IMG/VR virus record: IMGVR_UViG_3300020046_009041
Reading direction: 5' to 3' (one strand)
DNA: 37,041 bases
Source of the DNA: a virus
Shown: one piece after another, positions 1 to 37,041 of the stretch
Position numbering within the stretch: position 1 is the first letter of the stretch
Layout of the letters: every line of letters starts with the position of its first letter
The notes under the pieces: generated by a model
The model's input: the letters and a program-made list of their open reading frames with translations, nothing else
What the model was told of the DNA's origin: nothing
Database searches by the model: none
Position numbers and translations under genes: made by a program

Positions 1-121
1 CTTCCGGAGATAATTCAACGATTCTTCTTCCAGGCATTGATCCGGCCAGTTTATCCCCAGCTTTCTTGGTTAAAGCCTGCGCGCCAACAAGATTTAACCC
101 TATAACTGGGTTTAGTGCGAT
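1..121. repeat. Terminal direct repeat, copy 1 (identical to 36921..37041); marks a circularly closed or terminally redundant genome assembly
   Basis: Read base by base: bases 1-121 (cttccggagataattcaacg...gggtttagtgcgat) equal the last 121 bases of the window. Confidence 0.95.
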
Positions 122-157
122 CAATCCTGCCTGAGTTGGAGTTATGTTAAGTCCCAT
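1..157 (-). CDS. 5' part of a junction-spanning CDS (MGLNITPTQAGLIALNPVIGLNLVGAQALTKKAGDKLAGS-MPGRR...); continues at 36920 in the circle and is the same gene as 36370..37041
   Basis: ATG at 157-155 overlaps the TAA of the upstream gene (TAATG), with AGGAG 10 nt upstream. Hand translation of 157->38 gives 40 stop-free codons in frame with the track ORF that starts at 37 (=36957), which has no SD of its own. Confidence 0.6.
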   Translation of the reverse strand, partial: MGLNITPTQAGLIALNPVIGLNLVGAQALTKKAGDKLAGSMPGRRIVELSPE

Positions 158-765
158 TAGATGGCTGCTCCTATTAGCTTACCGGCTACCCCTGCAGCAT
201 CAGTTAGAGCCGATAGTTTTGCCTGCTTATTAGCCAAAGCCTGATTATAAAGTATGTCTTCCCTATTGTTTTGAAGATTAACGTTACCTTGAGCAGAGTT
301 CAACGCTTGAAGTTCTAACTCTCTGGCCTGATCCTCTGCAGATTGATTAACATTAGATTTAATGCCAGCTAGGTTACCTGCAAGCTGACCTCTTGATTCA
401 GCTTCTCCGCCAGCTCTTAAACCAGAGTAAAGAAGTCCTCTTGAATTAGCCTTTTGCCTAATATCTGCCAACTGATTAGCAAAATCTCTTTTTGCATCTA
501 CAGCTTGCAAGTTGTATTGAGACTTTTTGTAATTTGGAAGATTAGCTTTAAATGCTTCCGCTTGCTTTCTCTGCTCGGTGGCTATTTCTTTAAGTCTAGG
601 GTCTACCTCTGGAACATCAGCGCCACCGCCGCCATAACCAAGATTGTTAGCTATGTCTTTAAGTCCGCTCCCACCAGATGATTTATTATTACCTATCTGG
701 CTTCCTACTGCTGCTCCGGCTGGCCCACCTACAGCAAATCCGATAGCGGCTCCGAGTTTTCCCAT
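157..765 (-). CDS. Gly/Ala-rich, Q/N-rich virion-internal-like protein (202 aa), function unknown
   Basis: Long ORF. N-terminus is MGKLGAAIGFAVGGPAGAAVG, followed by helical-looking Q/N/A-rich sequence. Lies after the tail genes and its stop overlaps the next start. Confidence 0.7.
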   Translation of the reverse strand: MGKLGAAIGFAVGGPAGAAVGSQIGNNKSSGGSGLKDIANNLGYGGGGADVPEVDPRLKEIATEQRKQAEAFKANLPNYKKSQYNLQAVDAKRDFANQLADIRQKANSRGLLYSGLRAGGEAESRGQLAGNLAGIKSNVNQSAEDQARELELQALNSAQGNVNLQNNREDILYNQALANKQAKLSALTDAAGVAGKLIGAAI

Positions 766-773
766 AAATCCTC

Positions 774-1109
774 CTAAAAAATATAAATCTTAGCAGTTCC
801 GGCTGCATTAGATTTTAAGTAAATGTACTTCTTATCAGATGGAGTTACTCCATCGTATAAACTCATAGCCACACTTGATCCTGCTAATATGTACCCAAGT
901 GGCAATCTATTCAGGTTGTGTGTGATTCCGACCTCTGCGTTTGCAGATGTAAAATCCACAGACTGCAATGATCCATCCGTGTTCTCTGTTAATCCTAAAT
1001 TACCATTAACAGTTGAAACAATATCATTGATAACAATACTGCAAAATCTTCTGAATTCCTTGTCATCCTTAATATTGCTCAAATCACCAGATGATCTAAT
1101 CTTGCTCAT
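774..1109 (-). CDS. Hypothetical virion protein (111 aa)
   Basis: ORF whose start shares base 1109 with the stop of the upstream 577-aa ORF; no recognisable motif. Confidence 0.65.
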   Translation of the reverse strand: MSKIRSSGDLSNIKDDKEFRRFCSIVINDIVSTVNGNLGLTENTDGSLQSVDFTSANAEVGITHNLNRLPLGYILAGSSVAMSLYDGVTPSDKKYIYLKSNAAGTAKIYIF

Positions 1110-2842
1110 TACACAGCCCTCTGGAATCTAGACTCAATTGTGAATCCATGAATTCTAACAGGATCTGTTGCCGTATTATTGGACAACTCAACAGCCATGG
1201 ATTTAGCAGGCAATCCAAAGTCAATTCTAGACTGAAATGGAGCTTGGTACATGGTCCTAGTTAATCCTGCAGTAGTTGAGTAATCAGTGTAGAAAGAAAT
1301 ATTTAATGCACTTGTTGATCCAATAACAGGATCAAGATCCACATAAAATCTTCTAAACTGCTTAGTAACACTGTTTCCCATATCATGCAGGAATCTTGTC
1401 TTAAAATGACAGTTAATGGCTGAACCGTTATCACCTAAGAAAGATGATCCAAAATAACTAATGGTTCCGCTATAACTTCCATAAAAAGCAGTAGGTAGAC
1501 TAAAGGTCGCCTTCAAATATCCAAGACTTGATGGGAAAGGTCCATCGTACTTGGTAAATGCATTAACTGCATAATCGTAAGCCACAATTAGGTTATTAAG
1601 CGTTGCCCCATTGTAAGGTATAGCAAACCATATCTCATTTCTTAATTTGGCATGAATTGCAGTAGCAGCATTCCTTGCGCTATTGATATTCATTGAAAGA
1701 AATACTGGCTCAACTCTCGTAGACAGAACCTCAATGTTTGCACCTGTATACCTAATGATACCTTTTGGATCTAGAAAGTTACAATACTGCTCATAAACAG
1801 CAATAGCCCTATTGTTCAAGCATCCATATTGATCCGAGATTTGTCTTACCGAAATATTGTCAACGGTATCACCAGAAACCTCATGAAAGCTGAACTGCTT
1901 AAATACCATGAGCTTGGAATTGTAAGATTTAAGACCAGTGACCATATCCGCATCATTGGTTCTTACTTCAAAGAATGATGTTGGCTGAATTCCCTCTGGC
2001 TCTCCAATATCAGAGAAATAAACTGTACTTGGAGCACCACTAAACCCAGCCATAAACAACTGGTTATTGTAAACCTCAAGATATTTTGGAGCCATTGTAA
2101 ACCACAGATAGTCTGGTTCCGCAAAATCAGATGTCTCAAGGTTGTTATCAATAAATGTAGCACCATTTGGAGCTAGATAACCAATTCTAAACAAGTCTCC
2201 AAGGTTAGGATCAGTTCTGTAAATAACAATTGCCGTGATTCCATACCCTGTTGGAGTAGTAAACCCGGACAAAGTAATCGTGCTTACACCAGTAGCTGAA
2301 ACTGTAATTCCAGTGCTAACTGCTCCGAAAAATCCTCTTTCATTTAAGTAGCCATATCCATATTGGAATATCCCACTCATTCCAGATCCGTTGGATACGC
2401 CTTGGGCGAATGTTAATCCCGTCCCAGGAGGCAAAGAAAAAGCGCGAGTGGAAGCACCATCATAAACAAGAAAATCTTGGCCATTTCCGGTAAAGTATCT
2501 ATCCACGAAAGTAATTGCATCAAAGATTCCATTATTTAAAAGCCCGCTTTTTATAGAGTTAAAAGTACCAGAGTCCAACGTGTAAAGGTTGGTATTAGCT
2601 CCCACAATCACTTGTGAAAATCCATTAAGTTTTTGATATTCATTAATGCTATTAATTGGACCAATGATACTTCCGCCAACATACAGTGTTGAGCCGGGTC
2701 TCTTTGACAAGCTTCCAGGAACACTAAAGTCAAAATTAGATAAGTCGATGAACTCATTCTCTTGAGTATCGTATTTAGAAACCTTGGTATTTAATCCACC
2801 AAAGTTATTGTAGTTCTCTGACTTTACCTTTTCATATGCCAT
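1109..2842 (-). CDS. Large beta-rich tail protein (577 aa), possibly the nozzle / tail-tubular-B analogue (assigned by position only)
   Basis: Long ORF directly coupled to the adaptor-like gene. N-terminus contains NFGGLNTKVS...FDFSVPGSLSKRPG. The function call is low confidence. Confidence 0.6.
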   Translation of the reverse strand: MAYEKVKSENYNNFGGLNTKVSKYDTQENEFIDLSNFDFSVPGSLSKRPGSTLYVGGSIIGPINSINEYQKLNGFSQVIVGANTNLYTLDSGTFNSIKSGLLNNGIFDAITFVDRYFTGNGQDFLVYDGASTRAFSLPPGTGLTFAQGVSNGSGMSGIFQYGYGYLNERGFFGAVSTGITVSATGVSTITLSGFTTPTGYGITAIVIYRTDPNLGDLFRIGYLAPNGATFIDNNLETSDFAEPDYLWFTMAPKYLEVYNNQLFMAGFSGAPSTVYFSDIGEPEGIQPTSFFEVRTNDADMVTGLKSYNSKLMVFKQFSFHEVSGDTVDNISVRQISDQYGCLNNRAIAVYEQYCNFLDPKGIIRYTGANIEVLSTRVEPVFLSMNINSARNAATAIHAKLRNEIWFAIPYNGATLNNLIVAYDYAVNAFTKYDGPFPSSLGYLKATFSLPTAFYGSYSGTISYFGSSFLGDNGSAINCHFKTRFLHDMGNSVTKQFRRFYVDLDPVIGSTSALNISFYTDYSTTAGLTRTMYQAPFQSRIDFGLPAKSMAVELSNNTATDPVRIHGFTIESRFQRAV

Positions 2843-3504
2843 TAGAAAAACGTCCCATAACCGTTGCCGGTTTCAACTACCATACGTGGAGAGTCTAGAG
2901 TCACATCTTGTGCGTCTCGTTTCATCATTTCCATGTAATCGTTCTTTTTGTTAAGAAGGGCTGATATGTCTCGTCCATCTTTGATAAAGCAATCAAGTGC
3001 CGCCATAACAGCAACAAACTCATGGTATTGCTCAGGTGCATCTACCTGTTGGTTATCATTGGTAAGCTCAGTCACCCTATAAAGGTAATTAAGCCTTAAC
3101 GTGTATGCATTGTCTGGCTTTGGAAATAGCACCAAATTATTCTTTTTAATGTAGTAACTAACAGGTGTTCCTACCTGCAAACCTACAAGATTAGCTTGTT
3201 GTGGTGTACATGGAAGCACTACACTTGCGTCTTCACTGGATTGAGTTTGGTTAAGAACTACCTCAAGTTTAACAACGTCCAAGAAATCATCTGGGAGCAC
3301 GTACTCTTGCTGATAAAGTACTGTTGTAGTTACCTGGCACTTTCTGTAATAGGAATCATCAGCCATTTTTAAAAGCTTCTGAACTTCGTATTGAGCGCGG
3401 TTAATGAACGCATTTAGCTGATCATCGGTGAAGTAACCTTTATTAAGATCGTCTACCCAATAAGAGATAATGGTTTTAAGTTGAGCACGAGTCATTAGCA
3501 GCAC
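2842..3504 (-). CDS. Putative head-to-tail adaptor / tail-tubular-A-like protein (220 aa)
   Basis: Size, position upstream of the 577-aa tail protein, and N-terminal TRAQLKTIISYWVDDLNKGYFTDDQLNAFINRAQYEV, which resembles phage adaptor N-termini from memory. Confidence 0.5.
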   Translation of the reverse strand: MLLMTRAQLKTIISYWVDDLNKGYFTDDQLNAFINRAQYEVQKLLKMADDSYYRKCQVTTTVLYQQEYVLPDDFLDVVKLEVVLNQTQSSEDASVVLPCTPQQANLVGLQVGTPVSYYIKKNNLVLFPKPDNAYTLRLNYLYRVTELTNDNQQVDAPEQYHEFVAVMAALDCFIKDGRDISALLNKKNDYMEMMKRDAQDVTLDSPRMVVETGNGYGTFF

Positions 3505-3707
3505 CCACAGTCTATTTCACCCGGAGTTACACATGCGGTCCAGGTTGTTAAAGTTACGCCTATTACTGGGGACCAAATATCGGCACAAGGCCATAGAAAA
3601 CCAAAAGTATTAAGCCCCAAACCGGATATGGTGTTGGGGCCGCCTTCAAATCCAAACGACATTAGAGCCTGTCCATCAAGCCTAACGCTTCCAACTGGTG
3701 ATGCCAT
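3495..3707 (-). CDS. Small Gly-rich protein ending in IDCGCC (70 aa)
   Basis: GGAGG 6 nt upstream of the ATG at 3707; fills the gap between the glycosyltransferase and the adaptor; locally GC-richer. Confidence 0.5.
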   Translation of the reverse strand: MASPVGSVRLDGQALMSFGFEGGPNTISGLGLNTFGFLWPCADIWSPVIGVTLTTWTACVTPGEIDCGCC

Positions 3708-3722
3708 CCATGGCCTCCGTTG

Positions 3723-5885
3723 TTACTTAGGAAGAAACTCTAACCACGACTTGGCTAAATTCTCCCAGGAATGTTTCTCAATATCAAAATTCACTCTCTC
3801 GCACTTCTTTTCTTGTATCGCATCAACGACAAGCTTAGCATACGTCTCGATATCATTTTGGCTCAAACAGTCCAAATCCACAAGATCTGCCATGCCTTTT
3901 TCTGAAGCTTCTTTAAGAGTGTTCTTCAAAGCTCCATGAGCCCTTGCCACTGGGTAAACTCCACAGGACAACATCTCTCTTGCTGTAATACAACTTGTCT
4001 CGAGAAATTCAGGCACGTAGAGCCAGACTTTCATCTCGCAAAGCTGTTTGGTCAATTGCTTCTGCTCCACATTCCCGTGCATATTAATCCATGATCTAGC
4101 CTGGATCATTTTCTCAAGTCTCACAACCTGATCAATAAGACCCATCTTCTTCATGTTATCAAATCCGTAATAAACGTGCAGTTCTGCATCTGGAATGGAC
4201 TTTCTTACCTCATCCATCACCATAATAACTCGATCTAATCCTCTATCTGGAGAACTTGAGTAAACTACTTTGTTCCCCGTCTTATTCTTAACCAGGTCTT
4301 TAAATCTGTCCGGATTTAGTCCATTGGACGTAATCATGATCTTATCTTCGGGAATAGCTTTCATCCCAGTAATAAAGTCTTTATGGAATTCAGACAAAGC
4401 TAAAACCTTATCGTATTGATGATGATGTTCCATCCCTGGGATAAGAAGATCATGGCACCACAGATAAGTAGGAGCATCTGTAACCTTAATATTGTGTCTC
4501 CATGAAATGTTGGCTTTAGGTTTATGCTTCTTAACATAAGCAGCAAGCGTGTTAACAGGAGCGTAAATAACATCATCGAAAACTTCTTCTTTTTCTCGAT
4601 CGTTAAATACAATCACCTTTTTACCGCTATGCTTTTTCAACCAATAAGCCATCTCTACAACAGCGGTCTCAGATCCTCCAATTCCACGCTCATGATAGAT
4701 CTTTGGGTCCCACTTATAAGGAGAAACACCAGGGCAGCTAATAATGTAAGCATCATCATCCACGCACTCAGATGTGATAACCTCCATGCTAGACTTGATT
4801 CTATCAACTTCTTCAATAATAGCTTTAGACTCTGGGTTGTCTTTGTACTCCAATGCAGCTTGAGCTTCCGCCTTAGCCTTATCCCATTGCTGCATTTGAC
4901 CATAGACTTTAGCCAGCTGGTTTCTTGGGTAAATTCCGTACATATCCCCAAACATAAATAACGGACTAGGACGACTACCACCCTGGCTCTTATCAATACA
5001 CGCTTTTGCGGCATTATATGACGGGATTGCCTCTTCAAGCTTGTGCATGTTGATAAAACTGTCACCAATTATGCAGTAAAATTCTGCACGATGAGGCTCT
5101 AAAGTTAATCCTTGATGGGCAATGTTGATAGCCTGTGGAAACTTTTTGTTCAAAAACAATGAGTAACATAAGTACTGAAGACACAAGATTCTATCATGCA
5201 TCTCAAGATCTAATCTCTGATTAGCCTTTTCAAACCACTCAATAGCCTCTTCTGACTTCTGTGATTCAAATAACTCCTTACCATAATAGTACATCATTCG
5301 AGCATCTAAGGAATCCTTCCTAGAGTCGAACATGCTTAAGTTTCTGTTATGATCTTTCTTTAAATCATCAACAGATCTCATATGCTTAACAGTCCAAGTC
5401 TCGCAAAATGCACTAACAATAGGCTGATTGTCTTTGGCTACCAATCCCTCATGGACAAAATACTTCCAGTAAAACTTTCCGTTGTTTTTAGTAACTCGTT
5501 CTCTAATAAAAGAACAAACAGGTTTACCATTATCATTAGCATAGTGATATGTGGCAATCCAATACTCAGCTAAATGAATAGCCTCTTCTCTAAACTTCTT
5601 AAATGCTTCTTTATTATCTAGATAATCATCTGCATCCAACCACATAATGTAATCGCATTTAGTGTGTGAATACGAATACTCTCTTGCTGCACCAAAATCA
5701 TTCACCCATTTAAAGTGATGTACTTTGGCTCCATACTTTTTTGCGATCTCTACTGTATTATCTGTACTTCCTGTGTCCGTGATGTGGATCTCATCAAAGC
5801 AGCCTTCCACTGACTCCAATACCCTTGGAAGGTTATGCTCTTCATCCTTAACAATCATGCACAATGCTATAGTGGGACGGCTCAT
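3723..5885 (-). CDS. Fusion glycosyltransferase: N-terminal GT-A (family 2-like), central TPR-like repeats, C-terminal GT-B (GT4/group-1-like)
   Basis: ALCMIVKDEEHNLPRVLESV...DEIHITDTGSTDNT...WLDADD (the DxD motif). Helical repeat region at about residues 230-370. C-terminal EX7E block ETSCITAREMLSCGVYPVA. AAAGGAG SD. Confidence 0.8.
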   Translation of the reverse strand: MSRPTIALCMIVKDEEHNLPRVLESVEGCFDEIHITDTGSTDNTVEIAKKYGAKVHHFKWVNDFGAAREYSYSHTKCDYIMWLDADDYLDNKEAFKKFREEAIHLAEYWIATYHYANDNGKPVCSFIRERVTKNNGKFYWKYFVHEGLVAKDNQPIVSAFCETWTVKHMRSVDDLKKDHNRNLSMFDSRKDSLDARMMYYYGKELFESQKSEEAIEWFEKANQRLDLEMHDRILCLQYLCYSLFLNKKFPQAINIAHQGLTLEPHRAEFYCIIGDSFINMHKLEEAIPSYNAAKACIDKSQGGSRPSPLFMFGDMYGIYPRNQLAKVYGQMQQWDKAKAEAQAALEYKDNPESKAIIEEVDRIKSSMEVITSECVDDDAYIISCPGVSPYKWDPKIYHERGIGGSETAVVEMAYWLKKHSGKKVIVFNDREKEEVFDDVIYAPVNTLAAYVKKHKPKANISWRHNIKVTDAPTYLWCHDLLIPGMEHHHQYDKVLALSEFHKDFITGMKAIPEDKIMITSNGLNPDRFKDLVKNKTGNKVVYSSSPDRGLDRVIMVMDEVRKSIPDAELHVYYGFDNMKKMGLIDQVVRLEKMIQARSWINMHGNVEQKQLTKQLCEMKVWLYVPEFLETSCITAREMLSCGVYPVARAHGALKNTLKEASEKGMADLVDLDCLSQNDIETYAKLVVDAIQEKKCERVNFDIEKHSWENLAKSWLEFLPK

Positions 5886-5927
5886 TCAAACTCCTTTTTG
5901 AAATTATGTTATGAGCATAAAACCACT

Positions 5928-6404
5928 TTAGGATTTTGTCGATTCGGTACTAGTGTTCGTTAAAGTCTTCTCGAAAAGAAGAGTTGAGCTTCCACGAGAT
6001 GACACACCCCAAGCTCCTGTTGATTTAGTGAATACTGCGTCACCCTCTTGAACCTCAAGATTGCGTTTAGCAAATCCCATAAGTGTTGTTGGGTCAATAG
6101 CAGTGCTTCCAAAACTATCATCAGTAGTCCCAACTTTTTCATCAACAGATGTAATTGGGTCTAGCACTCCTGGAACGTATCTAACAGTAGTGTCCACACC
6201 AGAACCACCATCCATCAAGAAAATACAGCTAATGGTTGGGCCATATGTAAACTGATAGTATCCAGATCCGGCTACTATTTCTGTAATTCCAGGCGCAGTA
6301 ATAGATGCACCATTTTCATTAGCGAAAATAATCATTGTAGGCGTAAGACCTGTGTAAGTACGAGGATCACCGCTCCCGAACGTCACATAAAACTTTTTTG
6401 CCAT
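5928..6404 (-). CDS. Hypothetical virion protein (158 aa), S/T/G-rich
   Basis: ORF in the structural block; overlaps the upstream ORF by 38 nt. Confidence 0.65.
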   Translation of the reverse strand: MAKKFYVTFGSGDPRTYTGLTPTMIIFANENGASITAPGITEIVAGSGYYQFTYGPTISCIFLMDGGSGVDTTVRYVPGVLDPITSVDEKVGTTDDSFGSTAIDPTTLMGFAKRNLEVQEGDAVFTKSTGAWGVSSRGSSTLLFEKTLTNTSTESTKS

Positions 6405-7056
6405 CCTTGGCCCCCATTAGTCTTTCGTTTAATACGTTAATAATTCCATTAGCATTTGGTGCAGGAAACTCTTTTGGAAACGCCATCAAATCCAAAGCTT
6501 CTTGCTTCTGATCTTCTGTCATCAATGCAATCTTTAGCTCTTGTCCTATCGGATGATTCTTAACCATGGCTTGATAAGCAACACGGGAGATCCATATATC
6601 ATTTAACGCTTCCTCATAATTAGAATACTTTGAGCTTACTTGCTCGTGAAGTTCTTTAACGTGATTTAAGAATGCGTTCTTAGCGATATTCCTGTCCTTA
6701 ATAGTTAACTCAAGAGCATAAAGCTCCATATTTTGGCGCTCTAACTCTACCTCTAGTAGTTCTTTTTCATCTAAAAGATCAGGTATAATGGAGTTACCTT
6801 GTTTCGTTATTCTGGATAAGTCTTCTATTTTTCGTTTAATACCACGGATCTTAATAAGCTTTTCTTTCTTATTAAGCTCGTACCCTCTAACCGCTGTGAT
6901 CATAGTCCATGCGTTTCTGCATGCACCTTGAAGCTGATCAACAGGATGAACCATGTCGTGACCAACTCCATCAGATCCTAGAATACATGTCTTGGCAGAT
7001 TGATGCTCAAACCACCATTTAGAATGAAGTTCTGCAATTTGTTTTAACTCGTCCAT
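6367..7056 (-). CDS. Hypothetical coiled-coil protein (229 aa), possibly a fibre assembly factor
   Basis: Long ORF with a charged, helical-looking middle (KEKLIKIRGIKRKIEDLSRI...LEVELERQNMELYALELTIKD); start abuts the stop of the 268-aa ORF. Confidence 0.65.
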   Translation of the reverse strand: MDELKQIAELHSKWWFEHQSAKTCILGSDGVGHDMVHPVDQLQGACRNAWTMITAVRGYELNKKEKLIKIRGIKRKIEDLSRITKQGNSIIPDLLDEKELLEVELERQNMELYALELTIKDRNIAKNAFLNHVKELHEQVSSKYSNYEEALNDIWISRVAYQAMVKNHPIGQELKIALMTEDQKQEALDLMAFPKEFPAPNANGIINVLNERLMGAKDGKKVLCDVRER

Positions 7057-7862
7057 TACGCTCCTTGACCACTAGATAATGCTGAAACAAAAGACACTGT
7101 ATTTGCCCAAGATGTACCATTAAAAACAAATGATTCAGTTGTAACTCCAGACCCGTTATATCCGCCCCAAATCAATGCAGTGCTATTTGTAAATGAAGAA
7201 TTTGAATCACCTTTTGCTGTAGGTATAACAATACCAGCAGACCATGCACTTCCATTGTAACTTCTAACAGCAGTAGTTAAAACCGATGAAGAAGTTCCGG
7301 AATATCCTGATATTTTATAAACAATAGAATTCAAAAGAGCTGATCCCATTGCATGCGCAATATTTCCGCTTGGGCTGATAGTTGATGCAGTTTCTGATGG
7401 TGTGTACAATCTAGAATAATCGCATGCGTTTGTTCCAGTTGGACCACTAGAACCAGAGCATAAAACCATTCCGGACGGTAATGTTTGAGCAAGACCATAT
7501 GTTATGGTAAATGCTGCTGTACCAGCCGTTGACCAAGCTGTTCCATTATATTTTGATAAAAGCTCAGAGGCAGATCCTCCAGAGTTACCACCCATAAGAT
7601 AGTTAAAGCTTCCCATTTGAGCAGTATGTAATGAGCTAGCTACGTTTTGGCTATCAGCATCCACGCTTACCGCAGATGTATTGAATTTGTAAGTAGTTTT
7701 TACTTGGGCAGCGGATGAGTTTCTACCGCAAAAAACATAGTAATTATAATTGTATCTAGACCTTGAACCTGGAGCAGACAAATCCCTACCATCAGGAAGA
7801 GAAGGCGTAGCCCCAGTGGTCCAAGTTCCATTGAACCTAGCAATAGTTGATAAAATAGCCAT
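7056..7862 (-). CDS. Kelch-like beta-propeller repeat protein (268 aa), probable fibre or receptor-binding accessory
   Basis: Four spaced copies of [FY]NG[TS].W (FNGTWTTG, YNGTAWST, YNGSAWSAG, FNGTSWAN), each preceded by GG-containing segments. Confidence 0.6.
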   Translation of the reverse strand: MAILSTIARFNGTWTTGATPSLPDGRDLSAPGSRSRYNYNYYVFCGRNSSAAQVKTTYKFNTSAVSVDADSQNVASSLHTAQMGSFNYLMGGNSGGSASELLSKYNGTAWSTAGTAAFTITYGLAQTLPSGMVLCSGSSGPTGTNACDYSRLYTPSETASTISPSGNIAHAMGSALLNSIVYKISGYSGTSSSVLTTAVRSYNGSAWSAGIVIPTAKGDSNSSFTNSTALIWGGYNGSGVTTESFVFNGTSWANTVSFVSALSSGQGA

Positions 7863-10015
7863 TAGACGTTACCCCCAAGAGAATAAATCACTTCAGCTCT
7901 TGGATCATCACTTTGAGCTGTAATATTAATCTTATTCCATCGATCAAACAACCAAACCCAAACATCCCCAGTATATCTATCAGCACCCCAAACAGTCCCA
8001 ACAGGATGAGACTGAGGAGTATTGGTCTGCTCATATGCGAAAGGTATGTTTGTAATTCCGTTCAATGGAGTGAAATTTTGAATATTATGAAAATCTTGTA
8101 TTGGAGCCATGAAATCCACGGCTTCAATAACAGTAGTTGTACCATTTTGACATGTTAGAACAACATCATGAAATCCTAATGTTGCAGATCTTACTGCATT
8201 CAAAATAGACGCAATAGACGCACCATCTAGAGTCAATGTAAACGTAGCTCCAGCAGTTCCAATAATAGCGAACGATGTTCCGTAAAAGCTAAACTTTAAT
8301 TTACTATTAGTGCTACTTCCTGCTGCAAAAACTCCACCTGCTGATGCAGTTGTAGTGCCTCTAGCCCAATCACCAGTAAAATACAGGCTATCCGCATAAA
8401 TACGCTTATAGGTGCCACCAGCATGAAGTGTGGCATTAATAGCTGATCTATTTACGGCATTAACTGTGTTGGCAAACTCCGCTATAAGTCCAGTTGTAAC
8501 ACCTTGAGGTTTTGCAAATTGATAGAAATTAATTTTGTTTATTGATACCCCACCATAAGAAGCGCCAGCATAACAAACAAAACTATTCCAACCAGGACCT
8601 GCATCAGTAAAGACAGTGCGACGAATAGTACCCGTAAAGCCTTCGTTGTATCCATGAGAAATAGTCCCGTTTATTCCGAAAGTAGCATGCCAAATTCCAG
8701 CACCAGCATATTCAATTTCACAAGCTGAGAAATTTCCTTCAACTTGAATAAATCCAGAAGCCCCAGCAAAGCCCATTCCTAACAAGCTATCGTAAGCGTT
8801 CATGTTGATATTAGAGCCCCATACTCGGTACTCTAAGTCAGATGCTGAATAGTAAAAGTTACCAGATCCAGATTGCCCGAATCCATTAGTTCCTACTAAT
8901 ACATTCCCAGTTCTAGGATCAAATGTTCCAGACTTAACATAAAGACTTGCATTAATAGCTACAGTTCCTCCAGCATACCAAGCCCTATATAAAGGGCCGC
9001 TCACTCCGAAAGCTGTGGAGGGGGTCACGGTCAAGGTGTCAGTCGATACGTTGGTAATAGTCCCCACATAAAAACTAGAACCACTCGAAACAGACACGAC
9101 CCCCATTCCTACTAGAAACGACGATCCAGTTCCGGTTGTGACTGTAATATTTGCGCCAGCCCCACCATTGTTACCAATAGTCTCAAGCGCTGTTGGCTCT
9201 TGTGTATCTATTTGAGCCATTGCCGCAGATGACATGCTGATAACGCTCATTGCTCCAAGCCTTCCACTTACAGTAGGAAGAGCTAGAGTCGATCCAGCAG
9301 TTGTTGTTTGTTTGTTCTTATTAACGTAAACATTTCCTGGGAATACTTGAATGTTTCCGCCTGTATTTTCAGAATAAACAGCAAAACCTGTTACTAGTAA
9401 GTCACCAGTTTGGTTTGCTGTAAGTCTAAAATCATGAATGTTGTTTGTCTCGTTAGCGTTTGCATGCTCTAGTAAACTGTACTGTCTATATCCTTGCCCA
9501 ATCATTCCAGGATTAGAGCCACCAAAGCTAATATCGTTTCCAGTGTCTACACCATCGACGACGATATCGGCCGTCCCAGTGGAATCCACAGAAGGAGCTG
9601 TGTTGAAAGATACCCTTCGAAAAACACCAGTAATACCAATACCGTCGTCGATATTGTTCACGCTAATGACTCGACCATTAGCTTGATTTAAAAGTTTCAC
9701 ATCTCCGTATGCATAAGCGTATGCACCAGGGAAATTTTCAGTAAAAATAATTTGGTAAGTAGGTTTGTTGTTGATCCAACTAGCACGGTCATCAATAAGA
9801 ACCATGTCTTTAACCCATAAATCCTTTTTACCGTATTTTGCGGAATTATCGTTTCCGAAATACTGATTCATAGGGTTGGTGCTAACAGTAGACGAAAATC
9901 CAGTATTGTTTGAAGCAGGAAGACTTACGTCAAGAAAGACGTCTTGAGCATATTGCCCAGATGAGCTAGCGACACCGCCACCTACTGTAAAATAAGTCGA
10001 AATATTAAAACCCAT
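7862..10015 (-). CDS. Large tail fibre / tailspike-like protein (717 aa)
   Basis: Second-largest structural ORF; G/S/T/N-rich and looks beta-rich; GAGGGAG SD; position after the head genes. Confidence 0.6.
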   Translation of the reverse strand: MGFNISTYFTVGGGVASSSGQYAQDVFLDVSLPASNNTGFSSTVSTNPMNQYFGNDNSAKYGKKDLWVKDMVLIDDRASWINNKPTYQIIFTENFPGAYAYAYGDVKLLNQANGRVISVNNIDDGIGITGVFRRVSFNTAPSVDSTGTADIVVDGVDTGNDISFGGSNPGMIGQGYRQYSLLEHANANETNNIHDFRLTANQTGDLLVTGFAVYSENTGGNIQVFPGNVYVNKNKQTTTAGSTLALPTVSGRLGAMSVISMSSAAMAQIDTQEPTALETIGNNGGAGANITVTTGTGSSFLVGMGVVSVSSGSSFYVGTITNVSTDTLTVTPSTAFGVSGPLYRAWYAGGTVAINASLYVKSGTFDPRTGNVLVGTNGFGQSGSGNFYYSASDLEYRVWGSNINMNAYDSLLGMGFAGASGFIQVEGNFSACEIEYAGAGIWHATFGINGTISHGYNEGFTGTIRRTVFTDAGPGWNSFVCYAGASYGGVSINKINFYQFAKPQGVTTGLIAEFANTVNAVNRSAINATLHAGGTYKRIYADSLYFTGDWARGTTTASAGGVFAAGSSTNSKLKFSFYGTSFAIIGTAGATFTLTLDGASIASILNAVRSATLGFHDVVLTCQNGTTTVIEAVDFMAPIQDFHNIQNFTPLNGITNIPFAYEQTNTPQSHPVGTVWGADRYTGDVWVWLFDRWNKINITAQSDDPRAEVIYSLGGNV

Positions 10016-10041
10016 ACGCTCCCTCGTTTAGGATGAGCAAA

Positions 10042-10068
10042 GGATGTGGAGTTTTTAATTCCACACCC
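10042..10068 (-). terminator. Weak hairpin (possible attenuator) after the capsid-associated genes
   Basis: GGaTGTGGA-gtttttaat-TCCACAcCC in the 96-nt gap 10016..10111. On the minus-strand RNA the stem is followed only by UUUG. Confidence 0.3.
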
Positions 10069-10111
10069 TAAACATGAGGTAAAGCCATCCCTAGCAAACC
10101 CCAAGACTTGA

Positions 10112-10549
10112 TTAGTAATTTACTCCCATGACATTCTTGTAATCAGCAGTAGCCTTAACGACTAGTTGAACTACAGCGCTTGCCACAGCAGTATTAGCAA
10201 CACCAGTAACGATCTCAAGTACATCACCAGCTTGAGCCTGCAATAATGTTGACCCATAAGAAGGAATTAGTGAAGCACGCATTGGTCCGCTAGTTCCAAA
10301 AAATATAGGCGTCATTGTTGCAAACTGACCAGAAATGTATGTTACTCCTCCGGATGTATTTCTCACAAATCTGAAATACCAGATAGGTGATCCAGACAAT
10401 CCAGAAACAGAAACATAAAGATCTTTTATATCTGCCTGAAATGGTACAACTATCGACGCCAAAGTAGAACTTGTGGCCACCAAGCTGTATCTAGCAGATA
10501 GCACTTTTGTCTGCTCTGTTACGTCTAGCTCTCGGTTAATAATACCCAT
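10112..10549 (-). CDS. Capsid-module paralogue B (145 aa), decoration or auxiliary head protein candidate
   Basis: Shares INRELDVTEQ / LSGSP / RNTSGGVTYISG / GTSGPMRASL / LQAQAGDVLE / VKATADYK blocks with the upstream 161-aa ORF. Confidence 0.7.
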   Translation of the reverse strand: MGIINRELDVTEQTKVLSARYSLVATSSTLASIVVPFQADIKDLYVSVSGLSGSPIWYFRFVRNTSGGVTYISGQFATMTPIFFGTSGPMRASLIPSYGSTLLQAQAGDVLEIVTGVANTAVASAVVQLVVKATADYKNVMGVNY

Positions 10550-10558
10550 AAAGCCTCC

Positions 10559-11044
10559 TTAACTTGTTGCGACTTGGTTAAAGAAAGCTTTTGCATCAGC
10601 AGAAGCTTTAATGACAAGATTTACAACGAGAGAGCTTACCGCTGAAGTTGTTCCAGCAAGACGACCCTCAATTACGTCCCCAGCTTGTAGGAACAATAAT
10701 GAAGAACCGCTAGCCGCAAGAGAAGCTCGCAATGGTCCGCTAGTTCCAGGCAACGCTACTGCTAGAGCTGCTTGAAATAGTCCGGAAATATAAGTGGCAC
10801 CACCGGCTGTGTTTCGCACTACGCGAATGTCAAGCGTTGGTGATCCAGATAGTCCGGTACCAGCTACATAAGCATCAACTAGAGTGCTAACAAATGGGAT
10901 CATCCCAAAAGTAATTGTTGCACCTGTAGCGATACACAATGAACCAAGTACAGTCGAAGCACCTGTGGATGCTTGCGGATTTACTGCATAGTTCAAAGCG
11001 ACTCGCTGTTCAGAAAAATCCAAATCGCGATTAAAAATAGGCAT
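10559..11044 (-). CDS. Capsid-module paralogue A (161 aa)
   Basis: FNRDLDFSEQ / LSGSP / RNTAGGATYISG / GTSGPLRASL / LQAGDVIE / IKASADAK, collinear with 10112..10549. Confidence 0.7.
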   Translation of the reverse strand: MPIFNRDLDFSEQRVALNYAVNPQASTGASTVLGSLCIATGATITFGMIPFVSTLVDAYVAGTGLSGSPTLDIRVVRNTAGGATYISGLFQAALAVALPGTSGPLRASLAASGSSLLFLQAGDVIEGRLAGTTSAVSSLVVNLVIKASADAKAFFNQVATS

Positions 11045-11055
11045 TTCCTACTCCT

Positions 11056-11490
11056 TTATTTTTTCATATTTGCAGTGTTTATGTCGTTAAAAGTCTTCCT
11101 GAATTGTCCTGCAAAATCATACAAGAAGGCTTCGGTATTATTTTTTCTATCCCGCTCCCTGGACTTGGCTGCCTTGATCTGTTTCTCCTCAAGCTCTTTC
11201 ATAAACTCTGTTCGATTCCACGAGTCTATTTGTTGGAGTCTTGCGTAAATAAGCTCAAGTCCCCACTCTCGTGGGTTACTAGCTTCAGTCCAGTTATCGG
11301 TTAGAGAAATAACGTGATATGGACAGTCTCGGAAATATCCGTAAACAATTCCGTTATGTTCAAACTTTTCTAAGCAATAATCTTTACGGTAAATATGAAT
11401 CTTTCGATTGTTAAATTTATTCCGTTCAGCGTAAAGCTTTTTATCGTATGACTTAACCAATTTGTTTACTTCCTTAAGCCGAAAATCCAT
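11056..11490 (-). CDS. Hypothetical protein (144 aa) downstream of the capsid gene
   Basis: ORF that fills the gap; charged, with no motif recognised. Confidence 0.65.
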   Translation of the reverse strand: MDFRLKEVNKLVKSYDKKLYAERNKFNNRKIHIYRKDYCLEKFEHNGIVYGYFRDCPYHVISLTDNWTEASNPREWGLELIYARLQQIDSWNRTEFMKELEEKQIKAAKSRERDRKNNTEAFLYDFAGQFRKTFNDINTANMKK

Positions 11491-11505
11491 CCATATCCTC
11501 CGTAA

Positions 11506-12729
11506 TTATGGGCTAATGTAGTTTCTTAACACTGAACATGCAGATGGCTTCTCATTGAACAAGTTCATAAACATACGAACTCGAACTTCAAGTGCATCTT
11601 GCGATGTTTTTGCAATGTACATGGACCCTGTTTCATCAGCGAATTCCATTTCTGCTAACACGTATGCCTTAAGAGCAGATTCATCTAAGAAGAATAAGCG
11701 AGTTGGGCAATCTTTATCAGCTACAATAGGAATCGAGTTGAATTCCAAGAAACTTTCTTCAGCAGAAGCAAATCCGCCATCACCTTTCACAGTGTTGGTG
11801 TAACGCTTATCTGCAGTTAGAAGCTTCTGGTAATAACGTTGGCTATCAAAGTCGCAATAAATAGCAGAGTATTTAGCGCCCCCTCGACGTTTTCCTTCGT
11901 TCCAAGCAAATTGCATTTTATCCAAAGACAATTGTGCTCCAAGATTGTTGATCGCGTTTCCTTGGTATTGACGAGAAACAGATCGATCGATGTTGTAGAT
12001 TGTGGATGTTCCACCGTCTAGAGCATACAATAGACCTTGAATTTCGTTACCATAAGAATTCCAGCGAACTAGAATGTCTGTAGCAGCAACAGTTACCGCA
12101 CTCGATAGAGTAAGCGATGCACTTGTCGCAGGCTGACCAGTTGTAGTCATCGAGTTAATTGTCACACCACTAGCTTTTTGAGTAGTGAATGTAGCATCCC
12201 AGATATCTACAACAAGACCTATATCCAAGAACTTGTCTGCAGCTTCAGTGCTTTCTCGTCCTGTTACGGAAATAACGTTTGTTCCAGATGCAGCAGCCGA
12301 AACTGTTGCAAGGGCTCCGTTACCATTCCACGAAAGCTGTCTGTTCAAGTCGCTTTTTAAATCGACATAACCTTGCTCGAGCTCATAACTGGCGGACCGA
12401 ACAAACGAACCGACATCAGATGCAGAAGCCTTGATCATTGGACCAGTAACAGCGAATACAAGATAGTTGAACTTTGCTTGGATCAACGCTTGTACAGTTG
12501 TTTGGTAACCAGAACTTGGAAGAACTCCCGCGTCTGCGATAGCTCCAATCCCTTGGTTACGTTTGGTTTTCAATGGTCGAACCACTTGATAACCAGACCA
12601 TCCTTGTTTAATTTTCTCTGCTCCACGATAAACAGGAACATCATCATTGAACTGAGATTTTAGAGGACCTTGATAATAATTTTTCAACTCGGCAAGACCG
12701 GTTGTAATTGACTGGACTAAATTTGCCAT
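11506..12729 (-). CDS. Major capsid protein (407 aa)
   Basis: Size and position immediately after the scaffold-like gene and portal; typical portal-scaffold-capsid order; strong coding signal. Confidence 0.7.
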   Translation of the reverse strand: MANLVQSITTGLAELKNYYQGPLKSQFNDDVPVYRGAEKIKQGWSGYQVVRPLKTKRNQGIGAIADAGVLPSSGYQTTVQALIQAKFNYLVFAVTGPMIKASASDVGSFVRSASYELEQGYVDLKSDLNRQLSWNGNGALATVSAAASGTNVISVTGRESTEAADKFLDIGLVVDIWDATFTTQKASGVTINSMTTTGQPATSASLTLSSAVTVAATDILVRWNSYGNEIQGLLYALDGGTSTIYNIDRSVSRQYQGNAINNLGAQLSLDKMQFAWNEGKRRGGAKYSAIYCDFDSQRYYQKLLTADKRYTNTVKGDGGFASAEESFLEFNSIPIVADKDCPTRLFFLDESALKAYVLAEMEFADETGSMYIAKTSQDALEVRVRMFMNLFNEKPSACSVLRNYISP

Positions 12730-12743
12730 TTAATCGCTCCTTT

Positions 12744-13586
12744 TTAAATGCGTCCTTCGGCAGCATCCTTAAGCATTGCTTCCCTTGCTCCCTTAAGAGT
12801 TTTTACGTCTTTAGGTGCTTGAGTTGGTATTCCACCACCTGCTGCAATATCTTTAGATCTTTGTCCGACTGACTTTTGGTTGTTAAATTTATTTGAAGCA
12901 CGACCCTCATAAGCAGACTTAATCTCATCATTAACTGCCTTAAAGATTCTTCCCCATGTTTTATCATCGATAGTTGGCTGATTTACGCCATCTTCTTCTT
13001 GCTTTGCCAGTTGTTGTTGAGCATAAGTAATAGCTAGATTTTCAGCTAGCTTACCATTGAAATACTCATACTTGCTGGAAGCTTCTTTAAACAATGAGTC
13101 GATCTTCATCTCGTGAGCTTGAACTTCTTTTTGATGAAGCATTTGCTCTACCTGCTCTAAACGAGACATTAATTGAGGATCAATCTGATTCTGAGTTTGC
13201 TGCATTGGCTGAGATCCAAAAACATCTCTAAGAATATTTCTCGCCATTTGGTGAAACTGTGGCGGATATGTCTTAAAGAATTCTTGAATTAAACTTGGAT
13301 TATCTCGAAGTTTCTCAAGATCATAAGGTAGAGCGGCTTGATACTTTAAGCTTTCGCGCTCCCTCTTAATCTCTTCAGTTTTCCTAGAATAATCCTGCTG
13401 CCTCATCAATGCGCTTTTGAGTTCTTTCGGGTCCCATTCGCGCCCTTCATAACGGACCTTACTCGTGTACTTATCCAGATCGAATACGTCTTGGGCTTTT
13501 TGGGTTGTCTCCGGGGCCTCATCAGCTTGTCCAGAGGTCCCTAAGTCCCCAAAAGACTCGGTTGCCTGTCCAGTTAACTCTTCCAT
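12744..13586 (-). CDS. Scaffolding protein candidate (280 aa)
   Basis: Acidic N-terminus, long Q/E/K-rich helical-looking body, basic C-terminus; lies between portal and capsid. Confidence 0.55.
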   Translation of the reverse strand: MEELTGQATESFGDLGTSGQADEAPETTQKAQDVFDLDKYTSKVRYEGREWDPKELKSALMRQQDYSRKTEEIKRERESLKYQAALPYDLEKLRDNPSLIQEFFKTYPPQFHQMARNILRDVFGSQPMQQTQNQIDPQLMSRLEQVEQMLHQKEVQAHEMKIDSLFKEASSKYEYFNGKLAENLAITYAQQQLAKQEEDGVNQPTIDDKTWGRIFKAVNDEIKSAYEGRASNKFNNQKSVGQRSKDIAAGGGIPTQAPKDVKTLKGAREAMLKDAAEGRI

Positions 13587-13619
13587 GAAACTAAATTCCT
13601 TCCTTGAAACTGTTTATGG

Positions 13620-13934
13620 CTATTTCATCGCTTTTGCTTTTTGCATCGCGAGTTTTACCTTTCCTTTAAGTGATTTTGCTTCGTAATCAGAAACCTTATC
13701 GTCATCTACCGAAGCTGCCATAGGATTTTTAACCTGTGGCTTTGTTGTAACTTCATTTACGATATCTTGAGAACCTTGGTCCTCCATAGATTCATCAGCC
13801 AACTCCATACCATTAGCATCTTCATCATTATCGCTTAGCTCTGCTGTTAACTTGCCGTTATCATCTTGATGGATATCAAGAGAGATTGTTCCAAGTTTCT
13901 TTTTCATCAAAGCATCTTGCATTGGACTATTCAT
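13620..13934 (-). CDS. Highly acidic small protein (104 aa)
   Basis: D/E-rich (DNDEDANGMELADESMEDQGSQD); ATG directly abuts the portal stop (TAAATG). Confidence 0.6.
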   Translation of the reverse strand: MNSPMQDALMKKKLGTISLDIHQDDNGKLTAELSDNDEDANGMELADESMEDQGSQDIVNEVTTKPQVKNPMAASVDDDKVSDYEAKSLKGKVKLAMQKAKAMK

Positions 13935-16031
13935 TTACATTCCCCCTGCGTTTAACTGACTATTTAATTGATCCTGTGTTTGCTGATTGAGTTCATCTAC
14001 CTGACCTGCGACTTTATCAGTTGTAGAAAGCCCAGGCTCTGGCGGAGGTGGAGCATCTAATGCTGGCCCCCCTTGTGGAGGCATCCCATCTGGTTCAAGA
14101 CCAGGAGGAGGCGGAGCCACTCCACCATCTAAACCTGGTGGCTGCTGAACTCCTGCGGCCATTAATTCAAATTGTAAGTGTTGCTCAATATTGGTCAATA
14201 GAATCTGTTGCTGCCATGGTTCTAAGGTTAAGAACTTGTCACCTTTTCGATATCTATTCTTTTCTCTAATGTGAATCTCGTGGTTATCAAGCTCGTGAGC
14301 CTCTTCCATTGGAAAACCTTTTTCAAGATTATCAATATCTCTCTTAACTTGATTACTATCAAGGGCCGTGTCTTCCCAAACTTCACCAACATCACCGAAC
14401 TCAAGCATTTTAAGAACTTTTTGACTAACACTTGGATCTTGAGGATTACCAAACAATCCTTGTTGAAATAGTGTGATGATAAAGTCTCGTTTTGCCGTGA
14501 TAGATCCAGGAAGTGTCGATCCTTCAATGACCATTACGTCATTGTTTTCACGCATGTCCTGACCTTCAAACTCTTTAACAGTATATTCTAGGTTTTGACC
14601 TGCAATTTTCAAAACTCTTGGAGTGATATAATTCTTTTGTGCAGATTTTAGAGCTAACTGCATTGTTTTGGCTAATGCTAGCTCATTTCTTCTAGCAACA
14701 ATCCCTATTCTTGTATCATCTTGCTCAGATAACCAAGAAAGAGCAATCGCCGCTGTTACTCCACCAGGTGGAACACCACGAGAGGCTTCATTAATACCAA
14801 AAATATCATCAAGCATTGCATCGAGAGTCTTTTCCTCTTCATATGCATAGCTTGGCATTGCTGGAGCAGGCATTGCTGCTGGTGGTGGAGCGTTTGGGAC
14901 TGGATTGTACTCTAAAACTTCACCAGATTGGTCGTTTAACTGCTCGGCATGTAGACCAGAGCCACGAGCCACAAGATATTTACCTGCCAATAGACGATTA
15001 GTCCAAGCAGCACGCATACTAATAACACGGTTAAGCTGATCCTGAATAGGACGAGCATGGGTGATAACACTTTCAGAGTTATATTTTCCACCAATGACAA
15101 TATCATCGAACTTAACAAACGGAAATTCTCCATTTGGAAGCTCCTTGTCCTCTAGTTTTACTCCATTAGCGCAAATAATCATGCGACCATTAGGATATTT
15201 TTTACATCTTTTCTCATAGTATACCAGCTCGATTGCGGAATCCTTCATTTGATTAGCAATACCAGTGGTAGGACCTGTAACAGTTAGGTTGTTAATTCGC
15301 TGTTCATACTGAACGCTTAAGAGCCATGCGCCCTCTTCTTTAACCTGATCACCAATTCCAGGGTAATTATCCCGGAAATACTGTAATGATCTAACCTTTG
15401 CTTGAACTACCCATCGGCAATCATCTAAAGTTTTAGCTAATGGGTCAGGAAATATCTCAAAAGGAGATACCACATCGATTCTTACGTCACCTTCAAACTC
15501 AGATTCACCGGTTAAAGGATCTTCTATTAGGTTACCCAAGTTTGGGTCCCAAGAAACTTTTAAATAAGCATGGCCAGCCTGTTGTACCCACATGTAAAGA
15601 TCAATGAGCCTAGCCGGCATCTTCTCTTTTTCCCAGATCATCTCTAGGACTTGTTCGCTTAATCTTGCCGCGTCTTTGTCTTCAGTGTCATTGCTATTTG
15701 GTTTAACAATATACTTAGGTCGTGATTTGAGAAGCCTTGAGAGCCTATTCTGCGCTCGTGAAATAATTTTATTAACATGGATTCTATTTCGTTTGAGATA
15801 TGAATGTGCGCGTCCGACAGTTTTAAATTGTCTGGAAGTTGTATCGTAATAAACACTGTCAAACCCCAGTAGGTAAGCAATGTTAGTCATTACTTGACCT
15901 TCAAAAGTTACACGTGATCCAGAGGATCGGACTTCCTCAATTTTCTTCTTAATGAACTCGCAGACGCGCTTGTCGTCCACTTGTTCAATATCCTCACCGA
16001 AAATCTTCATCCCATCCATAGGATTGTCCAT
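13935..16031 (-). CDS. Portal protein (698 aa) with a Pro/Gly-rich C-terminal tail
   Basis: Size, position between terL-C and the scaffold; C-terminus PPGLDGGVAPPPPGLEPDGMPPQGGPALDAPPPPEPGL. Confidence 0.7.
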   Translation of the reverse strand: MDNPMDGMKIFGEDIEQVDDKRVCEFIKKKIEEVRSSGSRVTFEGQVMTNIAYLLGFDSVYYDTTSRQFKTVGRAHSYLKRNRIHVNKIISRAQNRLSRLLKSRPKYIVKPNSNDTEDKDAARLSEQVLEMIWEKEKMPARLIDLYMWVQQAGHAYLKVSWDPNLGNLIEDPLTGESEFEGDVRIDVVSPFEIFPDPLAKTLDDCRWVVQAKVRSLQYFRDNYPGIGDQVKEEGAWLLSVQYEQRINNLTVTGPTTGIANQMKDSAIELVYYEKRCKKYPNGRMIICANGVKLEDKELPNGEFPFVKFDDIVIGGKYNSESVITHARPIQDQLNRVISMRAAWTNRLLAGKYLVARGSGLHAEQLNDQSGEVLEYNPVPNAPPPAAMPAPAMPSYAYEEEKTLDAMLDDIFGINEASRGVPPGGVTAAIALSWLSEQDDTRIGIVARRNELALAKTMQLALKSAQKNYITPRVLKIAGQNLEYTVKEFEGQDMRENNDVMVIEGSTLPGSITAKRDFIITLFQQGLFGNPQDPSVSQKVLKMLEFGDVGEVWEDTALDSNQVKRDIDNLEKGFPMEEAHELDNHEIHIREKNRYRKGDKFLTLEPWQQQILLTNIEQHLQFELMAAGVQQPPGLDGGVAPPPPGLEPDGMPPQGGPALDAPPPPEPGLSTTDKVAGQVDELNQQTQDQLNSQLNAGGM

Positions 16032-16041
16032 CTATATTCCT

Positions 16042-16260
16042 TTAAAGAAAGTCGCGCATAACGCTCAAGTCTTCCGCATCCTCTATAACCTTAAAGACTT
16101 CAGGCTTCTTAACGGTATCTTGAACCGTCTTCGCCATCTCATATTCATGGTAACTGCGACTCATAAGTTTATTAAGTAATTTGTGCGTCGCTGTCCAAAA
16201 AATAACCTCCCTGGCAACAATAAATGCCAATAGGAATAGTATAATAATTGGATCAGACAT
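16042..16260 (-). CDS. Small membrane protein (72 aa)
   Basis: N-terminal hydrophobic stretch IIILFLLAFIVAREVIFW. Confidence 0.55.
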   Translation of the reverse strand: MSDPIIILFLLAFIVAREVIFWTATHKLLNKLMSRSYHEYEMAKTVQDTVKKPEVFKVIEDAEDLSVMRDFL

Positions 16261-16564
16261 TGCCGTGGAGTCTATCTTCTAAATTTTCGACAGGCTTATT
16301 TGCTAGCTTTTCTTTAGTTCCCTTTAGGCAAAGCTTAACTTCTTTAACAATACAGTATCCTTGATCACCAATTCCTTTTGGGAAATACCGATCGATATAC
16401 TCCTGGCTTACTTCTACCCACCTATCTTCAAATGGAAGACCTAAAGACTTAACTTTATCTATTTCAGACAAAACAACCATGTCTTCTGGATGATACATTC
16501 CGTATACAGCTCCCATATCTACAGGTTTCAAAGTCTCATTGGGATTAATAGCTTTCGCCATCAT
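16253..16564 (-). CDS. Hypothetical protein (103 aa)
   Basis: ORF overlapping the end of terL-C by 20 nt; no motif recognised. Confidence 0.6.
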   Translation of the reverse strand: MMAKAINPNETLKPVDMGAVYGMYHPEDMVVLSEIDKVKSLGLPFEDRWVEVSQEYIDRYFPKGIGDQGYCIVKEVKLCLKGTKEKLANKPVENLEDRLHGNV

Positions 16565-17339
16565 AAGCCTCCTTGTTCTTTTTTAGCAGGTTCTTAATGT
16601 ACCAGCTTTCATATCCAGGATCGTTAGGTGCTGGATCTGTCATTATCTTAGCAGGCTTTTGAGGATACACAACTATCTCATCCATATAAGCCAGTGAGTC
16701 AATCAAATCATCATGGGCTCCACGTGGGAATTGTCCCAACTCCATCTCAAGATCAGTTAGTCCTTGAGCAAAATATATTCTACCGAATTCAAATCGTGGA
16801 ACTAGTGACAATATACGAGTTGATTTTGATTTACTTGTATCTGGTTTAATTCCTTTAACTGGAACAACCTCACCACGCCTCTGCATCTCTTCGGCACACA
16901 TATAGAGCAGAGCTTTTTGATAAGCTACTTCTTCGATACCTATAACCATTGGTTTAAAAACCTGATTTGCTTTAAACACAAGGTTAACAATTTCAGTAGG
17001 AGATATCTTATATCTGTTAGCTGCTACCACATACCACTTCTTGTCTTCATCGACTTTTATAACAACAAGAGCAGTAAAATCATTATGTACATCAGTGCCA
17101 ATAGCAGGATCAATAAACACGAAAGTATTGGTAGGTGCAGGTATTGTTTCGAAGTACCTAAACCATTCTTTTTTAAACGACTTGGCATCATCTGGAATTA
17201 CCACATTTTGGTATTGGTTGGCGAAGATATACGATCCAAGCATCTTATGCTGTTGGTCCAGGAACTCTTTACTTAATCGTTCTGGAAAGAAAAGAGAACC
17301 ATCATCTCTAATTGCTTTCTCGTAAATCATTTCCCACAT
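16545..17339 (-). CDS. terL: Terminase large subunit, C-terminal part (linker plus RNase-H-like nuclease domain) as a separate 264-aa ORF
   Basis: LFFPERLSKEFL...FANQYQN linker motif, then FVFIDPAIG...DFTALVVI, IGIEEVAYQ and GAHDDLIDSLAYM acidic blocks typical of TerL nucleases. Its ATG overlaps the upstream stop (TAATG). Confidence 0.8.
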   Translation of the reverse strand: MWEMIYEKAIRDDGSLFFPERLSKEFLDQQHKMLGSYIFANQYQNVVIPDDAKSFKKEWFRYFETIPAPTNTFVFIDPAIGTDVHNDFTALVVIKVDEDKKWYVVAANRYKISPTEIVNLVFKANQVFKPMVIGIEEVAYQKALLYMCAEEMQRRGEVVPVKGIKPDTSKSKSTRILSLVPRFEFGRIYFAQGLTDLEMELGQFPRGAHDDLIDSLAYMDEIVVYPQKPAKIMTDPAPNDPGYESWYIKNLLKKNKEAYDGESY

Positions 17340-18298
17340 TAACCAAATCCATAAATTCTTGATATAGTTCCATCATTACCTGGATCACCAACAGAACCAT
17401 CAGCCAAGCAAGGATTTCCACCATTACCACCAATAGCACTGCAATTAATACTTTCCGTATTATTTAAAGAGATTAAGACAATGACGCCACCACCACCGCC
17501 ACCACCGCCTCCGCCAATATCTCCACCATTACCATCTAAGCCATTTCCCCCTGCTGATCTAAAAAATCCTTGTCCGTAAATATTCTTAGCAGCGCAAACA
17601 ATTATGCCGCCGCCACCACCACCTGCTCCACCAGTTCCACCACCACCTTCACCATTGGAACCACCACCGCCACCACCACCGCCTGACCCACCTTGAAACG
17701 ATTCGTTGGTTGTAGCTACTTTGGCTTGAATCCAATTGATTGCATTTTGATAAAGATTAGATCCGCCTTTATACGAGAATGGATTTCCAGTTACTCCACC
17801 TAATCCACCAGTGGAAAAATTACTTCCACCACCATTTCCACCGTTACCACCATAACTGTTAGTGGCTCCCGCTGCATCCTCACCATTTACGTCAGAGCTA
17901 TCAGCCCCAGCTATTCCGTTACCATATACATTGCCGGCACCAGCGGTCTGACCATTAGCAGAGTTGTCTACTAATCCGTCATTCTTTAAATACTCTTTAC
18001 AGAAAATTCTAAAACCATTTGTTTTTATTGTTCCACTAATACCCACAGTTAATGAGTTATAGTACATATCCCTTGATAGAGTAGTTGTAGCTCCATCTAC
18101 CGTTACATTACCGTCTATCCCAGTTCCAAAAAAGAAATCATTAAAACTAGGTAAACCATCATAATTAGCTGATTGAGTTGTAATTGTGTATTGGCTTAAT
18201 GAAATACCATTAGGAATCTGAAGAGTTGAACTTGCCGCTACTTGAAAAGCAGGCAAAGAAGATCCAATAGAATAAAACGTGTAAAGCGTTTGACTCAT
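17339..18298 (-). CDS. Poly-glycine-tract protein, paralogue 1 (319 aa), fibre-like
   Basis: FGTGIDGNVTV...LSRDMYYNSLTV...GFRIFC N-terminal block. Two Gly runs (GGGGGGGGSNGEGGGGTGGAGGGGGG; GGGGGGGGGG), each followed by a hydrophobic strand (IIVCAAKNIYGQG; VIVLISL). Confidence 0.75.
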   Translation of the reverse strand: MSQTLYTFYSIGSSLPAFQVAASSTLQIPNGISLSQYTITTQSANYDGLPSFNDFFFGTGIDGNVTVDGATTTLSRDMYYNSLTVGISGTIKTNGFRIFCKEYLKNDGLVDNSANGQTAGAGNVYGNGIAGADSSDVNGEDAAGATNSYGGNGGNGGGSNFSTGGLGGVTGNPFSYKGGSNLYQNAINWIQAKVATTNESFQGGSGGGGGGGGSNGEGGGGTGGAGGGGGGIIVCAAKNIYGQGFFRSAGGNGLDGNGGDIGGGGGGGGGGVIVLISLNNTESINCSAIGGNGGNPCLADGSVGDPGNDGTISRIYGFG

Positions 18299-19272
18299 GA
18301 TGGAATTCCGTAAACTTTAATTACCATCCCTGTAGAACCAGCCGACCCAACAAAAGAGCTATCATCCACACGAGCACCACCAGCACCAGGTGATACATTA
18401 CAAACAATGGATGACGTATCGTTATTGGAGTAAAGAGCAATTAAACCACCGCCTCCGCCACCACCACCGCCACTAGATCCCGCAGGATCTCCTATTGCTC
18501 CATCTCCGCCATTACCACCAACAGCCTTAAATGTTCCTTGGCCTAATATGTTTTTAGCAAACACCATTACGATGCCGCCACCTGATCCGCCGCCACCACC
18601 GAATGTTGAGCCTCCATCTCCGCCGCCGCCGCCACCACCACCGCCGCCAGTGAATGCAGTGGTTAGCTTTAGACCACAAGCCAATACAGCTTGAAATGGA
18701 TTAAGAATTAAATACGTACCACCTTGAACAGCGCTCAATGAAGTAATAGCTCCACCAGTTCCACCACTAGAACCAGAGCTGCCAGCTCCGCCCCTACCAC
18801 CGTTTCCGCCAAATCCATAAAGAGGGTTAGTGCCATTAGACCCAGCAAAGTTTCCACCATTGCCACCCTTAGCACTTCCAACAAATACTCCAGTTGGAAC
18901 ACCAGAAACACCAGTGCTATCACTAGCGTTGATTCCATTACACTGAATTACTCCATTATTATTCAAGTAATCCCTACAGAATATTCGAAAGTTTTGCGTA
19001 TTGATAACGCCAGATAATCCTACATTTAAAGTGCTGTAGTACATGTCAGAAGTAAGAGTAACAGTTGTGTTAACCGTTACATCCCCATCAGAGCCCATTC
19101 CATAAAGAAGAGTGTTTTGACCAGATAAAGAATCAAAGTTAGCTGGCGTTGATATTACAACAAAGCTTGCAAAGTTAATATTCTGAGGAAGGGATGTGGT
19201 AGCCCCAGCAGCAAACTGCCAAATAATCGTAGAGCCACCAATACCGTAAAAGTTATAAATATTTTGCGCCAT
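18295..19272 (-). CDS. Poly-glycine-tract protein, paralogue 2 (325 aa)
   Basis: YGMGSDGDVTV...LTSDMYYSTLNV...NFRIFC; GGGGGGGGGGDGG...GGGGGSGGGIVMVFAKNILGQG; GGGGGGGGGLIALYS. Confidence 0.75.
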   Translation of the reverse strand: MAQNIYNFYGIGGSTIIWQFAAGATTSLPQNINFASFVVISTPANFDSLSGQNTLLYGMGSDGDVTVNTTVTLTSDMYYSTLNVGLSGVINTQNFRIFCRDYLNNNGVIQCNGINASDSTGVSGVPTGVFVGSAKGGNGGNFAGSNGTNPLYGFGGNGGRGGAGSSGSSGGTGGAITSLSAVQGGTYLILNPFQAVLACGLKLTTAFTGGGGGGGGGGDGGSTFGGGGGSGGGIVMVFAKNILGQGTFKAVGGNGGDGAIGDPAGSSGGGGGGGGGLIALYSNNDTSSIVCNVSPGAGGARVDDSSFVGSAGSTGMVIKVYGIPS

Positions 19273-19288
19273 CCATGGCCCCCATTTG

Positions 19289-20449
19289 TTATGTTCTTAC
19301 TCTAAACACGTTTCCATTAGATCCATCAGCACCAGTTCCACCAGTTCCAGAACCAGCAGCGCCAGTTCCTTTAAGAGCCTGAATGGTTAACGATGTAGCC
19401 GTAGTGTCGTTTTCAGTAATAACAACAACACATCCACCGCCACCACCGCCACCACCTCCAGAGTTACCAGAAGCAGGTGTGAATCCATTTCCACCGTTAG
19501 CTTGAATTGTTCCAGATCCAGTAAGCATCTTTGCGGCTATAATTACAATTCCGCCGCCCGATCCACCACCACCACCAGCAACAGATGTATCACCAGCACC
19601 ACCGCCACCGCCGGCTCCACCAGTGTATTTGGTTGAACCATCTCGTAGAAGCGCACTAATACATGAAGGAAGAGTTCTAATAGCAACAGTTCCACCTAAT
19701 ATAGCAGATGGAACGTTTGCAGCTCCACCACCACCAATAGATCCACCACCAGCAGTTCCACCACTACCACCAGCACCACCAGAGGCATTATTGCTTGCGC
19801 CCCCACCAGAACCATTGGTCGTACTTCCATTACCACCACCACCGCCAGATCCCGCGATAGATCCAGTAGAAGGAGCGCCACCACCAGTTGAGCTAGTAGC
19901 AGTATTTCCGTTGTTTCTGATAGTTCCTTCGCAAGTAACAGTACCAGCGCAAAATAATCTAAATCCTGCTGTTGATAAAACTATTCCATTGTTTACAGTT
20001 AAAGAACTAAACATTGTATCTCTAGACAGAGACGCATTCGAAGAAATTGTGGTAGCACCATCAGATCCGTCACCGAATAGCGCAGAGTTGGTTTGAGTTC
20101 CATAAAGAGTAACCTGAGTAGCACTTTGAGTAACACCAACACCATTGGTTGCACCAATACTTCTAAACTCAAATGTAGCACCAGTAACTTGAGCAAATAA
20201 TGTGGCACCTGAGCCTAAATTAGCCCCATTCATTGCGCCATAAAGAGTAATATCGGTAGCACTTTGAGTAACACCTATACCTAAAGTAACTCCGATAGTT
20301 CTAAATTCTAGATTAGTGCCGCTAGCTTGAGCAAATACAGTCGCGCCAGTACCTAAGTTAGTACCACCAGTGATTGTTCCACCACCACCGCCACCGCCTC
20401 CACCAGCTCCACCTAATGACGTGATGATACCTGTTCCGATAATAGACAT
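19289..20449 (-). CDS. Poly-glycine-tract protein, paralogue 3 (386 aa) with an extra N-terminal duplicated ~43-aa segment
   Basis: FGDGSDGATTI...LSRDTMFSSLTV...GFRLFC; GGGGGSGGGIVIIAAKMLTGSG; GGGGGGGGGCVVVIT. N-terminal repeat GTNLGTGATVFAQASGTNLEFRTIGV... / GANLGSGATLFAQVTGATFEFRSIGA... Confidence 0.75.
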   Translation of the reverse strand: MSIIGTGIITSLGGAGGGGGGGGGTITGGTNLGTGATVFAQASGTNLEFRTIGVTLGIGVTQSATDITLYGAMNGANLGSGATLFAQVTGATFEFRSIGATNGVGVTQSATQVTLYGTQTNSALFGDGSDGATTISSNASLSRDTMFSSLTVNNGIVLSTAGFRLFCAGTVTCEGTIRNNGNTATSSTGGGAPSTGSIAGSGGGGGNGSTTNGSGGGASNNASGGAGGSGGTAGGGSIGGGGAANVPSAILGGTVAIRTLPSCISALLRDGSTKYTGGAGGGGGAGDTSVAGGGGGSGGGIVIIAAKMLTGSGTIQANGGNGFTPASGNSGGGGGGGGGCVVVITENDTTATSLTIQALKGTGAAGSGTGGTGADGSNGNVFRVRT

Positions 20450-20459
20450 AGATTACCCC

Positions 20460-20738
20460 TTAACCTGCTGTTGTACCTTTAATGTAATGAACCGTTACCG
20501 TCGCACCTGTAGCGGCAAAATAAAGACTACCAACAGAGTTGAAACCAAGAGCACCGGTATCCATAAGATAACCTTTTCCCCAGGTAAGTGTTGCCCCACC
20601 AATTTCAAGAGAGCCACCAGTAATATACTTAACAAGGATAGAATTTTGCCCTGCGATTAATGATAAACCAATAATTGAGCTTAATCCTACGAAAAACTTC
20701 CCAGAAATTACGTCTTGGGCAAAATCTCTACTAGCCAT
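20460..20738 (-). CDS. Small beta-rich protein (92 aa)
   Basis: AAAGGAG SD 7 nt before the ATG; G/S/T-rich. Confidence 0.65.
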   Translation of the reverse strand: MASRDFAQDVISGKFFVGLSSIIGLSLIAGQNSILVKYITGGSLEIGGATLTWGKGYLMDTGALGFNSVGSLYFAATGATVTVHYIKGTTAG

Positions 20739-20818
20739 CCTAGATCTCCTTTAATCGTTATTGCCTTAATGATGAATCACATCACCAAACATGTCCATCA
20801 ATTCTAAATCTGACTAAA

Positions 20819-21511
20819 TTACTTATAACAAAGGTCGTGAATATTATTGGTCCATAAATGAGTGTTAGGACACTGCCTTTCCACATACTCTGAAAACCTG
20901 TGGACAAGTGAGTATTGCATGTCATCCACATATCCTGGAACTGGAAGAGGTTTATGGTATTCTATAGCTAAGTAGTTTACTTGATCCCATTTAGTGAACT
21001 TATGAAGGATCTCATACTCGGCTCTTTCCACATCCATCTTCATGAAATCCACATGAGACGCTCCCACTATTTCATCAAGAGTTACTGAATCAACAGACGG
21101 AATTGCCGGATCATGATTATTAGCAAACACAATGCTTGCACCACCACTATTTTCTTTGGGAGCCACAAGCCTTGTCTTTTTTCCAGAGCTACCAACTACA
21201 CCAAGATTGTAAGGATGAACGTTATTACATCCATTTACTTCAAGATTACGTCTTAGATTCCAATAAGTGTCAGGCATAGCTTCATAAGCGTAGATGGTAG
21301 CATCAGGATAAATCTTGCTCATAAGGATTGAGAATATTCCAACGTGAGCACCGATATCGATGATTACTTTAGGATTACCAATTAGATGCTGATTCTTAAC
21401 AACACCATAGGCATCTTCTTCTTTAAACTCTCTCATGATGTTGATGATTGCTTCCGGTGAATTATCGTTGAGCTTGAGACTGTCAAGGATGGCGTTTATC
21501 TTATCTTTCAT
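20819..21511 (-). CDS. FkbM-family SAM-dependent methyltransferase (230 aa)
   Basis: VIIDIGAHVGIFSILMSKIYPDATIYAYEAMPDTYWNLRRNLEVNG matches the FkbM-type glycine motif and layout as I remember it. Confidence 0.75.
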   Translation of the reverse strand: MKDKINAILDSLKLNDNSPEAIINIMREFKEEDAYGVVKNQHLIGNPKVIIDIGAHVGIFSILMSKIYPDATIYAYEAMPDTYWNLRRNLEVNGCNNVHPYNLGVVGSSGKKTRLVAPKENSGGASIVFANNHDPAIPSVDSVTLDEIVGASHVDFMKMDVERAEYEILHKFTKWDQVNYLAIEYHKPLPVPGYVDDMQYSLVHRFSEYVERQCPNTHLWTNNIHDLCYK

Positions 21512-21519
21512 TTTATTCC

Positions 21520-21660
21520 TTAAATTTTTGGATTCCAGTACATGTCGATTTGATCTTTAAGAAGATCAACTTCACGTTGTAGTGCTGCTACCTTTTCAAT
21601 TAGAGAAGTAATTTGAATAGTAAGAACGGCCCATGCCTTATCGACTTGATTATCTTCCAT
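21520..21660 (-). CDS. Small coiled-coil ORF (46 aa) missing from the 60-aa track: MEDNQVDKAWAVLTIQITSLIEKVAALQREVDLLKDQIDMYWNPKI
   Basis: Hand translation; AAGGAG 5 nt upstream of the ATG at 21660; fills the gap between terL-N and the methyltransferase. Confidence 0.5.
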   Translation of the reverse strand: MEDNQVDKAWAVLTIQITSLIEKVAALQREVDLLKDQIDMYWNPKI

Positions 21661-21679
21661 CACCACTCCTTGGGTATGA

Positions 21680-22405
21680 TTACAATAATACGCCCATATT
21701 ATTTTGCAACGGTTGTTCCATGCTCTTCAGTATTTTACCCGGGAGATCATTCTCGGAGTATCGCGTTGCAGTTACTACAACAGTTCCATCTGGCTCAAGG
21801 ATGGCCATGTTGTACTTGAAATGATCCCAACACTTCTCACATGCTTCTGGTGTTTGAGAGTTATTGTTAGAGTTTAAGTCGTCCACGAGTAGAACATCAA
21901 CGTGCTGACCGACTTTTGTGGTGCCCATGCCCGCAGCTTGCACAGATGCTTCCTTAAGGTTTGTAGTACGAGCTGCAATGATGATTTCACCTTCATTCCA
22001 AACAGGACCTCTCCAATCACCAAATAGCTCAACGAATGCTGGATCTTCTAAATGTAGTTTAATAGCTCGGATAAAGTTTTTACTGTTGGTGTAGAGTTCT
22101 GAATCGACCATGATCCTAAGGTTGGGATTATTGATAAGTCTCCATATGCTATAACCAACCACTGCAATTGTGGACTTGAATGCACCACGCGGACACACAA
22201 TAAGCTTACGAGTGCTCTCAGACTCAAGTACTTTAATAATTTCACCATGAGTTCTCTTATTAACATCCTTATATCCAAGCAAAGAATTTAAGGTGTGGAA
22301 TAGTGATTTCTTATATAACTGTATAAGAAATTGTTTGCGTATTTCCTTATGATATTCTTTTGGAAATTGTTTTATCTTTTCTTCAATTGTGGCGTGCAGG
22401 TTCAT
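21680..22405 (-). CDS. terL: Terminase large subunit, N-terminal ATPase domain as a separate 241-aa ORF
   Basis: Walker A-like VCPRGAFKST, Walker B VDVLLVDDL, coupling motif VTATRYSENDL. The ORF stops (TAA at 21680) right after the ATPase domain. Confidence 0.8.
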   Translation of the reverse strand: MNLHATIEEKIKQFPKEYHKEIRKQFLIQLYKKSLFHTLNSLLGYKDVNKRTHGEIIKVLESESTRKLIVCPRGAFKSTIAVVGYSIWRLINNPNLRIMVDSELYTNSKNFIRAIKLHLEDPAFVELFGDWRGPVWNEGEIIIAARTTNLKEASVQAAGMGTTKVGQHVDVLLVDDLNSNNNSQTPEACEKCWDHFKYNMAILEPDGTVVVTATRYSENDLPGKILKSMEQPLQNNMGVLL

Positions 22406-22697
22406 TGAGCAATCTTAACACCTGTTTAATGTCATCTTTAAGCTCTTTATAATCAGCTCTGAATTGACTCATAGTCTCCCTAAAGTGTTCAAGGGTAACA
22501 AAGCTATCATTAAGACCCGCTAATCGTTTTTCTGATTCAAGCTGTCTAGCATTACCAGATAACTCAATCTGACGTATGAGTGATGTTACTTCTCTTAGAT
22601 CATCCTCTAAGCGTTTTACCTTAGCTGTAACCATACCCCAAGTAACAAGCACGCTAGATAAAGATCCAGCTATTGCAATCACAACGCTATTGTCCAT
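22383..22697 (-). CDS. Membrane-anchored coiled-coil protein (104 aa) between terS and terL-N
   Basis: N-terminal hydrophobic VVIAIAGSLSSVLVTWGMV followed by heptad-like charged sequence. Confidence 0.6.
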   Translation of the reverse strand: MDNSVVIAIAGSLSSVLVTWGMVTAKVKRLEDDLREVTSLIRQIELSGNARQLESEKRLAGLNDSFVTLEHFRETMSQFRADYKELKDDIKQVLRLLNEPARHN

Positions 22698-22699
22698 TA

Positions 22700-23125
22700 T
22701 TAATTGTTTTCTGATTTATTAAATTGCGCAAGTGCTACATTAACCAACTCAGCAGCTACGTCTTTCGCTTGTGAAAGAACTTCCTCAGTCTTGTTAATAC
22801 TTGAAGCATCCACTTTGATTTGATCATTATTATGCCATTTATGTCTGTTCTTCATGTTGAACATCCAAACAGCAGCATTAAAGCCATTTCCATTCATTCC
22901 GTTGATGCCAGCACCTTCCCAAAAACGCAGGTTTGCTGCATGTGCTTTTTTATAGGCTTCGGAGAATTCAGGATGGACTTTCAACCATTCATACAAAGTG
23001 TCAATATGAACATCAACCGCATCAGCAAATGCTTGGAAGCTGTACCCATGGCGCATATCCTCGATTAGTTGTGCGCAGTACTCTGGTTTATATTTGGTCG
23101 GCTGACCAGGCTTTTTACCTTCCAT
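22700..23125 (-). CDS. terS: Terminase small subunit (141 aa)
   Basis: GQPTKYKPEYCAQLIEDMRHGYSFQAFADAVDVHIDTLYEWLKVHPEFSEAYKKA...FNMKNRHKW, the HTH-type TerS pattern; first gene of the late unit. Confidence 0.75.
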   Translation of the reverse strand: MEGKKPGQPTKYKPEYCAQLIEDMRHGYSFQAFADAVDVHIDTLYEWLKVHPEFSEAYKKAHAANLRFWEGAGINGMNGNGFNAAVWMFNMKNRHKWHNNDQIKVDASSINKTEEVLSQAKDVAAELVNVALAQFNKSENN

Positions 23126-23134
23126 GATTGATTC

Positions 23135-23163
23135 AGATTAGAATGTGTATTAGCATTTGTCAA
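23135..23163 (-). promoter_or_regulatory. Candidate late promoter TTGACA-N17-TAATCT, 9 nt before the SD-less terS ATG
   Basis: Read on the minus strand: TTGACA (23163-23158), 17-nt spacer, TAATCT (23140-23135), gaatcaatc, ATG (23125). Confidence 0.5.
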
Positions 23164-23176
23164 ATCACGTCACTTA

Positions 23177-23209
23177 GGGGACTCTTAGCTAGGGATGCCG
23201 TTAGTCCCC
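23177..23209. promoter_or_regulatory. Inverted repeat GGGGACT-N19-AGTCCCC in the 149-nt terS upstream region (terminator of the replication unit, or a protein or pac-related site)
   Basis: 7-bp GC-rich arms read directly; a second imperfect inverted pair CTAGGGATG / CATCCTAGG lies nearby; no U-tract follows. Confidence 0.4.
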
Positions 23210-23274
23210 ACAGTGATAAACATCCTAGGACCTTAAACACACCACAATTTACTCAATAAGTCAAGTATCGTTGA

Positions 23275-23931
23275 TTAAACGAATTGTGGATCCTTATTCA
23301 AATCTCCCCAAGTCTGGATAGTGATACTGTCATCAAGTTCAATTCCTTTTGGAAAATTAGGCATAGTACCCACCACCTTCGAGGATGCCCCACAATCGCA
23401 TTTAAACTTCAGGCTGGCTTTCCCCTTAAAAGCAAAAACAATCCCAGTGTCGAGGCATATACGGCATTTGGGAGCCACTACCCAATGGCAATCTATCGGC
23501 CGAGTCCATTTTCCTTTACCTACGTTCTCTATCAGGTATCTAAGCCTCTCCGCATTAAGTTTCATTTCTTCTGGGGTGAATTCTGTTTCTTTGACGTCTT
23601 TCTTTTGAGCGGTTGTGCGTCTAACTGCTTCTCTCATTGCAAGATTTCTTAGCTGACCTGGGCCTGGCATTTTGTTTGTGAGGTCTGTTTTGTGGTATTT
23701 GATTACTGCTGCAGCAAGATCTTCTACCTCAAGATCAATGAGATCGGCGGCCCATAAAGTTATTTGTTCGGAGATATTTCGGCCGTAGTATAAACCCATC
23801 GCTGATAAAATATCGCTAATCTCTCGCCGTTTCGTCGTCGAGTACTCGTTGAGCTTCTTCATCGCTCTCAAAAGGAAAGTATTGTCCGGCGCTATCTTCT
23901 GATTCTCGTTCTGATAATTGCCAAAACTCAT
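23275..23931 (-). CDS. Replication-associated protein candidate with a C-terminal Cys cluster (218 aa as tracked; real start may be an internal Met at 23862 or 23802)
   Basis: CRICLDTGIVFAFKGKASLKFKCDCGAS zinc-ribbon-like cluster; the 5' 116 nt overlap the upstream ORF. Confidence 0.6.
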   Translation of the reverse strand: MSFGNYQNENQKIAPDNTFLLRAMKKLNEYSTTKRREISDILSAMGLYYGRNISEQITLWAADLIDLEVEDLAAAVIKYHKTDLTNKMPGPGQLRNLAMREAVRRTTAQKKDVKETEFTPEEMKLNAERLRYLIENVGKGKWTRPIDCHWVVAPKCRICLDTGIVFAFKGKASLKFKCDCGASSKVVGTMPNFPKGIELDDSITIQTWGDLNKDPQFV

Positions 23932-24811
23932 TCTGCTTTTCCATTTCTAGCATTTTCTGCTGCTCAAGTTTTCTGGCCTGCTCTTGCCCAAATCTCTCAA
24001 CGTCGTCAAGCATCTTTTGCTGTGCGACGAAATTGGGGTTTATCGCAGGAGTACTAAAATCTTCTGCCATGATGGCATTTTTCCTTGAGATTGTTATTCC
24101 AGAATCAAGCTTAGCGGTCACAGCACTAATGTTGGCCTCAAGTGTAACAAGGTCGTGTCTTTTGGTCAAGTAAAAATGATCATTCATGTCGATGTAAGCT
24201 CTCATCAAATTCTGGACCCTAACCAGCCCATAGTCTTTTAGCAGTCGAAGCAATATGCCTCGGTCTTTGCCGCCTATCGGTGGTCTAGTTTTGTATCTTG
24301 ATTTCCATGCCTCTACCCATGATCCAATTAGCGGTGCAATTTCAGAAGGAGTCTTCTGCTTGCCAGAAGCTCCGGACGCAGTCCGTTTTTCCTTTGTAAC
24401 TTTACTGTCTCCCGTAAGGAATTTATTTTGTTTTATTTTATTTTGTTTTATTTTATTTCCGGGATCACCAACTATGGTTTTCCACTCTATGTTCTGGAAT
24501 TCATTAAGGGTGACCTTTTCTATCTTTACTGTTTTGATGATTTGTGAAGTGAATTTGGTCATCAAAATGAATCGATTATCAAAAGATAGACGACATAAAT
24601 CGAATCTAACTAATTCATTTAGTAACTTTTCGATCTTGTTTCGATTGAATCTTGGAGCAATATACGACAACATTTTTATGTCATTTTCTATCACTCCACG
24701 GTCATCACAGTAGCTCAACATAGCCAAGGAAAGTAGCATTGCTGCATGGCTTACATTGGAGTATTTAGCGTCTGTCCAAATATCAAAAGTTAACATTCTG
24801 TGTCTTGGCAT
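23816..24811 (-). CDS. Putative replication initiator / organiser (331 aa)
   Basis: First gene after the divergent promoter region, with AAAGGAG SD. Helical N-terminal domain, basic middle, acidic C-terminal tail. Function call rests on position and general shape only. Confidence 0.55.
   Translation of the reverse strand: MPRHRMLTFDIWTDAKYSNVSHAAMLLSLAMLSYCDDRGVIENDIKMLSYIAPRFNRNKIEKLLNELVRFDLCRLSFDNRFILMTKFTSQIIKTVKIEKVTLNEFQNIEWKTIVGDPGNKIKQNKIKQNKFLTGDSKVTKEKRTASGASGKQKTPSEIAPLIGSWVEAWKSRYKTRPPIGGKDRGILLRLLKDYGLVRVQNLMRAYIDMNDHFYLTKRHDLVTLEANISAVTAKLDSGITISRKNAIMAEDFSTPAINPNFVAQQKMLDDVERFGQEQARKLEQQKMLEMEKQNEFWQLSERESEDSAGQYFPFESDEEAQRVLDDETARD
24423..24458. repeat. 15-nt tandem repeat (ttattttgttttatt, about 2.4 copies) inside the replication gene, encoding (NKIKQ)2
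   Basis: Read directly; in-frame unit length. Confidence 0.8.
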
Positions 24812-24829
24812 TTAGCTCCTTTTTATACG

Positions 24830-24859
24830 TTGACTAACCTACCAAACATGATTAATCAA
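24830..24859. promoter_or_regulatory. 30-bp bidirectional promoter module A. Plus strand: TTGACT-N17-TAATCA. Minus strand: TTGATT-N17-TAGTCA
   Basis: TTGACTAACCTACCAAACATGATTAATCAA. The -35 of each direction overlaps the -10 of the other. Contains the perfect 10-bp palindrome TGATTAATCA (24849-24858). Confidence 0.5.
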
Positions 24860-24881
24860 CTTTTAATCAGAAGGAGAAAGT

Positions 24882-25184
24882 ATGGCTAGAAATAAAGGAT
24901 CAAAGAACAAGAAGACACTACTAAAAGAAGCAGCAATGAAACAGGCGCTTTATTTTAAGAAATCGCTCAAATACAGAGCAGATAAAGAGAAACAGTTAAG
25001 GGAAAATGTGCTAGGCGTTGCTAAAGATTATTACACAGATACTACAACTGTAAGGGTAGTTGAGTCATATCCACGGACAGTAACTGAAGTAGATGCTCTT
25101 ATTCTAAAGAATGAAGTTCAGCACTTAAAATCTACAATTCAAAATCTTAATCTCAAGATCTCCTTACTGGAGAACAGAACATGA
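24882..25184 (+). CDS. Basic coiled-coil protein (100 aa)
   Basis: AAGGAG SD 5 nt upstream; ATGA overlap with the next gene. Confidence 0.7.
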   Translation: MARNKGSKNKKTLLKEAAMKQALYFKKSLKYRADKEKQLRENVLGVAKDYYTDTTTVRVVESYPRTVTEVDALILKNEVQHLKSTIQNLNLKISLLENRT

Positions 25185-25420
25185 GCGAAGAATATACAGA
25201 AGAAAGAATCAGAGAAGAAATAGAAAACATGAAAAGATTCCGACTAGGATTCACTGATGCTTTCCTTAAGATCGCTGCATTGGCTCAAGAAACAATGATC
25301 AAATACGATGAACATAATCTGAGAAGAATACTAACCATTTGCAGATCTGTTATTGCCCCTCATCTAGATGAAGCAATCAAAGAGAAAGAAAAAGAGAGTT
25401 CGAGGATAATATTGCCATGA
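25181..25420 (+). CDS. Hypothetical protein (79 aa)
   Basis: ATGA-coupled at both ends. Confidence 0.65.
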   Translation: MSEEYTEERIREEIENMKRFRLGFTDAFLKIAALAQETMIKYDEHNLRRILTICRSVIAPHLDEAIKEKEKESSRIILP

Positions 25421-26367
25421 AGTTTTCCACAGACATAATTGAATGTTTAGATAAGCAAATTGATAAAGAAAACATCGCTCATCGAGAAGGCTCTCGTGGC
25501 ATGAAACTCTCTTATCTAGAAACATGGTTCGTGATCGAGCAAGCTAATAGAATATTTGGTTATGACAACTGGAGCTACTCAATCAACAATATAGACACTA
25601 AGCACTATGAAGTTACCAATAAGTACAACAAGCAAGTAACTGAAACTGTAGCTACTGCTCATATCAGAGTTCAGGTGGGGGACGTGTTTAGAGAAGATGT
25701 GGGCTCGGGCCACAATATTTCCCCTACAATCGTTCCTGATCCAGATGGAATGGCAGTGAAGGGCGCAGTATCTGATGCTCTTAAGCGCTGCTTTAGAACG
25801 TTTGGTAACCAGTTCGGTAATAGTCTGTATGACAAGGACTTCTTATTGGAGCTGGAAAAACCCGAAGAACCCCTTAAAAGTGTTATACAACCCCCAAAAG
25901 AGGCTAGCAAAATACCATCCCACCAAATTAAAGAAAAAGGTGGGGTGGACTTATCTCCAGCCAGCGTGTTTAGCCCCGAAGAAGAAGAGTCTCTTCAACA
26001 GATCATAGATCAGCAAAAGGAAAGGCTAGATCATGTTTTGTCCTTACCCGATGTATTTGAAGAAACAGCTCAACGGGTTAAGACTTTCAAGGTAGCACAG
26101 AAGAAAGAGATCATTAAAAGAGATCCTGTAGTTCAGAAGGTGCTCGATGAATTTCCAGGTGCTCAGATTGATAGTCCTGTAGACAGTGTCGATCCTGGCA
26201 CATATGTAATGCCGTTCGGATCTGATAAAGGTAAAACCTTTGACCTAATTGGACCTAAAAGTATTCGTAAAAGCTTCCAATGGGCTAATGGGTTAGATAA
26301 GAAAGGCCCCCCAATGGAGAAGTTCCTTAAACAAGCTCTCGAATACTTGGCCGTATATGACAAATAG
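25417..26367 (+). CDS. Rad52/Sak-type single-strand annealing protein with a C-terminal MPFG..GK..W (ExoX-C-like) module
   Basis: KLSYLETWFVIEQANRIFGYDNWSYSI...IRVQVGDVFREDVGSG...AVKGAVSDALKRCFRTFGNQFGNSLYD; C-terminus YVMPFGSDKGKTFDLIGPKSIRKSFQW. Confidence 0.8.
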   Translation: MKFSTDIIECLDKQIDKENIAHREGSRGMKLSYLETWFVIEQANRIFGYDNWSYSINNIDTKHYEVTNKYNKQVTETVATAHIRVQVGDVFREDVGSGHNISPTIVPDPDGMAVKGAVSDALKRCFRTFGNQFGNSLYDKDFLLELEKPEEPLKSVIQPPKEASKIPSHQIKEKGGVDLSPASVFSPEEEESLQQIIDQQKERLDHVLSLPDVFEETAQRVKTFKVAQKKEIIKRDPVVQKVLDEFPGAQIDSPVDSVDPGTYVMPFGSDKGKTFDLIGPKSIRKSFQWANGLDKKGPPMEKFLKQALEYLAVYDK

Positions 26368-26398
26368 TTATACAGGTAATAATACTTTACCAGTTTAG

Positions 26399-26427
26399 TT
26401 GAATACTATAATGCTTAGAGTTATAAT
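26399..26427 (+). promoter_or_regulatory. Near-consensus sigma70-type promoter TTGAAT-N17-TATAAT
   Basis: ttgaat (26399-26404), 17-nt spacer, tataat (26422-26427), then GAGGTG SD and ATG at 26445. Confidence 0.6.
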
Positions 26428-26444
26428 CAGGGTACGAGGTGATT

Positions 26445-26690
26445 ATGAAAAAGATTATTCTTGCTCTGGTTGTATCTGCTAATGCGTTTGCGTACGGAAA
26501 CGGTGGAAACTACCAGTACGTTAACCCTTATGTTCGCCATGACGGGACTCAAGTAAATGGATACTATCGATCAGAGCCTCAACCTTCTCATCAAAATACA
26601 TACAACCACGACAACAATGATTCTCAGTATGGATACCACAAGGATACAACCTACAACTCTAACAGCAATGGATACAACTATGGACGATGA
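26445..26690 (+). CDS. Secreted N/Y/G-rich small protein (81 aa from the ATG; the track ORF starts at GTG 26439)
   Basis: Signal peptide MKKIILALVVSANAFA, then YGNGGNYQYVNPY...YNSNSNGYNYGR; has its own promoter and SD. Confidence 0.7.
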   Translation: MKKIILALVVSANAFAYGNGGNYQYVNPYVRHDGTQVNGYYRSEPQPSHQNTYNHDNNDSQYGYHKDTTYNSNSNGYNYGR

Positions 26691-26865
26691 TAAACATTTT
26701 AGAAGATGCGTCTGCCAGTCTATTCAGCATGTATTTGGAGACCATGTCATGTTTGAAAAAGACTGCAATTGTGATGAAATGAGAGAATGGATAACAGAAG
26801 AAGAGGAAAGCAAATTTACAGTCCTGTTTAGAGACTGCAATAAACCTCAAGATTCTTCTTCGTAA
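26680..26865 (+). CDS. Possible small Cys-containing acidic protein (61 aa, MDDDKHFRRCVCQS...)
   Basis: Internal ATG of track ORF 26557..26865, overlapping the previous stop by 11 nt. No clear SD. A competing TTG-start minus ORF exists. Confidence 0.35.
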   Translation: MDDDKHFRRCVCQSIQHVFGDHVMFEKDCNCDEMREWITEEEESKFTVLFRDCNKPQDSSS

Positions 26866-27056
26866 TCCTCTTCCTCTAACCTCTTAACAATATCGTCATA
26901 CATATCTGTACTACAAAGCCAGTTTTCGCTGCTTAAATAAAAGTCGGCAAGTCCCTCTGCGGATTCGCCGACATAAATTACATACTCCAAATTAATAGAA
27001 GCTCGATGCTCGTTAATCTTTCCGGTCTTTCTAACCTTCGTGTTTATCCAAGACAT
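26847..27056 (-). CDS. Small acidic protein (69 aa), last gene of the leftward early unit
   Basis: C-terminus RLEEEDYEEES; overlaps the end of the phosphoesterase gene by 13 nt. Confidence 0.6.
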   Translation of the reverse strand: MSWINTKVRKTGKINEHRASINLEYVIYVGESAEGLADFYLSSENWLCSTDMYDDIVKRLEEEDYEEES

Positions 27057-27727
27057 ATAACTCGCGGTCCATGCTTATCAATCCAACCAAAACTCTTCGT
27101 CCAGTTAGTTGTCTTTTGTGGCATGTAGCTAACAGCTATCGATTTAATATCTATGCAATGACCAACGTCCATCTCAAATAAGGATTTTCCTTTAATAGGA
27201 ATGTAAGCAATGCCAGGTCTATGGCAATGACCATGAACAACGCTCATATGATTATACTTAGTATGATCCCCAAGCTTTGATCTATATCCATGAATGAACA
27301 TTATATTATTAATGATGAGCTCTTGCCTGGTATTATAGATAGTATTAACTTTTGGAAATCTCCAAATACCAGATAGATCAACTATACCACATAACTCTGG
27401 ATTAGATTCCTCAAGTCTTTTATCTAGTCTAGCCGAGTGGTTACCCCTCATCTGAAAGCAATGAACCCTTGGATTATCCTTTTGAAGCTGCTTCCACATT
27501 CTTCCAATTATTTTAACTCCGGCAAATAATTCCTGCTTGGCAGTCATCTCGCTATCGTTAAGTGATTTTGCAAATCTAGAAAATGCAAACAGATCTAGTG
27601 CATCTCCAATTTGTACAATGTGCGTGGGCTTGTGTTTTTTAGCGTATTTTATTATGTTTTGAAGACCTTTCTCACAATGGAAAGGTGCGTGGAGGTCCGG
27701 AATAACAAGTATCCTGTGATCTGCCAT
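27044..27727 (-). CDS. Calcineurin-like metallophosphoesterase (227 aa)
   Basis: Ordered motifs VIPDLHAP (DxH), IGDALD (GD), RGNHSAR (GNH), FIHGY, HGHCHRPG (GHxH). Confidence 0.75.
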   Translation of the reverse strand: MADHRILVIPDLHAPFHCEKGLQNIIKYAKKHKPTHIVQIGDALDLFAFSRFAKSLNDSEMTAKQELFAGVKIIGRMWKQLQKDNPRVHCFQMRGNHSARLDKRLEESNPELCGIVDLSGIWRFPKVNTIYNTRQELIINNIMFIHGYRSKLGDHTKYNHMSVVHGHCHRPGIAYIPIKGKSLFEMDVGHCIDIKSIAVSYMPQKTTNWTKSFGWIDKHGPRVICLG

Positions 27728-27759
27728 ACCATTAATTATATTTGTTCATAATTAATGGT
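27728..27759. promoter_or_regulatory. Perfect 12-bp inverted repeat ACCATTAATTAT-N8-ATAATTAATGGT abutting the phosphoesterase ATG; contains a minus-strand TATAAT 7 nt before that ATG
   Basis: Read directly. The minus strand reads TATAAT (27740-27735), taatggt, ATG (27727). No SD is present. Confidence 0.5.
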
Positions 27760-27789
27760 GTACTATTTTAAGGTTGAGTAAAGTGCTTT

Positions 27790-27954
27790 CTATGGTTCAT
27801 TTTCTATATCGTAACATTCTTTACACATCAAAAAACCAATTCTACAGTACCAGTCGTTTTCAAGTGTAAGAATTGCGTTATCATTCTTTATTTCTTTTGT
27901 GTTATTGCATTTGTCGCATTTAAAATGAATATCATTACCAATTGGAAGGCTCAT
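27790..27954 (-). CDS. Small zinc-ribbon ORF (54 aa) missing from the track: MSLPIGNDIHFKCDKCNNTKEIKNDNAILTLENDWYCRIGFLMCKECYDIENEP
   Basis: Hand translation; ATGA overlap with the stop of 27951..28169; CxxC...CxxC pattern; TAG stop at 27790. Confidence 0.55.
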   Translation of the reverse strand: MSLPIGNDIHFKCDKCNNTKEIKNDNAILTLENDWYCRIGFLMCKECYDIENEP

Positions 27955-28169
27955 TCTTTATCCCACTCCGGTACCATTAACTTATACCTGACGGTCACTT
28001 CTCTAAGCTTCTTGTTAATAAGTTTAACTCTTTTAGGTGGTAAGGCTTTTAGCTTTTTAAATATTAAGATCATCAAATCGTCAGCAAGTATTCCACGAAA
28101 TCCATCCGAGTAATCTACGTTTCTATCTAAATAGTCTTTAATTTCACTCCTGAATTTATTTTCTGTCAT
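27951..28169 (-). CDS. Small protein, paralogue A (72 aa), C-terminus LPPKRVKLINKKLREVTVRYKLMVPEWDKE
   Basis: C-terminal ~30 aa are near-identical to those of 28869..29096. Confidence 0.65.
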   Translation of the reverse strand: MTENKFRSEIKDYLDRNVDYSDGFRGILADDLMILIFKKLKALPPKRVKLINKKLREVTVRYKLMVPEWDKE

Positions 28170-28209
28170 ATTTCAGTCCCTTGCCATTACATATAACTAC
28201 GATGAACTT

Positions 28210-28872
28210 TTAACGTCTAATTTCCCATACAATCTCAAAGTTATCACAGCTATAGTACATATCAGGCACTAAATTACTCTTCTTGATCATTTCTTCAAAC
28301 TTGGCAAACTTCGTAGAGTACTCATCATCATTCTGCAGAGCCCTGCGAACAAGCTCCACACAAGATAGATGACTATCATCTGCCACATCGAAAAGATTAT
28401 CGTAAAATTTTCCTTCTTGTTTCAACAAGCAATCAAGTGTTTCGACCCAGTCTTCATCCGTATACCCTTTCGGCCTTAGCAAACAAACTGAGTCACAATC
28501 AAACACTTCCATGAAAGTGCTAAAATGCACACCAGATCCAGTTGCTTCCATTAGCTTAAAGTCATTATCGTTTCTGATATTACCATCATCAACATTCATC
28601 AAAGCATGACTCCAGTAACCCCACTTGCCAGTTTTGAGCCAACTTGCTAAACCTATAAAGTAGGTAGTTAGATGAGTCTTACGTCTTATCAAGATAACGT
28701 AATAGTTCTTAGCTAAATTTGTTCTCAAGTAATCATGGTCTGACTCTTTCAAATCCCAGTAAATACCTCGATTGAACAAAGCTTTGATTGAGTTCCACTT
28801 AATAGGCGATATGAAAGTTAGTAAGAACCAATTGATTAACTTATATTGCCAGGTTTGATATCTTGGATTCAT
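28210..28872 (-). CDS. Permuted papain-fold (NlpC/P60 superfamily, YaeF/YiiX-like) hydrolase (about 220 aa; track start is 28884)
   Basis: YWSHALMNV...LMEATGSGV...QEGKFYDNLFDVADDSHLSCVELVRRAL parallels the His...Cys order (SHVG...YCTELV) of YiiX-type proteins from memory. ATG 28872 is ATGA-coupled, with GGAG upstream. Confidence 0.6.
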   Translation of the reverse strand: MNPRYQTWQYKLINWFLLTFISPIKWNSIKALFNRGIYWDLKESDHDYLRTNLAKNYYVILIRRKTHLTTYFIGLASWLKTGKWGYWSHALMNVDDGNIRNDNDFKLMEATGSGVHFSTFMEVFDCDSVCLLRPKGYTDEDWVETLDCLLKQEGKFYDNLFDVADDSHLSCVELVRRALQNDDEYSTKFAKFEEMIKKSNLVPDMYYSCDNFEIVWEIRR

Positions 28873-29096
28873 TCCTTCTCCCATTCAGGCACCATCAGTT
28901 TGCAATGTGTGATAACGCCACTGCGCAGCTTCTTGTTTATGAGCTTAGGTCTTTTAGGTGGCAGCATACCGATAGCGATTTCAAGGTAATCTAAAATCTT
29001 ATATGCTAAATATTCGGCGTCTTCGGTTGTACCTTTATAATCTTTATCAAAAGCGATTATTGAACATAAATGATCGGCGCATTCCTTACGTTTCAT
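28869..29096 (-). CDS. Small protein, paralogue B (75 aa), C-terminus LPPKRPKLINKKLRSGVITHCKLMVPEWEKE
   Basis: GGGAGA SD; C-terminal block shared with 27951..28169. Confidence 0.65.
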   Translation of the reverse strand: MKRKECADHLCSIIAFDKDYKGTTEDAEYLAYKILDYLEIAIGMLPPKRPKLINKKLRSGVITHCKLMVPEWEKE

Positions 29097-29146
29097 TTAT
29101 CTCCCAAACAAAACCAAGCAATAACCGCTGCATGATTCTATGGTGT

Positions 29147-29404
29147 TCATTTCAAAATTCCAAAACTCTCAACGGCGCTCATTTGCACGTACCAATTGTG
29201 TGGAAGCTTCTGCGCGTTTTCCCATTCCTTGGAATCAAAACCACCAGTCTCATAAACGATCTCTGCTTTTTCGAGAAGAACGCAGGTGTCATTCACTCCT
29301 ATTAGTTTTCCGCAGTAGATATAACTATTACAAAAGATTGTAATCCGCTCTCCGATTAGTTTTAAAAATCCTTCTTCCTTATCCTCAACAATGTACTTCT
29401 TCAT
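29147..29404 (-). CDS. Hypothetical protein (85 aa)
   Basis: AAGGAG 6 nt upstream of the ATG at 29404. Confidence 0.7.
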   Translation of the reverse strand: MKKYIVEDKEEGFLKLIGERITIFCNSYIYCGKLIGVNDTCVLLEKAEIVYETGGFDSKEWENAQKLPHNWYVQMSAVESFGILK

Positions 29405-29416
29405 TTTGATCTCCTT

Positions 29417-29731
29417 TTATTTTACTAAACCTGATCCTGACCATGGCCATGACACTGACCCTGACCCTAACCCTGACCATGACCCTAACCGTGACCCTAA
29501 CCCTGACCGTGACCATGACCCTGACCGTGACCCTAACCGTGACCCTAACCGTGACCCTAACCGTGACCCTAACCCTGACCGTGACCATGACCCTGACCGT
29601 GACCATGACCCTAACCCTGACCGTGACCCTAACCGTGACCCTAACCCTAACCCTGACCGTGACCCTAACCCTGACCGTGACCATGACCCTGACCGTGACC
29701 GTGATGTTTTTTTATATTGTTTTTTAGTCAT
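29417..29731 (-). CDS. Basic low-complexity repeat protein (104 aa): MTKKQYKKT + (SR/SG/SW/LG)n
   Basis: ATG overlaps the TGA of the upstream gene (ATGA), with GAGGA upstream. Its TAA lies just before the SD of the next gene. The body is the hexamer array. Confidence 0.55.
   Translation of the reverse strand: MTKKQYKKTSRSRSGSWSRSGLGSRSGLGLGSRLGSRSGLGSWSRSGSWSRSGLGSRLGSRLGSRLGSRSGSWSRSGLGSRLGSWSGLGSGSVSWPWSGSGLVK
29431..29706. repeat. Hexanucleotide array, 46 units (NTRACC on the plus strand; GGTCAG/GGTCAC/GGTCAT/GGTTAG on the minus)
   Basis: Hand parse: 29455-29700 is 41 perfect units drawn from only four words (CTGACC 11, GTGACC 13, CTAACC 12, ATGACC 5). Confidence 0.95.
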
Positions 29732-30171
29732 ACATCCTCAATTTCAAAAATTTCCAGGAGCGTGGAGCGTAGGTGGTTTTTTCTAATAGGTTTATATACG
29801 CCTTTATTAAATTCATCCCAATTTTCTCTTGTATGTAACATATCTATTTCGCCATCGTCATCCAACCACACATGCTCCCAGTGCTCGATCTTGCGGGTTG
29901 GTTTCTTATCAAGTTGTGTAATAACAATACGGTCGGGTTGTACACCGAGCGGATCTTTCCATATTTCTTTCCCATGCTGCGGCTGTGACACCTTACCCTC
30001 CACATGAAACAAGGATGGTTCTTTGTGCCAGGAGTGCGATTTACCATCAAGACAGAACCCAACACTGGCATTATTAAATTCTGCAAGCAAGGACGCATGA
30101 TCTATATAAGCAACCACACCCTCAACACCGCACCACGTGACTTTGTCGCCTACGAAAAATGATTTGTTCAT
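29728..30171 (-). CDS. Hypothetical protein (147 aa)
   Basis: Long ORF between the two repeat ORFs; no motif recognised. Confidence 0.7.
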   Translation of the reverse strand: MNKSFFVGDKVTWCGVEGVVAYIDHASLLAEFNNASVGFCLDGKSHSWHKEPSLFHVEGKVSQPQHGKEIWKDPLGVQPDRIVITQLDKKPTRKIEHWEHVWLDDDGEIDMLHTRENWDEFNKGVYKPIRKNHLRSTLLEIFEIEDV

Positions 30172-30306
30172 CTTATCATCTCTTCAAATAACTCAAACAC
30201 ACTGACTCCAGGTTGTATCTGTTCTTGATCAGGTTGATTGCAAAATATACCTGGAAACATAGTAGGATTAGGTTGGCTATGATTAGGTTACGGAGGAGTC
30301 TGGTCA

Positions 30307-30561
30307 TCAGCCGTAGCCGTCGCCGTTGCCGTTGCCGTCGCCGTTGCCGTAGCCGTCGCCGTTGCCGTTGCCGTCGCCGTTGCCGTAGCCGTAGCCGTTG
30401 CCGTCGCCGTAGCCGTTGCCGTCGCCGTTGCCGTTGCCGTCGCCGTCGCCGTAGCCGTTGCCGTTGCCGTAGCCGTAGCCGTAGCCGTTGCCGTCGCCGT
30501 AGCCGTTGCAGTAAGATGATTGAGACAAATCACCAATCATTACTTGATTAGTTTTTTCCAT
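30307..30561 (-). CDS. Acidic dipeptide-repeat protein (84 aa): MEKTNQVMIGDLSQSSYC + (NG/YG/DG)x33
   Basis: AAGGAG 5 nt upstream of the ATG at 30561; body is (GGC-[A/G/T]AC)n; TGA at 30307. Confidence 0.6.
   Translation of the reverse strand: MEKTNQVMIGDLSQSSYCNGYGDGNGYGYGYGNGNGYGDGDGNGNGDGNGYGDGNGYGYGNGDGNGNGDGYGNGDGNGNGDGYG
30313..30510. repeat. Hexanucleotide array, 33 units (GTNGCC on the plus strand; GGCTAC/GGCGAC/GGCAAC on the minus)
   Basis: Hand parse: 32 perfect units (GTAGCC 10, GTCGCC 9, GTTGCC 13) plus one degenerate unit. GTGGCC is never used. Confidence 0.95.
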
Positions 30562-30875
30562 TTAGACTCCTTACACTTGAGTGACGCAATCTCTGTTAGC
30601 TCATGGAATTCAACTTCTGGCACTGGATCTAGTACTGTTTTATCGGTGGGTCCATTCATAGCTATCTCACCAAGTCCTCTGGTCGTTCCCCAGTTTCGGA
30701 TGTTGTAACCTTTCAGCAATGATCTATGTATCCCGTCTTCCGATATGACATACTCACCAACCATAACCCATCCACGTTGCAAGATCACGATTCTAATATC
30801 TCGTTCACACTTACAGTCTTCTTCAGGACATAGTACGTCTTTTATTTTCTGCAACACTTCTTCACTTATTTCCAT
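30540..30875 (-). CDS. Conserved-looking phage protein (111 aa) with an RGWVMVG...IRNWGTTRGLGEIAMNGPT motif
   Basis: The motif resembles a recurrent phage DUF family from memory (unverified). Confidence 0.65.
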   Translation of the reverse strand: MEISEEVLQKIKDVLCPEEDCKCERDIRIVILQRGWVMVGEYVISEDGIHRSLLKGYNIRNWGTTRGLGEIAMNGPTDKTVLDPVPEVEFHELTEIASLKCKESKWKKLIK

Positions 30876-30876
30876 A

Positions 30877-31059
30877 TTACCCTCTTTTCCTTTTCTTATT
30901 CAATAACTGTACCCTCACCTGAGTAAGAACCGAGTGCTCAAACCTAACTTTATGGCCTTGCATAACACACGGTAAAAATCCTCTCTGTTTCCAGGTTCTT
31001 ACACAACCTTCTGTAACTTTTAGTAATTTTGCTGCTTCACTAACTGTTAATAATTTCAT
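30877..31059 (-). CDS. Excisionase/MerR-type HTH DNA-binding protein (60 aa), probable early regulator
   Basis: MKLLTVSEAAKLLKVTEGCVRTWKQRGFLP; first gene next to the dyad promoter module. No SD; ATG lies 6 nt after TAATCA. Confidence 0.65.
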   Translation of the reverse strand: MKLLTVSEAAKLLKVTEGCVRTWKQRGFLPCVMQGHKVRFEHSVLTQVRVQLLNKKRKRG

Positions 31060-31064
31060 TCCAC

Positions 31065-31094
31065 TTGATTAATCGTTTATGATGAATTAATCAA
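31065..31094. promoter_or_regulatory. 30-bp bidirectional promoter module B: TTGATT-N17-TAATCA on both strands, each followed by 6 nt and an ATG
   Basis: TTGATTAATCGTTTATGATGAATTAATCAA. Arms TTGATTAAT / ATTAATCAA form a 9-bp inverted repeat. ATGs at 31059 (minus) and 31100 (plus) are equidistant. Confidence 0.55.
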
Positions 31095-31099
31095 CCAAA

Positions 31100-31351
31100 A
31101 TGATTAGCATAACATGTCCTCAAGGTTCTTTTAGGCAGATTCCGTGGTATGTTCGTATAGTTTCTAAACTTATGGTAAAGTACAAATTACATGCTCCCAA
31201 TAATAATTTCTCGGTTCTTTATGAGGCATGTGAGAAGTACCCAAATACCGCAGAGTATTTGATCAAAGAAGAGTTCATAAAGCGTGGAATTTTACTTGAT
31301 AGCGATGATATGGACTATATACAATCCATGTATGGCAGGACGTCGATCTAG
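31100..31351 (+). CDS. Hypothetical protein (83 aa), rightward gene of the dyad module
   Basis: ATG placed as a mirror image of the HTH gene ATG; no competing minus-strand gene. Confidence 0.55.
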   Translation: MISITCPQGSFRQIPWYVRIVSKLMVKYKLHAPNNNFSVLYEACEKYPNTAEYLIKEEFIKRGILLDSDDMDYIQSMYGRTSI

Positions 31352-31556
31352 GTATTATAGGTATTATAATTGTGAGCCGCAAGTTCTCAGTCAGGTTTGT
31401 GTATGTTGCAAAAAGGAAAAGAACCGTGGCGAATTCCATGTTTCGAGTAGCTGTCGCAATGGTATTCACAAAACCTGCAAGGAATGTGTTAAGATTCGCA
31501 AGGCTAAATCTTCGACTTTGGCCTCGCAGGTAGACACTTCCTTAAAAACGCCTTAA
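31332..31556 (+). CDS. Small Cys-rich zinc-finger-like protein (74 aa from MAGRRSR; track ORF starts at 31284)
   Basis: CVCCKKEKNRGEFHVSSSCRNGIHKTCKECVKIR (CxxC...CxxC); 3' end overlaps the convergent VRR-NUC gene by 53 nt. Confidence 0.5.
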   Translation: MAGRRSRYYRYYNCEPQVLSQVCVCCKKEKNRGEFHVSSSCRNGIHKTCKECVKIRKAKSSTLASQVDTSLKTP

Positions 31557-31923
31557 GTCCATCGTGGTTATTAGATAACTTAAAAGACATAGATAGATTG
31601 TATGTATCAACAAATGAATCAAGGCTGTCAGAAACTATAGCAATACCATCTCTTTCAATTATTGATTCCAGGAAATCAAACTGCTCAGGCTTAACCGTCG
31701 ATCTCCTGCCTTTTGCCTTGACCTCTACGGCTATGAACTGCCCCCAGTTGTTGCACATTATGAGATCAGACACTCCCTTAGTGGTCTTGCTTGCAACAAA
31801 TCTTTTAGCTCCAGGAACAAAGACCCCTTTGGAGTCTACCGTAAAAACTACAAGCCCTTTTAGCCTGGCATATTGTTCTATTTGATCCTGAATTTTCTTT
31901 TCCGGTTTTTTTCTTTTTAACAT
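31504..31923 (-). CDS. VRR-NUC family nuclease (139 aa)
   Basis: GVSDLIMCNNWGQFIAVEVKAKGRRSTVKPEQFDFLESI fits the D...E-x-K...Q pattern of VRR-NUC. Confidence 0.7.
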   Translation of the reverse strand: MLKRKKPEKKIQDQIEQYARLKGLVVFTVDSKGVFVPGAKRFVASKTTKGVSDLIMCNNWGQFIAVEVKAKGRRSTVKPEQFDFLESIIERDGIAIVSDSLDSFVDTYNLSMSFKLSNNHDGLKAFLRKCLPARPKSKI

Positions 31924-31929
31924 ACCATC

Positions 31930-31959
31930 TGATTATGCCACATAAACGTAAGCCGCCAA
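31930..31959 (-). promoter_or_regulatory. Candidate promoter TTGGCG-N18-TAATCA, 6 nt before the SD-less VRR-NUC ATG
   Basis: Minus strand: TTGGCG (31959-31954), TAATCA (31935-31930), gatggt, ATG (31923). Confidence 0.4.
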
Positions 31960-32195
31960 AACCTGATTCTATTTACACTTATAAATGCGCCAATGGTTCA
32001 CTGCTTCTAGATCGTGTAAGGCATAACATAGATTACTATGTGGAATTAGTTAGCTGCCCTGAAACACCTTATGTTTTTAAAAGAAGGGTTAAGAATTGTT
32101 TAACTTATCTTAAGAAGGAAGGTGACTTGCGGGCTTTATCAATTCCAGAGCAAAAATTGAAAGTCCATCGGCAATCCTTCTTGCCAGTAAGCTAA
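31935..32195 (+). CDS. Possible small basic protein (86 aa)
   Basis: Fills the 186-nt gap between the amidase and VRR-NUC genes, where the minus strand is closed. It has no SD and overlaps the amidase 3' end by 86 nt. Confidence 0.3.
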   Translation: MPHKRKPPKPDSIYTYKCANGSLLLDRVRHNIDYYVELVSCPETPYVFKRRVKNCLTYLKKEGDLRALSIPEQKLKVHRQSFLPVS

Positions 32196-32682
32196 TAGTC
32201 TCATCCTTCTTTAACCAAGCCTCTTGATCACTGTTTGTTATAAACTCACACTCCACTAATGCAGATGGAATCTTAACACCGTGTAGAACGTAAATCTTTT
32301 TAGGATAATCATGGCTAGGACTTAACTTTACGCCCCTATTTGTGTGAGTCGCATCAATAAGCTTAGTAATTAGAATTTTTGCTAACTTCAAACTAGATGG
32401 ATTAACGTCCGAGTAAACAACTTCCATGCCTTGAGCGTTGGAAGTGCTGCCGTTGCAATGGATGCTCACCATTAGGTCACATCCCCTGGCTGTTACGCAT
32501 CTATCATGCAATGAAACAAACTCATCTCTTTTTCTGGTCATGACAACTATGCAGCCAAGCTCTCTTTCTAGAATAGCTTTAAGCTGCAAGGATATTTCAA
32601 GAACTACGTCTTTTTCTTTAAGCCCAGTTGGTCCTACGGCCCCGGGATCTTGCCCGTGCCCAGGATCAATGCAGATTTTCAC
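32110..32682 (-). CDS. N-acetylmuramoyl-L-alanine amidase (Amidase_3) endolysin
   Basis: MKICIDPGHGQDPGAVGPTGLKEKDVVLEISL...VMTRKRDEFVSLHDR...VSIHCNGS...GMEVVYS. Confidence 0.85.
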   Translation of the reverse strand: MKICIDPGHGQDPGAVGPTGLKEKDVVLEISLQLKAILERELGCIVVMTRKRDEFVSLHDRCVTARGCDLMVSIHCNGSTSNAQGMEVVYSDVNPSSLKLAKILITKLIDATHTNRGVKLSPSHDYPKKIYVLHGVKIPSALVECEFITNSDQEAWLKKDETISLLARRIADGLSIFALELIKPASHLPS

Positions 32683-32894
32683 TGGAAGAACTCTTCCGAG
32701 GCTTTTTTTTTGAGATCTAATTCAGCTTGAGCAGCCTTGTATTTTTCCACAAGTTCCTTTTCAGCCTTCTCCCTGACTGAAATCTCTCTTTCAAGTCTCT
32801 CTTTTTCTTGCTGAGCGTCCTTTGCCTTTTTAACAAAATACATCACCAACAAACTAAGAATGCTGCCAACTATGGTTAAGATAGATCCAATCAC
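32679..32894 (-). CDS. N-terminally anchored coiled-coil protein (71 aa), i-spanin-like
   Basis: TM segment MIGSILTIVGSILSLLVMYFV, then charged helix; ATGA-coupled on both sides within the lysis block. Confidence 0.55.
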   Translation of the reverse strand: MIGSILTIVGSILSLLVMYFVKKAKDAQQEKERLEREISVREKAEKELVEKYKAAQAELDLKKKASEEFFQ

Positions 32895-33436
32895 TTTGAT
32901 TTAACCTCAACCGCAGATCTTCCTGCAGTAGAATAGGTAAGCTCTTGCCCCTTGTATTTTCTCTTCCATGCTGCGTAAGGACTGTCCAATGGTAACACGC
33001 TGTATCCCGACTTTAATGAAAGGACTCTTACAATACCGAAGGCTTTTATGTCTATAGGATTGCCGCCTGCCTCGCCGCTAGCTTTGGCTAGAAACTGTAT
33101 CTCACAATGATACTGCTCTGGCCATCTCTCGTGCGGTACAAGCTCTTTTAGGGGCACTGTGATCTTATCTCCGCTGTCTCCAAAGGAGCCAACAGACTCA
33201 AGTCCTTCGCATCCTAGGATTCTATATTCTCCCGGTACCTTTGGAAGGAATACATCGAAGGTCTCTTTTATGGGTGTTCCTGAATTGGTTCTAATGAATG
33301 CGTAACCAGAGTTAATCTCTTCCGAAACGCCCAGTATGACGGAAAGATCCCCCGCCTCTGCTGCTGGCATTGATGGATCTATTTTAACGCTACATGATGC
33401 CAATAGCACCAACAAGAGAGGCAAGAGTTTTGACAT
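32891..33436 (-). CDS. Lipoprotein (181 aa)
   Basis: Signal plus lipobox MSKLLPLLLVLLASC; located in the lysis block. Confidence 0.7.
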   Translation of the reverse strand: MSKLLPLLLVLLASCSVKIDPSMPAAEAGDLSVILGVSEEINSGYAFIRTNSGTPIKETFDVFLPKVPGEYRILGCEGLESVGSFGDSGDKITVPLKELVPHERWPEQYHCEIQFLAKASGEAGGNPIDIKAFGIVRVLSLKSGYSVLPLDSPYAAWKRKYKGQELTYSTAGRSAVEVKSK

Positions 33437-33449
33437 TAGTAATGACTCC

Positions 33450-33686
33450 CTAGCTGATGCTGATTGGCTTTTTGGTAATTAAACGAAGGACAATATTTAG
33501 TCCAGTAAAAGCAATAGCTACTAATTCAGGATTGTCTTGAATTAGTTTTACTGCAGGCGGAAACACAATTGCCGCAATAGCTAGGATCAAATTCAAAATT
33601 ACCGTTTTAGATTCCCAAGGTTTCTTGTTTTCCATAATTCCCCATTTCTGTACCATCGGTACTGTTGAGATAATTGTCCACCCCAA
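33450..33686 (-). CDS. Holin candidate with two TM segments (probable real start MENKK at 33635, 61 aa)
   Basis: VILNLILAIAAIVFPP and LVAIAFTGLNIVLRLI hydrophobic segments; GGGGA before the internal ATG. Confidence 0.6.
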   Translation of the reverse strand: MGWTIISTVPMVQKWGIMENKKPWESKTVILNLILAIAAIVFPPAVKLIQDNPELVAIAFTGLNIVLRLITKKPISIS

Positions 33687-33813
33687 GCTTAGTTTGCGCT
33701 AGTTTTTTTCTCTTCTTCTCTAACGCATCAGTTATAGCGTCGCGCTGCTTCTGCGGATCATACGAGTCTTTTAGTATGCCCTTACCGGTGTAAATTGATT
33801 GTACTTCGTTCAT
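33607..33813 (-). CDS. Small hydrophilic protein (68 aa)
   Basis: ATG overlaps the TGA of the 520-aa ORF (ATGA). Confidence 0.5.
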   Translation of the reverse strand: MNEVQSIYTGKGILKDSYDPQKQRDAITDALEKKRKKLAQTKLGVDNYLNSTDGTEMGNYGKQETLGI

Positions 33814-35372
33814 TGCCCGATAGCCTTTGGCCCCAATAATCCAGAACCGACTTGCGATGCTTTCTTAATTGCTGGAGCAGCTTTATCCATAAGAAGTCCA
33901 CCTTGCATAAGAGCGGGGTTTGAGTATTTTCTAGCCCCTTTATTTAGAAGACCGGCGCCAAGTCCAAGAGCTCCAAGTTTAAATTTTTCTTCTAAATCTT
34001 TTCCAGCCATCACCCCAGTGGCAGCGCCACCAAGACCCATTGCATAGTCGGTAGGAGAAAAGAACCTATTACCAATTTCAGATTTCATTCGATTTGAAAC
34101 AATGTCATTTGCACGAGCAGCCATTTGAAATGCTTTTCTTGCTTCTTTAATATCAGATGCTTTACCAACTCCTGCTTTTTCAAGACCATCTAAAATTCCA
34201 TCAAGCTTTGATTGAAGAGTAGATCTAATTGTTCTGTAAGCAGCCTCTTTCTCGGACGAGACAGGGGATCTCCCCCAATTAATCATCTCATTGTCAAAGT
34301 ACTTAATTTCTTTTTGAAGTTCTTCTGGGTTGAAAAATTTCTTTCTAGAAAATCTTGTAGCAAATTCTTCCGCAATCTTTGCGGCCTCATCTCCACCAGA
34401 TGTTAATCCTTGAAACTTTTGTCCAACTTTATCCATAACTTCCAAGCCAATTTCCTGGCCTGAAGGTTTAATATCAGCCGGAATACTTTCGGATGCGGAA
34501 GTAGCGTTCTTGTATATCTCGCCGATCTTTTTGCCAGCCTTATCTTTAAACTCTTGAACCTTAGAGTAGATATCATCAAAGGTGTCCCCTGCTTTAATAA
34601 GCTTACTTTCAGCAAGGTCATTACCAAACTGTTGAACCTTTTCGAAGTCTCCGGATATTCCGGGCTGTTTCATCAGTTTATTTAGATCACTCTTGGATAT
34701 ACCCATAGCCTTAAGAGCTTTCTGTCCGGCATAATCTAATCCTGACTTACCAACTCCTAATGCTGTTTTCCCAACTTTAACAACGCCTTCTCCGGCGCCT
34801 TGCAGGAGGCCGCCGGTTATAGCGCCTGTTTTTGCTTGTCTAACTCTTTCTCCTAATTGAAGCGGAGACACTTCACCCTCCACTTCGCCAGGATTACTTA
34901 CCAATCCACCAGCTCCACCAATAGCTCCAGCTCTAGCTATACGAGCAAGCATTCCACCCTCGGATGCTAATCCACCAGTGGCAACAGCTTGTGGGATAAT
35001 AGCCGCAAGCTTTGATCCGGTAGAAATATATGGGTGCTCTTGTTCTTCTTTGTTTAACATTTTTCTATAATCATCACGCTTCTGAACGTACGTGCTTTTA
35101 TCTTCAGGCATTTCTATTCCGTTAATTAATCCGGTAATCTTTTTAGCAACTGGATCAACCACGGTATCAAGACCAGCATAAACCTCAGGCAAATACCCTT
35201 TTGCTCCACCAAGGTTTGTTAATCCTTCAGTAAATTGATGTCCTGCTGTTAGCAAATCCTCACCTAGAGAAGACGGTTTTTCTGCGGGTTTATCTGGAGC
35301 AGAAAATTTATTCCAAGGACCCTGTTCCTCTTGTGGTTGAGTCTTTTGAAACTTATCCCATGGGCCTGGCAT
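33810..35372 (-). CDS. Large Ala/Gly/Lys-rich virion-internal-like protein (520 aa)
   Basis: N-terminal duplicated PGPWDKF / QGPWNKF; many GxxxG-like Gly/Ala stretches; no enzymatic motif seen. Confidence 0.65.
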   Translation of the reverse strand: MPGPWDKFQKTQPQEEQGPWNKFSAPDKPAEKPSSLGEDLLTAGHQFTEGLTNLGGAKGYLPEVYAGLDTVVDPVAKKITGLINGIEMPEDKSTYVQKRDDYRKMLNKEEQEHPYISTGSKLAAIIPQAVATGGLASEGGMLARIARAGAIGGAGGLVSNPGEVEGEVSPLQLGERVRQAKTGAITGGLLQGAGEGVVKVGKTALGVGKSGLDYAGQKALKAMGISKSDLNKLMKQPGISGDFEKVQQFGNDLAESKLIKAGDTFDDIYSKVQEFKDKAGKKIGEIYKNATSASESIPADIKPSGQEIGLEVMDKVGQKFQGLTSGGDEAAKIAEEFATRFSRKKFFNPEELQKEIKYFDNEMINWGRSPVSSEKEAAYRTIRSTLQSKLDGILDGLEKAGVGKASDIKEARKAFQMAARANDIVSNRMKSEIGNRFFSPTDYAMGLGGAATGVMAGKDLEEKFKLGALGLGAGLLNKGARKYSNPALMQGGLLMDKAAPAIKKASQVGSGLLGPKAIGQ

Positions 35373-36361
35373 TATTTCTTCCTCCAGTTACTTTTAACTG
35401 CTGGGTCTCCACCCATAAAAGTGTATCCTTCAATAACTTGTCCAGCTTTTGGCATAGTATCAGCTTGAACTGGAGCAGTTAATAGACCAGCGTTAAGGTT
35501 TTCCTTATTTGCTCCAGGATTCACGACTTCTGGATTTATACCAGTTGTTCTTATGTCTCTAACATTATAGCCAGCTTGCCCTGCTGTTTCTAGCGTTGCC
35601 TGCTGTCTTTGAGCTATAAGTCTTTGAAGAGAATTAATTTTAGCTTCCGCTATTTCTGGTCTGTCATTAATCTGAGGAAGCATTCTTTTGTATTTAGGAA
35701 TATCCCCTTCCGCAAGTTTTCCACCCTCAAGATATGTTCCGATAATTTGAGCTCTTTGATCTAATTGAGCTTCTATTTGACTAGATGGAACTCCACCTTC
35801 CATTCCTAGAAATGACTGTATAGATCCTTTTCGACCAGCTATAGGGCCGAATAACCCCTTATTTGAATTGACTAATGATCTAACATCTTCAAGAGCCTTT
35901 GTTGCTGAATTAGCTTGACCAGCCGACTGTACTTCTGTTGCTGGAAGAGTCTTTCCTAATTTGTCTTCTGCTAATTTTGCCTTGGACTCAGCATACAGCT
36001 TACCAATCTCAGCTTGTTTCTTTTTAAGATCTAAATCTCTTGATTGCTTTCCATATTCATTAATAATTGGATTACCAGACTCGTCTATTTCCATATTATC
36101 TTTTAATAGACCGGCTCTCTTAATTGCCTTGTCATACTTCTGTTCTTCAAGCTTCTCTGGTCTATATGAAACAGCACCAGTGGTAGGGTCATACTGAACA
36201 CCACCAGAAAACTCGGACATAGCTAGTTGTCGTTTTTTTAATGCATCCTCTTCTGCTTTTCTCTTCTTTTCATCTTGATATGATCTTTCTGTTCGATAAG
36301 AGTCCATACCAGAGTTAACCCCAGATGCTAATGCTCCCAATAATCCTGCGTAATCTGCCAT
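35372..36361 (-). CDS. Virion-internal-like protein (329 aa)
   Basis: Long charged/Q-rich ORF; start shares a base with the next gene's stop. Confidence 0.65.
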   Translation of the reverse strand: MADYAGLLGALASGVNSGMDSYRTERSYQDEKKRKAEEDALKKRQLAMSEFSGGVQYDPTTGAVSYRPEKLEEQKYDKAIKRAGLLKDNMEIDESGNPIINEYGKQSRDLDLKKKQAEIGKLYAESKAKLAEDKLGKTLPATEVQSAGQANSATKALEDVRSLVNSNKGLFGPIAGRKGSIQSFLGMEGGVPSSQIEAQLDQRAQIIGTYLEGGKLAEGDIPKYKRMLPQINDRPEIAEAKINSLQRLIAQRQQATLETAGQAGYNVRDIRTTGINPEVVNPGANKENLNAGLLTAPVQADTMPKAGQVIEGYTFMGGDPAVKSNWRKK

Positions 36362-36369
36362 ATTATCCC

Positions 36370-37041
36370 CTAACCGTATTGTCTGCCGTAATTGTAAGAA
36401 GCTTGCTGTTGAGTCCCTTGAGTGGGCGCTTTATTTAAACTCTGATTGCCATATTGTGGAGTGGAATAGGATGGACCAGATGCTGGTTTAGCGGCAGATG
36501 CACCAATTATATTTCCTCCAGCTCCGAGTAGACCCTTAACTAAAGCTTGCCTTGCTTGTTGTTGGGCCGCTACAGCTTGAGCTCTCCTCATAGCATTTTC
36601 CATCTGCATGTTTTGAGATGCCGTAATAACACCAGCGCTTTGACCTAATCTATTAGCTCTCTGTTGAGTGGCTGCTAGCCTCTGAGCCTCAAAAGACTTA
36701 GATAAATCTGAATTTGAGATTCTTCTAGTTCTGTTTGATAAAGCTTCACTAAATCCACCAGGAAGAGATCCACCAAGCTGAGACTGAGATGCTTCTAATG
36801 CTTTTGGTAAATCGCCAATTATTCCTTGCTGTATTTCAGGAACGCCTTCTCTTGCTTGCTTCAACAAATCTTCTTCAGATAATTGAGAGTCCTTGTACAA
36901 GGCATCCTCTAAAGCTTTTTCTTCCGGAGATAATTCAACGATTCTTCTTCCAGGCATTGATCCGGCCAGTTTATCCCCAGCTTTCTTGGTTAAAGCCTGC
37001 GCGCCAACAAGATTTAACCCTATAACTGGGTTTAGTGCGAT
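36370..37041 (-). CDS. Ala/Gln/Gly-rich virion protein. The ORF stays open to the window edge; the true start is probably 157 after circularisation (about 235 aa)
   Basis: The track ORF starts at 36957 (no SD), but the frame is open upstream through the terminal repeat. Confidence 0.7.
   Translation of the reverse strand: MALNPVIGLNLVGAQALTKKAGDKLAGSMPGRRIVELSPEEKALEDALYKDSQLSEEDLLKQAREGVPEIQQGIIGDLPKALEASQSQLGGSLPGGFSEALSNRTRRISNSDLSKSFEAQRLAATQQRANRLGQSAGVITASQNMQMENAMRRAQAVAAQQQARQALVKGLLGAGGNIIGASAAKPASGPSYSTPQYGNQSLNKAPTQGTQQQASYNYGRQYG
36921..37041. repeat. Terminal direct repeat, copy 2 (identical to 1..121)
   Basis: Same 121-nt string as the window start; unique genome length is therefore 36,920 bp. 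Confidence 0.95.

Follow-up and report, generated by a model that had tools for sequence, protein, structure and literature searches.

Can the large terminase subunit (TerL) of a phage be encoded by two genes that lie kilobases apart, and what enzyme would such genes produce? The question is raised by a window of 37,041 nucleotides (the whole stretch of DNA analysed; IMG/VR record IMGVR_UViG_3300020046_009041), in which a first-pass annotation had described separate TerL ATPase and nuclease genes with six genes between them. The features discussed here are the following.

1..121 (identical to 36921-37041), strand not applicable: terminal direct repeat, exact 121-nt match between the ends
13935..16031, minus: portal protein (Pfam P22_portal E=2e-20; phrog_156 E=4e-42)
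16545..17339, minus: terL-C, last ATPase β-strand and lid helices, linker and RNase-H-like nuclease (phrog_38, Terminase_6C, AF2)
17337..17341, minus: TAATG stop/start overlap at the start of terL-C (sequence)
17339..18298, minus: cargo, Gly-rich paralogue 3, 319 aa (ORF list; similarity to paralogue 2)
18295..19272, minus: cargo, Gly-rich paralogue 2, 325 aa (phrog_13336 E=4e-8)
19289..20449, minus: cargo, Gly-rich paralogue 1, 386 aa (phrog_13336, a family of unknown function, E=4e-8)
20460..20738, minus: F1, 92-aa all-β sandwich/jellyroll, function unassigned (family recurrence, AF2, Foldseek)
20819..21511, minus: cargo, FkbM-type SAM methyltransferase (Pfam Methyltransf_21 E=1e-11; phrog_8156 methyltransferase E=4e-20)
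21520..21666, minus: small cargo ORF, 48 aa from a GTG or 46 aa from the ATG at 21660 (ORF list; AAGGAG Shine-Dalgarno upstream)
21680..22405, minus: terL-N, Rossmann/RecA core of the TerL ATPase with a 12-aa tail (phrog_38, phrog_4758, motifs)
22383..22697, minus: 104-aa ORF between terS and terL-N, function unassigned (ORF list)
22700..23125, minus: terS, small terminase subunit, at the start of the packaging operon (phrog_309 E=5.5e-23; weak Pfam Sf6_terminase match)

The two terL genes and the position of the break

The window represents a complete phage genome, since it carries a 121-bp direct repeat at its ends, and its structural and lysis gene set is full. The phage is podovirus-like and its relatives are uncultured. 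The 104-aa ORF behind terS, which matches no family in PHROG or Pfam, overlaps the start of terL-N by 23 nt, and the packaging and head module runs on downstream at the portal gene; the stretch from terS to portal would form one operon.

Both ORFs read as terL parts by the first-pass annotation are present on the minus strand with every motif quoted for them, and profile searches place them on adjacent parts of one family. terL-N (241 aa) matches positions 276-465 of phrog_38 (terminase large subunit, E=1e-33) as well as phrog_4758 (E=2e-17), a profile of 243 positions and thus half-length. terL-C (264 aa) matches phrog_38 positions 468-708 (E=5e-46) and Pfam Terminase_6C (E=1e-10), the latter covering residues 76-218 only. 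The Walker A (PRGAFKS), Walker B (VDDL) and motif III (TATRY) sequences are found in terL-N, with PRG..KS, DD and TRY invariant across 25 N-halves, and the nuclease motifs FIDPA, IGIEE and HDDLID in terL-C, with D77, E136, D211 and D214 invariant across 44 C-halves. The two ORFs had been said to make one normal TerL with nothing missing. Collinearity with intact relatives agrees with this (in P0009, residues 28-216 correspond to the N-half and 225-461 to the C-half), but the linker is 6-8 residues shorter than in these relatives, nothing else being absent. The fused N and C sequence folds as a TerL (AF2, pLDDT 77), and the best Foldseek matches of this model are PhiV-1 TerL 8DGC (E=6e-20), T4 gp17, D6E and Sf6. 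To judge from these matches, the two ORFs are a genuine terL in two genes. A second, full-length terL was not found: tblastn across the whole window, a complete genome, recovered no further TerL-like region.

The position assigned to the split needs correction. It had been set at the boundary between ATPase and nuclease, with terL-C beginning in the linker behind the ATPase domain. The break falls 15 residues after motif III, and the C-half starts with a β-strand followed by two lid helices, the nuclease domain beginning only at about its residue 74. In solved TerLs, this strand and the two lid helices are assigned to the ATPase domain. The break is placed inside that domain on the basis of Pfam limits, alignment with a T7-type TerL, the lengths of Foldseek alignments to ATPase-only constructs and the textbook domain limits of T4 gp17. 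In the fused AF2 model, the junction lies in a loop preceding strand 232-235 and helices 253-273, which puts the modelled break in a surface loop that separates the core from the last strand and lid. Strand 232-235 would dock on the N-half sheet. The N-half ends in a tail of 12 residues that is homologous to an extended loop of the one intact clade member (P0175) and, by this homology, is a remnant of the ancestral loop, not random read-through.

Age of the break and content of the gap

Comparison with related genomes separates split from intact genes clearly. All 34 IMG/VR relatives whose C-half is at least 44% identical are broken at one shared residue position, whereas terL is a single ORF in 24 loci at C-half identities of 42% or less. 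About 108 of the best 120 database matches consist of a separate C-half, 271-286 aa long, on contigs of up to 40 kb, and the closest relatives of the N-half are stand-alone proteins of 241-260 aa. Split forms and one intact protein form a clade with 99.8% neighbour-joining (NJ) bootstrap. Based on sequence comparison, the break is thus old and common to a whole clade of uncultured phages at one residue. A single origin needs qualifying: re-fusion or a second split event is possible, since the intact P0175 is placed at or within the clade and monophyly of the split forms alone receives 27% bootstrap.

Six same-strand ORFs do lie between the halves, as the first-pass annotation had listed: the small ORF, the FkbM methyltransferase, the 92-aa ORF and three Gly-rich paralogues. 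Their description as a six-gene cassette does not hold as a unit, however. Among the clade loci only F1 recurs and, by sequence comparison, the remainder is variable cargo. Members of the F1 family occur in 25 of 35 split loci, often in duplicate, and in three minimal gaps (L037, L051 and L054) F1 is the only gene; 46 unannotated homologues of 92-118 aa were found. The AF2 model of F1 (pLDDT 82.5) has seven strands, and Foldseek returns uncharacterised phage proteins at TM 0.7-0.8 and Bacillus Ena1B at TM 0.55. The small ORF has no family in Pfam or PHROG, and is also called as a 46-aa gene in an independent JGI contig. Gly-rich paralogues 2 and 3 are 39% identical (E=9e-28), while paralogue 1 shares 37% identity across 204 aa with a protein of 532 aa encoded in the gap of another split locus (L035). 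Separately, a 129-nt segment is duplicated within paralogue 1 (repeat D8).

Across the split loci, the gap ranges from 84 nt to 7.2 kb, with kilobase differences between sister taxa. The unrelated cargo genes number between 0 and about 14 per gap and include those for F1, methyl- and glycosyltransferases, occasional endonucleases and proteins of fibre or spike type. Minimal gaps of 300-340 nt are filled completely by one ORF of 95-111 aa. The terL gap is a hot spot of accessory-gene gain, loss and exchange. Separation of the halves by several genes had been called unusual, which is true of phages in general, but gaps with several genes are the norm in this clade.

A probable two-chain terminase and the alternatives

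Every C-half (35/35) has its own start codon, located within 5 codons of a conserved W-x-V-Y-E-K-A sequence in 30/35; intact relatives lack a start codon at this position. In 28 of the 35, the C-half start overlaps the upstream stop or follows it after a spacer of at most 5 nt, whichever ORF is upstream. The overlap noted in the window is confirmed: the TAA stop of Gly-rich paralogue 3 overlaps the terL-C ATG at 17339. No Shine-Dalgarno sequence precedes terL-C; 22 of the 41 genes of the genome have an SD core of 4 nt or more. We infer from the sequence arrangement that terL-C translation is coupled, and it would proceed by termination-reinitiation from whichever gene is upstream.

We hypothesize that the two genes yield TerL as two polypeptides, each translated separately, which would assemble non-covalently into one enzyme. 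In it, terL-N would give the nucleotide-binding ATPase core, and terL-C the nuclease and linker together with the last strand and lid of the ATPase domain. The new gene boundary would then have become a hot spot for accessory genes. Taken as a whole, this explanation, comprising a two-chain terminase, coupled translation, an old split, the hot spot and an endonuclease origin (see below), is in our view probable. If the two-chain reading is true, the packaging motor is assembled from two polypeptides and its ATPase domain is shared between chains.

It is unlikely that the halves work independently, the N-half as a packaging ATPase resembling phi29 gp16 and the C-half as a free-standing cutting nuclease. 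ATPase-only packaging enzymes do exist, phi29 gp16 being nuclease-less, the two polypeptides each have their own start and stop codons, and separate genes would permit different stoichiometry. However, the N-half by itself would lack part of the ATPase domain, because the last strand and lid sit on the nuclease chain. Further, wherever both halves are visible at a locus they co-occur and co-evolve, and translation of the C-half is bound to the shared operon.

Restoration of one terL mRNA by a self-splicing group I or II intron, perhaps highly divergent and ORF-bearing, is disfavoured and very unlikely, although intron-split terL is well documented with RNA-seq confirmation (PMC12880540; PMC4299906). 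Rfam searches gave no intron match in the window region, even with a cut-off of E<=1, and none in eight loci that were related or had short gaps, bearing in mind that Rfam group I models miss divergent introns and that trans-splicing is formally compatible with sequence alone. In minimal gaps a coding ORF takes up the whole length, so that a ribozyme core would not fit, and sister taxa have gaps of unrelated length and content. The conserved start codons of the C-halves, mostly fused to an upstream stop, speak against an exon, because an exon needs no start codon. The earlier view that this is neither a recent mobile insertion nor an intron is therefore upheld, with 34/34 related loci split alike and C-halves carrying their own start codons.

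Excision of the cassette from the DNA during infection, restoring an intact terL, has precedents in the skin and nifD elements, bacterial DNA that is removed in development. For the present locus, such excision is highly improbable. No direct or inverted repeats flank the cassette, and no recombinase, integrase or transposase was found among 86 clade gap ORFs or in the window's cassette. Minimal gaps hold just one β-sandwich gene of ~100 aa, and the C-half start codons point to expression in the split state. Of similarly slight probability is a defective or helper-dependent element whose terL was inactivated by a mobile-element insertion. Insertions in essential phage genes do occur, but here the break was kept while the halves diverged to 44-61% identity with invariant catalytic motifs, in a complete genome with all its structural and lysis genes.

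Ligation of the halves by a split intein, as in the fractured genes GOS-TerL and AceL-TerL, is effectively refuted. Split-intein TerL loci are known in metagenomes (PMC2677866) and inteins do occur in relatives of the window phage, but at other sites (HDD motif, motif III and Walker B region). In the known split inteins of TerL, the C-part must exceed 100 residues (PMC2677866), whereas C-halves of the clade start 0-11 residues ahead of the homology; in the window, the N-half tail is 12 aa, the C-half is not extended ahead of the homology and its first residues are M-W, not Cys, Ser or Thr. Pfam and PHROG searches found no homing endonuclease, intein or recombinase in the window's cassette, so that all searches agree with the first-pass annotation, which had seen none of these and no flanking repeat or intron. 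Finally, misjoining of 17.3-21.7 kb into terL, an a priori possibility in metagenomes, is refuted by two independent assemblies with matching arrangement, one at 99.77% identity (L081, a separate JGI sample; 34 SNPs and no indels over 14.8 kb, same gene order) and one from a third sample that is 100% identical across the cassette/terL-C junction (L082), and by 34 other loci with the same architecture.

Origin of the split and comparison with known systems

In a locus of a different lineage (L084), an Endonuclease_7/HNH gene (E=1e-24) lies exactly at the terL break site, and an HNH_3 gene is present in another gap (L010). Since the break site is occupied by an HNH endonuclease in L084, we propose that a free-standing homing endonuclease gene inserted in the permissive loop and that the endonuclease was lost later. 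By analogy with this one locus of another lineage, an endonuclease is the most likely origin of the split.

The nrdA gene of Aeromonas phage Aeh1, split by mobE, exemplifies genes in pieces that arise via a free-standing homing endonuclease gene. Similarities include an essential enzyme made as two separately translated chains, a permissive site and presumed non-covalent reassembly, and L084 carries terL-N, the endonuclease gene and terL-C in this order at the identical site. Unlike Aeh1, the window and most of its clade have no endonuclease between the halves, and the terL split is fixed over a diverse clade and not confined to single isolates.

Group I introns interrupt terL in Jug phages (PMC12880540) and in Bacillus phage Moonbeam and Lactobacillus phage LL-H (PMC4299906). 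In these phages terL also appears as two or more ORFs and the intervening DNA may bear genes, but their mRNA is respliced to one ORF, as seen by RNA-seq, whereas the window has no ribozyme signal, fully coding gaps and a downstream half with a conserved start codon. Fractured genes with split inteins include a gp17-like terminase (Dassa et al. 2009, PMC2677866), whose halves are likewise encoded separately, to either side of a further gene; that gene is an endonuclease spacer, and intein parts ligate the product by protein splicing, while the window contains no intein sequence. The homologous herpesvirus packaging enzyme UL15/UL89 is encoded in two exons with 2-5 unrelated genes within the intron (PMC6466031). 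There, the host spliceosome joins the exons and a single protein results; phages lack this machinery, and the product here would be two chains.

Stand-alone ATPase-part and nuclease-part genes also occur in deposited phage genomes, represented by the half-length PHROG families 4758 and 5573 and by Parabacteroides phage φPDS1, where a two-CDS terL was noted and a codon-table or assembly problem suspected (PMC10773633). These are mentioned in passing only, and no description of a conserved terL break point, coupling signature or cargo island was found in the literature. Lastly, the gap resembles hypervariable accessory ("moron" or plasticity) islands, in which variable same-strand cargo such as transferases, fibre or spike-like proteins and some endonucleases lies between conserved flanks. 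In the present case, however, one essential enzyme supplies both flanks as its two halves, and the downstream half would be expressed by coupling to translation through the island.

The two terL genes and the position of the break

Profile searches assign the two ORFs that the first-pass annotation had read as the separated ATPase and nuclease parts of a terminase large subunit (TerL) to adjacent ranges of a single PHROG family, phrog_38 ('terminase large subunit'), and so bear out that identification. Both ORFs, together with the motifs quoted for them, are present on the minus strand, on which the neighboring terS and portal genes also lie:

22700-23125, minus strand: terS
21680-22405, minus strand: terL-N, the N-half with the ATPase core, 241 aa; phrog_38 positions 276-465, E=1e-33
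16545-17339, minus strand: terL-C, the nuclease-bearing C-half, 264 aa; phrog_38 positions 468-708, E=5e-46
13935-16031, minus strand: portal gene, P22-like

terL-N carries the ATPase motifs PRGAFKS (Walker A), VDDL (Walker B) and TATRY (motif III), and residues 76-218 of terL-C match Pfam Terminase_6C (E=1e-10). PRG..KS, DD and TRY are invariant across the 25 N-halves compared, as are D77, E136, D211 and D214 across 44 C-halves. Judged by these invariant motifs, both halves are under constraint, and this purifying conservation gives indirect support to a putative active complex of the two chains. An intact relative, P0009, is collinear with the pair, its residues 28-216 corresponding to the N-half and 225-461 to the C-half; alignment with intact relatives thus agrees with the earlier view of one TerL with nothing missing, the only difference being a slightly shorter linker. 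The ASCE ATPase, the RNase-H-like nuclease, the overall fold and the position in the packaging module are all those of a TerL of the T7/P22-like branch. What departs from a standard TerL is that the two domains are encoded by two ORFs, 4.3 kb apart; their presence on one polypeptide is usual, not strictly defining.

Neither a second gene nor an assembly error accounts for this arrangement. The ends of the window carry an exact 121-bp direct repeat (1-121 and 36921-37041), and it therefore represents a complete genome of ~36.9 kb, within which tblastn with three intact TerLs hits the two halves only, so that no second full-length terL is present. Independent assemblies from other JGI samples reproduce this gene order: a 37,029-bp contig has 99.77% identity, differing by 34 SNPs and by no indel across 14.8 kb, and a 3.9-kb contig crosses the junction between terL-C and the intervening genes at 100% identity. 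The gene set is podovirus-like (terS, P22-like portal, scaffold, major head protein and internal virion protein) and also includes an Erf-like recombinase, a replication initiator and an endolysin. Close cultured relatives were not found, tblastn with each half returning distant relatives only (≤31% identity), and ARAGORN detected no tRNA genes in the window. A GC-rich patch at 29500-30500 (GC 0.51 against ~0.40 for the genome) contains ORFs overlapping on both strands, one of which (29728-30171) has no PHROG match. An endonuclease-like gene encoding 139 aa (31504-31923, minus strand; phrog_93, E=9e-14) lies far from terL.

The break had been placed at the hinge between ATPase and nuclease, which does not hold. 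An AlphaFold model of the fused halves (pLDDT 77, pTM 0.65) resembles full-length TerLs, with PhiV-1 8DGC_E (E=6e-20), 3CPE, 5OE8 and 4IEI among the structures matched and PhiV-1, T4 gp17, D6E and Sf6 among the terminases they represent. The junction, 229|230 in this model, falls in a loop between a helix (221-228) and a β-strand (232-235) that is followed by two helices (253-273); the first nuclease strand, with the catalytic Asp of FIDPA, begins only at about residue 299. Likewise, the Pfam nuclease domain begins at C-half residue 76, and the first 30 residues of the C-half align opposite ~222-251 of a T7-type TerL. Crystallized ATPase-only constructs align across ~270-290 columns, a span exceeding the 229-residue N-half. 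The ATPase domain of T4 gp17 runs ~73 residues past motif III, and the break described here lies 15 residues past it. The Pfam limits, the T7-type alignment, the alignment lengths of the constructs and the T4 gp17 limits therefore place the cut within the ATPase domain. We conclude that the core resides on one chain and the last strand, the lid and the nuclease on the other; this strand would presumably dock onto the core sheet.

Distribution of the split and architecture of the junction

A search of the fused TerL sequence against 5.8 billion proteins returned stand-alone C-halves (271-286 aa, 46-61% identical) as ~108 of the best 120 matches, many of them on 35-40-kb contigs; intact TerLs of ~490 aa appear at 34-41% identity only. 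Similarly, when the N-half served as query in an exhaustive HMMER search, its nearest relatives proved to be separate, stand-alone proteins 241-260 aa long. A search of IMG/VR with a single protein gave no match, and a profile-based scan yielded 80 loci. The same homologous break is found in 34/34 IMG/VR loci whose C-half is at least 44% identical to that of the window, with the N-half match ending at query residue 221-239 and the C-half match beginning at residue 1-2; one uninterrupted ORF is found in 24 loci, all at ≤42% identity. Split forms cluster in a neighbor-joining tree, where a clade of split forms plus P0175 receives 99.8% bootstrap. P0175 is the nearest intact protein and the sole intact TerL in or beside the split clade (508 aa, 44% identical to the window's N-half; L085, 578-2104) and is known from a 2.1-kb contig. 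Owing to this protein, strict monophyly of the split forms has no support in the bootstrap: P0175 may be either the unsplit sister of all split forms or a secondary re-fusion nested among them. On the evidence of these comparisons, the split is a character of a clade and no accident of one genome.

The junction itself is conserved. A start codon opens the C-half in 35/35 split loci (ATG in 25, TTG in 6 and GTG in 4), at most 5 codons from a conserved W-x-V-Y-E-K-A motif in 30 of them, and ordinary residues occupy its position in intact relatives. This start overlaps the upstream stop codon (ATGA or TAATG) or lies within 5 nt of it in 28/35 loci, whichever gene is upstream. The TAATG coupling reported for the window was confirmed, the TAA of the last Gly-rich paralogue overlapping the ATG of terL-C. 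A Shine-Dalgarno core of at least 4 nt precedes 22/41 window genes and is absent from terL-C; together with the stop/start overlap, this is the signature of translation by termination-reinitiation.

The tails of the N-halves have a common motif, …NELGLKS…GVY…, whose window version is …NNMGVLL followed by the stop codon, and which recurs in the long linker of P0175 (…NELELREFPYGRYDKGE|WAIVYKRA…). The ancestor therefore had an extended loop, and the break sits at its C-terminal end. The motif, shared with the P0175 linker, also rules out that the tails are random read-through. Two C-halves, P0119 (425 aa) and P0080 (337 aa), carry N-terminal extensions; in P0119 a zeta-toxin/P-loop kinase domain (PF06414) is fused before terL-C, as if a cargo gene had been joined on.

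Variable genes between the halves

All six intervening genes of the first-pass annotation are present in the window: an ORF of 46/48 aa, the gene for an FkbM methyltransferase, a 92-aa ORF and a set of three Gly-rich paralogues (39% identity, E=9e-28). Gap length across the clade ranges from 84 nt (L011) to 7.2 kb (L035), with differences of kilobases between sister taxa, and BLAST clustering separates the gap genes into more than 80 families, mostly singletons. Gap content thus varies among close relatives between conserved flanks. On the enzymatic side, the gaps encode GT2 glycosyltransferases, a family apparently resembling SAM methyltransferases, an N6/N4 DNA methylase and a protein with an ART-PolyVal domain. 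Further components are large Gly/Ser/Thr-rich fibre-like proteins, one with a terminal K1-lyase_C tailspike domain, a chaperone for tail-fibre assembly, a lectin domain of the ConA-like type and a single HNH_3 endonuclease. Taken together, these sequences describe a hypervariable island made up of modification genes and probable receptor-binding genes.

One gap family recurs, here referred to as F1, and the 92-aa ORF of the window belongs to it:

20460-20738: F1 member, 92-aa ORF

F1 proteins (92-116 aa) are found in 25/35 split loci, are often duplicated and constitute the sole gene of three minimal gaps (L037, L051 and L054). F1 has 46 homologues, all unannotated, and no match among Pfam, PHROG or PDB sequences. 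Its predicted fold is a confident seven-strand β-sandwich. Structure comparison matches this fold only to small, uncharacterised proteins from phages (TM 0.7-0.8) and, with weak similarity, to cupins and the subunits of Bacillus Ena appendages. F1 is unlikely to be an obligatory bridging subunit or clamp of the two TerL chains because it went undetected in 10/35 split loci, including L011, L004 and L042.

The three Gly-rich paralogues are shared with L035 only. The paralogue at 17339-18298 has no match at all in cultured phages, and a 386-aa paralogue has none among PDB sequences; the set was not assigned to Pfam Gly_rich_2 because the L035 relative fails to match that family. The gene for the 386-aa paralogue contains a 129-nt tandem duplication (20100-20228 and 20238-20366, 73% identity), giving two copies of a ~43-aa module (…GATVFAQASGTNLEFRTIG…). 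L011 (1-1089) represents the minimal clade member, with 84 nt from the N-half stop to C-half homology; the only ORF in this gap is Lys-rich and 24 codons long, and one reading frame is shared by the N and C parts. Elsewhere in the window, a 720-aa protein of the structural module (3723-5885, minus strand) contains two glycosyltransferase domains (phrog_13126, E=8e-47; phrog_2170, E=3e-15), which, alongside the FkbM methyltransferase between the terL halves, hints at glycosylation or other modification of the virion or host surface.

An improbable reading, in our estimate, is that the split is exploited and not just tolerated, the terL halves serving as recombination arms and as a stop/start frame around a swappable cassette for host range or modification. 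If so, co-infecting relatives could trade the cargo as a single unit, and polar mutations silencing it would also cost the phage its nuclease-bearing terminase chain. A stronger form would make F1 a third terminase-associated subunit or a fibre anchor linking packaging to virion decoration.

Origin of the split and comparison with known systems

The earlier observation that no homing endonuclease is present between the halves was upheld by Pfam and PHROG profile searches of the intervening genes in the window. Of the features that define 'genes in pieces', the window arrangement has independently translatable fragments, the N-half with its own stop and C-halves with their own start, and lacks a homing endonuclease gene occupying the split; the HNH_3 gene of L010 is one of several genes in its gap. 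L084, a member of another TerL lineage (N-half 36% identical to the window's, grouping with intact forms), is broken in the same loop (433-2358) by a single spacer gene, an Endonuclease_7/HNH gene (1110-1478, Pfam E=1e-24) whose start overlaps the terL-N stop and whose end overlaps terL-C. This is the classical 'genes in pieces' arrangement made by a free-standing homing endonuclease, and at the level of sequence it shows this loop to be a permissive, recurrent target. As L084 suggests, an endonuclease may first have inserted into the loop, after which terL would have gained a stop codon and a coupled start codon. Subsequent loss of the endonuclease would have left a new boundary able to gather and swap cargo between two of the best-conserved stretches of the genome.

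Other lineages also show interrupted or shortened forms. L083 (124-1552) encodes a 242-aa N-half, followed after 16 nt by a 227-aa nuclease-only ORF; its strand-plus-lid region is apparently missing or too divergent to recognise, and it may represent another type of split, or else a frameshift introduced by sequencing. Several short proteins (P0197, P0220, P0222, P0248, P0268, P0276, P0280, P0286 and P0304; 226-299 aa) share only 33-39% identity with the N-half and likewise stop at about query residue 227-232; their sequences suggest repeated splitting of the loop in other TerL lineages. Of the short forms, the analysis covered two at the level of the locus, L083 and L084.

Three alternatives would restore a single protein or gene. 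A split-intein 'fractured gene' would be expected to carry an N-intein, a C-intein and a Cys/Ser/Thr +1 residue, all of which are missing in the window. Neither half matches Pfam Hint or an intein, and the earlier statement that no intein junction exists is sound: the N-half ends in a 12-aa tail and the C-half begins with M-W at the start of homology. Relatives do carry inteins (Hint_2 or LAGLIDADG) at three other sites, namely the HDD nuclease motif, ATPase motif III and the N-half, the carriers being C-halves P0079, P0087 and P0096, intact TerL P0110 and N-halves P0169 and P0174. By sequence, selfish elements are abundant in this TerL lineage, with no intein at the split site among the intein-bearing relatives. 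A group I or group II intron is rejected as well, since Rfam models recognised no ribozyme core: there was no intron or other family at gathering score or E≤1 in window positions 16000-23000, and no match in 10 related loci (seven with short gaps plus L083, L084 and L011). Minimal gaps (298-339 nt) are filled end to end by an ORF of 95-111 aa, leaving no room for a ribozyme, and the downstream half has a conserved start codon, which speaks against a spliced mRNA. DNA-level excision is rejected for want of bracketing repeats and a site-specific recombinase; as previously noted, neither is found at the window cassette, where the repeat search returned poly-Gly coding repeats only, and the 86 other gap ORFs of relatives include no recombinase or transposase. 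Terminator-like sites, checked among the transcription signals, are not in excess. Within what sequence can show, both splicing and rearrangement are excluded, leaving two separately translated genes as the preferred reading.

The strongest molecular packaging machine known has TerL as its motor, and in current models the lid relays force from the ATPase core to the nuclease domain. A cut between core and lid throughout a clade shows, at least from sequence, that this connection need not be covalent, and the split TerL provides a ready two-chain system for work on motor mechanism. Detection and classification of tailed phages also rely on TerL as their standard marker. Half-length TerLs, at ~240 and ~270 aa, will be mistaken for fragments, pseudogenes or products of faulty assembly, and for this clade the two halves have to be concatenated. 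More generally, a selfish insertion in an essential gene would here have become a domesticated, stable gene boundary and then a hot spot for accessory genes.

Our literature search found no conserved split terL that is intron-less, intein-less and endonuclease-less, whose downstream half is coupled and whose halves flank a cargo island. PHROGs does include half-length terL families, and a two-CDS terL in φPDS1 was put down to a possible artefact (PMC10773633). Group I introns interrupt terL in systems where splicing is evidenced by RNA-seq (PMC12880540, PMC4299906). 'Fractured' terminase loci with split inteins are known from metagenomes, and in the TerL split inteins known so far the C-part has to exceed 100 residues (PMC2677866). 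In herpesviruses, the terminase gene consists of two exons joined by host splicing, and its intron houses 2-5 further genes (PMC6466031).

Follow-up and report, generated by a model that had tools for sequence, protein, structure and literature searches.

The open reading frame (ORF) at positions 29,417-29,731 on the minus strand of IMG/VR virus record IMGVR_UViG_3300020046_009041 (the window, 37,041 nucleotides) is, as judged from its sequence, a real protein-coding gene that is read in the serine frame. Sequence comparison assigns it to a family of small phage proteins that is widespread and for the most part unannotated, and this repeat family and a small Sm/LSm-fold protein constitute a two-gene module. 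It is very probable that the gene, the family and the module with the Sm-like partner are all real. The product is predicted to be very basic and probably disordered, and it appears to be the protein, not the hexamer, that is conserved. Taken as a whole, the explanation that we favour, with moderate confidence, combines a coding gene, its family, the Sm-fold module, an array shaped by slippage and an RNA-related function. The features of the locus are listed in Table 1.

Table 1. Features of the repeat locus and neighbouring genes (positions in the window)
Feature	Positions	Strand	Basis
Partner gene (Fam1), 85-aa protein with predicted Sm/LSm fold, starting 13 nt past the repeat ORF stop	29147..29404	(-)	Neighbour clustering, AF2, Foldseek
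Gene for 104-aa dipeptide-repeat protein: leader MTKKQYKKT, (S/L)-(R/G/W) dipeptides, end ...SGSGLVK, then TAA	29417..29731	(-)	ORF, family architecture, leader codon-position test
Degenerate 3' array end (S V S W P W S G S G), with GGA and GGT as synonymous Gly codons	29425..29454	(-)	
Perfect array, 41 hexamers	29455..29700	(-)	Unit count, TRF and shuffles; samples differ by a 2-unit indel and one substituted unit
Lys-rich leader (class B, basic), ATGA overlap with upstream gene; A7 at 29707-29713 from AAA Lys codons	29705..29731	(-)	
147-aa gene, TGA overlapping the repeat ORF ATG	29728..30171	(-)	
Gene for a second dipeptide-repeat protein (84 aa): MEKTNQVMIGDLSQSSYC followed by (N/Y/D)-G repeats	30307..30561	(-)	
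111-aa gene (family A3) overlapping the start of the second repeat ORF	30540..30875	(-)	

The repeat gene and its reading frame

The perfect array consists of exactly 41 hexamers of four kinds (GGTCAC 13, GGTTAG 12, GGTCAG 11, GGTCAT 5), which reproduces the count given in the preliminary description, and the degenerate units TGTCAT, GGCCAT, GGTCAG, GATCAG and GTTTAG extend it to approximately 29,425. TRF reports a period of 6 with 45.8 copies and a period of 36 with 7.7 copies and 85% matches; the four-unit pattern has 38 matches, compared with 0.00 expected from 100 shuffles. Each unit corresponds to a pair of codons in the coding frame: TCA-CGG (SR, 13 of the 41 perfect units), TCA-GGG (SG), TCA-TGG (SW) or TTA-GGG (LG). 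The order of units is restricted, i.e., GGTCAC is followed only by GGTCAG (8) or GGTTAG (5), and GGTCAT only by GGTCAC (4) or GGTCAG (1). Such a grammar had been proposed beforehand; it holds inside this array but not as a rule of the family, other members of which contain SRSR and SWSW runs. The array is genuine and not an assembly artefact, because the same phage from two other JGI samples (L120 and L121) carries it unchanged except for a 12-nt (2-unit) indel and, in L120 only, one additional T/G unit change. Thus, the suggested comparison of unit number at orthologous loci did reveal a difference between samples.

The gene-like context noted earlier is present in full: the start codon of the repeat ORF and the stop codon of the upstream gene share an ATGA, with GAGGA closely preceding it, and downstream of the TAA come AAGGAG and the next ATG, at 29,404. 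The ORF comprises a 9-aa leader, 41 perfect and approximately six degenerate dipeptides, and a TAA three codons past the last repeat. In agreement with the very basic, disordered product expected, the protein has a pI of 12 and a charge of +18.5, and AF2 gives it no confident fold (pLDDT 52.9), which, for a single sequence without an alignment, is weak evidence for disorder. The array is also rich in codons that had been thought atypical for this genome, and indeed, in the 38 long ORFs of the window (GC 40.9%), Arg is encoded by CGG in 3% and Gly by GGG in 10% of cases. No significant homologue was found among 8000 word candidates when the repeat protein was used as the query. Pfam, PHROGs, NCBIfam and PADLOC returned nothing meaningful, INPHARED contained no megablast match to the region, and scans for Rfam families, promoters and terminators yielded nothing above background. 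Read-through of the TGA of the 147-aa gene was considered and rejected, as only approximately 19 codons would be gained before the first TAG.

The choice of frame rests on comparison with other arrays. All 25 internal IMG/VR arrays of at least 14 units have an ATG in the serine frame 8-49 codons upstream, and in 18 of them the stop in this frame lies at most 4 codons from the end of the perfect array, whereas in the G[HQ] frame such a start is present upstream of only seven. Among 78 viral arrays, an upstream ATG is found for the S frame in 63, for G[HQ] in 20 and for antisense D[PRH] in 24. The check for a conserved frame across homologous loci thus points to the SR/SG/SW/LG frame from the ATG at 29,731, as originally read, and the conservation of leaders across the family argues for the same frame.

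A second repeat protein had also been envisaged, to be produced through slippage at the A7 run; more generally, the array might be dual coding, with another frame or strand yielding (V-[T/R/M])n, (G-[H/Q])n via TAG read-through, or antisense [L/M/V]-T or D-[P/H/R]. Indeed, the A7 run is located directly ahead of the array, as stated, the -1 frame, V[TRM], is open to 29,385, five of the six frames are open across the array, and where these hexamers occur in cellular genomes, it is mostly their antisense reading, as D-[PHR] linkers, that is used within large ORFs. However, the openness of these frames follows from the unit sequence itself (the V frame, for example, is open because GTC/ANG codons cannot be stops), a run of six or more A is present in only 7 of 81 family leaders, and the 0-frame TAT AAA AAA ACA, as read from the sequence, is no X_XXY_YYZ heptamer. 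Likewise, the G frame contains 12 TAGs in a window in which TAG terminates 6 of 38 genes and no tRNA gene was found, upstream ATGs are usually missing for the G and V frames in the 25 long arrays, and the antisense D[PRH] frame has one only in the minority of viral arrays given above. Dual coding is therefore extremely improbable, and slippage at A7 is not borne out. TAG-to-Gln recoding, which would give (GH/GQ)n in the frame of the upstream gene, was rejected on the same use of TAG as a stop, the lack of a tRNA and the lack of an ATG in 18 of the 25 long arrays.

The family and the origin of the array

A partial scan of IMG/VR yielded 81 distinct ORFs of the same build: an ATG, a short conserved leader, (S-[G/R/W])n and a stop at or near the end of the array. 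Most of them were found via DNA patterns, so the sample is biased toward perfect arrays. Across these 81 ORFs, the median length is 71 aa, the pI is 12, and the composition is 40% S, 17% G, 14% R and 11% W. In some phages, 4-6 paralogues are clustered and overlap by ATGA, and tandem paralogues that have become degenerate still show the S/R/W/G composition, although the strict periodicity of dipeptides and hexamers is gone. Contigs frequently break inside arrays of the S-[GRW] type. No prior description was found in the literature searched on peptide strings, phage hexanucleotide ORFs or phage low-complexity small proteins.

That the protein and not the hexamer is conserved is suggested by leader variation, which falls mostly on third positions, and by the use of different codons for the same residues. 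In 18 class-A leaders, the summed entropy by codon position is 10.5, 6.8 and 16.3 bits, and their invariant Gly is encoded by all four GGN codons; class-B leaders, too, contain synonymous Lys, Arg and Tyr codons. The dominant Ser codon is TCA in 58 ORFs, TCG in 15 and TCT in 8, and Arg is encoded by CGG (533) or AGG (168), whereas Gly is GGG in 915 of 986 cases. Within an array, the Ser codon is approximately 96% uniform, but it differs between arrays. The conservation of TCN-NGG is formally confounded with that of a GGUC RNA motif every 6 nt. Of the two explanations offered previously for the fixed codons of the window array, unit expansion agrees with these data, whereas a DNA- or RNA-level constraint does not, given that Ser is TCG or TCT, and Arg is AGG, in arrays elsewhere.

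It is reasonable to assume that slippage or unequal exchange would add and remove units, such as the two that separate the samples, and that concerted evolution would homogenise the unit, leaving a Ser codon that is uniform per array and different between arrays. The second codon would stay NGG because TGG is the sole Trp codon, and its first base would stay heterogeneous, which would give the R/G/W mix; TTA-GGG (Leu-Gly) units would derive from TCA-GGG by a C-to-T change. The fixed codons would thus result from slippage, concerted evolution and the single codon of Trp, and the regularity of the hexamers may be regarded as a by-product of how such genes evolve.

Three other readings were considered and rejected. 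A phase-variable contingency locus does not fit a 6-nt unit, as a 12-nt indel keeps the frame and alters only the length of the protein. Telomeric TTAGGG repeats do not fit an array in which at most two GGTTAG units are consecutive and which is internal and lies inside an ORF; pure TTAGGG arrays do occur in IMG/VR and form a separate class. Finally, DGR-like mutagenesis of the variable base is at odds with variation that is not adenine-linked and with the A of the Ser codon, which is invariant within the array.

A different possibility is that the array acts mainly as RNA or DNA, either as a GGUC-NN platform wrapping the adjacent Sm-like ring, as TRAP and Hfq bind repeated triplets, or as a G-quadruplex, translation being incidental. 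Arrays that differ in their Ser codon all share four of the six positions (GGTC), a predicted ring-forming RNA-binding fold is encoded next door, and there is a higher-order period of 36 nt, or six units. As for G-quadruplexes, the sense strand carries 22 GGG tracts instead of the approximately 23 first reported, and the telomere-like GGGTTAGGGTTAGGG is present as described. The G-quadruplex potential proposed with them proved weak when prediction was run: no canonical motif (four G3+ tracts, loops of 1-7 nt) occurs in the array, although four motifs with loops of up to 12 nt do, the only such motifs in the window, and the ViennaRNA minimum free energy falls from -44.3 to -56.2 kcal/mol when G-quadruplexes are allowed. 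A nucleic acid element is improbable, since the leader, which lies outside the repeat, is conserved as a protein, the ATG/stop architecture is specific to one frame, and the degenerate paralogues retain composition without periodicity. Moreover, the Ser wobble base is uniform per array and the first base of the next codon is mixed, whereas an RNA motif predicts otherwise.

It could also be argued that the array is a selectively neutral microsatellite expansion in a dispensable small ORF, or an assembly artefact, as unit number differs between samples, contigs often break within such arrays, and distant relatives of the flanking 147-aa gene lack the array in the loci fetched. For example, in one relative found via this gene (L122), the same junction opens an ordinary 76-aa gene, and neither an array nor an Sm-like gene was found in the locus fetched; the contig of another (L123) begins inside the Sm-like gene and is uninformative on this point. 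Nonetheless, nearly the same array was assembled in three samples, the family extends across many contigs with conserved leaders, a partner and tandem paralogues, and the mixture of R, G and W has been retained although the unit is otherwise homogenised. This explanation is therefore very unlikely.

The Sm/LSm-fold partner gene

A Fam1 or Fam2 gene is adjacent to the repeat ORF on the same strand in 67 of 81 cases, with median gaps of 5.5 and -1.5 nt, respectively, and often with translational coupling; most of the remaining 14 repeat ORFs lie near contig ends. The two partner families are homologous (hhalign 96.6%, E 7e-10). In the reverse direction, starting from the partner, an S-[GRW] ORF was adjacent in all six Fam1 homologues for which DNA was available. 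Leader type also agrees with partner type, in 33 of 36 cases (basic leader, Fam1) and in 30 of 31, the leaders paired with Fam2 being of the type MNxAxLRxGYD; 33 of the 36 Fam1-linked leaders have a net charge of at least +3, and that of the window, MTKKQYKKT, has +4. The partner is usually placed immediately upstream of the repeat ORF, with overlapping stop and start; among Fam1-linked members, it is upstream in 30 and downstream in 6, and the window, with the partner downstream, has the order inverted relative to most. Linkage and the co-variation of leader and partner may reflect co-inheritance instead of physical interaction. No fusion of the repeat to the partner was present among the six longer-than-usual Fam1 homologues inspected.

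The AF2 model of the window partner (pLDDT 93.7, pTM 0.82) has one helix and six strands by DSSP, and it shows the N-terminal helix and strongly bent five-stranded beta-sheet of the Sm fold. The best 50 PDB matches of this model in Foldseek are all Sm/LSm proteins (probability 1.0, TM 0.56-0.68), including the SmD3-SmB subcomplex, Lsm1-7 and archaeal Sm. At the sequence level, no Pfam family, LSM or Hfq included, was found at E up to 1, and a profile search against PDB sequences returned only a spurious match (E 1.7). The canonical Sm1/Sm2 RNA-pocket residues are likewise absent, as read from the sequence. RNA binding by the partner is thus putative. The partner has 107 homologues, and there are 525 cluster representatives at 50% identity. 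In the literature searched, no description of the pairing of a repeat gene with an Sm-fold gene was found, and it is apparently new.

Possible function and related systems

Eukaryotic SmD1, SmD3, SmB and LSm4 carry RG-repeat tails and thus, as in the phage module, tie an Sm fold to an Arg/Gly-rich low-complexity segment of dipeptide repeats. Unlike these tails, the phage repeat is a separate polypeptide with its own ATG, and its repeats are Ser-X with abundant Trp, not Gly-Arg; the phage partner, for its part, has no Pfam LSM match. A bacterial case is the Hfq of Acinetobacter, an Sm-family protein that carries a low-complexity repeat of hexapeptides, the C-terminal Gly-rich (GGFGGQ)n; this repeat, however, is fused in cis, lacks Arg/Trp/Ser periodicity and is cellular, not phage. 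With the RS domains of SR splicing factors, which contact RNA, and with SR-rich viral nucleocapsid or core proteins, the repeat protein shares long Ser-Arg runs, a strongly basic character and predicted disorder. It is not a member of the RS-domain class: it has no RRM or other folded domain (no Pfam domain), only about one third of its dipeptides are SR, the rest being SG, SW and LG, and it occurs in a bacteriophage, with no kinase evident. Within phages, the small early proteins GoF, MotB.1 and Frd.2 of T4 have a predicted LSm-like fold and suspected RNA roles (PMC12152347). The partner described here is similarly small, with a similar predicted fold, but is not known to resemble them in sequence, and the abstract and outline of that paper mention no repeat-protein partner (PMC12152347). 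The array also resembles the C9orf72 GGGGCC expansion, as a hexanucleotide array open in several frames that gives dipeptide repeats, including Arg-containing ones, and a G-rich RNA; it differs in having an AUG start in one conserved frame, purifying selection and heterogeneity at one position, and it is not RAN translation of a pathological expansion.

Composition and gene linkage suggest that the repeat protein would act with the Sm-like protein as a flexible Arg/Trp-rich partner resembling RS or RG tails, and that nucleic acid, in all likelihood RNA, would be bound, remodelled or condensed by the pair. By analogy with the systems above, such an RNA-related role is possible, though tentative.

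Alternatively, the product might be a membrane-active Arg/Trp cationic peptide involved in lysis, host killing or exclusion, with the Sm-fold protein as its chaperone or immunity factor. This idea is consistent with a composition that includes 14% R and 11% W, with a net charge between about +10 and +18, and with the tight coupling of two genes, which resembles toxin/antidote layouts; (RW)n peptides are known antimicrobials. However, Ser at alternate residues and abundant Gly dilute amphipathicity, there is no signal peptide or transmembrane segment and no PADLOC match, and the repeat gene is not adjacent to the Amidase_3 endolysin (32,110-32,682), which lies approximately 2.4 kb away; instead, it is set among small co-oriented genes without assigned roles. 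A membrane-active peptide therefore appears quite improbable.

A second repeat-ORF module is located 600 bp upstream of the first. Its ORF is underlain by a hexamer array, GGC[A/T/G]AC, at 30,310-30,513, and its product is acidic (pI 4.05, charge -10.5); its TrAA12 and ser_rich matches look like low-complexity matches. Of 91 IMG/VR arrays, 78 have an ATG upstream in the G[NYD] frame, compared with 18 and 12 for the other sense frames. In 42 of 74 cases, a member of the family of the 111-aa gene is the immediate neighbour of the G[NYD] ORF, mostly on its upstream side. Homology of this family to the Sm-like families is not supported (hhalign only 5.5% and 0.6%). The idea that the two arrays form a charge-complementary pair (+18.5/-10.5) was also discarded, as they co-occur at the same locus only in the phage of the window and in one other (L163).

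A more elaborate version of the RNA-related reading can be put forward, which we consider doubtful: a two-component phage system in which a ring-forming Sm-fold protein and separately translated, rapidly length-evolving Ser-(Arg/Gly/Trp) polypeptides, docking via the leader, would form a multivalent RNA-binding or condensate particle that captures host or phage RNA, with the (Asn/Tyr/Asp)-Gly ORF and its partner as a parallel module. Such a particle, if it existed, would represent the analogue, in viruses of prokaryotes, of RG-tailed Sm cores.

Genes of this kind are largely invisible. In several loci they are uncalled by gene callers, in GenBank MW202825.1 both the Sm-like gene and the first repeat ORF are without annotation, and HMM searches drop repeat proteins as low complexity. 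For annotation, a simple rule can be proposed for such arrays, i.e., to choose the frame with the conserved leader, beside the Sm-like gene. The module is nonetheless common, given the number of partner representatives and the 81 repeat ORFs from a partial scan, and it defines a conserved phage gene pair that unites an RNA-chaperone fold with an Arg/Trp-rich repeat protein. It also illustrates how a protein-coding microsatellite that evolves in concert can be kept mixed in composition. Should the reading as an RNA particle or condensate prove true, Sm-plus-repeat-tail biology would be extended to bacteriophages.

The repeat array and its reading frame

The product of the repeat ORF consists of the leader MTKKQYKKT followed by Ser/Leu-(Arg/Gly/Trp) dipeptides, and it belongs to the S-[G/R/W] repeat proteins. 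Direct splitting of the minus strand bore out the preliminary description of its array as exactly 41 hexamers of four kinds (GGTCAC 13, GGTTAG 12, GGTCAG 11, and GGTCAT 5), and the proposed unit-order grammar held inside the window's array when unit succession was checked; five degenerate units lie on its 3' side. TRF returned a period of 6 and a higher-order period of 36, and the four-unit pattern matched 38 times in the array vs. never in 100 shuffles. The ORF limits, the ATGA overlap, GAGGA, the TAA ahead of the next SD, the A7 run, and the open V frame (an alternative reading of the array) are all present as described, while the dense GGG tracts number 22 rather than approx. 23. CGG and GGG are indeed atypical, i.e., they account for 3% of Arg and 10% of Gly codons, respectively, in the 38 long ORFs of the window, which use the standard genetic code (stops: TAA 25, TGA 7, and TAG 6). 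No tRNA genes and no Rfam matches were found in the window.

The same phage was also assembled from two further JGI samples (L120 and L121), whose arrays equal that of the window except for a 12-nt (2-unit) indel and, in L120, one T/G change. The array is thus real, rather than an assembly artefact, and its unit number varies between samples of the same phage.

Because five of the six frames are open across the array, openness by itself is uninformative. IMG/VR was therefore scanned for such arrays, and pure TTAGGG telomere-type runs were set aside before ORF architecture was assessed. Among the matches listed, the Ser frame offers an ATG 8-49 codons ahead of all 25 internal arrays of at least 14 units, and in 18 of them it meets a stop within 4 codons of where the perfect array ends; for G[HQ], 7 of the 25 have an upstream ATG, and ATGs of the V frame lie mostly just within or beside the array. 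Of 78 viral arrays among the matches listed, 63 have an upstream ATG in the Ser frame, compared with 20 for G[HQ] and 24 for antisense D[PRH]. A (GH/GQ)n reading that continues the upstream gene's frame through recoded TAG was excluded by code usage and the absent suppressor tRNA.

Two kinds of leader are common to the extracted proteins, 'MNxA[IVL]LRxG[YF][DE]xS' and a Lys/Arg-rich kind (e.g., 'MIRGKKQKY'), to which MTKKQYKKT belongs. In 18 'MNxA...' leaders, nucleotide entropies sum to 10.5, 6.8, and 16.3 bits at the first, second, and third codon positions, and their invariant Gly is encoded by all four GGN codons, which at the sequence level is the signature of purifying selection on the translated Ser frame. 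Leader variation and ATG/stop architecture thus agree with the SR/SG/SW/LG frame first proposed.

Coordinates of the features in the window
Feature	Position	Strand	Remarks
Repeat ORF	29417-29731	minus	104 aa
Hexamer array	29455-29700	minus	41 units; minus-strand sequence cut into sixes
A7 run	29707-29713
Fam1 member (Sm-like)	29147-29404	minus	85 aa; from neighbour clustering
147-aa gene	29728-30171	minus	directly upstream of repeat ORF
Second hexamer-array ORF	30307-30561 (array 30310-30513)	minus	(GGC[A/T/G]AC)n
111-aa gene	30540-30875	minus	overlaps start of second repeat ORF
Two paralogous small genes	27951-28169, 28869-29096	minus	42% identity, E 1e-14
720-aa protein gene	3723-5885	minus	27% identity, distant, to annotated glycosyltransferases of Manatee Spring metagenome phages
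Further tandem repeats	17616-17675, 19725-19781, 20100-20361		inside large minus-strand ORFs

Codon usage across the S-[G/R/W] family

The fixed codons had been taken to point to unit expansion or to a DNA/RNA-level constraint. A scan with degenerate codons, which found S-[G/R/W] arrays on TCG and TCT besides TCA, yielded 81 distinct ORFs among the matches listed; members were mostly obtained via DNA patterns, and all counts refer to these matches. The Ser codon is approx. 96% uniform inside one ORF, and the dominant one is TCA in 58, TCG in 15, and TCT in 8. The Arg codons are CGG (533) and AGG (168), 915 of 986 Gly codons are GGG, and Trp is necessarily TGG. Arrays reached through the partner gene, independently of the array search, use TCT with AGG, and degenerate tandem paralogues found by the same route ('MKMFRSRSWSASRSRWSRSGSESRYWS...') keep the composition without strict dipeptide and hexamer periodicity. 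These differences argue that the conserved entity is the protein, not the hexamer, and against the DNA/RNA-level constraint; an RNA-level role for the GGUC-NN periodicity is not fully separable from coding.

Instead, slippage and unequal exchange would homogenise the unit (concerted evolution). In the second codon, the third base would be held at G, since a change would lose Trp to a stop or Cys, and the first base alone would stay mixed, retaining R, G, and W together. That this heterogeneity persists in an otherwise homogenised unit argues for selection on the R/G/W mix. TTA-GGG (Leu-Gly) units are C-to-T derivatives, and Leu is the commonest Ser replacement elsewhere among the 81 ORFs as well. 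In some phages, 2-6 paralogous S-[GRW] genes form tandem clusters joined by ATGA or GTGA overlaps (L294, L334, L346, L149, L521-L524, and L525); the older genes of these clusters have degenerated and contain inserted Y, E, and F residues.

Programmed slippage at A7 is unsupported, because its context is not an in-frame X_XXY_YYZ heptamer; A-runs of at least six occur in 7 of the 81 leaders, and in the window's leader they simply encode Lys. The suggested G-quadruplex potential stood in part: the array has no four-tract motifs with loops of up to 7 and four with loops of up to 12, and the predicted MFE falls from -44.3 to -56.2 kcal/mol once quadruplexes are allowed. Quadruplexes may thus form, but as a side effect of GGG Gly codons. 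The AF2 pLDDT of 52.9 for the repeat protein alone is consistent, if weakly, with the disorder proposed for it.

The Sm-fold partner gene

Clustering of the ORFs located up to 3 kb from any of the 81 repeat genes gave two families that directly adjoin the repeat genes on the same strand: Fam1 (approx. 85-95 aa, 31 loci, median gap 5.5 nt) and Fam2 (approx. 110-120 aa, 26 loci, median gap -1.5 nt, i.e., an ATGA-type overlap). Together they adjoin 67 of the 81 repeat ORFs among the matches listed, and the remaining 14 are mostly located close to the end of a contig. The families are homologous (hhalign 96.6%, E 7e-10), and the leader kind follows the partner: basic leaders occur with Fam1 (33/36) and the other kind with Fam2 (30/31). 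The order is mostly Sm-like gene, then repeat gene, and is reversed in the window, L095, L127, and L143. In a close relative (L123, Sm-like protein 95% identical), the Sm-like gene is followed by a 40-aa hydrophobic ORF (241-363) and then by a gene for an extended form (242 aa) of the window's 147-aa protein; the arrangement of genes near the module is thus fluid.

The 107 close homologues of Fam1 are all 'hypothetical' or unnamed, and its cluster representatives at 50% identity number 525. No significant match was found in Pfam, PHROGs, or PADLOC, and NCBIfam gave a sub-threshold match alone (MM0924 family, E 0.01). The AlphaFold2 model of the window's member (46-sequence alignment; pLDDT 93.7, pTM 0.82) has Sm/LSm proteins as all of its best 50 PDB matches (probability 1.0, TM 0.56-0.68), including the SmD3-SmB subcomplex, Lsm1-7 and Lsm2-8 subunits, and archaeal Sm proteins; the protein's sequence, however, lacks the canonical Sm motifs. 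In a reverse test starting from Fam1 homologues of six lineages, and thus independent of array-based selection, all six with available DNA had one or more S-[GRW] ORFs alongside, several contigs stopping within the array. Such stretches are usually left without a predicted gene by gene callers, and GenBank MW202825.1 carries no annotation for either the Sm-like gene or the first repeat ORF.

Related repeats and a putative role for the module

GGTCA[C/G/T] arrays are also present in no fewer than 120 genome contigs from bacteria and archaea of many phyla (L399-L518). These are mostly short and most often read antisense, as D-[P/H/R] linkers within large ORFs, so that one DNA repeat is put to two different uses; among the matches listed, 50 of 90 have an antisense-frame ATG located over 30 codons upstream. 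Three MAG contigs (L407, L431, and L496) carry Fam2 and resemble binned phage. Many IMG/VR 'viral' contigs (L070, L088, L110, L093, L022, and others) contain long runs of pure TTAGGG, reaching 77 units; these telomere-type repeats are unrelated to the mixed arrays and probably stem from eukaryotic or eukaryote-virus sequence.

The second repeat ORF of the window encodes MEKTNQVMIGDLSQSSYC and then (N/Y/D)-G repeats, an acidic product (pI 4.05). Arrays of its type occur at no fewer than 120 IMG/VR loci, with an upstream ATG for the G[NYD] frame in 78 of 91 among the matches listed; another frame reads as perfectly synonymous (TA)n, apparently a by-product. The family of the 111-aa gene (motif ..IVVLxRGWVxVG..IRxWGTTKGLGEL..) directly adjoins G[NYD] ORFs, mostly upstream (42/74 among the matches listed), which makes this a second module of small protein and dipeptide-repeat ORF; no homology between this family and the Sm-like ones could be demonstrated (hhalign 5.5% and 0.6%). 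The two paralogous small genes share a C-terminal LPPKRxKLINKKLR...KLMVPEW(D/E)KE motif, and a 76-aa gene of L122, located after a conserved ATGA junction, looks related to them by eye. The 720-aa protein gene sits in a long co-oriented run of large ORFs covering most of the window; the further tandem repeats are CCACCA-type 15-21-nt repeats and a 138-nt duplication.

Proteins with an LSm-like fold have been proposed for phage T4 (PMC12152347), with a repeat partner unmentioned in the consulted part of that source. The literature searched and the family databases gave no account of S-[G/R/W] repeat proteins or the Sm-like/repeat module. Sm-family proteins are typically ring-shaped and RNA-binding, and several (SmD1, SmD3, SmB, LSm4, and Acinetobacter Hfq) carry Arg-Gly or Gly-rich repeat tails; RS repeats contact RNA. 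The phage module resembles known Sm proteins with an Arg-rich low-complexity repeat in combining the two elements. However, here they are two separate genes, Ser/Trp-based, and in phages. The data establish that the repeat ORF is a gene, that it belongs to a family, and that it is linked to an Sm-fold protein; by analogy, we infer that the repeat protein acts with this Sm-fold protein, although the linkage may instead reflect co-inheritance, not contact. In the case of joint action, the conserved leader would be a putative docking segment, and the Arg/Trp-rich, Ser-spaced flexible chain could provide extra multivalent nucleic-acid contacts.
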